NCBI GenBank assembly: GCA_040954595.2
Contig: CM082590.2
Span: 6,014,001 to 6,078,000 of the forward strand
Length of the DNA stretch: 64,000 bases
Source: Balanoglossus misakiensis
Taxonomy: Eukaryota > Animalia > Hemichordata
Reading direction: 5' to 3'
A program made the position numbers and the translations under genes. Below, in pieces: positions 1-64,000 of the stretch (the first letter of the stretch is position 1; every line of letters starts with the position of its first letter). The notes under the pieces were generated by a model, which saw only the letters and a program-made list of their open reading frames with translations, was not told the DNA's origin and ran no database searches.

Positions 1-1319
1 CCTCAACAGTCAAAGGGAAAAATCTGTACCATAATGTTGGTTGATGTACCTTGCGACAAACTAATCTACCGTTGAGGGCGCACCACCATTGGTACGTCAC
101 TTAGGCGTACAATGGACACAAACTAAACTTGTTTCAACCATGGTCACTCCATTTCCCCAAACGTTTGCATAAATGTTTGAAGTTGTTGTGCCATATCACA
201 AATTGATCGTTCACTGTATCTCAGTGTCTACTATCACGTTCATCCGTAGTATTTCGACCAACTGTCTCTTCTCGGCTTTATTTCTATCTTTGTTTATGAA
301 GTTCTCCATTGTTCGGTTACTTTATTTGATTATAATTAGCCAAAATGAAGTTGTTTAAGCTTATACATGCACTACGTATGTTTCATGTGTGTTCATCGTT
401 TAAAGGTTTAAATTTTACATATATGTAAATTGTCAATTGTATGGCCATGCAGACACACGATCATGTAGTCAGTGCAATGTGTCCCAGATGTAATCTTGTG
501 TAGTACTTTTGTTTACTCATAGAGCTACTTAACGTGTCGTAGTTACTATGTACTGCTTCGAGCGGTGTATTTTTGACAGTCAGACCTGAGCGACTCCACT
601 GAAGTCTTCGGATAATAAGCGGACACGAGTAAAAGGATTTACACACGGTCAATCCTCGACTGTGATTTACACCAAGGCCGAAACAGAGCAGCGAATCTCC
701 ATCAATCACCCAACACTCACACAGACAGCGATCTGAAGTATAAATCAAAATACTCGGCTGTCGGCAAAGTTTAATTTACATGTGGATATATTAATGTGAC
801 GCAGTTTCGCCAGTGCTGGAACTGACCGATTAATAATTACAAAACTGCGAATTAAACCATGGCCTATTCTGGCTTCGCAGAAAATGTTGCCGTAAAGGGG
901 CCGTGGTTTACGACGATGTTATGGTGTAATAATTTTGTGTAATTTACAACTCTGTTCCATATTCTGAATGCTGGTATATATCGCAACATCATCAGCTTGG
1001 TCTAGTGCCCTCTATCACATCTCAGTAAGATAAGCATCACGTTGGCTTCCCGCCATCTTGGGAGCTGTTTCATTTTGTCACCTACCCACCTCATCCCCAT
1101 CTTGTTTGTTCCACTTTCTCATGCTCATTTCCATGTCGTTTTTGTTTTTATCTCTGTCTGTTTCCTTCAGCTTGCTAATCCTTTTCTGGTTCCTTGTCTA
1201 TGATATTTGGTGTACTGCTTTACTGTTGACAGTTTATTGTTCAATAAATCACTGCTTTAACTGCCAAACCCATCTTTGTGTTTGTTGTTGTAAATCCATG
1301 GCAAATAGCCGTTTGAATT

Positions 1320-2170
1320 CTAGCTCATGATAATCCTGACTTTATCATGATCTGGTTGAGAAGTGTTTCTTTATGCTGCTTGATTGTGTGTTTGAATGGT
1401 GGAGTATTTCTCTACCAACTAAACAAACATTCAGAGCTACATATTAAATGTGTTGCGTGGTTTCAAATGCCATAAATCTAATAGGACAAACAGCATTTAA
1501 TCTTTACGACCTAGAGTAAGATGCTTCTGATTACAAGCTGAATAGGCTGTATGACAATTAATTCAAAAACAAATCACCAGATTGGAATATCAACAAAAAC
1601 AATACTTGATGTATATAGTCCAAAACATCATAGCTGGAAGGTCAAATATATGAATTAATTTTGTAGTGGTAATGTGATGGAACGGATGTCCTCCATACTC
1701 ATTTACTTAGTACCAGTGGGAGAGCGCTGATAAGAATGAATAGTGGCTGGTCTATGTTTCAATCAATTTTAGTCAAAAGTACTAATGTGGATGAACGGTG
1801 GTGATAAATATGACACAATTAACATGGCACACATGGAGTCTCACTGACTCCAAATGTAATCAGATGAAGGTGTAGGCCATATTCTGCAAGCAGTTGTCTA
1901 ACAAAAACATTGACATTCGTTGCATATGTGAGGGCGTTGTATCCGGTTGACTTGGTGTGCGCCCAGAGAGGGGACAACATGGTACAGGGATGGAAATCAA
2001 AAATTGGCCTGACCTGTCTAAAACTATTTGTCAACGTGGGTCTGATACTGTTGTTCTTATCAGTGCGTGTGTTGTGGGTCATGTGTCAAGTGCCCTTCAA
2101 ACATGTCTCGCCTCATAAATTCTTGATTGATAAGCCTCTTCAGTTCCCTCTTTGTGCTGAATGTTATAGT
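1320..2170 (+). repeat. Older duplicate of 4630-4815, 5490-5990 and 6310-6385
   Basis: Shared blocks such as cacatggagtctcactg.ctccaa (1830/5810), cttatcagtgcgtgtgttgtgggtca (2056/5946) and ttgataagcctcttca (2126/6340). Confidence 0.85.
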
Positions 2171-3421
2171 TTATCACATGAACTGGCCCGTTTAGCTACC
2201 TGTGTGCCGTAAAAAGGTCGAATAAAAAATCCGATTTTACCCCCTGTTCTACGTCATCAACCGGAATTATTTTCGCTGATTCGGCCGTCGCTGTAACTTT
2301 CTTGTAAAACGGAATAACAAGTGCATGTACCCGTGGTTGTACATATTTGAAATGAAAATGACGGTCCCATGAGAATATCGCTGGGTAAAATCAATACGAG
2401 AAAGGTAGAATTTGAAAAGTCGACGCTACGATCGTGGATGTGTGCTTGCAGATAGCGAGCCTGGTCCCGAGCGAGCCAGCAGACTTGATATTAGGCTTAC
2501 GGAAGTTATGAAAATGGTTTCGAGTCAGCTGAACGGGACAACTAAAACTCTGTATTCTGTCCACCCGTCAACAAAATGTATAAGACGTGGAAAAACGCCG
2601 CAGTTCATTTGTTAAAGAGTCGAAAACATGTGTCTGGGGTCCGAGGCTGAGGTCTGTACGGGGCTTGTATTTCGGCGGAAACACAACGGCGCTGACTAGC
2701 CAGGCCGACGCAAACGCAACCTTGAACACCGTTCCTGGACTAAAATGTTTAATATCCTGTCACATTAACGGTTTGGGGATATATGGCAATAGACTTGTGT
2801 TTATTTTTTCATAAGGTTTTGCATGAAGCGCGTCATTTTTCCTGTCAAACAGCAACTTGCAGCATATCTTTGCGGGCGAACTCGACGCGATGACTCACTT
2901 GCTAGGACGTTGTGTTGACACGTACACAGCGCGAGTCGATGATGATGACAGGCAAAATGTATCAAAGTTGGCCCACGTGACTGACTCCGCGAATCTGATT
3001 GATAGTATTTTATACACCTCCGTCATGCTACGTTTAACTTAACTGTATAACAAAACTACCCGTCAAAATTTGACTTATTTCCGACCCATCGGTCATTGTG
3101 TTTCTGTCCAGTGTAAGCGCACTGGGCAAGAACAATGTATTAGTGCGACAAGTGTCGCGTTACAACTATAAAACAGTGTATTATTCCGCCTGACTACAGA
3201 CAAGACGCAAGGTGTATAAAACTTGAAAGTCGATTTCACTTTATGAATGAAAGTGATTCCATCATTAGCATATCTTGTGAGGGTCACAGATCGTTGCACA
3301 GGGGAAAGAACGTAATCCCGCTAAATAAACTACAAGGTCGCTCGAATATTTTAGCAAGATATTGGAATATTTTTATCCTACCTCTTCTTGCGAAACATAA
3401 GAAGACTGTTCATGTGATAAA

Positions 3422-3581
3422 TATATAATCCCGTGATGTTTTTCTTTGTTTGACGTCATCTTATACTCGTGGTTTTCGCGAAGTCGTACAACTTCTCATC
3501 TACGGCTGGAAGTTGCACGGATCAGCGAAAATCACTCTTATACGATGACTTCAAACAAATAAAAATATCATGGGATTATAT
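3422..3581. mobile_element. Palindromic MITE-like element
   Basis: tatataatcccgtgatgttttt..tttgtttgacgtcatc is mirrored by gatgacttcaaacaaa..atcatgggattatata. Confidence 0.65.
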
Positions 3582-3805
3582 ATAATAATCTCAGTTGTTT
3601 TCTTATATCTGAAATTCGACACATGCCCGCGCTACGCTAGTACATTGCAGCATATGTCTCTATACCCGAATCGACAATTAACATTACAAGACAGTTGACG
3701 GATATAAAAATTATACTTTATAGAGAGGAGCGAATTCAGACTTAAAAATTCTTTATATGTTTACATTTTACAGCTAGGATATTTTTCTGTGCGTAAAGAT
3801 AAGCA

Positions 3806-5290
3806 CTGGTTGCAATAAATGACGTCGAGTGGTTTCAGTTGAATTCCATTTGTGCGAGGCAGGTGTGGACAGCAATAAACCGTGCAAAGCGGCGTTGTTA
3901 ACAAAGTTGTTTGCTCTGTCATTCAGCGAGTTTTCTGACCGTGTATGCAGGTCGGTGTCCAGTGGCGTTGACGGCGTGTCATTCAGAAATCTATGTTGAA
4001 TGTATTCAGTTCAAGACTGAAGTCAGCTAATGTTACAATTATGAGTTTGTTTGTGGAAGTTGGAAATGGTGCAACAAGGATTCTTGAATTTATTCGAGAT
4101 TTTAAAAAGAAGATGTGCTCTAAAGGGGCCATTGTGGCGACAATATTTTGCCAAACAGCTGTATGACCTGTAGCTCACGATAATTCCTGACTGACTGTAA
4201 ATTTAGACAAACTTTATGCTAATAGTTTACAGCAGGGGTATGTTGTGTGTGTAAAGGTAAAGACTAGTTGCAATAAATGACGTGGAGTGGTTTCAGTTGA
4301 ATTCCATTTGTGCGAGGCAGGTGTGGAAAGCAATAAACCTTGCAAAGCGGCGTTGTTATCAAAGTTGTTTGCTCTGTCATTCAGCGAGTATTCTGACCGT
4401 GTATGCAGGTCGGTGTCCAGTGGCGTTGACGGCGTGTCATTAAGAAATCTATGTTGAGTGTATTCAGTTCACGACTGAAGTCAGCTAAGATTACAATTAT
4501 TTCTTTGTTTGTGGAAGTTGGAAATGATGCCACAAGGATTCTTGAATTTATTCGAGATTTTAAAAAGAAGATGTGCTCTAAAGGGTCCATTGTGGCGACA
4601 ATATTTTGCCAAACAGTTGTATGACCTGTAGCTCACGATAATTCCTGACTTTATCGCGATCTGGTTGAAAAATATTTGTATGTTTCTTGATTGTGGTGGA
4701 GTGTTTTTCTGCCGACTAAACAAACATTCTGTGCTATATATTAAGTGTGTTGAGTGGTTTGCGCCAAATCTATACGCATACAGCCAATAGATTGAACAGT
4801 ATTTAATCTTTAAGAGATGCCCCCCCCCCCCCGCTACGCTAATACATTCCAACACATATATGCATAAAAGAATGGACAATTTGCATTACAAAACAGCTGG
4901 TAAAATTCATACCTGCATTTTATAGAGAAGGAATTTTTTTAGACTTAAACTGTATATGCTGATAGTTTACAGCAGGGTTTTTTTGTGTGTAAAGGTAAAC
5001 ACTAGTTGCAATAAATGACGTCGAGTGGTTTCGGTTGAATTCCATTGGTGCAAGGCAGTGGAGGACAGCAATAAACCATGCAAAGTGACGCTGTTATCAA
5101 TGCGGTTCCTTTAAAGTTGTCTGCTCTGTCATTCAGCGACTATTCTGACCGTGTATGCAGGTCGACGTCCAGTGGCTTTGACGGCGTGTCATTCAGAACT
5201 CGGCGGTAAGTGTAATAAGACTAAAGTTTAACTAATTTGCCAATTATTAGTTTGTATGTAGGAATTTATATTTTGAATTTAATTGACATT
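3806..5290 (+). repeat. Three copies of a ~0.45-kb segment
   Basis: gttgcaataaatgacgt.gagtggtttc.gttgaattccatt at ~3809, ~4267 and ~5005. Confidence 0.9.
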
Positions 5291-7899
5291 ATAAAATTAT
5301 GATGTTGGCTGGCAAATGGAAATTCTCAGAAAATAGAAAATCTACCGAATTTCTGAGGACTTTTTCCATGGCCATGCAGACACTAGTCTAGTATCTAGCC
5401 GTATTTGTCCGCCTTGCTTCCAAAACAATGTAGGGGGTTTTATTTGGCCAGTGGCATGATTGAAGTTAGACGTACGTTAGTTACAAACAGTATTTAATCT
5501 TTAAGACACAAAGCTCAACAGACAGCATGTCAATAAACTTCAAACTAAACCATCGGAATATCAAGAACAATAGTTACTGAAACCTCATGAATGGAAGGAC
5601 AAACTTATGACTTTTATAGTGTTCTTGTGTGGACAGGGATGTCATTTACACTTCTTTACATAGTACATGAGTGAGTGTGAACGCGCTGATATGAACAACA
5701 ATTCAATCGATGTTGGCTAATAGGAACAATAGTCAAAGTTTTAGTTTTAATTTAAAAAGTATGAATGGAGTTGAGCGGTGCTGATATCAATTACACACTG
5801 CACACTGGTACACATGGAGTCTCACTGCCTCCAACATGTAATCAGATGCAGGTGAAGGCCATTCTCTGTTGATAAGAGCAATACAATTTACCGACAGTTT
5901 TATGAAAACTGGTCAATGTTTGCCAACGGGTTTCTTATACTGAGTCTTATCAGTGCGTGTGTTGTGGGTCACGTGTCAATTGCCCTTCTTTAAATCCTCA
6001 AGAGCTGCCACTTTTTGCATTATTTTCAGGTTTTTACTTTCCAACTTTAGATTGGTCCATCTAAATAGGATTAAACTTATAGGTATACATAAACATCTTA
6101 TCGATGCCATATTTCGGCTGGATGTTGCAATTTGAACAACTGATATATTAAATGGGTGCCATGCCTGTTTAATCTGCCTCCATGAAAATAGTACACAGCT
6201 ATTGTGGTATGCAAGTCATGTGCCTTGATTGTGCAAATTGTAATGGGGATATAGGGAGAAGATTTTATGTATTTTATTGTGAATGTGGAATTTGGCAGCT
6301 CATGGGGCTTCAAATATGTCTCATTTTACAAATTCTAGATTGATAAGCCTCTTCAATTCCCCCATTTGTCTTGAATTTTATAGTTAGGGGTGGCCCACTT
6401 AATTTCTTTTCACTCTGGCAGCAAACTTGTTTCCAGAAGTTTTTGTGCTGAAAGATTCTGACTGTTGATTAATAATTGATGTAACCTGGGTTACAGCAAA
6501 CCATCAAAATACATAATTTACAATGTTTCCCCCACTGACCACATCAACAAGTGTTGATAGGTATGAGTACCGGAATTTCTAATCTTGAAAATTGTTGATG
6601 TGTTTTAAAAGGCAAAAAGTAATAAACTGGCTAGTTTAGTCTTCTGATGGGTCAGTCCAGTGACTCATGAAACAACGTGGTAGAGATTATATCGCCTGGT
6701 TCTCTCATTTAAATTTGCACCATGACCCAAAATTTTTGGTCTAAATTTAAGATTTTATTTTTCAAGGTACAAGACTACCTTAATCCTTTCAACCCCATTT
6801 CCTGCTATAGAGGTCCAATTTTACTCTAGAAGACAATGAATTTAATATAAACCATGGTGATGAAATGATTAAAAATATCAGTTTGAGATAAATCATTAAT
6901 TGCCAGCACTTGCTTCAGCTTCATTCTACCAGAGATTTTTGAGTTTATAGATTATTTTGGATGGTCACTTGAATTATATTTGAGAAAAGCTTTACTAATT
7001 GCATATCTTATGAATTCTATCTTTTATTTTAATGCACAGTACATTAAAGGTCATTGACCACTTATAATTGATTGTATGAGAGTGGGTTCATTTTTATATA
7101 ATATACTCTGATTTTCAATCTCTCATGCAACAATTCCAAATTTAAAGACACAGTTGGCAAGAATGCGGTATTTGGCTATAATGCTTCATATTGGAAAAAT
7201 ATGCCAATTTGCAACGACGGGAAATACTAAATTTCTCAACACAAACAGAAAATTGCAATACAAAACACCAACAACTGACAAACGAAACAAAATCCTCGAT
7301 AGTCAATGTAGTCGTAGACGTGAAATGATATTCACTCACAATCACATGATTACAGACACTGCTGTATTTGACAGCACAGTACATGTATACGATATCTTAT
7401 ACTGCACTGGGCTGTCAACTACGACGGGCCCTGTCAGTCAGTCACATACTGTCTGGCACAACATGCATTGACTGAAAGCCAACTAGGTCAAGGGTCCTTT
7501 GTAATATTTGAATTCATTGCCTGTCTTGTGTGTACGTCATCACAATGGAATGCAGTGATCCCCCCCCACAGTCGCACAGGGGTTGAATTGTATAACACGG
7601 CGATCACCTATGACACAGAAAAGTGTCATAGGTGATCGTTGTGCAAACACAACACAATCCTCATGCGACTTTGTTCTCCCCAGACACTTTTGGCTTCGCT
7701 CCTCGCATTGTCACACTGACAGTGGCGAACTAGTGAAGCGAGAAGAGTCTGCAAAGCGAGACTATGTCCTGTACTGAAGCTTGTGAAGTGGGAATAGGCC
7801 ACTCCATTCCACTGCTCGTACTGTTATAAAACATAAATATTCAAATCGTTGTTTAATGTGCCAACTAGTTTAGTGATTTAAACAGAAATCTAGGAATTC

Positions 7900-8070
7900 T
7901 GCTGTGACGTAATGAAGTGTATATGCCACACTTTTATGGCGTCATTAACCTTGACCCAACTCTTGTCATTATTTTAACTTGTAGTGTACTTCCTTATTTA
8001 TCGGGGTTTTCCCCAACTGTTTGCCAACATCACCTGACCAGGCAGGCGACGACGCCATTATAGAACATTT
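7900..8070 (+). promoter_or_regulatory. Putative promoter of the Roco gene with kB, ETS and CRE-like motifs
   Basis: TGACGTAA 7905-7912, ACTTCCT ~7988, GGGGTTTTCC 8003-8012 (fits GGGRNNYYCC), TATAGAA ~8058. The region is homologous to 61870-62060 upstream of the paralogue. Confidence 0.4.
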
Positions 8071-8153
8071 GCGAAGCTGACTTGTTCAACTCTAAAGCGG
8101 TGCTACTGATCCAGATTCTTAAAGTATTCCAACACAATGTCAATAACGTAACC

Positions 8154-8183
8154 ATGGCTTCCGGAAAAGTCAAGGCCCCAGAG
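8154..8183 (+). CDS. Roco gene exon 1a (MASGKVKAPE)
   Basis: accATGG Kozak context; GAG|gtaagt donor; phase 0; the same exon is conserved in the paralogue at 62131-62160. Confidence 0.7.
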
Positions 8184-11100
8184 GTAAGTAAAGTGTTAAC
8201 AGTAATAACTGACATTTCACACCAAGGGCAACAATGTCTGGCGGTGACGCGTACGACGACTGTTTTTATAAGTGGTTTACATTGTGTTTGTTTTGTGGAC
8301 TGAGGACTGTTGTTCAAAATTTCTCCCTTCAACCCCATGCACGTAAATTTAGCCAGACATTTTGGTCACTAAACATATGACTGTTTCGTTAAGACTTGTG
8401 GCGCTAGTCGGTGCCTAATAGGTTTATCATTTTTCAACGGGTCAGCTTGCCCTACACACGGAATATATAGAAACTTCTAGTGTTTATGTGTATTGCTAGA
8501 TGGTGCATTCATAAATAAACAATTACCTACATGTAGTTGACAAAATAGTCACACTAATCACAATGTTTTCCATTCACAAGTCCAAGTCTCCATTGAACGA
8601 TATTTTTCAAAAATAATTTTACAGGTTGAGCAAGTCCTAAGTAAACACAATTTTATGAGCGAGTTCTAGCTTTAGATAAAACACCCATTGAAATCCATGT
8701 CTGTGTTAGGCCTACTTTGTAACCATGTCTAGCAATGTGTCTATATATGGGGCAGCCAGATTGACGCCATATCAAATGATGATAACCTTTGACCCGAAAT
8801 GAGTTCATTCAAGGTGACGCAGGTATGGTATTGGTCATAAGGGGTCGTGGATAATTATGAATTCCCCATGAGCTGACTCGATCTTCTCCGTATCCTTTGC
8901 TGACAGACGACACGACAGTTTGATTATACATGTGTGCATACCCACGAGTAAGCTTTTTAAATAACCCAATCGAACTGACCATTCTGAAGGAAGAATTGCA
9001 TCACATATATGTTAGCGTCATATACATGTTGGTCCAAACCCTGGGAAAATAATATGCCGTAGTGTTTGTACTTTTCCGGGTTTTTGCTAGTTTCTGTTGA
9101 CTTTTCATTGTGATGACGTCATGTTTACTTCGCTTTGGTTTTGATACATTCAGTTTGAAAAAGTGTTGACTGAGTAATTTATTCACGATATTTCGCGATA
9201 AAATCACTTACAAAATTGTATCTCCTTGTCTGTAATAACATGGACGTTTGTACGAACGCATCGCGTAAATGTCGATATTATAAAATGTATAATAATGACT
9301 AATAAACTTGGGACTACATTGTACACACCAACGACAACCAAGAAGGAAACATTTGAGTGATTTTTGCGGATTTGTTTCAATGGTTGACATACTTCCTTCA
9401 TGATTGTCTGGCATGCAGTGGCTACCGATGCTGACCGTTGATGACTCTGTATTCAGCTCAACAGGTCGAAAACCATTACTGTGTTACACACGTTGCAATT
9501 ATTGATAGTATTAAACTATAAATGTGCATAAGCACAATCTCTGAAATACAGGACTGGTTGTCTATTCATGTTACCTTGTGCTTGCTATTTGAATGTATGA
9601 AAATTACGCAAACCCTATCCAATAGACAAAAGTACTTTTTGGGAGGCATATCAACGACCAGAAACAAAGCCGTTGCATGACCCATGAGTTTCTGTCTCTA
9701 CCCAATAATTTGCCCACACAGGGGTTTCATGGATTTAATGGTGATACTTTCATTCCAATTGTTCAGTGTATTCTTGAGACTGTTGCTCATCCGGGCGCTG
9801 TCATTATCTAGTACATTCTGGAGTGAAGTAATATTTCAATGCGATGTCGCAGTTCTTTGTCAAAATATATTATTTTAGCTATCACTTTGTCAGTCTTTGC
9901 GAATTAGGTTTTTCAGAATCAAGGATCTGAAGAACTTTGATATATTTAATGGAATACACTGAAACATTAACAATTGCATATTTCATTGAATATTATAGGA
10001 TCTGATTGATGCTGCTGGGGATGGTGATGTTGCAAGGATTCGGTCGTTGATAGCTGATGGGTACAATGTCAATGCAAAGGGTGTATACCGTTCAAAGACG
10101 ACAGGCTGGACCTGGGTAAGAATTCACCCTCACACTTTTACAACGTCATGCCGCAGTAGTAACTAATATGATATAGAGCAAACGAATTGTCCTTGAGTTT
10201 CACTGATGGACTAAAAACCTTTCATATGCTAGTTAAATTCAATTCAGAAGATCTCCAGTCTTTTAAGTTTATATTTCATGTCTGTACTCACTAACACACA
10301 CAAAAAATATTTCCATGTTGTTTTTCTTAAAGTAATTAAAAATACACATTGTAATCAAGACATAACATAAGCTCTTTGATATTTTAAAGAGAGGGGTAAC
10401 CAAGGTGGGAAGTCGTTTTCCCAAAATCAATTATTTCTCCTCGCCTCGATTCGACGAATTTCAACGATCCCGTAGACCATTCATGCATAGCTCCATCAAA
10501 AGCATCCAATCTTCCGAATATCTTGGGATCAACTTGAGGAAAGGTCAAGCGAATGTCAACTCTGTTGCCGACCGAGCGATGTAACCTTGCCCCCAGGCGG
10601 TAATCTCTTGTCCCAATCCCTCATGTAAGCAACAAACCATAGTAATTATCTCGCTGTATTTTTCTGTACCAGTAAAGAAAAAATATTTTTCCAAAGCTAA
10701 ATTGTCATGTGACGTTTAGAAATTAATATCTCTTTTGAAAATAGGGCTAACATACTTAGGTTACTAACACTTGTTGTGCAAGGAAAACACAAAATATGTT
10801 GGAGAAAAAAAAGATTTAAACGAAGTGAAATTGATGATCACTTCTACTAAAGTACTTTAATTGGTTTTGAAATGTTAACAATTGAGAATATTTTGCCGAT
10901 TCAGTTGCATTTTGATATCTGTTTTTCGCAAAACATATTTTTTGATTGAGAGTTGATGTGAGGCAATCCACCTGATCAAAACCTTAAATTTAGAGAAAAG
11001 TCGTCACTTATGACAGATACGTCATAAAACGATTTACTTAGGATCCAATACATAAAATATATTACTTGCATAAGTGCAAAATGTGACCTTTTCCCATATT

Positions 11101-14100
11101 TAATGATTGTACTGTTTCTTAATTTAATTTTGTGTCCCATACCAATGTTGGGTTCATAGAGGGCTTGGCCTAAACTTACATCAACAGAGAAAAACGAGGA
11201 TTGTATGTGTCTGGTGTATCACGTCTGCCATGTTTATCTGTTAGAGTAGTTGGTGTGATTGAAAATTTGAACATATCAATGTAATTTATGAAACGATATT
11301 AAGACCTGTTGCACCTATGAGTCTGCATAAACATGTATAGTGCGCTACATTATATTAGAATTTTATAGTGTTACACTTGTTAGAAAAATCTATAGGACAT
11401 GTTATAAATGTTCTCTGAAACAATAGAGTGTTTTGGTCTGAAACAACTATAGATGCTACAAACATTTAACTCATAATATAAGTCAACACTTATGGTTACA
11501 AATCGATTCCATTGAAATCATAGCCATGTCACCTTACAAGTCCAACATTGGAACAAAGCTTGTGTTTATTTTAATTCAAATGAATTTGTCAATTTCAGTC
11601 TGAATGGACAGCATTGCATGTCGCAGCCTTCAATAATAAACTGGAAGCGGCACAAGTGTTGATCGACCATGAAGCTGACGTCAATGCTAAGAATGAGGTA
11701 AGTGGCTTTACATGCTCACTCACCAATAGCCCGAACAGCCAAAAAGGTGACACTGTACTTATATTTTGTAGTGTTGACGACCTTCGGGATGTCAATCCCG
11801 TAACTAATGTTCCTGCAACAAATTAACCGACACACATACATGTATATACTAATATTATGCAGAGTATGAAAGAGTTTGAGGTTAGTTTTTGGTCCGTGGC
11901 TATGTGGAATTCTTATATATGTAACCCGGAGTTTGATTTGGTTATTCACAACACAAGTCAACACTACCCGGACCGAGTTCATTCAATGTCACGAACAAGA
12001 ACAGATATCGCACAAATTGTTAGCAGTCAACAGTATTGCTATTTTATTGCTATGATAACTAGAGAACTATCTAACAGAAATATGGGTCGCTTTACAATGA
12101 TCGAAACACTGAATAAATGACTTGCATAGAATTCCACTAGTCCACTGTGTTATGACTGAAATAAGTCCAGTGTTCATCAAAACAGAAACCCTACAGTCTA
12201 TTCAACTTAGCTGTTCAGCTAAACCGCGAATAAGCGATGATACGAAGCTGGCTGTGTCAACGTCGTAAATCGGTCCCTGGCAACCGGCGAGTCCTGGCCT
12301 GTGTTGTCACGATCTACGTTGCAGACGAGTATCCCTCCACACACGGCAACGGGTATTTTCCTATACACACGCACGCATCTAGGGCTTCCCACTCGGGCTT
12401 GCAATAGTATACAATCCACAGTTCCGCATTCAACACTCAGCACAGTTCTGTAGGTTTCAAATAAAACTGTTCGAAAGACATCTCATTTTGTAAACAAAGA
12501 TGATGGGTCATTCACTTAGAAACGTGTACATGCGCATACTACATATGGAACAAGTACACGCAGTCACTGTGCCCAACCACCTTTTTTATACAGTGGTCAC
12601 GTAACATGCATTTCTAGTGACCTTAGAGAAATCTATTTTTAATACATTTTCCAAAACGCGCCTTGATTTCACAGGCGTTTTATAGTTTCTAAAATGACGT
12701 CATGGTTATGACAGAAGGTATGCGCCTGCGCAAGTTTCTAGGTGAATGACCTTTCAAAATGGAGGCGCAAGGGGAGTTCGTCTGGACAGGGAGATAGCGA
12801 TTTTTTCCGCATTTTTAGGGTTCGATTGGGTGAGTCAGGTAAAAGGAAGGCGTCGATCGATTTTGTGAGCACTGTGAATGCTTGGTGTGAAGTTTGAGAC
12901 TCTGGAATTGCCAGCAACCACTTTATTTCGTCGATTTCAGAAATGTGACCAGCGAGAGCTTTCCTACCTTTAATCTCTTTATGTGTCAGTGACAGTGGGG
13001 TATAGGCAGGCTAGGCCCGAACTTGGCGAGAGCGCTCGTTTGACGCAAATTCGGGAGATCGTCTAAGCTACTGATTTATCGTTTTTAGTCACTTTACAAT
13101 TAATAAAAAACTGAAATAGCATCTACACAAGCGCCTGTGGTTCAAAGGTCAAACTAAAATGGCGTTACATAAGCCACCGATCTTTTACTGAAGGTCAAAT
13201 ATAAACACTGTAAACAAACTACAACTTCAAACTTTCTTTCTAAAATTCTGGTAATAACCTAGTCCGGCCGCAATACTAACTACGGTACTGAAACCACGAG
13301 GTTGTTTTCTCAAATATGCTCCGAACACGGCAAAGGACAAAGGCACTTCACAGCAATAACAATGCTTTGACCTTACAAGTCATTTAACATTTAAAGGGAC
13401 AAAGTCTCTCTCGCTGCCCTTTTTCCAATAATTTTGTTTGATACAAGACACCGTTTATGTTATTCTACATGTGGATATATAGTGATTCAACATACGACCA
13501 CACACAACTTCCATCCCACTTGTAGACACGAAAGTGAAAAACTCGCCAAAATGAATAATCAGTGTTTACCATTTTTTCATTTGGGTTGGATTTTTAATCG
13601 CATATGCTACAAACCAGATGGAAGTTGTATGTGGTTGAACTTTGATTCACTGTATATCCACATGTACATTAACGTAAACTGTGTCTTGTATCAAACAAAA
13701 TTAATAAGAAAAGGACAGCGAGAGAGAGATGCTCGATTCTGCATCACAAAGAATGAGTTAACGTACCTGTAGGTTTCAAATAAAACTGTTCGAAAGACCA
13801 ACCACACCGTCTCTGGGCCATTCCCTAACAAGAAACGCTGCAAATTTCAAACACTTTGTCCACAGAAGTGTTAACCATCAGCGGGCTAAAACTTGACGGT
13901 CTCACATTGTTTTATATAGGAAAAGTCATTACGTGACTGAAACTTTTATCACGTGACCCTATTTGGAGGGAAATGATCCTCCCTTGGGACAGTATATCAC
14001 ATGACTATCACATGGTTTATTTTGTAAACCGGGTTACATATATTTTTAGACGAACGAATTCACTTTTGAGTATATCGAGTGAGCCATATATAGTGTGACC

Positions 14101-17100
14101 CACGCCTAACTGTTTATCTGTTCACAAATGCTCAATATAAGCCTATAATAAGTTTCGTGATGTTGGCTAAACAGCCGTGAAAACTTGCCATAACACGGTC
14201 GGTCGATGTCTTGAAAAATTATTCTGTATTTTGCATAAAGGCAAGGAAAAATTTCAGGGGGATTAAACCTGACAGTTTATTTCTCTGTATTTGTACGAAG
14301 ACATGAAATCATCTAGTGTAGGCGTTTCCGGGTAAAGTTTATTATTACTGTAAAGGGCGTATTACACAAATGGGCGTCCAGCGTAGATTTTTGGAAAGCA
14401 AAACACGTTCCGGATCTTCCGTTGCACGAGCAAAGTGGAATTAAATTTCTGAAAATGAAACTTTTTCGGAGTTGGATCTTCAGTAGCTGTGGAAATGCAG
14501 CTGTTCCACCGGGGGGGGGGGGGGGTGGATATACTAATTCCCCGCATCCCCCCCCCCTCCCGGCAGAACAGCTGCGTTTCCACAGCTATGTATTCAGTTG
14601 ATAAGTCCAGATTGCTGGCAGTTGGGAAGCCCTACAAGTTCAACAGTACGATTGCAATGTTCCTGTTAGAATTTGGCTTGCCTTTGCCCCATATTACCGA
14701 AGTCACACGTTATTTTATTTTATATACCTTCCCACCAAATGTTGCCGAAGTTGATGACTGTGTAGGTAATAGTGAAAATCCCACTGTCACCGCGTTTCAT
14801 GAGATATAATTTGTTTCCTGATGCGCGCCTGTCACTTACATACTCCAAAGATATTTGTCAAAACCCTGAAACAAACTTTCTGGTTGGCAGCCATAAAGCC
14901 AATGCAAACTTGACATTCAGATGTGTATGAGTATACATGTACATACGGTCATAACTCTGGCTTCGCTGGAGCATTTGCTGCTTTCAGTTCATGCCAAGTG
15001 CTGAGTTCTGTGTTGGGTTGTGTCGTATGTTTGTGTGTACCGATGCATTAATTAGATGACTTTGGTTGCGCTAAAGGTTCAGAGCCAGCAGATACAGTTT
15101 TCAACACATTACACACTCGGTGCGTTGCATCCGTCATTGGAGCGTGCAAGAGTCCATCCAGACAGCTGAACGCTGTTCCCTTCACCCCTTGCATGATATT
15201 TCTGGACAGCTTCTGCATCGCTTTTTGTCTCAAGTCGGCCATCTTTGCCCATGGTATTTCTCCAGACCCTCTTTCTGGAGTGCCCAACGGAAGAAGCAGA
15301 GGGCTCTGGGTAACCGAGACTACTTGCCTGACAGACCTCGCTATCCGTCGACGTCGCGGCCAGGCACACGAAGTGCGCCACAAGCGGCGAGGCCGTCTTC
15401 GACGCTCAATTCTCCCGACCTCGCTGCTCGCGGCACACTTCGTATGGCTATGCCGTCAAATGACTGAGAGAGAGGTCTGGCTGGCGAGACTAAAAAAAGT
15501 TGTCTGGCTGAAGTCCACCATAATCATTTGAATGTCAATAGTGGTTCTGCATATTTCTTACCTTTCATTCATAATTGGCGTTCTTTGATTGGCTAATTCC
15601 AATGCTCTTTTAAAGGGTAATGAAACTGCTGTCTAGGCTTTTATAATATTTAGATCATTGTCAGTTAGAGGTATTGTACAGAGGATATCTTTAAATGAAA
15701 ACAACACACGCACGTATCATAAATCTCAAGTAAAAGAATACCTGTGATGTTAATGTACCCTCAAAGGACACTGCCCTATCACCACATCATGCATTCATGT
15801 CCATTATGTGGATGACTGGGATGTATCCTACTATTATTTTATCCCCCCCCCCCGCCCCAAAAAAGTTTCGGCAAAACATGTTGTACCATCTCAAAAATTA
15901 ATGTTTCAGAATGTGTGTAACAGTGCATGCTTAATGAAACATTGCGTGCTCCATTTGAAGGTTATAGTCAGGGATTTTCAGTGACACCTTTTTGTTGTAT
16001 TCCCACAGACTGGATGGGTACCGTTACACCTTGCAGCATGGAAAGGCCATGGTGACGTGGTGAAACTTCTACTGCAATCCAATGCCAGCATCGATGTGCA
16101 GAACAACGTAAGTTACTGTAATCACACCAATTCTATTGTACACTCACACATCAGTGGACACTTTTTATTATCAATAACATACATTTTTGAAATTAGGTCA
16201 ATATAAAAATAGTTGACGACTATCCCTCTGCCATGTTCCCAACGACTCAGACTTTACAACCTTGTTTAATTATGGATTGTTTAAACATTTAATATTTCAA
16301 TGTCACGATTTAAAAAAAAAGAAATCAATCATTTAGAGCAGTAAGTGTTGTTGTTTTTGTTGAATGTGAGATTAAGTTCAGCAGATTTATATGTAAATAT
16401 TAGTGTGTATCTTAATATAGGACCAATAAACGAGAACTCCTCTTACTGATAACAGCATGAAGGAAATCCTCTATTCCAGTAATGATCAATAAATATATAG
16501 CCTGCCACCCCACATTAAATTATACAAACTGGTTATAAAACTTCAAACGGAAGCTCTCGTCACGCTGTGCTTGTGTGAATTGTTTGTTGGAAAAAAATTG
16601 CCCACAAATCCCTGAAATAAGATTTTTAGAATGAACGCGCAGCCCACTGTAGCGTAGACTGAGCATGACAGCGACTGAAGATCCTAGTAGGTCGTGGCGA
16701 CTGCAGTGGGGTTTGTGCTGGTATAGGAGGATATATTCTCATCAAGGGGGGACACCCACGCAGCGCGACGACCCCTTCCCTTTAGCGTAGACTGGACATG
16801 ACAGCAACTGAAGATCCTAGTAGGTCGTGGCGACTGCAGTGGGGATTGCACTGGTATAGAAGGAATAGAAGGACGTGTATCATCCATGCAGACCGCTCGA
16901 TGCAACGACCACTCAAGCTAGAGAAGCCCGCCTTGCTAATACTCAAATCTGCGTTAACCCGGCCCGCATTGCATTGAGCTTGGCACGTCGGTTAGATTCC
17001 GCTGATAAACATTATCACACTGTTGTCCGATTCCAATTATTTTAGTCAGTCAGCTTGTTGTAGAGATGACTGCAACAGGTGGTACAGGCGCTTGAATCGC

Positions 17101-20100
17101 GCCATTGATGACACGAGTATATCGACTAGGCCCTATACATGTATAGTGTGACCTACGCCTAACTGTTTATCTGTTCACAAATGCTCATATAAGCCTATAA
17201 TCTAAGTTTCGCGATGTTGGCTAAAAAGCCGTGGACACTTGCCATAACACGGTCGGTCGATGTCTTGAAAAATTATTCTGTACTTTGCATTGAGGCAAGG
17301 AAAAATTTCAGGGGGATTAAACCTGACAGTTTATTTCTCTGTGTTTGTACGAAGACATGAAATCGTCTAGTGTAGGCGTTTCTTGGTAAAGTTTATTGTT
17401 ACCGTAAAGGGCGTATTACGCAAATGGGCGTCCAGCGTAGATTTTTGGAAAGCAAAACTCGTTCCGAATCTTCCGTTGCACAAGGAAAGTGGAATTAAAT
17501 TTCTGAAAATCCAACTTTTTCGGAGTTGGATCTTCAGTAGCTGTGGAAATGCAGCTGTTCCACCGGGGGGAGGGAATACTAATTTCCGCATCTCCCCCCC
17601 CCCCCCGGCGGAACAGCTGCGTTTCCATGTCTTCACTTGATAAGTCCAGATTTCTGGCTGTTGGGAAGCCCTACAAGTTCAACAGTACGATCGCAATGTT
17701 CCTGTCAGAATTTGGCTTGCCTTTGCCACGTGTTGCCGTAGTCATGCCCAACTTTATTTTATTTAAATACCTTCCCACCACATGATGTTGCAATTTATGA
17801 CTGTAGGTAAAATTAAAATCACACCATCCCTGCATTTCATGAGACATAATTAGTTTCCAGATGTGCGCCTGTCACTTGCCTACTCCATAGATATTTGTCA
17901 AAACCCTGAAACAAACTTTCTGGTTGGCAGCCATAAAGCCAATGCAAACTTGACATTCAGATGTGTATGAGTCTACATGTACATTACGGTCATAACTCTG
18001 GCTTCGCTGGAGCATTTGCTGCTTTCAGTTCATGCCGAGTGCTGAGTTCTGTGTTGGGTTGTGTCGTATGTTTGTGTGTACCGATGCATTAATTACTTAG
18101 ATGACTTTGGTTGGGCTAAATGTTCAGAGCCAGCAGATACAGTTTTCAACACATGACACACTCGGTGCATTGCATCCGTCATTTGAGCGTGCAAGAGTCC
18201 ATCGAGATGGCTGAATGCTGTTCCCTCCACCCCTTGCATGATATTTCTGGACCGCTTCTGCATCGCTTTTTGTCTCAAGTCGGCAATCTTTGCCCGGCGA
18301 TTTGTCTATGGTATTTCCCCAGACCCTCTTTCTGGAGTGCCCACTGGAAGAAGCAGAGGGCTCTGGGTAACCGAGACTACTTGCCTGACAGACCTCGCTA
18401 TCCGTCGACGTCGCGGCCAGGCACACGAAGGGCGCCACAAGCGGCGACTTTGTCTCCGATGCTCGATTCTTGTGACTTCACCGCTCGTGGCACACTTCGT
18501 GTGGCTATGCCGTCAAATGACAGAGAGAGAGGTCTGGCTGGCGAGACTAAAAAAAGAGTTGTCTGGCTGAAGTCCACCATAATCATTTGAATGTCAATAG
18601 TGGTTCCGCATATTTTTTACCTTTCATTCATAATTGGCATTCTTTGATTGGCTAATTCCAATGCTCTATTAAGGGGTAATAAAACTGCTCTCTGGGCTTT
18701 TATAATATTTAGATCATTGTCAGTTAGAGGTATTGTACAGAGGGCATCTTCAAATGAAAACAACACACGCGCGTATCGTAAATCTCAAGTAAACGAATAC
18801 CTGTGATGTTAATGTACCCTCAAAGGACACTGCCCTATCACCACATCATGCATTGATGTCCATTACGTGGGGGTCTGGGATGTATCCTACTATTAATTTA
18901 TCCCCCCTCCCCCCCCCAAAAAAAAAAAGTGTCGGCAAAACATGTTGTGCCATTTCACAAATGAATGTTTCTGAGTGTGTGCTACAGTGAATGCTTAATG
19001 AAACATTGTGTGTTCCCTTAGACGGTTATAGTCAGAGATTTTCAGTGACACATTTTTGTTGTATTCCCACAGAGGGGTCAGGCACCGTTACACTTTGCAG
19101 CAGAGTATGGCCATTTTGACGTGGTGAGACTTCTACTGCAATCCAATGCCAGCGTTGATGTGCAGACCAACGTAAGTTACTGTAATCACACTAATTCTAT
19201 TCTACACACACACATCAGTTGACACGGTTTATTATCAATAACACATATTTTTGTACATAGGTAAATACAAATAAATAGTTAACGACTATTCCTCTGCCTT
19301 ATTCCCAACGACCCAGACTTTACAACCTATTTTTAACAATGACTCGTTAATTATGGATTGTTGCAGCATGATTTTAAAAAAGAAATCAATCATTCAGAGC
19401 AAGAAGTAATGTTTGTTTTATTGAATCAGCAAAGAGTGTTGTTTATTGTGTGGAATGTGAGATCAAGATCAGCAGATTTATATTGTTGTAAATATAAATG
19501 TGTATTGTAATATAGGTAAAATAAATGAGAGAACCTTCTACTGATAAAATCATGAAGGAAATCCTCTATTCCAGTTCTGACCAATAAATATATAGCCTGT
19601 CACACCGCATAAAAAAAACTGGTTATAAAACGGAAGCTCTCATCGCGCTGCGCTTGTGTGCATTGTTTGTCGGAAAAAAATTGCCCACAAATCCCTGAAA
19701 TTCTATTTTTAGAATTATTTTTTGAATGAACAAAGCAGCCCACTGTAGCATAGACTGGGCAGGACAGCAACTGAAGATCCTAGTAGGTCGTGGCAACTGC
19801 AGTGGAGTTTGCGCTGGTATAGGAGGACGTGTATCATCCATGCAGAGCGCTCGACGCGACGACCACTCAAGCTAGAGAAGCCAGCCTTGCTAATACTCTA
19901 ATCTGTGTTAACCCGGCCCTGCATTGCATTGAGCTTGGCACGTCAGTGAGATTTCGCTGATAAAACTTATCACACTGTTGTCCGATTCCAAGTATATTTA
20001 GTCAGTCAGCTTGTTGTAGAGATGACTGCAACAGGTGGTACAGGCGCTTGAATCGCGCCATTGTTGACACGAGTATATCGACTGAGCCCTATACATGTAT

Positions 20101-23100
20101 AGTGTGACCTACGCCTAACTGTTTATCTGTTCACAAATGCTCAATATAAGCCTATAATAAGTTTCGCGATGTTGGCTAAAAAGCCGCGGACACTTGCCAT
20201 AACGCGGTCGGTCGATGTCTGGAAAAATTATGTATTTTGCATAAAGGCAAGGAAAAATTTCAGGGGGATTAAACCTGACAGTTTATTTCTCTGTGTTTGT
20301 ACGAAGACATGAAATCATCTAGTGTAGGCGTTTCCGGGTAAAGTTTATTGTTACCGTATAGGGCGTATTACGCAAATGGGCGTCCAGCGTAGATTTTTGG
20401 AAAGCAAAACACGTTCCGGATCTTCCGTTGCACGAGGAAAGTGGAATTAAATTTCTGAAAATCCAACTTTTTCGGATCTTCAGTAGCTGTGAAAAATGCA
20501 GCTGTTCCACCGGGGGGGGATATACTAATTCCCCGCATCTCTCTCTCCCCCTCCCGGCAGAACAGCTGCGTTTCCACAGCTGTATGTCTTCAGTTGATAA
20601 GTCCAGATTGCTAGCTGTTGGGAAGCCCTACAAGTTCAACAGTACGATCGCAATGTTCCTGTTAGAATTTGGCTTGCCTTTGCCCCATATTACCGAAGTC
20701 ACACGTAATTTTATTTTATATACCTTCCCACCAAATGCTGCCGAAGTTGATGACTGTGTAGGTAATAGTGAAAATCCCACTGTCACCGCGTTTCATGAGA
20801 TATAATTTGTTTCCTGATGCGCGCCTGTCACTTGCCTACTCCAAAAATATTTGTCAAAACCCTGAAACAAACTTTCTGTTTGGCAGCCATAAAGCCAATG
20901 CAAACTTGACATTCAGATGTGTATGAGTCTACATGTACATACGGTCATAACTCTGGCTTCGCTGGAGCATTTGCTGCTTTCAGTTCATGCCAAGTGCTGA
21001 GTTCTGTGTTGGGTTGTGTCGTATGTTTGTGTGTACCGATGCATTAATTAGATGACTTTGGTTGCGCTAAAGGTTCAGAGCCAGCAGATACATTTTTCAA
21101 CACACTCGGTGCGTTGCATCCGTCATTTGAGCGTGCAAGAGTCCATCCAGACGGCTGAATGCTGTTCCCTCCACCCCTTGCATGATATTTCTGGACAGCT
21201 TCTGCATCGCTTTTTGTCTCAAGTCGGCCATCTTTGCCTGGAGATTTGTCTATGGTATTTCCCCAGATCCTCTATTTGCAGTGCCCAACGGAAGAAGCAG
21301 AGGGCTCTGGGTAACCGAGACTACTGCAAAACACTTTATTTTCGCGAGCAATAAATTTGAGAAATACGCGAGAGCCAAAATAGCGTGAAAATAAAAAGTC
21401 GCGTAATTTTTTTAAGATAACGATGAAGTGAATGAAATAAAGAGAACGCGAAAAATTAATTCTTGCGAAACAGTGGCCTCTCTCGATATCGCAAAAATTT
21501 TAACTCGCGAAAATAAAATGTTTTGCAGTACTCGCTGGCCAAACCTCGCCACCCGTCGACGTCGCGGCCAGGCACACGAAGGGCGCCACAAGCGGCAACG
21601 TTGTCTCTGAAGCTCGATTTTTGTGACTTCACTGCTCGTGGGGCACTTCGTGTGGCTATGCCGTCGAATGAGAGAGAGAAAGGTCGGGCTGGCGAGACTA
21701 TAAAATAAAATGTCAGGCTAACGTTCACCAAAATCATTTGAATGTCAAAAGTGGTTCCGCATATTTCTTACCTTTCATTCATAATTATCATTCTTTGATT
21801 GGCTAATTCCAATGCATTTTTAAGGGGTAATGAAACTGCTGTCTAAGCTTTTATAATATTTAGATCATTGTCAGTTAGAGGTATTGTACAGAGGATATCT
21901 TCAAATGAAAACAACACACGCGCGTATCATAAATCTCAAGTAAACGAATACCTGTGATGTTAATGTACCCTCAAAGGACACTGCCCTATCACCACATCAT
22001 GCATTCATGTCCATTACGTGGGGGACTGGGATGTATCCTACTATTAATTTATCCCCCACCCCCAAAAAATGTTTTGGCAAAAGATGTGCCATCTCACAAA
22101 TGAATGTTTCAGAATGTCTGTTACAATGCATGCTTAATGAAACATTGCGTGTTCCATTATACACTTATAGTTAGGGATTTTCAGTGACACATTTTTGTTG
22201 TATTCCCACAGTATGGTAAGGCACCCTTACACTGGGCAGCATTTAATGGCCATGGTGACGTGGTGAAACTTCTACTGCAATCCAATGCCAGCATCGATGT
22301 GCAGGATAATGTAAGTTAATGTAATCACACTCATTCTATTTTACACACACACATCAGTTGACACGTTTTATTATCAATATCACACATATTTGAACATAGG
22401 TAAATAAAAATAAATAGTTAAAGTCTATCCCTCTGCCTTATTCCCAGCGACCCAGACTTTACAACCTACATGTATTTAACAATGGCAGCCTGTCTTGTAT
22501 AATTATACAGTGTTTACACATGATTAAAAAACAGAAATCATTCAGAGTAGGAAGTGTTGTTTGTTTTTGTTGAATGTGAGATCAAGATCAGCAGATTTAT
22601 ATTATTGTAAATATAAATGTATATTGTTTAATTAAAGATTGTTTAAACATTTAATATTATAATGTATATAGGGCATATGACAGAACCCCATGGCTCGATC
22701 GTGGAAGCACGGCGTAACGGTAGTATTTGCATCGAGTGTCTGGCGGTGTATTCTTGCGCCCGTCCTCCGCACGAGCGACAGCGAGTGCGGGGGGCAGCAA
22801 GAATACACCGCCAGCACGAGTGCAAATACTACCGTTACGCCGTGCTGGCACGATTGAGACATGGGGTTCTGTTTTTATTACATATGTTCATCCCATTTTG
22901 AAAAAAGACCGAAAATGAAAGAAATGAGACCGCGGAATGATATTGCTTGTTTCGTGAACAGGTCACTTATTTGCATACAGGTATGGCATAATGTTTTTGG
23001 TATTGCACTGAGTGCAAGTACCGATGTTACGCGCGCGCTCGGTGCAAGTAATCGACGGTACATATGTAATAATGTGTATAATCTCATGAAAAAGCAATAG

Positions 23101-26100
23101 TAGAAAAGAGTATTTTAGCAAATCTCAAAGATTTCCTGGGAAGGAACAGATGCGTACAAATGTGCGCACTTTACAAGTTTACGTTCTACGTGTGATACAG
23201 GCAAGTTGTTTTCTTTTCAAAATGCAAAACGGTGACACCCCTTCCGGGCACAAAACTAACTACTCGATCGGGCACTTCTGACACCCTACTCCGAGAGAAC
23301 CCCCCCCCCCCCCCCGGCAGAGAAAAATCAAATCTCTAACAAAACTATCGACAAATCAAGGAAAACGCGGAATTCCAGTGTCTGACCGGAACAGGAAATG
23401 GAGACACTGAACATAGAGAAAACCAAAATGCTTGAAAAACTCGAACGCGTGGAGCGAATGATCACAACGCAACCGTGACCAGATCTCCGGATACGGAGAA
23501 AACATCCGCTCATTACTCCATGCCCGATTTAATAAACATGTCCTCAGACGAGAAGGGCGTCTATCACCTATTTCGCACAGGCAACCTATGGTCACAGTGC
23601 CACCAGGCGGTCGTGATTGTGCAACACATTTGACAAAGGCTGGTACACGTCACAACAAAGTGTTGTAAAAGCGTTCGTACAAAATCTGCAAATATAAATG
23701 CGTCAACCCACAAACCTTCACCATTCAGTTCTGCTTTCTTGCTAAACCTGCTCTTCAATATTAATAAATCTATGTTTACCAGACTTGAACTGCATTTCAC
23801 CAATTAAGAAGATAACCAAAACAGCACAAGAAAAAAATAAGGAGCTTTGAGATGTTATGGCAAGGTTGAGACGGAAAAGGGCTTATTTTTTACAAACCAT
23901 TCCAGAGAAACTGTCACATATTCCAATCCTAACATAGGGAGAATCCCACGTAATCTATGCAATGCAATTCAGTTATTGAGGGTTTCACCCAAGACACCTT
24001 TCATTGGCCTAGAATTTTTGCCATGATTTATGGTTCAGATAAAGTCCGCCCTCACCTCGCACTCAAGCTCGCTGAGCTGGCTCTCATGATTTCTCCCTGT
24101 TGATTTTTCTGAAGATACCACGATAGAAAACTTTAGAAGACCGGAGAAAACATTCTAGACTTGCTATGCTTTTAAAAATTAATGTACGATTTGTAGCGAT
24201 AGATAAAGGCAAGCTTATGAAATGCCCTTATAGATACACAAAACATTTTGTATCAGGTTGCCATGATCAAGACAGACTCAGGAAAAGGTCAACTCCCCCC
24301 TGAAATATCAAAGACTTGATTAATTTAAACTCAGGCGACCTTTACTTCTTAAAATAATTTCGCTCACTCTCATATTCGAGATATTGTGTTTCAGACTTAT
24401 TGGTTGTTCGTTGCCTTTAGTCCCGAAGACGGACACAAATTAGCACCTATGGCATTGTCAATCCAAACATGACCCTACATGTGCATGCAATGCCCGTACA
24501 ATACCCGTCACTCAGGTTTTAAATAAACTCTTTGAAATAATCACGGAGATTAAATTGTTACCCTGAAACTTTGCAAAATACAGTTCGACCGCACTAGTTG
24601 TTCGTTGATCATAATCGTAAAGATAGAAAACAAATAAGACTTGATGAAAACTGCATTACTTCACTTCCAAGTGACTGATGCCAAAGTAAAATTGGCTGTT
24701 GCAGGGCGCCACTAGCGGTGAAGTCAGGTAGAATGGACGTCTGAGTATTATATGTAGTCGCTGAAGTAGATCCCCGACGCGCTTTACACAGTGAAGTGTG
24801 AGGCTATCCGTTACATTTGTTGTATTCTCTCGTATATTAACAGTCGTCAGCCATGTGTTTCCGAAGAGAGTTGAAACATAGTTTCGTTTGATGATTTATT
24901 GTCATTTAGTGGAATCGGTGACCACCGTACACCCCATTTTGCCTGAAATTTGCTTAAAATATGGCGGTCCGGGGGATTTTATAATTGTGGACACAACTGA
25001 CTGTTCCTGTTTAAGTTTCGCCCGTAGGCAAGAATTTTGTGTCATTCCTGAATTTTTCGCGTACATCCGCGAAATTCCAACGTTTATCACCCAGTTTTCG
25101 GTTGATATTATCGGGTACTTCAGGGATTGTTATCTGCCGTGAGAGTTCATAAGATTATTCTGGCTCCCCAACATGCTGGCTGACTTTGTGGAAATTATTC
25201 TTGTTTTGTTTTCATTCAATGGCGGTGAAGTTGTAGACAACATAGCTTTAGACATTCAAACCACGTGTACAGTTTTGGCTAGCGGGGAATGATCCTTATA
25301 TTACAGCTTTAACAAACATAAACCAGACTGTGACAAGAAGCAACATGGCATTACGTTGGTCGCTCTCGTGGCCATGTTACTTGCCAGTGCATTCATGCAC
25401 AGACAATATTTTGCGAGCTTTGGCAAGCGCTAGACTTGTTTACTAGAACATTGCTTATAATTCATAAGCACTGTTTGTTTTTGTGCCTTCTATTCCTACC
25501 TCTTCTATTATAAAATCAAAAGCAATCTCTCGCATGCTTACAGACTTCAAGCTGTCCAGATAAATTCTGTAGGTCTGACAGACAAACAAGAAAAAACAAA
25601 CGATAAACACTGTTATATGTTTTCTTATACTTTAGGATGGCGAAACCCCTTTGGATTTCGCAGTAGAAAAGTTGAAGGTATGTATCTATCAAGTCCAGAC
25701 ATGGTGGTAGTGTTATATCCTTGATCAAAACACTTGGTCAAAGACAGAACATCACCGCAAATCCTTGTAATTGCTTGTAAACGCACATTGAGGACATGGT
25801 GTTTTGTAGGACAGACGTTCTAATGTCGGAGTCAAGCTTCTTCACAGGCTGGGAACTTGAATAGAATTAAATAAGCTCAAAAAGCCTAGTCTGGATAAAA
25901 TTACCGCTGACAGACTACTGCAGGTTTCTATGCAAAACAAACGCAGTCATGTTATAATTTATTATGCATTATGTTGAAGACCTATTGCCTGGCCATGAGG
26001 GCCATAGCGGCCGTTTATTACACCCGAGGGGCTGTGAGTTACCAGAATCACATGCTATTTGCCGAGGGAAATAGCATATGATTCTGGTAACTAACAGTCA

Positions 26101-29100
26101 CGAGGGGGTAAAAACGGCTGCTATGGCCCGAATATAGGCCAGGCTATAGGTATTTTATAATAAACCTCATGCTAACAGCTGGGAAAATCTTGCAATTTTC
26201 TCTTGAGGCTGGCAGACGACATCTTCAGCGGTGGCCATTGTGTCAGATGACGCGACGCTGATTGACGTGACCACGTTGGTCACGTGACCGGTTTATACTT
26301 TTTCTGCTATTTCCCTAGCGGTTCATAGTCGATTCTATTTTCCTATCACGTGACGGATTCTGGCGAATCACGGCACAGTATTAGCATGAGGTATATTATA
26401 AATATTTATATTGCACGGTCGCTTCTCATTACATGCATAACACATCAAAATATCAGTTTCAACATTTCAGACACAGAAACCCAAAAGATGCTTAGTCTGT
26501 CCTGCCAACCCGTCTCAAAAAATAAAAACAATATGAAATATAAAGTATTATGGTTAATGTTTCATTGTTTATCCGATAATATCACTTTTGTTTACGGCAA
26601 ATATACAATTAATCACATGCGAACAGAATAAAGCAAAATAAAGCAGGCCATGCAGATTTTCTCATGTTTAACTCATACACTGCAATGATCGATATGTGTC
26701 AACACACTTCTGAGGGATTGGTAATGCTTTGTAAATGTTTAGACACATTTATGCTAGGTTTGTTCACATCTTTCCTGAGATGAAAAATATAAGTCTATAA
26801 TTATCAAAAGAAGAGGTTCAGACATTGATATATTTCATAAACTCTGTTTATTCTTCTTTCAACCTATAGCTATACCACAATGGGACAATGCTGTTGACAT
26901 TGCTGTCATATTCCCGTGTATCACTATCAACCAAGGTGAATTCCCATTTTATATATCAGTACTGTTGATATGTTATCTGTACAATTTCCCCACATCTCCA
27001 CACACAGAAAAAATTTCTGCAGTACAAGTACGGCAATATAAACCTACTTATAGCATAATGTATCATGTAATATATAGGAATTTAGATTTTCATACCTAAT
27101 ACATGCAACAATGTTAGTGCAGAAACCTACAAAGTGGGACTACATCTGTGTTCATCACAGCACCCTGTAAAGAAGTAATATCAATTGTCGCGGTACATCT
27201 GTGGCAATCAGAATATAGCAATATGATATGAATGAGCATAGGGCATGCACATCATGAATGAAAGATTATTAGTCCACCTATCCAGAAAGAGAAACTACAG
27301 AAGAACAACGGAATAAAGTGAATTAAAGAATAGTAACTGTTTAAGAGTCTAACAAAGCTCTCTGAATAATACATGTTAACAAATGAATTGATGAATCGTA
27401 TGTACAAACTGTCGTGTTTGTACTGGATTCATAGAATGCTCTTTTTTCAGACAAAAGAATGATTGCACGAGTACACGTATCCCAGAAAGAGAAACTACGT
27501 CTTATTGACTTCGCGAAGAATGTATAAATGAATCCTCAATGTGTAGTATACTGTTGTTCTTGTGTTATATACTGAAGGAATTCATTGGATGTGTTCTTTT
27601 TTCCAGAAAGCATTACTCAAAGCTGGAAAGATCGGATCAATCGTAGTTGAAAAATCTGATACGACGCATGAAGACCTCGACTTGTCAGATGACACTTTGG
27701 ATGAGAAGTTGACAGCCGTTTACAACAGTGGCGAGAAAGTAAAGGCAATTGTAGTTGGTGACAGCAAAGCGTTATCAAGGTTAGATGTACTTATGAAGGG
27801 TCGAGAAATAAGTTCATTAGTGTTATGTAATGTCGACATCAAGGAGGTGAGAAACATAAAGGTATCCGAAAGTCTCACTTTAATCAGTGTTAAGTCTTTT
27901 GATCCCGAGAAAGTGGCTGGTTGGCTTTTGCCCTCAGCTAGGTATTTTACCTGCATTGATACTAAGATCCCTGTACCATGGTCTATCCAACATTCTGGGT
28001 CATTTGAAATACTGAATGTAAGTCGCTGTACCCTCCAAGTGAAGAAATCACCTCAAGCAGACAGAAAAATGAAACAACACCAAATACACATAGCTTGTGG
28101 GAGTGTTAAAAAGTTGTTCTTAAATAACAATGGTTTGACTGATCTGCAGGAGGACATCGGTTCAATTCCTGGTTTATCAACATTGGATGTGAGTAACAAT
28201 TCAATTAAGAGAATACCACCATCGTTGAGCAAACTTGTTGATTGTGAATACATCAGCATAGAAGGAAATCCATCCATAAACATACCACGTGATATTTTAA
28301 GGGGTGGTAAGGAAGCTGTCTTCTCTTACCTGAAGGAATTTCTGAACACAAATACGTTGCCTAATAGGAATGTCAAGGTAGTTCTTGTTGGTCATGAAGG
28401 TGTAGGAAAAACAACTCTAGTGCAAGCATTGAAGGGTGAATCATCAGACGTGCAGAAAACTGATGGCATAGACATCTCGGAAATAAATCTCAAAGAGAGA
28501 GATATTAAGTTGACCGTGTTTGATTTTGCTGGTGATGTAGATTTTCTGGAATCACATTCACTGTTTATTACAGATGACAGTGTCTTTTTGGTCACCTTTG
28601 ACCTCAGCAAATTTGCCATTAGTTCAACAAAGAACAAGGTGTCATCTTCACATCAAATGGGGAGAATGAAATTGTGGTTGCAGACTGTGTTTGCATATGC
28701 TCCAAATTCCCAAGTTATTCTGGTAGGTACCCATGCTGATGCGCCAATGTTAAACAGGGCTGTGCTTGCCTTGATTTGGCAGACGGTTCATGATACACTT
28801 GTTGAAATGAGAGACACACATCGCAAGTACTACCGTCAAAATATGCGCAAAGATTGCTTAGTGTGTCAGAACCAAGATGTGCTGAAAAGAAAGAGTATGT
28901 TTAAGGGATTAGCTGGATATGTGAGTATTGATGGTGATGAGGAATTGGTTGATGAAAGTCAAATGCCTCCTTCAGAAGGAAGAGCTCTGACTTCTTGTCC
29001 ACACATTGTTGGATATGTTGAGGTTTGCAGCACAGAAAAATTCCCAAATTGGATATTATACAAGGGGAATAAGAGCATTGCACAGTTGCAAAAAGCACTA

Positions 29101-30819
29101 ACAAAGGTTTGTGATAATCTTTTGGAATCAACAAACCCAGAAATCCCAGAAAAGTGGAATCTCTTGCGAGAGAACTTAAAATCAGAACGACTGAAACGTC
29201 CAAACCCAGTAATGACCTACAAGGAATACCAGGAGATTGCTGGTAACATTGGAATTGAAAAGGGTGTGACATTAGATAATGCAACCAGTTTTCTGTGTAG
29301 TCAGGGTGACATAGTGGTTGATCCATCTAGATCTACAACTGGAGACAAGGGTCTGCAAGTGCTGGTAGTACTCGATCCCCATTGGCTGGCTAATAAATTG
29401 AAGACACTGATATCTTATGCAAGGGAAGATGGGTCTGGGGAATTCATTGATAACAATGGCATACTGTCAATGGAGAACATGGTAAAAGCCTGGGCAGACA
29501 TCGAAAGTGAATATCGTGGCTCACTTTTAGATGGTTTTACATCATTGCGTATCTGTTTTGCATTTGGTGATGAACAAACATCAGTTGAAGGAAAGAAGGG
29601 TTTTCTGTTTCCTTGTAAGTTACCTGTTGGTCAACCATCACAAGATAGTTGGTACCCATACCCTAAAGACAAAGTCAGACAGGCTAGTCAACTTTACGAA
29701 TTTGGCTTTCTACCTCCACTGTTTTTCTGTGATCTCATAGTAGCGGTCAATGAGAAGGCCATGTTTGCAGAGTCAAGTCATCCCACATACACACGAAATA
29801 ACATTGTGTTTCTTTGCAATGAAAGGTTGGAACCATGTGATGAATGTATCAAGTCTGGTGGTTTTGGCAGAAGTGTGGATACTGTGCACCATGTGCGTTT
29901 TGAGTTGCTTTACCATAGCAACAGTATCCTTGTCAGTGTTAGGGGACCACAGGCTTGTTGCCTCCTGCAACAACTCCAAAGCATCATGAAGGATGTTCTC
30001 AACACCGCTCAGTACATGAATGTTGATATGAAGGTACCAGAGTCCCTATCATGCCCACACTGTATCGTTCAGTGTAAACCTAAGATTGGAGAAATGAAAC
30101 AGGTTGGAAACAGTCTCATCTGTTCAATCCCCAAATCACACAGTCACACATTTGACAACAGGTTAGACCTACTGCAGTGGCATGGTGTAGAAAGACCAAT
30201 TTCTACCCAGACTAGATTTGACATGTCCAAAGATATGCGCTGCCCAAGTCACTTTGTTATGCTGTCGGTTAACACAGGCAGCCTATCAATTGTGGGTCAA
30301 CTGACACAGTATGTGTTTTCCCACTTCTCTGATGGTTATGCAGTCCACTTGCTTTGTGAAAACCCACAACAGTTGCACTTCATCGATTTCCCAGGATATC
30401 GAGTTAGAAATGTGAATGGGTTTCTCAAGAAGTATGGCCCACATATCTGTAGAATTCTGAAGTTCATTGAGAAAGCTGGTGGTTTGTTGAAGTTCATTCC
30501 AGATCCAACCGGTACTGCTGCTGCAGCAGCAAAGGCAGTTCCAGCAATCGCTGGGAAAGCAGGTAACTTACTGTCAGAATTCTTGGATGATTTTGGAAGC
30601 AAGTATCCAGAATTGAATGACATATCCAGAGAGCCACTACAAAAGTCCATGGAGGAGTTAGAAAAGATGAAATCATCACCACACCGCAGAGATTTCCAAC
30701 GCTTTCTCGGTAAAGCTGATGAAGATGGACAGTTTGGGGGCCTACAGCCAATAGCATATGGCACAGGTGTCATTTGGGTTTGTGAAACTCACTTTCGTGA
30801 GCTGGCAAGTAAACAATAG
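8154..30819 (+). CDS. Spliced ANK-LRR-ROC-COR (Roco family, no kinase) gene; join(8154..8183,9999..10115,11599..11697,16009..16107,19073..19171,22212..22310,25636..25677,26870..26935,27607..30819), ~1287 aa
   Basis: Nine exons, all joined by GT..AG phase-0 introns, give one open frame of 3864 nt. Ankyrin motifs (PLHxAAxxGH) lie in the small exons; LRRs, P-loop GHEGVGKT and COR-like sequence lie in the last exon. Confidence 0.8.
8930..8947 (+). CDS. Candidate alternative first coding exon 1b (MCAYPR)
   Basis: ATG TGT GCA TAC CCA CGA|gtaagc; phase 0, compatible with the exon at 9999; identical 18 nt plus donor at 62891-62914 in the paralogue. Confidence 0.4.
9999..10115 (+). CDS. Roco gene exon 2, N-cap-like ankyrin repeat (DLIDAAGDGDVARIRSLIADGYNVNAKGVYRSKTTGWTW)
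   Basis: tatag| acceptor and TGG|gtaaga donor; 117 nt; LxxAAxxGDxxxxxxLIxxGxxVNAK ankyrin pattern. Confidence 0.85.
11599..11697 (+). CDS. Roco gene exon 3, ankyrin repeat (SEWTALHVAAFNNKLEAAQVLIDHEADVNAKNE)
   Basis: tttcag| acceptor and GAG|gtaagt donor; 99 nt; canonical 33-aa ankyrin repeat. Confidence 0.92.
13395..13729. mobile_element. TTAA-target (Kolobok-like) MITE copy, right TIR truncated
   Basis: TTAA|AGGGACAAAGTCTCTCTCGCTGCCC start; same family as 42376-42725. Confidence 0.8.
16009..16107 (+). CDS. Roco gene exon 4, ankyrin cassette A (TGWVPLHLAAWKGHGDVVKLLLQSNASIDVQNN)
   Basis: cccacag| acceptor and AAC|gtaagt donor; 99 nt; phase 0. Confidence 0.92.
19073..19171 (+). CDS. Roco gene exon 5, ankyrin cassette B (RGQAPLHFAAEYGHFDVVRLLLQSNASVDVQTN)
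   Basis: cccacag| acceptor and AAC|gtaagt donor; 99 nt; phase 0. Confidence 0.92.
21324..21528. mobile_element. Tc1/mariner-type MITE inserted in the third ankyrin unit
   Basis: TA|CTGCAAAACA..TTTATTTTCGCGAG ... CTCGCGAAAATAAAATGTTTTGCAG|TA; the empty site gagacTActtgcc is present in units A and B. Confidence 0.9.
22212..22310 (+). CDS. Roco gene exon 6, ankyrin cassette C (YGKAPLHWAAFNGHGDVVKLLLQSNASIDVQDN)
   Basis: cccacag| acceptor and AAT|gtaagt donor; 99 nt; phase 0. Confidence 0.92.
22680..22872. mobile_element. Palindromic ~190-bp MITE-like hairpin
   Basis: acagaaccccatg...gcacggcgtaacggtagtatttgca...ctggcggtgtattcttgc is mirrored by gcaagaatacaccgccag...tgcaaatactaccgttacgccgtgc...catggggttctgt. 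Confidence 0.75.
25636..25677 (+). CDS. Roco gene exon 7, ankyrin C-cap start (DGETPLDFAVEKLK)
   Basis: tttag| acceptor and AAG|gtatgt donor; 42 nt; GxTPLDxA is the typical terminal ankyrin half-repeat. Confidence 0.85.
25980..26403. mobile_element. Double-hairpin non-autonomous element
   Basis: Palindrome 25980-26151 (acctattgcctggcc...ggccaggctataggt) is directly followed by a second inverted pair ttataataaacctcatgctaa ... ttagcatgaggtatattataa. Confidence 0.6.
26870..26935 (+). CDS. Roco gene exon 8 (LYHNGTMLLTLLSYSRVSLSTK), probable second C-cap helix and linker
   Basis: Pyrimidine tract plus tatag| acceptor and AAG|gtgaat donor; 66 nt; open in phase 0. Confidence 0.6.
27607..30819 (+). 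CDS. Roco gene terminal exon: degenerate LRRs, LRRs, ROC GTPase, COR and C-terminal domain (1070 aa)
   Basis: ttttttccag| acceptor in frame with ORF 27562..30819. LRRs: LFLNNNGLTDL, LDVSNNSIKRIP, ISIEGNP. G1 GHEGVGKT (28390-28413), G2 KTDGIDI, G3 DFAGD (28522-28536), G4 VGTHAD. COR-like IPEKW, LDPHWL and FPCKLP motifs. No kinase motifs. Confidence 0.95.
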   Translation, partial: KALLKAGKIGSIVVEKSDTTHEDLDLSDDTLDEKLTAVYNSGEKVKAIVVGDSKALSRLDVLMKGREISSLVLCNVDIKEVRNIKVSESLTLISVKSFDPEKVAGWLLPSARYFTCIDTKIPVPWSIQHSGSFEILNVSRCTLQVKKSPQADRKMKQHQIHIACGSVKKLFLNNNGLTDLQEDIGSIPGLSTLDVSNNSIKRIPPSLSKLVDCEYISIEGNPSINIPRDILRGGKEAVFSYLKEFLNTNTLPNRNVKVVLVGHEGVGKTTLVQALKGESSDVQKTDGIDISEINLKERDIKLTVFDFAGDVDFLESHSLFITDDSVFLVTFDLSKFAISSTKNKVSSSHQMGRMKLWLQTVFAYAPNSQVILVGTHADAPMLNRAVLALIWQTVHDTLVEMRDTHRKYYRQNMRKDCLVCQNQDVLKRKSMFKGLAGYVSIDGDEELVDESQMPPSEGRALTSCPHIVGYVEVCSTEKFPNWILYKGNKSIAQLQKALTKVCDNLLESTNPEIPEKWNLLRENLKSERLKRPNPVMTYKEYQEIAGNIGIEKGVTLDNATSFLCSQGDIVVDPSRSTTGDKGLQVLVVLDPHWLANKLKTLISYAREDGSGEFIDNNGILSMENMVKAWADIESEYRGSLLDGFTSLRICFAFGDEQTSVEGKKGFLFPCKLPVGQPSQDSWYPYPKDKVRQASQLYEFGFLPPLFFCDLIVAVNEKAMFAESSHPTYTRNNIVFLCNERLEPCDECIKSGGFGRSVDTVHHVRFELLYHSNSILVSVRGPQACCLLQQLQSIMKDVLNTAQYMNVDMKVPESLSCPHCIVQCKPKIGEMKQVGNSLICSIPKSHSHTFDNRLDLLQWHGVERPISTQTRFDMSKDMRCPSHFVMLSVNTGSLSIVGQLTQYVFSHFSDGYAVHLLCENPQQLHFIDFPGYRVRNVNGFLKKYGPHICRILKFIEKAGGLLKFIPDPTGTAAAAAKAVPAIAGKAGNLLSEFLDDFGSKYPELNDISREPLQKSMEELEKMKSSPHRRDFQRFLGKADEDGQFGGLQPIAYGTGVIWVCETHFRELASKQ

Positions 30820-33800
30820 AGACATACTGATGTGGGTGTCACCCAAAGATTATCACAATACTCTACGTTAACATACGGTATTGTATCTGTGATACCACAA
30901 TACATGTGCATGAATGTTACCAAAACATAAATCGAACATTTCCATCAATACACCCTAGCATCCACAATGTACTCTCAAACATCTCATGAGGGCGCAAGAC
31001 TGGTAGATTCCAAACACTACAGAATTTGCATCTGGCCACACATGTACTACACAGTAACTGCATTTCCCATTGTGTATATAATGGCAGAGTTGTGACATTA
31101 TTTCCAAGTACAAGGAATACTACGTATATACATTTTATTCGGATATATCCCCTGAACAGTTCCAACAATGTCAAATTTAGATAAAAGAGTGAAATATTTC
31201 ATGTTTGGTCTGTGTTTAGAGATAGTGGGAATTGTTTTTAGGTGACTGTAGGAAATTATACAATAGACCTTCAGTTAGACACTCCTTCACCATATATGTT
31301 CATCGGCCAAAAAACATGGTCACAGATAAGTGGATGAAATGACATTTTAAGCACTCGCTATTTGATGGGAACACTGCTAATGCAGTATCCTCTGTGCAGA
31401 GACCAATCCTATGATTTGATAAACAAAAATGTGGCCTTTCAATCTTCTTGTGAGAAAATTCACTTTGTGGTTGCATTTGTAACATAATCAAATGACCCAG
31501 GTTAATTGGATTGCAGTATCTCAATTTATATTTGCATTTTAAGTGGTGATTTATTCTATGGCCTAGTACACCACAATTGACATTAAACACATTCTGTGGA
31601 TGTGTAGCCAAATATATGTTTAATAGAGAGAGAAGGAGATTGTCTGTCTTTACACCAAGTTCTAATATGAATTGTGCATCAATGTAGAATTATGTAACTT
31701 GCGTTTTTAAAACTATCAAGAATATCATGTTTTAATGTCCTCTTGAATCATGAATGTTTTCATTTAAACATTCATTTGCAACTTTCGGGCTAGGTTTATC
31801 AATATAAGGTAGTTTTTGGTGTGTTAATATAATACTTGCTTTTTGTTCTTTGTGACTTGTATTTTATGCAGAAAATATATGCGGTATGTTATTTTTTTCT
31901 GTCACAGGTTTAATGTCTTTAATTATGCCTATCAACATGTGATATATGCAAAATTTAATTGATGCACTAACAATCTTGACAGAAATGGCATATAGTGATT
32001 TCATTTCATTTCTCTTGGATCAAAACCAGCTGTCTTAAAGTTAACATGCCGTCTGTCAGTGAATCCTTTTGTATGGGACCATTACTCAGACATGTGTGGA
32101 CAGACTTTATTTCATGTTAACTCAGTGTTCTCTTTATCCATTGATCCGGGACAAGGTTAATTGCAATGACAATATATGCTTGAATATTCAGTAATAGGAC
32201 AAAAAACTTCACCAGTTTCTGCGTTTAAGACAGCTCAATAACCAAGGTTTTTCTAAGACCATCTGTACACTCTGATAATTTTGTCGATAAAATACTTTAA
32301 CCACAGCTTATTGTTATTGCTACAAGTACGTTCAATACACATAAATTGGTAATACTCGCAAGTCACAGTTAATGTTACCGTATGTTTCCTTTTAAAAGCT
32401 TTTTATATTAACGTTTTTTACATTGTGTTTTACAAAACCAAATGTGTGAAGTATCAAGCTTGTAAATTCACCTCACAAATATCCCCCACACAGAAACTGG
32501 CCAGCTTGGATTATTTACTCTGATCTGATCCTTTTGTTTTGGATGTTGTTCCTGTAAAACAATCCCTTCTCTGCTTTAAGCACATTTTCCCCGAATATGT
32601 TAACCTGGTTGGTCAATCCCTAGTTTATCAGTGTGAAGGTAAACTTGTAAAGTTAATAGACGTGGGTCAAACAGATGTGTTTAGCCAGTGCCCGTATTGG
32701 CCATGTGTACATCTGTGTCAGGGACAGCTGTCATGATTAAGACAACTTTGTTTGTATTGAATTCTTTTAGAACATACTGAATTTACCCCTCATTTGAACT
32801 CTCTGTTTATGAGTCTTTCAAACAATATGTAAATTGCAGAGACAGATGCCACACAAAAACAAACACACAAATGAACATCAACTGGTTTGAAAAAAACTAC
32901 ATCAATGATGTTATGGGCATATTAATAAGAATGATAGTGTTTTAAGATTTCTACATATACTAATAAAGAAGACAGGTTGATATTTCAATTATTGATGACA
33001 TGTATTTGAAGAATTCATTTCAATATTGGCAATTTGGTTTGAATAAAATTGAGACAATATTTTCAGAATTTGGTTGCACTATATTCATTTTAAGCGAAAA
33101 ATATTTTTTTTAAATGTACATTTAATTATGTAGTACCTTTTGTTGGAAAGCCTTATTCATATACCCTTTCAATGTACTATGATAGGACAATGAAAAGCCC
33201 ATTAGATGTCATTCAAATTGTGTTGCATTTGTTTGAAATGATTTTCTGTTTATGTTTTCGCTAAATTAGGCCAGGGGCTTATGGGGGTATATGAACAAAT
33301 TAAAAGGACAAGTCATTACAAAAGTTAGTAGAATTGATAAAGGTAGGTTTGGGAGTGGGTGCCCCCCTCCTATGTTAGAAAATTTAATAAATACAGAGCT
33401 CAAAGCTGCATTTGAATGAACTCAAATTAACTCAACTATGTTAGGGAGGCCAAATTTAGCCTTCGCCGCTCAAAGTTAGCATTGGTGGGGGGGGGGGGGG
33501 GCAAGTACTCTGCCTAGGTTCACCAGGCAATACATGAAAGGTGTGAAAGAATAGGAGGGGTGGGTGTGGGAAGGGGTGTCCCCCTCTGACATTAGAAAAT
33601 TTTGTAATATAACAATCTCGAAACCGCAATTTTTTGTCCCTAAAGTTGGGAGGGGCAAAAGTATTTCTTTGCCGCCCCCCCCCTTCCCCTTCAGCATTGG
33701 AGGGGGCAAGTGACCACCCCCCCTCCTGGTTCCTACGCCGATGGAGGCGAAGTTGTGGAAATGTATGTCTGCTTGGGACCATTATGCAACGCTTTGGGGT

Positions 33801-34656
33801 ATACTTTTGTCACTGTCAGTGTGCCCTCTAAGCCCATATGATACACCACTGACTCACTGGTGACTCAAGGAAATTATCCACAATACATGCAAAGTACAGA
33901 CTCTTTTACAAATCTTCAAATTGACTCAAAGCTTTAAAAAATTATGTTTGTTTAGAGAACATTGCAGGTAACATTGGCAAGCAGATATGACCTAACCATA
34001 TATAAATATGGAAATGTAAAAAGAAATAAAACTGTATGAACATGCCCAATCAAGTGTCATGTGTCAAGGCAATCCTACAAGCAGTGCAACTTCTTTCAAG
34101 CAGCCCTGGGACAGACAGTCAGAGACACTCACTGACCTTAGACTCTCTCACAGCCCACGGTTCGCTACAAGGCTCTTTACTGACGCGCCCTCAACCGGCC
34201 ATCTTGAAATTGTGTCGACCATATGTGATTTTCATCACTCACTTAGGTAGCTTAAAACCTATTTAAGGTAGGGAGAATTGCGGGAAAGTGATTGGCTTTA
34301 GAGTGTGCATGTATGGTAGCTGATCAGTGGCCTTCGTCTCTTCTTTTGTGAAATGTATAAGTGAACGGCCTGTGTAGGTATCTGAGTCTCATTGCAAGAA
34401 AAAATGGCCAGACGCAAAACACCCAGACAGTCTGGTTCACTCTTGAATTGGCACACGTTCAACTGTCAACCCAATTGCATTTGGGTGAAACCAGGTCACG
34501 ATGATTAACAAGGCCTTCTTTATACACTCAGTGCCCGCACCGTGATGTCAATGAAAGGAGAGCTCTTTGGAAGATGATTTCTTTTACTTGTATTCAGAGG
34601 AAGCATTTCATTGTACACGTTAACACCAGTGCTATTTTTCACACGTGTTCAATTAA

Positions 34657-34759
34657 AGGGACAAAGTCTCTCTCTCGCTGCCCTTTTTCTATTAATTATG
34701 TTTGATACAAGACACTGTTAATGTTATTCTACATGTGGATATATAGTGAATCAACGTTC
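34657..34759. mobile_element. 5' fragment of the TTAA-target (Kolobok-like) MITE, interrupted by a G-rich repeat
   Basis: TTAA|AGGGACAAAGTCTCTC... matches the family for ~100 bp, then switches to a G-run element. Confidence 0.75.
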
Positions 34760-36145
34760 GATCAGTTTTTACGGCCGGGGGGCCGGCAAAATCCAAGGGG
34801 GGGGGGATCACTTAAATTTTGAAGTCCGAAAGGGGGGGGGGTCATCTGTTTTTTTTAAACTTTTAGGGGGGTCACATACTTTTACCACCGAACTTTTGCT
34901 TTTGAGTCCACAAAATTGCAGTTTCGCGCCCTTTATTTGACAAAATTTTCTAATGTGCGAGGGGGACACCCCCTCCCACACCCAACCCCTCCATTCTTCG
35001 CCACATATCATTTATTCGCTGGTTGCACATGCACTCATATTTAGGGTTTATAATGCTTGTGTATAGTTCACTGCCTTCATCAGCATGGACTAATGGTAGT
35101 GCAGTGTGAAACAAAAATTATGATAATTATCCCAAAAGTTGCAGCTTATGTGCCTTTAAAGAAAGTAATGCAAATTTAAAAAAACAAACGACATATATCT
35201 GATTGATACTTTTTGTTATGTTTTAGCATTATGAAGCTGATTTTTCATTCTTGTTTTGTAAACCAATCATCTTGTGTAGGTGGTGTAGAACTGTTTCTAG
35301 TCGAACACCATTAACATCAATTGAATAAAAAACACAGTCAATTGATAAAGCCATGAACAATGTGTTTAGCTGAATACAACTTCTCTGGTGAAATCTGACG
35401 CATGGAACGCCAGAGACAAAGAACATGTAGAAGAATATGTAGAACTTCATGACCTCTGCGCGTGATCTGTGCCGTACAGAAGTTATCTTTATGAGTGATG
35501 TGGTGTATTGAAAGGAACTACTTTTTTCATTCTCTCTGTACGTGTTGTCGGTCATTCCATGGACGTCCATGGTCATTCTTATGATGAAGGACAGTCATCT
35601 GTGTGGTTTATCTCACAAAACAATGCATTCCAAAGAATGGTGTTTGTTGACCCTGGCCCGGTTTCTTTTACAAAAACGTGCTCATCAAACCGCGACTTCA
35701 TAAGTGTACTCACGGTCACCAAACTCAAAGGTGCACTTTATAGTACAGTATAACCCAGAAAGTATATCTCGGTTTTTTGGCAACGAACCAATCAGTCTTG
35801 TTATGCAAAACACTTTCATCACGTGCCTTTGTTGCACTGTTTATATATAGAGAGTTCTGTTGCCATCGTCCCAGTAGTTCGCGCACTTCTGCATTGAAGA
35901 CAACTTCCAAATACATCACTGGTTGTAACACTGAAGCTGAAAAAAATGGGGTAGGTTTCAAAATCCAGTTGTTTTGCTTAGGTACCATACTGCAGCTGTC
36001 ATAACGAAATATCGCCAATGTCGTGTTACTTAGTATCGCCGTGATGGATCAGATGCTTTGCTCATTTTGTTAAATATCTGCATTGATAACTTCAACATTT
36101 GCTTTACGTGAACTTGGTGGACTTTTTATCTTTAAACTTTGTTAA

Positions 36146-36478
36146 AGGGACAAAGTGTCTCTCTCGCTGCCCTTTTTCCATTAATAATATTTGATAAGAG
36201 ACACTGTTTATATTATTTTACAAGTGGATATATAGTGAGTCAACGTTCAACCACACACAACTTCAATCCAACTTGTAGACACGAGAGTGAAAAACTCGCC
36301 TAAATGAATATCGGTGTTTACCATTTATTCATTTTGGCTAGATTTTTACTCTTATATCCTACAAACGGGATGAAAGTTGTGTTTGGTCGAATATTGATTC
36401 GCTATATATCCCCATGTAGAATAACATAAACAGTGTCTTGCATCAAACATAATTAAGTGAGAGAGAGACTTTGTCCCT
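36146..36478. mobile_element. TTAA-target (Kolobok-like) MITE in unit 1 of the 1621-bp repeat
   Basis: TTAA|AGGGACAAAG...CTTTGTCCCT|TTAA. Confidence 0.85.
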
Positions 36479-37766
36479 TTAATATGGGGATTGGAGCGGT
36501 AAAAGACTCAGAAAACCTCCGGTACTTACGCCTTATGCCATTCCACTTACGTTGCCAGCGGGTCCCCTTGTATTCCTTCACTAAATCAACTTCTACCACG
36601 TAGAATATTATCACCATGTTCACGTTTCTTAGGTTGGGAAAGAGCACTCACATTTAGCGATTTTAATACTTGTATATAGTTCAGTGCCTACATTTGCATG
36701 GGCTAATGTTTTTACAGTTTGAAAAAAAAATTATGATAATTAGCCCAAAAGTTGCAGCTTATGTGCCTTTAATGGATCTGACGAATATAATGTGAATTTA
36801 AAATACAAACGACATATATCTGAGTGATACTTTTTGTTATGTTTTAGCATTATGAAGCTGACTTTTCATTCTTGTTTTGTAAACCAATCATCTTGTGCAG
36901 GTGGTGTAGAACTGTTTCTAGTCGAACACCATTAACATCAATTGAATAAAAAACACAGTCAATTGATTAAGCCATGAACAATGTGTTTAGCTGAATACAA
37001 CTTCTCTGGTGAAATCTGACGCATGGAATGCCAGAGACAAAGAACATGTAGAAGAATATGTAGAACTTCATGACCTCTGCGCGTGATCTGTGCCGTACAG
37101 AAGTTATCTTTATGAGTGATGCGGTGTATTGAAAGGAACTACTTTTTTCATTCTCTCTGTACGTGTTGTCGGTCATTCCATGGACGTCCATGGTCATTCT
37201 TATGATGAAGGACAGTCATCTGTGTGGTTTATCTCACAAAACAATGCATTCCAAAGAATGGTGTTTGTTGACCCTGGCCCGGTTTCTTTTACAAAAACGT
37301 GCTCATCAAACCGCGACTTCATAAGTGTACTCACGGTCACCAAACTCAAAGGTGCACTTTATAGTACAGTATAACCCAGAAAGTATATCTCGGTTTTTTG
37401 GCAACGAACCAATCAGTCTTGTTATGCAAAACACTTTCATCACGTGCCTTTGTTGCACTGTTTATATATAGAGAGTTCTGTTGCCATCGTCCCAGTAGTT
37501 CGCGCACTTCTGCATTGAAGACAACTTCCAAATACATCACTGGTTGTAACACTGAAGCTGAAAAAAATGGGGTAGGTTTCAAAATCCAGTTGTTTTGCTT
37601 AGGTACCATACTGCAGCTGTCATAACGAAATATCGCCAATGTCGTGTTACTTAGTATCGCCGTGATGGATCAGATGCTTTGCTCATTTTGTTAAATATCT
37701 GCATTGATAACTTCAACATTTGCTTTACGTGAACTTGGTGGACTTTTTATCTTTAAACTTTGTTAA

Positions 37767-38099
37767 AGGGACAAAGTGTCTCTCTCGCTGCCCTTTTTCC
37801 ATTAATAATATTTGATAAGAGACACTGTTTATATTATTTTACAAGTGGATATATAGTGAGTCAACGTTCAACCACACACAACTTCAATCCAACTTGTAGA
37901 CACGAGAGTGAAAAACTCGCCTAAATGAATATCGGTGTTTACCATTTATTCATTTTGGCTAGATTTTTACTCTTATATCCTACAAACGGGATGAAAGTTG
38001 TGTTTGGTCGAATATTGATTCGCTATATATCCCCATGTAGAATAACATAAACAGTGTCTTGCATCAAACATAATTAAGTGAGAGAGAGACTTTGTCCCT
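37767..38099. mobile_element. TTAA-target (Kolobok-like) MITE in unit 2 of the 1621-bp repeat
   Basis: Same TIRs and TTAA flanks as 36146-36478. Confidence 0.85.
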
Positions 38100-39378
38100 T
38101 TAATATGGGGATTGGAGCGGTAAAAGACTCAGAAAACCTCCGGTACTTACGCCTTATGCCATTCCACTTACGTTGCCAGCGGGTCCCCTTGTATTCCTTC
38201 ACTAAATCAACTTCTACCACGTAGAATATTATCACCATGTTCACGTTTCTTAGGTTGGGAAAGAGCACTCACATTTAGCGATTTTAATACTTGTATATAG
38301 TTCAGTGCCTACATTTGCATGGGCTAATGTTTTTACAGTTTGAAAAAAAAATTATGATAATTAGCCCAAAAGTTGCAGCTTATGTGCCTTTAATGGATCT
38401 GACGAATATAATGTGAATTTAAAATACAAACGACATATATCTGAGTGATACTTTTTGTTATGTTTTAGCATTATGAAGCTGACTTTTCATTCTTGTTTTG
38501 TAAACCAATCATCTTGTGCAGGTGGTGTAGAACTGTTTCTAGTCGAACACCATTAACATCAATTGAATAAAAAACACAGTCAATTGATTAAGCCATGAAC
38601 AATGTGTTTAGCTGAATACAACTTCTCTGGTGAAATCTGACGCATGGAATGCCAGAGACAAAGAACATGTAGAAGAATATGTAGAACTTCATGACCTCTG
38701 CGCGTGATCTGTGCCGTACAGAAGTTATCTTTATGAGTGATGCGGTGTATTGAAAGGAACTACTTTTTTCATTCTCTCTGTACGTGTTGTCGGTCATTCC
38801 ATGGACGTCCATGGTCATTCTTGTGATGAAGGACAGTCATCTGTGTGGTTTATCTCACAAAACAATGCATTCCAAACAATGGTGTTTGTTGACCCTGGCC
38901 CGGTTTCTTTTACAAAAACGTGCTCATCAAACCGCGACTTCATAAGTGTACTCACGGTCACCAAACTCAAAGGTGCACTTTATAGTACAGTATAACCCAG
39001 AAAGTATATCTCGGTTTTTTGGCAACGAACCAATCAGTCTTGTTATGCAAAACACTTTGTTGCACTGTTTATATATAGAGAGTTCTGTTGCCATCGTCCC
39101 ATAGTTCGCGCACTTCTGCATTGAAGACAACTTCCAAATACATCACTGTTTGTAACACTGAAGCTGAAAAATGGGGTAGGTTTCAAAATTCAGTGGTTTT
39201 ACTTGGCTAACATACTCTTTGCTGTCATGACGAAATATCGCCTGCTGACATTTTCATTTTACTCAGTATCGTTGTGATGGATCAGATGCTTTGGTCTTTC
39301 TGTTAAATATCTGCATTGATAACTTCAACATTTGCTTTACGTGAACTTGGTGGACTTTTTATCTTTAAACTTTGTTAA

Positions 39379-39709
39379 AGGGACAAAGTGTCTCTCGCTG
39401 CCCTTTTTCCATTAATAATATTTGATAAGAGACACTGTTTATATTATTCTACAAGTGGATATATAGCGAGTCAACGTTCAACCACACACAACTTCAATCC
39501 AACTTGTAGGCACGAGAGTGAAAAACTCGCCTAAATGAATATCGGTGTTTACCATTTATTCATTTTGGCTAGATTTTTACTCTTATATCCTACAAACGGG
39601 ATGAAAGTTGTGTGTGGTCGAACATTGATTCGCTATATATTCACATGTAGAATAACATAAACAGTGTCTTGCATCAAACATAATTAAGTGAGAGAGAGAC
39701 TTTGTCCCT
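39379..39709. mobile_element. TTAA-target (Kolobok-like) MITE in unit 3 of the 1621-bp repeat
   Basis: Same TIRs and TTAA flanks as 36146-36478. Confidence 0.85.
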
Positions 39710-40244
39710 TTAATATGGGGATTGGAGCGGTAAAAGACTCAGAAAACCTCCCGGTACTTATGCCTTATGCCATTCCACTCACGTTGCCAGCGGGTCCCTT
39801 TGTATTCCTTCACGAAATCAACTTCTACCACGTAGAATATTATCACCATGTACACGTTTCTTAGGTTGGGAAAGAGCACTTATATTTAGCGATTTTAATA
39901 CTTGTATATAGTTCAGTGCCTACATTTGCATGGGCTAATGTTTGTACAGTTTGAAAACAAATTATGATAATTATCCCCAAAGTTGTAGCTTATGTGCCTT
40001 TAAAAGCCTTACTCAACAGTGGGTCAAATCTTTTGTTTTCAGAAACAGTTACGTGCTAAGACAAAGGCTTTCATGTTTGAAACCATTGTTCTGCCCTGGG
40101 ATCGAGAGATGGGCTTTTAATGAAGGTATTTTCTTGAACAAATTGCGTGTATTGAATACAGGTGAGAGAAACCCAAGATGTGACTGACGCTGCGTGTTTG
40201 TAATGTTTCACTCCTTTTCTTTGCATTCATTCATTCAATCACAG

Positions 40245-40315
40245 ATCCCTCTGCCTGCCACTGGCTCTTGTCTCCCTACTCGGTTTCCTGTCTATATGCC
40301 AGGCTCAAATTCCAG
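40245..40315 (+). CDS. Signal-peptide exon (SLCLPLALVSLLGFLSICQA/QIP) of a secreted or surface protein; ATG exon not located
   Basis: Pyrimidine-rich tcacag| acceptor and CCAG|gtatgt donor; starts phase 2, ends phase 1, matching the next exon; hydrophobic core and C-Q-A cleavage-type motif. Confidence 0.65.
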
Positions 40316-41630
40316 GTATGTGTACACTGCAAAAAAATATAGCTGCAAGCAGCAGTAGCAGGGCCCTCGCCAAACTGGCACATGGCGTGAATGGGGTCAA
40401 CATAGGTCAACCATCGAATTTGCGCACCATAACAGTGGAAGAGGTCAAGTGTGAGACTCCATCAGGTGTTCCATCCCTCCAAATGCCAAGGCTGTATGTG
40501 CTCTGGATGCCGAGATATGGGAAAGTAGGTCAGGGTCACCTAAGGTCACCCAACATTTCGGCAAAAAATATTGACCCCATACTGGTTCATGTCCAACATA
40601 AACCAGACCTCTAGCCATATTGGTTATCCTGGAATTCGATATGTACATAATTAATGAGATAAGCAGGTGTCACAGGTAACACCAAAATTTTACTTTTTAT
40701 TTTGGTCAAATGCTGCACCGACCAGAATTCCACAGTAAGGTAAATTAATTAATAAAAAGTAATAAAACAATCCGTCCATGTCTCATGGTAAGGCTTTTCG
40801 TGTGTTAGGTTTTATCAATTTTTAGAAACTAGTTTTAGTCAAGATATTTTCATTAGGTAAATTAACTGTGTAATCTTTTGCAATCTCTTCGATTTGCGAT
40901 TATTTGTCATAGTCTTAGCATGAATGTATCTCGCTTATAGCTCCATGTTGTATTTAATATATAGTTTTCAACGAATTTCTGTGTTATCGAGGCACCAGAG
41001 GAAGACTGTTTCAATGTATTTTTATGTGTTGTCAATTTTTAAATGGTAAATAAATCAAATAAACAACATTATAACACACCATGCAGCGAACCCTCGATCG
41101 TGATTCGTCAATACGCCGTCACCTTAGTAATTTCGAACTGTTCTCTTTGGCATCAGTTCAATCGGTTTCTGCCCGGTACTGTTGCCCCGTCTTGATATAA
41201 TTCCGTGTTTGGTGTGTTATAAAACACATGGTGACTGACATATTCGGGCAACAGTGTATTTTTGATGACCTCGGGACTGCCAGTCACACCAAAACAGTCT
41301 GTTTTAGTTGTGACTAGCAGCGCCCTCGGTCATCAAAATACACTAGCCTTCATTGTCAGTATACTGATCACTGGGCGTAATCGTTCACGCTGTGTACCAG
41401 CCAGCCGGTCAATTCCCGAAAGTAGTTCCGGTCACACAATGAAAATCGGTCCATGTATTTCCACTAGTAAAATAGACCCTGAAGACTCGTCATACCCTCA
41501 CTGTTAAACACAAGCAGGTGGAAACAAACCATTAAATACTGGTAATAGCATATAAATGCATCATCAATTTCGAATTAATACTTGATTATGTACAAATGTA
41601 GATATCAGTGTTGTTTGTTTCGTGTTTCAG

Positions 41631-42032
41631 ATGACATGGCAGCGACAACATTAACGGTAACCGTACCAGACCCAACAACAGGTGGATTTACAGATGGGAC
41701 GGGTGTATTTACCACCTTTACACTGGCATATACTGTAACAGGGGCTGGAGCAACACCTAGCGCTGTGAAGATCTACTTCAGCAACGCAGACGGCTCAACA
41801 AAGTCGGGTGAAGTCACGGCAGGTGGTATGGATGCACCGCGCGGCACTATACAATACGGAGCTTCTGGGAGTTTCCGGGACCTCACGGCTTCGCTAATAC
41901 TCTACACCGCTAACTGTGCCGCATACACCAAACTGTGTGCTGCCATCACAGTGACGGATGATGACGCCACCAACAACGAGGCGTGTGTTGACTTTGGCGC
42001 TGGCGCTGACAAAGCCGGCACCAAAATCTGTA
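41631..42032 (+). CDS. Extracellular Thr/Gly/Ala-rich Cys-containing domain, copy 1 (134 codons)
   Basis: tttcag| acceptor and TGTA|gtgagt donor; phase 1-1; lies within ORF 41582..42121; paralogous to 43090-43500. Confidence 0.85.
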
Positions 42033-42375
42033 GTGAGTATTACATTATTGCGAAACTATTCTTTACTATCAATCACGTGATCTGGCCACTAAAACAAATG
42101 GATGTAAATGTACTCCACTGAGACATTATAGTTTTCTTTTTCATTGAAATATTTCACTTTCTTTTTTTAAAATTGCCTGAATTTCTGACTGTACTGAGAT
42201 TTCTTTAATTTTTTGGCAATTTGTCATAAATGTTATCTTAATATACTAACAGACAAAATAAGCTCAATTGTCTCTAAGAAATACATTTACATAACTGCAG
42301 AATCTTTGGAAAACATGAATATTCCTTTATCGTATCTGATTGTTATTGGACGGTGGTGACATGCATGCACATTAA

Positions 42376-42725
42376 AGGGACAAAGCCCCCTCTCGCTGCC
42401 CGTTTGCCATTAATTATGTTTGATAGCAGACAACGTTAATGTAATTATACAATGTGGATATATATATATATAGTGAATCAACGTTCAACCACACACAACT
42501 TTCATCCCACTTATAGACATAAGAGTGAACAACTCGCCAAAATGAATAATCGGTATCTGCTATTTATTCATTTTGGCGAGATTTTTACTCCCATATCCTA
42601 CAAACGGGATGGAAGATGTGTGTGGTCGAACGTTGATTCACTATATATCCACATATAGAATAACATAAACGGTGTATCAAACATAATTAATGGAAAAAGG
42701 GCAGCGAGAGAGTGATTTTGTCCCT
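42376..42725. mobile_element. Complete TTAA-target (Kolobok-like) MITE, intronic
   Basis: TTAA|AGGGACAAAGCCCCCTCTCGCTGCCC ... GGGCAGCGAGAGAGTGATTTTGTCCCT|TTAA. Confidence 0.85.
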
Positions 42726-42729
42726 TTAA

Positions 42730-42971
42730 TTAACCCTAACACTGCCAAGTCGGTTGAAACTGGTTTGATTTCCAGGGTGCCTAGAATCCTGGTTCCCAGG
42801 CCTGTTAGACTGCCAAGTGTGTGTTAATCAGTAGGGCCTCTACAAGACCCTTAACCCTAACACTGCCAAGTCAGTTGAAACTGGTTTGATTTCCAGGGTG
42901 CCTAGAATCCTGGCTCCCAGGCCTGTTAGACTGCCAAGTGTGTGTTAATCAGTAGGGCCTATACGAGACCC
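42730..42971 (+). repeat. Two 121-bp tandem copies starting TTAACCCT (piggyBac-like MITE end)
   Basis: ttaaccctaacactgccaagtc at 42730 and 42851; near-identical copies. Confidence 0.8.
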
Positions 42972-43089
42972 TCAGACCAAACCAGTGCAAATCGGTACGA
43001 TGGCGGCGAGAGAGAGACTTTCTCCATTTAAATTTGAAACACAAATGAAAGTGCAAAGTAACTGAGCAACACCGTGTCATCCTTTTTAG

Positions 43090-43500
43090 ATGATATTGCT
43101 GCTTCGACATTGACGGTAACATCGCCTACTCCTGCAACTGGGATATTCCGCGTTGGAGAATCCGTCTCCACCACTTTCACATTGGCATGTACAGTAACTG
43201 GAAATGGCGGGTCGCCTAGTGACGTCAAAGTGTATTTCAGCAATGCCGATGGCTCCATGAAATCAACCGAAGTGACCGCGACTGGGAGCAATGCACCTGG
43301 TGGGACAGCAGTAACGGCGTCCGGAAGTTACGCTGATCTGGTCGCGTCACTTACCCTCGACGCTGCTAACTGCGATGCCTACACCAAAGTCTGTGGGTCA
43401 ATCACAGTGACAGATGATGACGTCACCAACAACGTGGCCTGTGCTGGTTTTGGTACCACTGCTGCTCAGGCAGGGACGAAGAACTGCACTGCAGATGCAG
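43090..43500 (+). CDS. Extracellular Thr/Gly/Ala-rich Cys-containing domain, copy 2 (137 codons); downstream exon not located
   Basis: tttttag| acceptor and GCAG|gtaacg donor; phase 1-1; shares YFSNADGS, ANCxAYTKxC, ITVTDDDxTNNxAC and AGTKxC with copy 1. Confidence 0.85.
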
Positions 43501-43750
43501 GTAACGCCTGAATTTATTCAGTGTATGTCCAGCACCAGCAATGATGAAAAATTAAAGGCCAAACACGCTCAGAATGGGAACACATGCTCGCATGTTTTCG
43601 TTTTCTAAAACAGAATATAAAGGCTGATGACTCAACTAAGTACAAACAACTTTTCTGATTATAGAGAAGAAATAGTACTTTTGGCTCTAAACTGATTTTC
43701 CTGGGGTGAATAATTATGTTTTTGTTGTTGATTGATTGTTTGTTTGTCTG

Positions 43751-44917
43751 GTTGTTGTTGTTGTTGTTCAGTTCAGGTGCACAACAGTGCACGTTTATTG
43801 CTTTCCAAGGCCTCCAGCCCATAAGCAAGGGGGTATAAAGGTAATAAGAAGATTGTACAAAAATGAATTAAATAATACATGTACTCAAATAGTACAAGTG
43901 ACAACATCAAAAAGCAAATGTGTGGAATTACATACTCAGGATATACAAAGTGAGGAACTTAACAGCTTATTGTATGGATTCATGGTTTTTTAACACAGTT
44001 TCTCTAAGTTTAAAAGCATTGTAAACATAATTACATAGCGAAAGAATATTGGAGGATTCTGATGCACTCATGAAGTTTACAAACATTTGGAAGTGAGGAT
44101 TAATATTCTTAATGTCACCAATATATTGTTTCCTAAGATTATCATATAAGGGGCAAACAAGTAAAAAGTGATACTCGTCTTCTATTTGTTCACCAGAGCA
44201 TAGCCTACAGTGCCTCTCTGAAACGTCCACGTTCAGATGTCTTTCCTCCTCTATTTCAAGAGGAAGGGCAGAACATAGAAAACATTCAAAAATTTGTTTG
44301 ACATTTCGTGTACAGTTGACATTGAGATACTTTTCAGGCTGTAACAATGATTTAAAAAGTGTGTATGTACGGAGTTTGGTTTTGGACGAACAATGTGACT
44401 TCCATTGTTGCTTCAAAATATCTGAAATTCTTGTCTCGAATGCTGAAAGGAACAAACACTTATCGCCTATTTCCTGAGAAATCCAGGCGTGCCCGAACCC
44501 ATACAAAAATAAAATGTGTTTCAACGATGTTGCCCAAGTGTGACGGCCTTAACGGTCAAGAATACATAGCATTAAATATGGTTGCCTAGGGAGTCTTTCC
44601 TGTGGCATCTCTATAAGTTTCACCCAGTAACGAATACAACGTTTCATTGTGTGAACATACACTGGCAACCGCCCACATTCTCCAATCACAGCTTCATTGG
44701 TAGTGCTCCTTGGCACACCTAGAAAAATTCTGCACCATGTTCTTTGCACTTTTTCTATAATGTCATAAAACTGAAAACCCCAAGTCTCCGATCCATAACA
44801 GAGAATGGGTAAGATCATGGCATCAAACACCTTGAAGTGACATTCAAATTGCAAATACCCTAGTTTCCACCTGGCAACTGACAGCAGGGTCAACGCTTTG
44901 TTAGCTTGATTAGCCAA
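43751..44917 (-). mobile_element. 5'-truncated, disrupted non-LTR retrotransposon (L2/Crack-like LINE), ORF2 C-terminus, 3'UTR and simple-repeat tail
   Basis: ORFs 44549..44917 (PILCYGSETWG, IEKVQ, GECGRLP, IRYWVKL) and 43967..44524 (KLRTYTLFK, CRLC..EDEYHFLLVCPLY CCHC-type motif). Minus-strand AATAAA ~43794 is followed by a (CTGAA)2(CAA)n tail. Confidence 0.88.
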
Positions 44918-45190
44918 TCACTCAATAAATACATACAGTACGTGTTTTGAATAAGATGCAGTGGTTTAAAGTGCTGCCCAATAGATGTACTTCCTAAGTA
45001 CTGGCGACTTTAATATGCAGTACTTTTGAAGTCAATCTTCTGTAACATGCACAATAATCTACAGGAAATGAACCAATGCAATCATGAAGAGAAATGATGC
45101 TAAGGTTAAGTGATAAACACTGGTCCCTAATTTAAACTTGCCCATGTATTACATGAACAGTGGATGCATGTTATTAAATCAGATTTTACA

Positions 45191-47074
45191 CACTTGGAGT
45201 AGGTCGATCTTAAAAGTGTACCCTGTCGCCAATCATTACTCTAAAACATATTCAAGACCCAATGTGTAATCTTCAAGAATAAATCAACTGGTGTGCCAAA
45301 AATAAAGTGGCAATATAACGAAAATGTCCATGTGAGATTTATGAATTACCTAGTTTGTATCAATAGCTACTGGCATTACTGTACGGGTAACAACTTTATA
45401 AAATGTATGTAGTATCCCATCATGTTCTTAACAGTCTCTGAAAATAACAAGCTTTAAACGACATGTTTTCTTACTTTTCTAAATTTTTACCTATGACACC
45501 TGATTTTCTACAGTGTTAAGCCTATGGGGCACAAACATTTTGGTTTCATAATTATATTTTTATAAATTTTGTCGGCATTGATTAAATATTAATGTACTCC
45601 AGAATAGATAATTAATATGTCTATTCTTCCTGAAAAAATCAGTACTAAATCTCCTTTATTGTACATCTTAGGGTTGGGTCTTAAGTTTTATCATTTGTTC
45701 TATTCTTTAACATGCATAAAAACAAAAGAATCACTTAAACATCACTTTTTTGTTGGCACAAATATTAATTTATTCTTAAGGATACCACATCAGGTCTGCA
45801 ATATGTTTTAGAGCAGTAGTTGGCGATTTCAAAACAGGTTACACTTTAAAGATTGGCCCACTCTAAATGAGACAATGTAGACAAGAAGTTATAAAAGTAT
45901 AATTATGAAACAAAATGTTAGTGAACAATAGGCTTTACAATATAGAAAACAGGGTGTCATAGGTAAAAATTTAGAAATGTAAGAAAACATGTTGTTTAAT
46001 GCTTGTTATTTTCAGAATGTGTTAAGAACATGATGGGATACTTCATACATGTTTTTTAAAGTTGTTACATGAAGAGTAATGCCAATAGGTATTGAGTCAA
46101 AATAGGCGATTCATAAATCTGACAATGACAATTTTGATATATTTCAATATATGTTTGCAAAGTTGGTTTAAACACTTAGCATCATCCGATTTTAAAACTG
46201 TTTCATATGTATTATAAAGAACAATATGTATTTAAAATATTGTTAAAGTGTGCACTTCATTGCTGAATAAATAAAGAAACCAGAGTGGTACAAACAATGT
46301 CAATTTTGTGTGATAATATATGCTGTTAAAGGGGTCAAACAGCATTGTCTACTTTGTCGATTGACAGCGCCTTTCTTGGAACAATGCGGTTTCCTTATTC
46401 CTAACACTATCAATTTGATTCTTCAATCTGTTATGTATTTTTTATACCCTTTTCAAAACAGAAAACGTTTTTTAAATGCTAGGTGTTTAATGCGAATTTG
46501 CAAACAAATGGCAATATAACGAAAATGTCATTGTGAGATATATGAATTACCTATTTTGACTCAATAGCTACTGGCATTACTGTACATGTAACAACTTTAA
46601 AAAAAATGTATGGAGTATCCCATCATGTTCTTTACACACTCTGAAAATAACAAGCTTTAAACAACATGTTTTCTTACTTTCCAAAATTTTAACCTATGAC
46701 ACCCTGTTGTCTACAGTGTAAAGCCTATGGGGCACTGACATTATTTTTCATAATTACGGTTTTATAACTTCTTGTCTACATTTTTAAAAAAATAATGTAC
46801 TATAGCATAGAAAATTCAAATGTCTATACATCCTGAAAAAAACAGTACTCAAGCTACTTTCATTGTACTAATCAGGATAGGGTCACAAATATTATAATTT
46901 GTCCTATTCTTTAACATGCATAAAAAACAAAAGAATCACTTAAACATCACTTTATATTTAGCAAACCTATTAATTTATTCTAAAAGATACCAACTCGAGT
47001 CTTTAACATGTTTTAGAGCAGTAATTGACGATTTCAAAACACGTTACACTTTAAAGATCGGCCCACTCTAAGTG
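45191..47074. mobile_element. Cluster of decayed TIR-element copies with CAC...GTG termini (direct and inverted)
   Basis: CACTTGGAGTAGGTCGATCTTAAAAGTGTACCCTG (45191) is inverted to CAGGTTACACTTTAAAGATTGGCCCACTCTAAATG (ends 45869) and to a copy ending 47074. 45309-45870 repeats at 46509-47075; 45880-46140 is an inverted partial copy. Confidence 0.6.
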
Positions 47075-47170
47075 AGTCAGAAGTGATGTAAACTTAACCT
47101 AAAAAAACTGAGGATTTTGCCTCTCACCAAAATCCCTAAGTACCTAACCCTACACACGAAAAAAAGACCA

Positions 47171-47515
47171 TAACAAATTATAATCGTTGGCTCCCTGATT
47201 TCAATTCTACGATTTTTGAAAAACGGTTTCAGCGGTTAGAGAGCCAAGATTATAAGCTTTAAAACCATATATTGGATTGTTAGATAACTGTTAGAATAAG
47301 CATAAGACGAAGCCTTTTATAAAAAGTATTTGTCTGCAATTGGCCGAAACCCGGAAGTGAGTGCAAAATACGATCGTAACAAATAGTAATCGTTGGCTCT
47401 CTGATTTTATTTCTATGGTTTTTGGAAAACGGTTTTCAGGGTTAGAGAGCCCAGAATCTGAGCTTAAAAACTATGTATTTGATTGTAAGATATTCGTTAG
47501 AATAGCATAAAACAA
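47171..47515 (+). repeat. ~206-bp-period diverged tandem duplication
   Basis: taacaaat..taatcgttggctc.ctgattt...aaaacggttt...ggttagagagcc at 47171 and 47377. Confidence 0.8.
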
Positions 47516-49659
47516 ACCGGTTTTCGCCGAGTTTTCAACATAAAACTTGTCCCCAAAAACTTATTCCTTTGTTTTTATACATGTTAAGTCATGGGAGTTA
47601 TTTCAGTCTATTTTGCAGCATTATTTGAAATAATTAATGGTGTCCAATCTTAATAGTGTAAACTTTTCAATTTTCTATAACATCTCATAATGGTAATGCT
47701 TAAAATAAAAAATAATCTTAAAAAAGCAAAGTGTATATTTAAAAAAAAATCAGGATACAGTTAAGTTCGGGTGCACCACATACATGACAATAATTCCCAT
47801 CCACCGATTTCAAAAGTGTAACCTGTTTTTAAAAGAACATTTTCATATCTACAACATATTGAACAATCAAAGTGAAAGCTTTAGAAATAAACAAACTGGT
47901 GTGCTCCGAACAAAACAAGCATGACAATTTTAAAATGGTATGTTTTTGTAACCTACAACTCACACACTTAGCGACCTTCAATTTTAAAACTGAAACTAGT
48001 TTTGAAATCTGTTATGTCAACTTTATTAAATATGTGGGTTTGACAGCTGTATGTTTAATAACAATGAAATTGCACTAATTTAGAAAAGTCGCATTTTCGC
48101 CCATAGACAATACACAGGTAACATCAAAGTGGTCCCCAACACAGGTGTTTTTTAATAATTTTCCTAAATCTTGATGAATTTTAAAAAAATTAGTATAAAA
48201 AAAATCAGAATCAAAAATATAACAAACGTGCCAAAGGTTTTTCAAAATTCGGTGAAATAACGATTTTTATGCCAAAAATCATGCTTGTGAAGATTTTGCT
48301 TTTTTTTCTGATGCAGCCAGTTCACAGTAAGTATAAGAATTTTCCGAGCAAAGGTGATGTGAGGTGTTGTATTTGATTGACTGACCGCACATTCAGGACG
48401 CGTCACAACAACCACGCCTATTCGTTCACACACAGCAAACATGCAAACAGCAGACATCAAATCCTGTCTGGAGGATTATAGATAATATTCGGTCATACAA
48501 AATAAACAGGTCAACACAATCACGACCACCATCCTCCAATACAACCATAGACCCTAGAGTCTTTGATACAATCAAGCAAAACTAAATTGCATTGATTAAT
48601 TGCAGGTAGAGAAAATCTGCTAAATAATTTAATTAGAACTGAGCAAGAAAAGAACATGAACAGAAGACAAAATTGCAGCAAGGATAAAACATACTAGAAT
48701 ATGTTAAAGTAAATATTTAATCCCCTTTTGGTCAGTTATTAATGCTTCACAGCGCAGTGTCCGTCTCTAAAATTAAATAATTTTGGAAAGGAAGCTTAAG
48801 TGGGTAGGCCCTACGTGAATTGTTTGCTGGTGCCAGGAGTTGTTAGAATAAAATGACAATGTTTTTTTCTTAATTATCATGGCCCCTCCAATGATGTTTT
48901 TGAACGCTGCCTTAAACCGTAATAGCCTACAAAAAAGCCAAACGTTGCAATTTACATGTCAGATGGTTAATATAATATTTCCAGCATGAGTGTGTTCACC
49001 CTGCCTGACTTATATGTATTAGCTACTTACACCAAGATTTTCTGATGTGCAGTCAATGTGGCCTCTGTTTATATCAACAACTGATTATATTCTTATATTC
49101 CGCCACAGATATAAAAATGTCAAGCTTAGAATGTAAGCGTAGTAAGCTGTTTATTTCAAATGTATTAGAAATGTTGAATGATATCATGCATTGAAAAACA
49201 ATTCTGAGAAATGAATTAAACGGAATGGTGATAATATATTTATGTTCCAACCGGTACCAGTGGCTGCGCTGGATCACAGCCAGGTCATTGGTACAGGGAC
49301 AATCAGATGGACTTTGTAATTAGAGACAGAGTCGTCAATAGTTGAAATAATTAGTTATTCCACACTGGACATTCTGTTAGGTCTGTCCGGAGTGATTGAC
49401 GTCATTTTTTATCAGTTGAACTAAAAAATTAACCAATAAACAGCTTTGCACATTAACACACCCAGTCATTCTCATCTACCCACACCGGTTGTCGACATTA
49501 TTCGACTGGCCGTGAGCAGCATAAGATGTGGTGCTGTGTGACCGTGTAGAAACGTTCCGCCATTTGTTGTGACAGGTAAGATTGTATTTCTCTATTGCTA
49601 CTAACTCTGCTTTATATGTCTGCTGTAAGACTTAGTCAGAATAAGAGAGCGTTAAATAT

Positions 49660-51360
49660 TTTAGACATGCAATACTTTATCAATGTGAAGAAACAAACTT
49701 CACGGTACTAATGCACGCTAATCGTTCAGTGGCATAGCTGGATGCCGCACCATAGTTACCATGGCCGTGTACGAGCGTTTAAGCAACATGCATACGCGTC
49801 TGCCACTATATGCGGCTAGCGCCGTGATAGGATAATACCAAGTCAGACGCGACCATTTTATTGTGGGGATGTAATATAGAGGTATTGTTAATTTTGACAT
49901 CGCCCACACATGTTTAGTAAATTTTCTTCCATGATCACATTCATATTTGAAAAGATAGAATATGTAACGAAGTGTTAACTTTTAACCAATGAATGACCTG
50001 CTAATACAAATCAAAATTTGGCGATACTATACTTCAGAGTATCTAGAAAATCTCCATGACGAATGCCATTAAACTAAACATTTTTAGAAGTCACCCTACC
50101 AAATGTTAAGCCTAGTATTGTGATTACAGATTGTATAAAGTTAGAGGGTTGAAATATAGCGTTGATCTTTACTAGTTATTGAAATAAGCACATGGACTGG
50201 TGTGCATGGATTTACAAAGTTGATCAGACACTGTCGTTATTATCATAAAGGTTGACCCCGAGAATTGACCAAAATTAAGTTGATCAAATACCTTTGTTGT
50301 CTCGACAGATATTTATGCCAATTCCTTTCTTCTTGTCAAATTTCTTCACTCTGCTCTACACAATGATCCTACGTAAGGTGTCTTGATCATATTCAGCCAC
50401 TAAACATGTAAACATAAACGTGGCAGAGATCTTATTTTTCTCCAGATTTGTTTTTAAACAGAAATAGTGTTTAAAAAATATACACGCGCGTTAAATATAT
50501 ACCACTACTTTCCAATGATAGGTGCAAGTATATAAACTGCCAACAAAGCATTTAGAGAGATAGAGTTTTGTTGCTAATTTTAAGATTGAAAATTAATATG
50601 GTCCCTGATATTTCACGACCAGGGTTAACATTAAAAAGGGTTTGTTCGCCTGTATGTACAAAATAACATGATGTTTAAGCAATAAATATATTACATGTAA
50701 AATCATCATGTAAAATATCAGTTTTGCCTCCTAAGCCAATGATTAGTGTAAGTATGGACTACCCAGCAACCATTGTAAGAGAAAGGGATTTGTTGTTGAT
50801 TTTAAAATTTGAAATTTAACTTGCCCTGATAATTACCGACCATGGGTTAACTTAAAAAAAGTTTGTACATCTATATGTACAATAGTACAGGATGATTCTT
50901 AATACTTAATGTGGGTTGTTGTCTCCAATCCACAATGACACGTACGATTCTCATTTTCAATGAAGTAATCTCACTTAAGCCCACGAATTATCGTCTGAGT
51001 GATAAACAGTTTGACGTATAAGCTTAATTAATTAGGTGACACTCGTTGAATGTACCTGTTAATGATAACATTGATAAAGAATCAAAGTGTAGATACTGTG
51101 TGTGGACGTTAATCTATAAGGCAAACACACCTTCAGTCACTCAAGGTGACCTGACCGACATATTGTCGAGATATCTCTACTAAGTAGGTCGTACTATGTT
51201 CTGTTGCTGTACCAGAGAATCAACGAAATTGTGATAAATAATCGGAATATCGTACTGTAACGTTTTGACTTAGTCCTTTTGTTTCTAGCGATGAAATTGA
51301 AATAAATTAGGAACCAAATAACACGTGTTCAAAAATGGCCACCAATCTTTGTATCAACTC
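49660..51360 (+). pseudogene. Possible highly decayed LRR-receptor pseudogene, with duplicated pieces at 53680-55200 and 59850-60950
   Basis: The duplication is directly visible. Fragmentary translations IPSQTRPFY (49835), MFSKFSSMITFIF (49910), LSPIHNDTY (50919) and QIPVLSPPIFT (53822) resemble extracellular LRR consensus; no intact ORF. Confidence 0.3.
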
Positions 51361-54300
51361 CTTAGAAATGAAAACAAGATGGTGAATACCCAGTTTTCTA
51401 TGTATAAAAAAAAATCCCACGCACTATAATACAAAAACTATAATGTACGTTCAGTAAAATTGAAAGTATTGTCATTTCTTTTGATTGTAGATTTTTGGGT
51501 TCACCTTTGTATGTATAATAATATAGGAGTCACCACGCTTGTTTTGAATTAGTCGATAATAATAGAAAACTGCTGACTCAGCATTTTTCACCAATGGTTT
51601 CTGTATAGGCAAAATATTTAACGATATTTATCTCAAAATGGAGCGCAGTGACCAAACGATTTTATTTGACCACTGAATTTATTTTATTTGATTGACCTAT
51701 GTGTAAAATTTTGTGTAAATGACAACAGTAGAAGTTTGTTTTCTAGCGATTATCAATGTAATCCTATGGAGAAAAGCTGAATGCGCACATTTTCTAGTTT
51801 ATGTTCTGCGCGTACATCCTTAAAGGCTTGGGACTGAAAATGTGTCCCCGAAAAACATACTACCTTAAGGAGCCGGTGCAAAGAAAGCCCTAACCCTAAC
51901 ACTATTCTTTGGTGCAATTTGAAAGGTCGTTATCTATTAGTATGAACATTTCCACGTCGAGAATTTTTATTTTTTGTAGAGTGTTCGAGGGATAATTTAT
52001 GTGGGGTGTTTTCTGTTTATTAGATTTTTAAACTGTGTTATTTCCTATAGCGTTTACACGAAAATCACGAGAACGTTATCTCTATCTGAATTCGTTTCTG
52101 AATTGTTAAAGTAATTTTCAGTGTTGTTTCTTAACTTGAAATGACGTCTTTAGAAAAATGGTATGTTTGCGCGGTTTTTATTATTCTGCCTTATATCCAG
52201 AGCACGTTGGGTCACTTGAGGTTGACCTGACCTTGATGCTGAATGCCATTTGGAGCTATCTGTTCAACTGTAAGCATGGGAATTGCTTGAAACATCCAGC
52301 GAATCGATTGTTTAAATGATTAGCGACTGTTCAGTGGTGCCTTGTAAGGAAGCGATCTGAAATCCCTGGCCAAAAATTAGACATACACGCCAGACATAAT
52401 CAGATATTTACAATTCAGCATTTCAAGAAAAACGGCTTGTCACTGTTTGTAACGTGTATCTATCGTCATAATGATTTTCTATTGGTATTGTAGATGTAAC
52501 GATTTTAAAGTAGTAAATTATATTATGCCAGGTCAAACAAATTACGTTAATGTAAAAAGTATAAGACCATTTAGACTATTTGATGAACATTTAACATTTT
52601 GCATAGCAATGTGTCATTTGAGAAACCTTTACGAAAACCTAACTGTGAATTACTTACAACTTGTCTGAAGAACCCATGCAAATTCTTATGTACATGTTCC
52701 TTAGTAATTTTGAGAGGACAGGGGAACACACTCAAGCCTGGAATTTCCAATGTGTTGTTTGGACCGAGACTCTCAACAAACAGAAGTTGTTCTTTTATAT
52801 TTGACTGCAATCGTTTTATATGTACATTATAGCACGGCTTCAGATTCTTCGTGCAATACTTATACGTGGGTGTCTAGAGTTCAAAAATGAAATATATAAG
52901 TATATATAAAAGTTAGTGGAGCTGGGCGCTATGTTTCAGGTAGTATTTAGTTGGGACAGGATTCATATTAGTTGTTTGTCCTGGCCTGCAGTCGTCTGAG
53001 TTTTAATCATTAACGCTGGCCACTGACTTGTAACTTATGAAGTTCCACACTGCATGTTGGTCTCTAGGTTCCTACCGTTAACATATCACATCTAAACATC
53101 AACTGCGCATGGGCATACCACAGTGACTCCTTCACCTCCCGAGGGACTCAAGCCATTCCTTTATTCCAAAACTGATCAATATTTACTGTTGTGACAATGA
53201 CATTAATTTAGTCTTTTTCGGTTTGATTGTTAGTGGGGCATTTTGAAGATAAAGGTAGACGCGATCTAAATTTAGAATTTTAACTGAAAATATATATGAT
53301 AATATAAAGTTCACCACCCCTTACAGAATGACGTCATCACCAACTAACGAGGCTCAACGTGGCACATAGGGTGTGATGCGTCCAAATGTCTCGTCATAAC
53401 AGGATCGATCTGAGTGCATTCTCGCAACAACTAAAAACGACTGTTCTAAATATACCATACACGCAGCATGCTTAACAGACAATCATTTAGGCAAAAAAGA
53501 AAATGTTGACTCGTATAGAAGATTAAGGTTTGAAACACTAAGTACATAAAAGACTAGGACACTGTAAATTGTGGTTCATCGGAAATGAACATTGTTGCCG
53601 TTGACTAAGCAAGAAAAGCCGGATTCTTAAATAGAACATTGCTTTTTTTAAATGCTGCTGTCAGTGGCGAGTTAAAATCTAATATAACGCCCATGCTAAT
53701 ATTTACAACTTGTCGTTGAAGTAAGCACTGGGCCAGGTGTGAATGGGTGTACACAGTTGATCAATCAATGTCCTCAGTATCGTACAGGATGACCCTGGAA
53801 TTAGACCAAACTTAAGCACATCAAATTCCTGTGTTGTCACCGCCGATATTTACGAAGTGTTGTCTGTGTGATAAACATTTTTAGAGATAAACTGGCCACA
53901 CTCGTCGAATATTCCTTTTGGTGATATCTCACAGCAGATACGATAGAACCAAAGCTAATACTACTGTAGATGGAGTTTATTAATCTCACCAAACAAACCT
54001 TTAGTCACTAAACTGTATGAACAAGTCATAGTTTGAGATAAAACACCTGTTGAAAAACATACCTGTGCTACTGAGCAATCATTTTGACAATGCCTCTCTA
54101 AATATGGCCGCGACATATTGGCCAGGTATGTCAAATAAATAAGTCGCACTATTTTTTTCTGCTGCCGTACAAGAGAATCAATGAAATAGTCATAGATAAT
54201 CAGACTATCGTTATATGTTTCAGACATCAAAAGCTTTGAAAATGTGATGAAACAAACTTTACAGCAGTAATGTACGCGAATCTTACAGTCGTATATAGGT

Positions 54301-55927
54301 GAAGGCCGCATCATGGTTGCCATGGCAGCGCACGGCCGTTTAAGCAACTTGCATATGCGTTTACAACTGTGATCATACCATTTTATTGTGGGGGTGTTCT
54401 CTGGAGTTATCTCTGATTTTGACATCGCCCACACGTGTTCCGTACATTTCTCTTCCACGATCACATGACATTTTGATAAAACAAAATAAGTAAACGAAGT
54501 GTTAAACCTTAAAATAGTTTTATAAAATATGTCAGTGGACATCTTCCCATGGCGGCCTCAATCAAAAGGCAAAAAAGTATCCGCAAAAACTAATTAAATG
54601 TACAGGACGTTTCCAAAATGTGCTAAATTCATGGTTAAAACTATACCATTTCGTTTGATTTTTCTCTATGACGCAAATTACAGAGATTTTGTGGAAGAAA
54701 ATGTACAAATTTAGGTGACACATTGATTTTTGCACCTTGTTTATGATAAAATTTAACCTCACTTTTAGAAAATATGGCAAGTTAATATAACGCCCATGCT
54801 CATTTTTACTAGTCGTTGAAATAATCACCAGGTCAGGTATGAATGGATGTACAAAGTTGATCAATCACTGTCCTCAGGATGACCCTGGAATTTGACCAAA
54901 TTTAATCAGACCTGAGCGGGTGGTCCAGCGCGCTGCCCACTTTTAAGGGTAACAAGCAATGCGCCGGAGTGATAGCACACGACTGAATCTTTCAATCTAC
55001 CCAGGAATGTGACCAAATTTAAGCTTATCAAATACCTGTGTTGTCTCCGCCGATATGTACTCCAACTCATTCTTCTTATCTGAACGAGAATCGTTATGTG
55101 CAGTGAAGTCAGTGAACTGCTTCTCTGAGCTGCATAGTGTTTTTTGATCAAATGATACATGTAAGTAGAAACTTCCCAGCAAACATTTGAAAAGATGTTG
55201 ATTGCACAAGTTGAACTGAAAATGACCGATAGCTCTCGACGAGAATTAATTATACAGAAGAATGCTTAGTACACCAATGCAAATGGACACCAGCAATTAT
55301 TTCTTCTTCTAAATACTTGTGTAGGTTGCTGGCTGTAATATATGGTGGCGCTTATGGTTCTCATTTTGAAATTGGTGACTGTACTTAAAGGGACAAGGTC
55401 GCTCCTGTTTCAACTTTCGGTGACATCAAGAATATATGGATAATTTGCATAACGTCTCTCAGTGTACACAATTATGACGAATCGTTACTACAGAAATGAG
55501 GGAATTTGTGATGTTATTTGAAAGGTCAGCAGCGTGTTTCTTGATGTTAGCGGTAGTACAATAAGTTACTGTCCCTGTCTACATTGTTGTCTGAAAGTTC
55601 ATCATCTTCAATTTTGTCATTTATAAAAATGAATCTCAACTTGCGCTGCTTATGTTTGCATCTGAAAGTGCACTGCAGTGCACATTACTCTGGGAAATCT
55701 TAGTTGTCATATAATCTCGTATTATTATCAATTAAACAGGAGATCCTAAGTTGTCTTCTTGTAGTCTCACACCTTTAACAATCATTGTAAGAAAGAAAGG
55801 CCCAATTGTTTATGTTCATAGAGACGAGCGTAACATCAGAGGGGTGAGGCTCAATTGACATTTATTTCTTTTTAATTAATTTGTCTGTGGTGATGACAGT
55901 GGTGTATTTTCTTATTACATCAACTAC

Positions 55928-58445
55928 TACGGCGCGCCAAGTGTTTCAAAATTATTTATCATTATTTTATAGAAAATTGATGTCTTTTAACAAAAAATAC
56001 GTAAAAAAAACACAAAAAAATAATTGGTGGTTTAAAAAACAACGAGTGTAAAAAGTAATCCATCGTGGAGTCAAAAAACAACAACAACAACAACAACAAC
56101 AAAAAACTAACACACACAGAAGAAAATCTCACCTGTTGTCAAAAAACCCCACCAAGCTTACCAAAAAAACGTCCACAAGGCAGTTGCAAAAAAAAATCAC
56201 TAATTTGTCACAAAAAACCACGCGCACATTTTTCACGAAAAACGCACACTTCACCCCCACAAAAAATACACACAAAGTATTAAAAAGAACACTCTTTGAA
56301 AAAAAGAGAGACTACAGCTTAAAAAAATGCACACCCCCAGAACAAACAACACAGGCAAACATAGAAAAAACACGAACATGTTAGCCATAAAAAACAGAGA
56401 TATTTGTCACCGAAAAAAAAACCCGCACTCATGTCACCCCAAAACTAACGGGCCACTTAAAAAAACGCAGATGCACTGAGGTTGCAAAAATAAGCACATT
56501 TTTAATCCCCCGAAAAAAAACAGGCAATTTGAAAAAAAAACCACAGCAATTTGCAAAAAAAAAAAAAATAGGAACATTTGTCACCCAAAAAAACAGGCAA
56601 TTTAAAAAAAAAAACGCAGAGCAATTTGCCAACAAAAAATATATAGGAACATTTGTCACCCAAAAAAACAGGCAATTTGAAAAAAAAACGCAGAGCAATT
56701 TGCAAAAAAAAAAAAAAATAGGAACATTTGTCACCCAAAAAAACAGACAATTTGAAAAAAAAACGCAGAGCAATTTGCAAAAAAAAAATAATAGGAACAT
56801 TTGTCACCCCAAAAAAAACAGGCAATTTGAAAATAAAAAACGCAGAGCAATTTGCAAAAAAAAAAAAAAAATAGGAACATTTGTCACCCAAAAAAAACAG
56901 GCAATTTGAAAAAAAAAACGCAGAGCAATTTGAAAAAAAAAAATAATAGGAACATTTGTCACCCAAAAAACAGGCAATTTGAAAAAAAAAACACGATATA
57001 AAATTTGAAAAAAAAATATACAGGCATATTTGTCACCCAAAATATTCAGGCAGATCCAAGTTGTAAAAAAATGGTATATTTGTCATCCAAAAAATAAAAC
57101 AAGCGTGTTTAAAAAAACGAGCATTCAGTTGTAAAAATAAATAATAGTCTTTTAACAACTTGAAAAAAAACCGGACGCAGTTGAAAGAATAGCGTATGCG
57201 CATGCGCCGAAAAAAAAAATGAGTGAGAAATGCTCTCCAAAAAAAAAAAAGTGAGAGATTTTGCTAGAGGAGTCTGGGTAATCTTAAAAAAAAAACAGTG
57301 TGTGAAAATAAGTTGACTCGAAGAAGAGAAAAGAAAGGGGAAACACACAAACCGTCACACAGGACAAACAACAGTCTCCTCATCGCCGAGGCGTACGCGT
57401 GATGATATGACAAGTGTTTACGTCTGTGAGGTGGTGTGTATCACTGTATGTGTCGGATAGAACGCGAGTCGACTAGAATCCGAGTCGACTGAAGGTTACT
57501 GTGGTGGACGCGAATATGTGGTCGCCATTGTGGGATTCCTTCGTGAAGGAAGTGAAGCCACTTTTTTTGGGTGACAAATGTTCCTATATATTTTTTTTTT
57601 GCAAATTGCTCTGCGTTTTTTTTTCCAAATTGCATGGTTTTTTTTTGGGTGACAAATGTTCCTATATATTTTTTTTTTGCAAATTGCTCTGCGTTTTTTT
57701 TTTCAAATTGCCTGTTTTTTTTGGTTGACAAATGTTCCTATTTTTTTTGTTGGCAAATTGCTCTGCGTTTTTTTTTTTAAATTGCCTGTTTTTTTGGGTG
57801 ACAAATGTTCCTATTTTTTTTTTTTTGCAAATTGCTGTGGTTTTTTTTTCAAATTGCCTGTTTTTTTTTCCGGGGGATTAAAAATGTGCTTATTTTTGCA
57901 ACCTCAGTGCATCTGCGTTTTTTTTAAGTGGCCCGTTAGTTTTGGGGTGACATGAGTGCGGGTTTTTTTTCGGTGACAAATATCTCTGTTTTTTTATGGC
58001 TAACATGTTCGTGTTTTTTCTATGTTTGCCTGTGTTGTTTGTTCTGGGGGTGTGCATTTTTTTAAGCTGTAGTCTCTCTTTTTTTCAAAGAGTGTTCTTT
58101 TTAATACTTTGTGTGTATTTTTTGTGGGGGTGAAGTGTGCGTTTTTCGTGAAAAATGTGCGCGTGGTTTTTTGTGACAAATTAGTGATTTTTTTTTGCAA
58201 CTGCCTTGTGGACGTTTTTTTGGTAAGCTTGGTGGGGTTTTTTGACAATAGGTGAGATTTTCTTCTGTGTGTGTTAGTGTTTTTTTTTGTTTGTTTTTTT
58301 ACTCCACGATGGATTACTTTTTACACTCGTTGTTTTTTAAACCACCAATCAGTTTTTTGTGTTTTTTACGTATTTTTTTTTGTTAAAAGACATCAATTTT
58401 CTATAAAATAATGATAAATAATTTTGAAACACTTGGCGCGCCGTA
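55928..58445. mobile_element. Non-autonomous foldback-type DNA transposon with ~0.9-1.1-kb TIRs and a 7-bp TSD
   Basis: CAACTAC|TACGGCGCGCCAAGTGTTTCAAAATT... ...AATTTTGAAACACTTGGCGCGCCGTA|CAACTAC. Mirror ORFs at 56136(+) and 58000(-) are identical. TIRs contain ~75-bp tandem repeats. Confidence 0.93.
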
Positions 58446-59134
58446 CAACTACATCGTTACTTTGATCTTGTCTTTGATCTCGGTATATTTCCACGTCCAG
58501 AAATGTTTTGTTAAGAGTATTCGGAGGAAAATTATATATATATTTTTTTCATTTATGGTTCTGTTAGTTCGGTTAGTGTTCACACATGAATCACGAAAAT
58601 GTCACCTCTAAATGTTTTACAAAGTGGATAACACTTTGATGTTGTGAGATGATTTTAATTTCTAGTTCATAAACTTCAGTGCCGGCTATATCCTGTGAAT
58701 TTAGCTGGTGGTTTTACATAAAAGTAATTTGTTTGCGCGAGTTTCAGTGGTCAGCGTCCAATAGCTTGAGTACGCAAGGTCACACACGATCATCACTGAT
58801 CGGGGTCATTTTGCGCGCATTATCAACTTCCTCCTTCAAGCTGAACTGTGCATCGCCAGAAATATTATCTGATTTTGCGTAACAGTTTGATTGTTCCCAT
58901 AATCAGCGACGTTGGCGTGGTGCATTGTAAAGGAGCAATCTTTCTTTTCCTAAAAGAAAAATGAGGCAAACAGCCTGGGGACATGCATTCAATGAGAAAT
59001 TCCAGGGATGCGGTTTGTCATCATACTTGCATGCGGGTATCTCAACAAAGGAATCATTCTGTATAAAAGTTAGTACAGCAGGGCGCTTTGTCGAAAATGC
59101 CATTTTGGTGGGCATGAGTCATGCTAAGTGGTTG

Positions 59135-59505
59135 TCCTGGACTGCAGTGCACTGAGTTTTAATCATTAACGATGAAGATCCTCACTGTATTTTCCGTCTC
59201 TAGGTTCCCGCTGTTGACACAAATAATAAATTGATCAAATTGACATCACTACCCACACCTAGGTTAAGCCATGCTTCGCCCATGCCATGGGAGAACAACA
59301 ACATCATAACATCATTGTTGGGTCTCCTGGCCTGCAGTCCTCTGAGTTCTAATCATTAACGAAGAAGATCCTCACAGCATTTTCTGTCTCTAGGTTCCCG
59401 CCATTGACATAAATACTAAATTGATAAAATTGACATCACTACCCACACCTAGGTTAAGCCATGCTTCCCCATACCAAAGGAGAACAACAACATCATAACA
59501 TCATA
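59135..59505 (+). repeat. ~190-bp tandem duplication, with a related copy at ~52980
   Basis: ctgcagt..ctgagtt.taatcattaacga.gaagatcctcac ... gacatcactacccacacctaggttaagccatgcttc occurs twice. Confidence 0.85.
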
Positions 59506-61109
59506 TCCCAACATGGTTGACAAGTTTCAGCTTCTTTGTATTGGAAAATATAACATGTGCACAATGCGTTTCTGTGGCATTGAAAGTAAGCGCAGCCAAT
59601 ATTTGATCATCCTTCCAAGTCTAAGCATATACGTATTGTAAAACGCCCTAACTCACCCCTAACAGCAAGAGTGGTCGCATTGCTATACAATCTCAAAATA
59701 AAACGACAAAATTTGTTATGCACTATTTCAATTTGGTCAGCCTTATATAGAAACCCCAAACTTCCCTTCTATACGGTAAGATTGGAAAAAAATGCTATCA
59801 AAGATTATAAATGTGAGATTAACGCCAATGGTGCTAAACCTTTGAGAATACAATATAACGCCGATACCAGTATTATACTAGTCATTGAAATAAGCACCAG
59901 GTCAGGTATGAATTGATGGCTGGATGAATAGATGTACACAGCTGATCAGTAACTGATCACATTATCGCGCAAAAAAGTAACTCTGAAATGTGACCAAGTG
60001 TAAAGTTATCGATACCTTTATTTTTTAAAGCCACTACTTAACCAAATGATAACACTTATCTGAAAAGGAATCACATTATGTGATGAAGCCATTCAACTAA
60101 TTCCCTCTGCTACACAGTGTTTCTTGATCAGATTTAGACACCAGGCATTACGTGCACGAGTAGTGATCGTGATTTGCTCCTGATTTTGGTGACATATTTG
60201 AAACTAAAATGCAGCTCATAAAATATGTTTACATGTAAAATATACTCTTGCCTCACATTCCAATGATTCGTGTAAGTATAAACTCCCCAGCTACCATTTC
60301 AAGAGAGATGATTGTGTTGCTGATTGCAAGATTTGAAATCAAAATGGCCCGATAAGCCCAGAACTATTCCAAAGAAAAAAACAGTTCGTGCACCTGTATG
60401 TACTGGGTGATTCTTCCTCCTTTTGGAGTGGATTGTTGTCTCCAATATACAGTGACACGTACCATACCCATTTTGCATACAATGATCGTTCTTCGTCTTA
60501 GTGATAAACAGTTTGACGTATAAGCTTAATTAATGAGGTCGTGAAATGTACCTGTTCATGATATCTCTCAGCAGAAACTATAGAATCAAAGCTTACATTC
60601 TGTAAATGGACGATTATCAATCAAACCAAACATACCTTTAGTCACTGAATACGACCATACCTAGGTATCTAAACTAAGGTTCGCACAATTTTGTTTCTGC
60701 TGCTGTACTAGAGAATCAACAAAATTGTCATGAATACTCGGAATATCGTCTGATATGTTATTCACTTAACCTCCTGTTTCTAAGCCAATGTTTGCAAATT
60801 CTGCATGTGTGATCATTATTATTTGGGTAGAAGACGTCTTAAAATTTACTCATATTTTGCTCAAAGCAACTTTAAATTATGTTCTCTTAAAATTAAGAAT
60901 AATAATTAAATGGTCTAAAATTTGAAGTTCAAAATGACCGCCAATCTCTGTGTTAGTGTTGCGAACAGTACGAACATCATTTTCCAATTTCCGAAAAACC
61001 TCTTTTTACATAATTATTGCTGAAAAAGGTAGAATATTATGAAAATATTGACAACCACGCCCCCTTATACATCTATATAGTTCTGGCAAGCATAACCGCT
61101 TAAAGGACA

Positions 61110-61673
61110 TCGACACGGCACGTTCCCTATTCTAACTTGGCGGGGACTAGAGCGAGGTCCCCCGGGGGAATCCCGGAGAGGCAGCACGCCAGCTGCCCTT
61201 CCTTCTCCTGTCTACATGCGTTATATACCGCACCCGTGCAAATGTCACCGTCACGGCGCGTTCCCTAGCTTACACGGCGTTTCCTTCAAACTCTGCAGGG
61301 CCAGAGGCTAACCGCGCCCGGGGAAGCCTGCGAGGAACGCCCGTATGCTCTATAGTTGATGTGTGTGGCAGACCACCATTCCTTTTAGTTCCGGCGCGCC
61401 TACCCGCAGAGGGGCCAAAAAGTTATTCTCCGCGTATGGTGTTTTTACCCCCCCCCCCCCCCCCTCGGCGGGGACTTGAGCGAGGTCCCGCCAGGGGAAG
61501 CCTGGAGACGCGGCATGCTAGCCATCCCTCCTTTTCCTGTCTCCATGCGTTACATACCGCGCCTGCTACAGAACACCGACACGGCGCGTTCCCTTTCTAA
61601 CTCGGCGGGGCCAGAGCCTACTCACGCCCGCGGAAGCCTGCGAGGAACGCCCGTATGCTCCATGTAGTTGATG
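61110..61673 (+). repeat. GC-rich ~330-bp-period tandem duplication upstream of the paralogue promoter
   Basis: cggggact.gagcgaggtccc and ggaagcctgcgaggaacgcccgtatgctc each occur twice. Confidence 0.8.
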
Positions 61674-62130
61674 AAGTCTGTGACAGACGAGGTTCAGTTA
61701 GAATCATGGTCATCATAAGTGATGTCATAGTCCTGGACTGAGTATTGCGAAGTGGAGATATGTCACTTCATTCACGTCATGTGTTGCTCATAATCTCATT
61801 ACTCTGTTGTTTGAATGTGCGAACTAATTTTGTGATTAACTCAGAAACAAACAAATTGAATGAATTATGCTGTGACGTCACCATAGTATTGAGGTATACA
61901 TGTATTGCATATATCACACCTTTATGGTGTCATGAACTTTGACCAAGTGCCGGTATTTTTTGTTGTTTTAACGTATTTCCTTATTTATCAGACAATGTCC
62001 CGAAAGTTTTGTCAACGTCACCTGACCAGGTAGTCAACGCCATTTACAACACATAGGAAGGTGACTTGTTCAACTCTAAAGCGGTGCTACTGATCCAGAT
62101 GTATTCCAACACAATGTCAATGACGTAATC

Positions 62131-62160
62131 ATGGCTTCCAGAAAAGTCAAGGATCCACTG
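62131..62160 (+). CDS. First coding exon (MASRKVKDPL) of a paralogue of the ANK-Roco gene, presumably continuing beyond the window
   Basis: atcATGG...CTG|gtaagt; 61870-62935 aligns with 7900-8975, including the 5'UTR text gacttgttcaactctaaagcggtgctactgatccagat. Confidence 0.65.
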
Positions 62161-63698
62161 GTAAGTGAACTTTTAACTGTAACAACTGACATTTCACACC
62201 AAGGGCAACTCAGTCAGGCAGTGACGACAACTGCTTTATGTGGTTTATTTTTCTGGACTGAAGACTGCGTTTGAAAATTCACCCATTCAACCCCATGCAC
62301 ATTTGACATGTAAAACCACTTTGAAAATTGTGTCACAAGACTTATGAATGCTACGTAGACTTGTGGCGTTGTATTCGTTTTATACGGTCTAAGTGGTTTA
62401 ATTTTTTTCCAAAGGTCATGCTTGCTCGACCCACGAAAAAAATCAGAATTTTCAGTGTATGTATCCATTACAATATTTGTGCATTCATAAAAAATAACTT
62501 GGTTGACGATATGTCAAAATGATTACGACATTTCGTGGCTACTCCAACTGGAGACAAAAAGGATTTTTTGCAATTATATTTGTTGCATTTATTAATTATT
62601 TTACTGTTATGCTGCAAGCAAAATTTATTGAGCAAGCTCTATATAAATCAATTGTTGAAATCCATGCCTGTGTTACTTTGTAACCATTCTGGCTGTGTGT
62701 CTTTATATAGGACAGTCTGAATTGACGCCATATCAAAGAATGATAACCTTTGACCTGAAATGAGTTCATTCAAGGTGACGCAGGCATGGTGTTGGTCATA
62801 AGGGGTCGTGGATAATTATTAATTCCCCATGAGCTGACTCAATCTTCTCCGTATCCTTTGCCGACAGACAACACGACAGGTTGATGATACATGTGTGCAT
62901 ACCCACGAGTAAGCTTTTTAAAATGAACCAACCGAACTTTGATAGTAAAATCACGAAAATAATGCATGACGTGAGGCATGTCAAATGCAACTATTTTCAT
63001 TTAACCCAAACCCCTCGCTTAAGTTTGGAACAACAAAAAGCAATGAATATTTTATCCCCTCGACGTGTCTACACCGACTCTCTCTCCAAGAACACATATT
63101 TGTTGTAACCCCAAAAGAAATGAAATTAAATCGGTGCGTGTGTAAACATAAAGTTGTGATATCTACTCACCATAAACAATAATTTCATCACAGAATGTTT
63201 GTTCCAAAACTCGTGACACTAATATACCATATTGAAGATGTTGCTAATGAACGCTTTAATCCCAATTCATGCATCAATTCTTTTATTTATAATAAACTGT
63301 TATGTCTACAAACCAAAAATGTTGAGGTACTAGCACATTTCAGTGTGGTTTGTTGTCTTCTGCCTTCATGTACAAGACTGAGGGGAGGGGTTATACACCA
63401 GCAAGTCCTCCATCTGTTCAAATTTACCAGTCAGACATTTTGTGTTCAGTAGTGCATTATGGGCCGGTTGTCGTTATCCTGGAATGTCGTTTATTGTTTT
63501 CGTTTTGTTGGAATTCCAGTATTTTTGTGATCAGAATTTCACCGATGGAATGCTTTCCTTTCAGCAATGTCTGCACCATGTTTTATCATTCGCGATCAAA
63601 ACTCACAAACATTCACATTTTCCCCATCAAGGGATATTGTGCGCGTGCATGAATTATCCACAACTCCAAAGAATAATGGCATATAAATCTCGAAATAA

Positions 63699-63899
63699 GG
63701 GACTGGTCAGTTTCTTCGGCCTGGGGGAGGGGGGTGGATGGAGTCATGGGGAGGTCACCCTGTTTTGAAATTGGGTGATGGGGGGGGGGTCACCGGGGGT
63801 CACCCATTTTTCCATGTTCAAAGAGGGGGTCGGGTCAGTCACTGTTTGATATCCGCAAAATAGAATCCACCCCGCAGGCCTAAGAAACTGACAAGTCCC
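63699..63899. mobile_element. PIF/Harbinger-type (Tourist-like) MITE
   Basis: TAA|GGGACTGGTCAGTTTCTTCGGCCT ... AGGCCTAAGAAACTGACAAGTCCC|TAA. Confidence 0.8.
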
Positions 63900-64000
63900 T
63901 AAGCGCTTACGGTTAACTACTATAAAAATGAGGCATTCTAACGGATAGAAAGCAGCTTGTCTACGTCAACCGTGACCCTGTGGCTGATCACAACGGAAAC

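What the first reader, a model, noticed from the sequence alone, without database searches (positions are those of the whole stretch)
16009..22310. Hypervariable one-exon-one-repeat ankyrin cassettes in a Roco GTPase gene: a natural DARPin-like diversifying receptor
Seen: three 99-nt phase-0 exons encode TGWVPLHLAAWKGHGDVV.., RGQAPLHFAAEYGHFDVV.. and YGKAPLHWAAFNGHGDVV... By hand count they differ at 17/99 (A-B), 16/99 (A-C) and 20/99 (B-C) nt, with only 1, 3 and 2 differences in purely synonymous codons. A sampled intron stretch (15661-15780 vs 18720-18839) differs at only 6/120. Codons 1, 3, 8, 11, 12 and 32 differ in all three copies (T/R/Y, W/Q/K, L/F/W, W/E/F, K/Y/N, N/T/D), often by 2-3 nt, while codons 13-31 are identical between A and C. 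Established: codons 1, 3, 11 and 12 correspond to ankyrin positions 3, 5, 13 and 14 on the beta-turn/helix-1 binding face, four of the six positions randomised in DARPin libraries. Comparable repeat diversification is known for Ectocarpus ROCO LRR exons and for fungal NLR/HNWD repeat arrays. Inference: this is a positively selected, modular ligand-recognition array coupled to an LRR-ROC-COR switch, i.e. a candidate invertebrate intracellular immune receptor system I do not recognise as described.
Basis: partly seen in the sequence, partly recalled or inferred. Interest (0 to 1): 0.93.

Follow-up and report, generated by a model that had tools for sequence, protein, structure and literature searches.

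The report
Natural DARPin-like cassettes on Roco GTPase
In what is likely an acorn worm, a Roco GTPase gene carries duplicated one-exon ankyrin modules that differ mainly at the positions engineers randomise to make antibody-like binders; they are likely under diversifying selection and would form a fast-changing intracellular sensor, possibly of foreign molecules.

Summary
All eight exons I found join in frame into ANK-LRR-ROC-COR, whose closest named relatives are hemichordate. The site-level signal survives. Changes pile up at codons 1, 3, 8, 11, 12 and 32 (M1a vs M2a p=8.5e-5; lost when multi-base mutation is allowed, unless branch lengths are tied to introns). New here: sequencing runs hold many more copies, with at least 30 contigs at one site and 23 of 35 variant rows in those five first-half codons. 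One run covers only exon sequence and joins cassette to cassette. It works like brown-algal ROCO LRR exons and fungal NLR ankyrin arrays. I found no description in animals. Immune function and the splice to this Roco exon are inferred, not shown.

The parts
9999..10115 (+). Phase-0 exon, probable N-cap ankyrin repeat; the start-codon exon upstream was not identified
   Evidence: AG..GT and open frame; weak tblastn match to P0002 (E 0.011); no Pfam hit at E 0.1
11599..11697 (+). Older, single-copy 99-nt phase-0 ankyrin exon
   Evidence: Pfam Ank 6.6e-9; 56% to P0001; a near-identical exon end is joined to a cassette exon in run X3
14068..17114 (+). Tandem unit A (intron-exon-intron, ~3.05 kb)
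   Evidence: self-BLAST, alignment
16009..16107 (+). Cassette exon A, one ankyrin repeat, phase 0
17115..20070 (+). Tandem unit B
19073..19171 (+). Cassette exon B
20071..22640 (+). Tandem unit C (3' part shorter; ~200-nt insertion near 21325-21529)
22212..22310 (+). Cassette exon C
25636..25677 (+). 42-nt phase-0 exon, start of the C-cap repeat
   Evidence: weak match to P0004 (E 0.81); corresponds by eye to the segment after the ankyrin in P0001
26870..26935 (+). Predicted 66-nt phase-0 linker exon
   Evidence: only acceptor passing my filter between 25700 and 27560 (two possible donors); by eye aligns without gaps to the linker of P0001 and P0003
27607..30819 (+). Single 1070-codon terminal exon: degenerate LRRs, ROC GTPase with intact G1, G3, G4 motifs, COR-A, Cys/His-rich C-terminal region; no kinase
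   Evidence: Pfam Roc 1.3e-15, COR-A 4.4e-15, LRR_4/LRR_8; alignment

Best explanation
This is a kinase-less ankyrin-LRR-ROC-COR gene, likely of an acorn worm, whose ankyrin stack grew by tandem duplication of a ~3 kb one-exon unit, and whose cassettes vary mainly at binding-face codons, likely under diversifying selection, so that it would act as a germline-diversified intracellular sensor, possibly of non-self molecules. Mechanism, step by step. (1) Shown: each cassette is a symmetric phase-0 99-nt exon with identical splice sites, so gain, loss or skipping keeps the frame. (2) Inferred: unequal crossing-over and conversion between the 85-93% identical units change cassette number and order. 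(3) Shown by alignment: the variable codons are ankyrin positions 3, 5, 10, 13, 14 and 1, on the beta-turn and helix-1 face, while the framework is held. (4) Inferred from statistics: selection favours new residues there. (5) Predicted: N-cap, four internal repeats and a C-cap form one groove, as in a designed ankyrin binder. (6) Untested: ligand binding would change the GTP and dimer state of ROC-COR and signal through the conserved Cys/His-rich C-terminal region or through partners.
For: In-frame phase-0 gene model. Hemichordate relatives carry ANK and LRR-ROC-COR in one chain (P0001, P0004). M1a vs M2a LRT 18.75, p 8.5e-5, with codons 1, 3, 8, 11, 12, 15, 32 at posterior 0.95 or more (my own implementation, three sequences). 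The six classic DARPin positions (recalled set) differ at 8, 8 and 9 of 18 nt, P 0.003-0.012 even at a 19% neutral rate; the other 81 nt fit intron rates. Sequencing runs: 114 X1 and 51 X2 contigs lie on exon B plus flanks; 23 of the 35 variant rows in codons 1-17 fall in codons 1, 3, 8, 11, 12, and 18 of 35 in the four codons that match the published ANK-N5C library (P 3e-4). All four bases occur at near-equal share at the second base of codon 11 in X1. Mean heterozygosity at first and second bases of the five codons is 0.44 (X1) and 0.28 (X2), against 0.014 and 0.059 at third bases of the other codons. X3 has depth in 3 of 30 bins, those over the exon, and shows cassette-to-cassette and exon-2-to-cassette joins. 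Two relatives carry death-effector domains (P0012, P0063).
Against: Whole-exon dN/dS is 1.89, 0.68 and 1.12. Near-exon introns are about as divergent as the exons. The LRT falls to p 0.084 and 0.37 at relative multi-base mutation rates of 0.1 and 0.3 with free branch lengths; it stays at p 0.003 (0.065 per site) or 0.03 (0.10 per site) only when branches are fixed to intron-like values. The run table under-reports: variants known from the window (codon 1 first base, codons 2, 5, 19) are not listed, so the low synonymous values are lower bounds; rows are not independent; codons 18-33 cannot be judged from it. Two of the six library positions (2 and 33) are invariant in the three window copies. 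Evidence for exchange between units is thin: run count 133 vs 132 expected (P 0.58), longest run 10 (P 0.006). I do not know whether the extra copies belong to Roco genes, to other ankyrin genes, or to several individuals; X3 also joins a cassette to a different ankyrin exon and to a different C-cap exon. No read joining cassettes to this Roco exon was looked for. X3 is not on record as RNA. No ligand, expression or challenge data.
Confidence: 0.6

Rival explanations
1. No positive selection: the framework is under purifying selection, surface codons are free, and multi-base mutations or short conversion tracts from older ankyrin paralogues make the clusters; distant introns look young because they were homogenised.
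For: Whole-exon dN/dS near 1 and near-exon introns 9-19% divergent; LRT not significant at multi-base rates 0.1 and 0.3 with free branches; surface positions are variable in ankyrins generally (entropy statement in PMC4308713).
Against: The five codons differ at 9-10 of 15 nt per pair, several times any intron rate. The neutral fit needs branch lengths of 0.4-0.8 per codon, beyond intron divergence. Intron triplets with 3 or more changes are 0.4-2.3%, against 5 of 33 in the exon. Interleaved codons 2, 5, 6, 7, 9, 10 stay nearly fixed in the run data while their neighbours hold three or four bases, which a conversion tract would not do.
Confidence: 0.15
2. Selection is real but the protein is not a sensor: the groove is the target of a parasite or pathogen factor and changes to escape it, or it binds a fast-evolving self partner (allorecognition, selfish-element control).
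For: No ligand or induction data; several relatives have only one to three ankyrins or other N-terminal domains, as ordinary signalling proteins do; fungal arrays of this kind act in allorecognition (PMC4986451).
Against: Many coexisting variants at once fit a repertoire better than serial escape; the published analogues are read as receptors; death-effector fusions occur in the clade.
Confidence: 0.17
3. The window gene is a small bystander: the unit spread among unrelated ankyrin genes, or the runs pool individuals, so the repertoire seen in the reads does not belong to Roco receptors.
For: X3 joins a cassette to another type of ankyrin exon and to a different C-cap exon; only four proteins above 40% identity, two of them from Ptychodera flava, were found among the 7993 candidates scored; no genome was available.
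Against: An X3 contig shows the same exon-2-to-cassette order as the window gene with a new cassette; the three window copies alone carry the site pattern.
Confidence: 0.08

Closest known systems
Brown-algal ROCO genes with shuffling LRR exons (Ectocarpus, PMC3341825; four species, PMC11378527; passages read)
   Same: One repeat per symmetric exon N-terminal to ROC-COR, no kinase, positive selection on the concave face, proposed immune receptors.
   Different: 72-nt phase-2 LRR exons in stramenopiles against 99-nt phase-0 ankyrin exons in an animal. Inverted or inactivated intronic exons are reported there; I found none in this window. Alternative splicing is reported there and untested here.
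Fungal NLRs with highly conserved ANK repeats (Podospora Pa_3_8560; PMC4986451, section 17 and passages read)
   Same: High-identity ankyrin repeats with positively selected sites on the inner helix and beta-hairpin face; repeat-number change.
   Different: NACHT/NB-ARC switch with C-terminal repeats. Here the repeats are N-terminal, each in its own exon inside a 3 kb unit, on a ROC-COR GTPase.
Designed ankyrin libraries (ANK-N5C, PMC4308713, passages read; classic DARPin positions recalled)
   Same: Cap-internal-cap layout; positions 3, 5, 10, 13 (ANK-N5C) and 14 (classic, recalled) are the variable ones.
   Different: Artificial. Positions 2 and 33 are randomised there but fixed in the three window copies; position 1 varies here.
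Hemichordate kinase-less Roco proteins XP_070549552.1, XP_070550673.1 (Ptychodera flava), XP_077978787.1 (Glandiceps talaboti), XP_006813508.1 (Saccoglossus kowalevskii)
   Same: 41-53% identity over the LRR-ROC-COR-C-terminal exon; three of the four carry ankyrins.
   Different: None shows a recent high-identity ankyrin array: best pairwise repeat identity 0.55 in the Saccoglossus protein. All are automatic annotations and some may be incomplete.
LRRK1/LRRK2, DAPK1, MFHAS1 (recalled)
   Same: ROC-COR core; ankyrins and LRRs N-terminal in LRRKs.
   Different: No kinase, WD40 or death domain in this gene; LRRK and DAPK repeats are old and conserved (recalled).

Membership tests
Roco (ROC-COR) proteins | ROC GTPase domain with G motifs | tested here: met
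   PF08477 E 1.3e-15; GxxxxGKT, DFAG, GTHAD present
Roco (ROC-COR) proteins | COR domain directly after ROC | tested here: met
   COR-A E 4.4e-15; COR-B not hit in the window protein but hit in relatives P0006, P0074
LRRK / DAPK kinases | Protein kinase domain | tested here: not met
   No kinase family in Pfam scans of the terminal exon, which ends at a stop
Brown-algal shuffling-exon ROCO receptors | One repeat per symmetric exon upstream of ROC-COR | tested here: met
Brown-algal shuffling-exon ROCO receptors | The repeat is a 72-nt LRR exon | tested here: not met
   99-nt ankyrin exons; the LRRs lie in the single terminal exon
Brown-algal shuffling-exon ROCO receptors | Positive selection at ligand-face sites | tested here: inconclusive
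   Significant in the standard model and with intron-anchored branches, not with free branches plus multi-base mutation; run spectrum agrees but is biased
Brown-algal shuffling-exon ROCO receptors | Alternative splicing of repeat exons | not testable with these tools
   Only short contigs; one cassette-to-cassette join seen
Fungal NLRs with high-identity ANK repeats | NACHT or NB-ARC domain | tested here: not met
   P-loop domain is Roc, no NACHT/NB-ARC hit
Fungal NLRs with high-identity ANK repeats | Variable sites on inner helix and beta-turn face | tested here: met
   By sequence alignment to 4O60 (query 2-32 on chain 137-167) and the numbering in PMC4308713; no model of this protein's ankyrin stack was made
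Mutually exclusive exon arrays (Dscam type) | Only one cassette per transcript | tested here: inconclusive
   One X3 contig joins two cassettes, against strict exclusivity; single contig, run type not on record
Immune receptor | Binds non-self ligand and triggers a response | not testable with these tools
   No functional data

The most novel reading that the evidence does not exclude
A deuterostome carries a genome-wide bank of tens of interchangeable ankyrin cassettes with identical splice sites and randomised-looking binding residues, recombined or spliced in different combinations onto Roco GTPase switches: a cytosolic, ankyrin-based counterpart of variable lymphocyte receptors or Dscam.
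Probability: 0.15. Interest if true: 0.92.

Novelty: new variant of a known kind. Interest (0 to 1): 0.7.

Why it matters
If it holds, an animal has reached the brown-algal solution (one repeat per exon on a Roco switch) with a different repeat, and selection has picked the residues that engineers randomise in ankyrin libraries. It would add a candidate cytosolic receptor repertoire close to the chordate lineage. It would also give a testable model for how kinase-less Roco proteins, relatives of LRRK2, couple ligand binding to GTPase state, because cassettes can be swapped one at a time.

Tried and rejected
No genome is held for this window, so copies could not be mapped. No RNA holder is listed; X3 looks spliced but its type is not on record. 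Exon-versus-intron divergence was rejected as a main argument. A mosaic test between units was mostly negative. Adenine-targeted, DGR-like mutagenesis was considered and rejected on inspection: G, T and C positions vary too and many framework adenines do not. A search with exon C for relatives with this repeat type gave 3 generic ankyrin proteins of 3 candidates, 48-58% identity. The C-terminal 276 aa had no Pfam hit; its model (pLDDT 72, pTM 0.58) matched only helical hairpins, 0 of 48,161 chains at Z 8 or more, so its function is open; the ESM Atlas did not answer. No model of the spliced ankyrin stack was made. The second tandem array at 35031-40003 was checked as a control but shows no convincing exon. 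Earlier-findings look-ups were empty. Paper searches for an animal precedent found none: (listings only, except PMC8195603, passages read, which does not describe it). The library lacks most subscription papers, and no supplements were read.
Full report
OBSERVATION. A scan for AG-99 nt-GT open exons with an ankyrin motif found four in the window: 11599-11697, 16009-16107 (A), 19073-19171 (B) and 22212-22310 (C). A, B and C lie in tandem units of about 3 kb between 14068 and about 22640, 85-93% identical, with the same acceptor and donor.

WHERE THE FIRST ARGUMENT IS WEAK. Over the aligned units, upstream intron differs at 6-8%, downstream at 13-19%, and the 100 nt beside the exon at 9-14%. The exons (16-20%) exceed upstream intron (p 0.004 or less) but not downstream intron (p 0.10-0.65). 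Nei-Gojobori dN/dS for whole exons is 1.89, 0.68 and 1.12. The claim therefore rests on individual sites.

SITE-LEVEL TESTS. Five of 33 exon codons need 3 or more changes among the three copies; intron triplets do so at 0.4-2.3% (P 1e-7 to 9e-4). The softer measure, all three differ, gives P 0.0008 against all intron but only 0.03-0.04 against near-exon intron. My own codon model on the three exons gives M1a vs M2a LRT 18.75 (p 8.5e-5), flagging codons 1, 3, 8, 11, 12, 15, 32. Allowing multi-base mutation lowers this to p 0.001, 0.084 and 0.37 at relative rates 0.02, 0.1 and 0.3. The neutral model then needs branches of 0.4-0.8 per codon, longer than the introns show. With branches fixed at 0.04, 0.065 or 0.10 per site and rate 0.1, p is 1e-4, 0.003 and 0.03. 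Three sequences of 33 codons are a small sample.

POSITIONS. Exon C aligns to designed ankyrins without gaps; codons 2-32 fall on residues 137-167 of ANK-N5C-317 (4O60), which makes codon n ankyrin position n+2 in that paper's numbering. That library randomises positions 2, 3, 5, 10, 13 and 33, described as one continuous binding surface on the beta-turn and helix 1 (PMC4308713, passages read). Variable codons 1, 3, 8, 11 are positions 3, 5, 10, 13. Codon 12 is position 14, randomised in classic DARPins (recalled). Positions 2 and 33 are fixed in the three window copies. For the recalled six classic positions, 8, 8 and 9 of 18 nt differ (P 0.003-0.012 at a 19% neutral rate), while the other 81 nt fit intron rates.

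GENE MODEL. Eight exons, all phase 0, give N-cap (9999-10115), four internal repeats, a C-cap start (25636-25677), a predicted linker (26870-26935) and a 1070-codon terminal exon (27607-30819). The start exon was not identified. The terminal exon has LRR, Roc (1.3e-15) and COR-A (4.4e-15) matches and no kinase. Its best relatives among 7993 candidates scored are Ptychodera flava (52%, 53%), Glandiceps talaboti (49%) and Saccoglossus kowalevskii (41%). In a quick tree of 17 proteins it groups with the two Ptychodera proteins (SH-aLRT 96), then Glandiceps (99) (the careful search did not finish). The organism is probably an acorn worm. Relatives carry ankyrins and LRR-ROC-COR in one chain, in varied numbers, and some add death-effector or Rho-like domains. 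Among 48 proteins scanned, two had three or more motif-matched repeats, with best pair identity 0.55 and 0.39, so no recent array was seen elsewhere; my motif missed some repeats that Pfam finds.

MORE COPIES. Three coded runs of one sample hold the Roco exon (0.71, 0.61, 0.42 of words). On unit A (15560-16640), 498 of 1,915,015 X1 records and 471 of 2,655,665 X2 records laid at 80% or more, over intron and exon alike. On exon B plus flanks, 114 and 51 laid; 30 X1 contigs share one variant base at 19075. Depth suggests tens of copies, but the tool warns depth is no copy number, and I cannot tell paralogues from alleles of several animals. Of 37 variant rows, 35 lie in codons 1-17 and 23 of those in codons 1, 3, 8, 11, 12; 18 lie in the four ANK-N5C codons (P 3e-4) and 16 in the four classic ones (P 3e-3). 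The second base of codon 11 shows all four letters at 23-28% in X1. Mean heterozygosity is 0.44 (X1) and 0.28 (X2) at first and second bases of the five codons, 0.035 and 0.029 at those of other codons, and 0.014 and 0.059 at their third bases. Caveats: divergent contigs are clipped, several variants known from the window are not listed (one search shows the codon-2 synonymous base at about 13% in X1), the conserved half is swamped by short deep contigs, rows are not independent, and the window's own copies are probably among the contigs.

SPLICING. X3 (7 of 183,762 records laid) has depth only in the 3 of 30 bins over the exon. Its contigs join an exon-2-like end to a cassette not in the window, one cassette end to another new cassette, a cassette to a different C-cap exon, and a cassette to another ankyrin exon type. 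This looks like spliced RNA of paralogues or alleles, though the run is not on record as RNA. Both read-laying runs went to the cassette, so the join to this Roco exon rests on phase and homology.

MECHANISM AND RIVALS. The best reading (0.6) is a germline-diversified binding stack on a GTPase switch. Symmetric exons let units be gained or lost in frame, the framework is held, and the groove residues turn over under selection. Exchange between units is inferred; my test found one long tract (P 0.006) and no overall clustering (P 0.58). Signal output is unknown: the C-terminal 276 aa have invariant Cys and His residues among 13 sequences but no Pfam or fold match. Rivals are relaxed constraint with multi-base change (0.15), selection for escape or self-recognition (0.17), and extra copies that do not belong to Roco genes (0.08).

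KNOWN SYSTEMS. Brown-algal ROCO genes have one LRR per 72-nt exon with positive selection on the concave face (PMC3341825, PMC11378527; passages read). Fungal NLRs have high-identity ankyrin repeats selected on the inner helix and beta-hairpin (PMC4986451; passages and section 17); that paper puts high-identity repeats at 0.8% in metazoans. PMC8195603 (passages) notes bacterial ROC-COR proteins with fast-evolving LRRs in conflict systems. PMC8683736 (passages) gave no position numbers. Six searches for an animal precedent found none; subscription papers are mostly missing and no supplements were read.

VERDICT. A real feature and a new variant of a known kind: it works like the algal ROCO and fungal NLR arrays and belongs to neither.

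Noticed in passing
window 15560-16640: Among the rows shown, the number of X1 contigs carrying a variant rises toward the exon (2-10 at 15614-15813, 13-29 at 15894-16044, 9-27 at 16128-16180, 1-5 at 16192-16486), as if haplotype diversity peaks around the exon while distant intron is homogenised. Table truncated, not tested.
   Followed up: partly
window 35031-40003: A second tandem array of three ~1.62 kb units, 96-98% identical, each with an inverted-repeat element; no convincing exon found.
   Followed up: partly
window 41579-42118 and about 43130-43480 (+): Two related open frames (68% DNA identity) rich in Thr, Gly and Ala with spaced cysteines, probably tandem exons of a secreted beta-rich domain; no Pfam hit for the first.
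   Followed up: partly
window 13388-13730, 34650-34764, 36142-36486, 37763-38107, 39375-39717, 42368-42730: A ~340-nt element with long inverted repeats, likely a MITE, in several copies.
   Followed up: no
window 43970-44917 (-): Two adjacent open frames that look by eye like the end of a LINE reverse-transcriptase gene; no Pfam hit at E 0.1.
   Followed up: partly
window 55928-58445: An ~890-nt inverted duplication (95%) that contains ~75-nt tandem repeats.
   Followed up: no
P0002, P0074: Relatives with a Rho/Ras-like small GTPase fused in front of the LRR-ROC-COR core, giving two GTPase domains in one chain.
   Followed up: no
window 29989-30816 and relatives: A conserved Cys/His-rich region after COR, shared across this Roco clade, with no Pfam family and no clear fold match; a candidate unnamed effector or zinc-binding domain.
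   Followed up: partly
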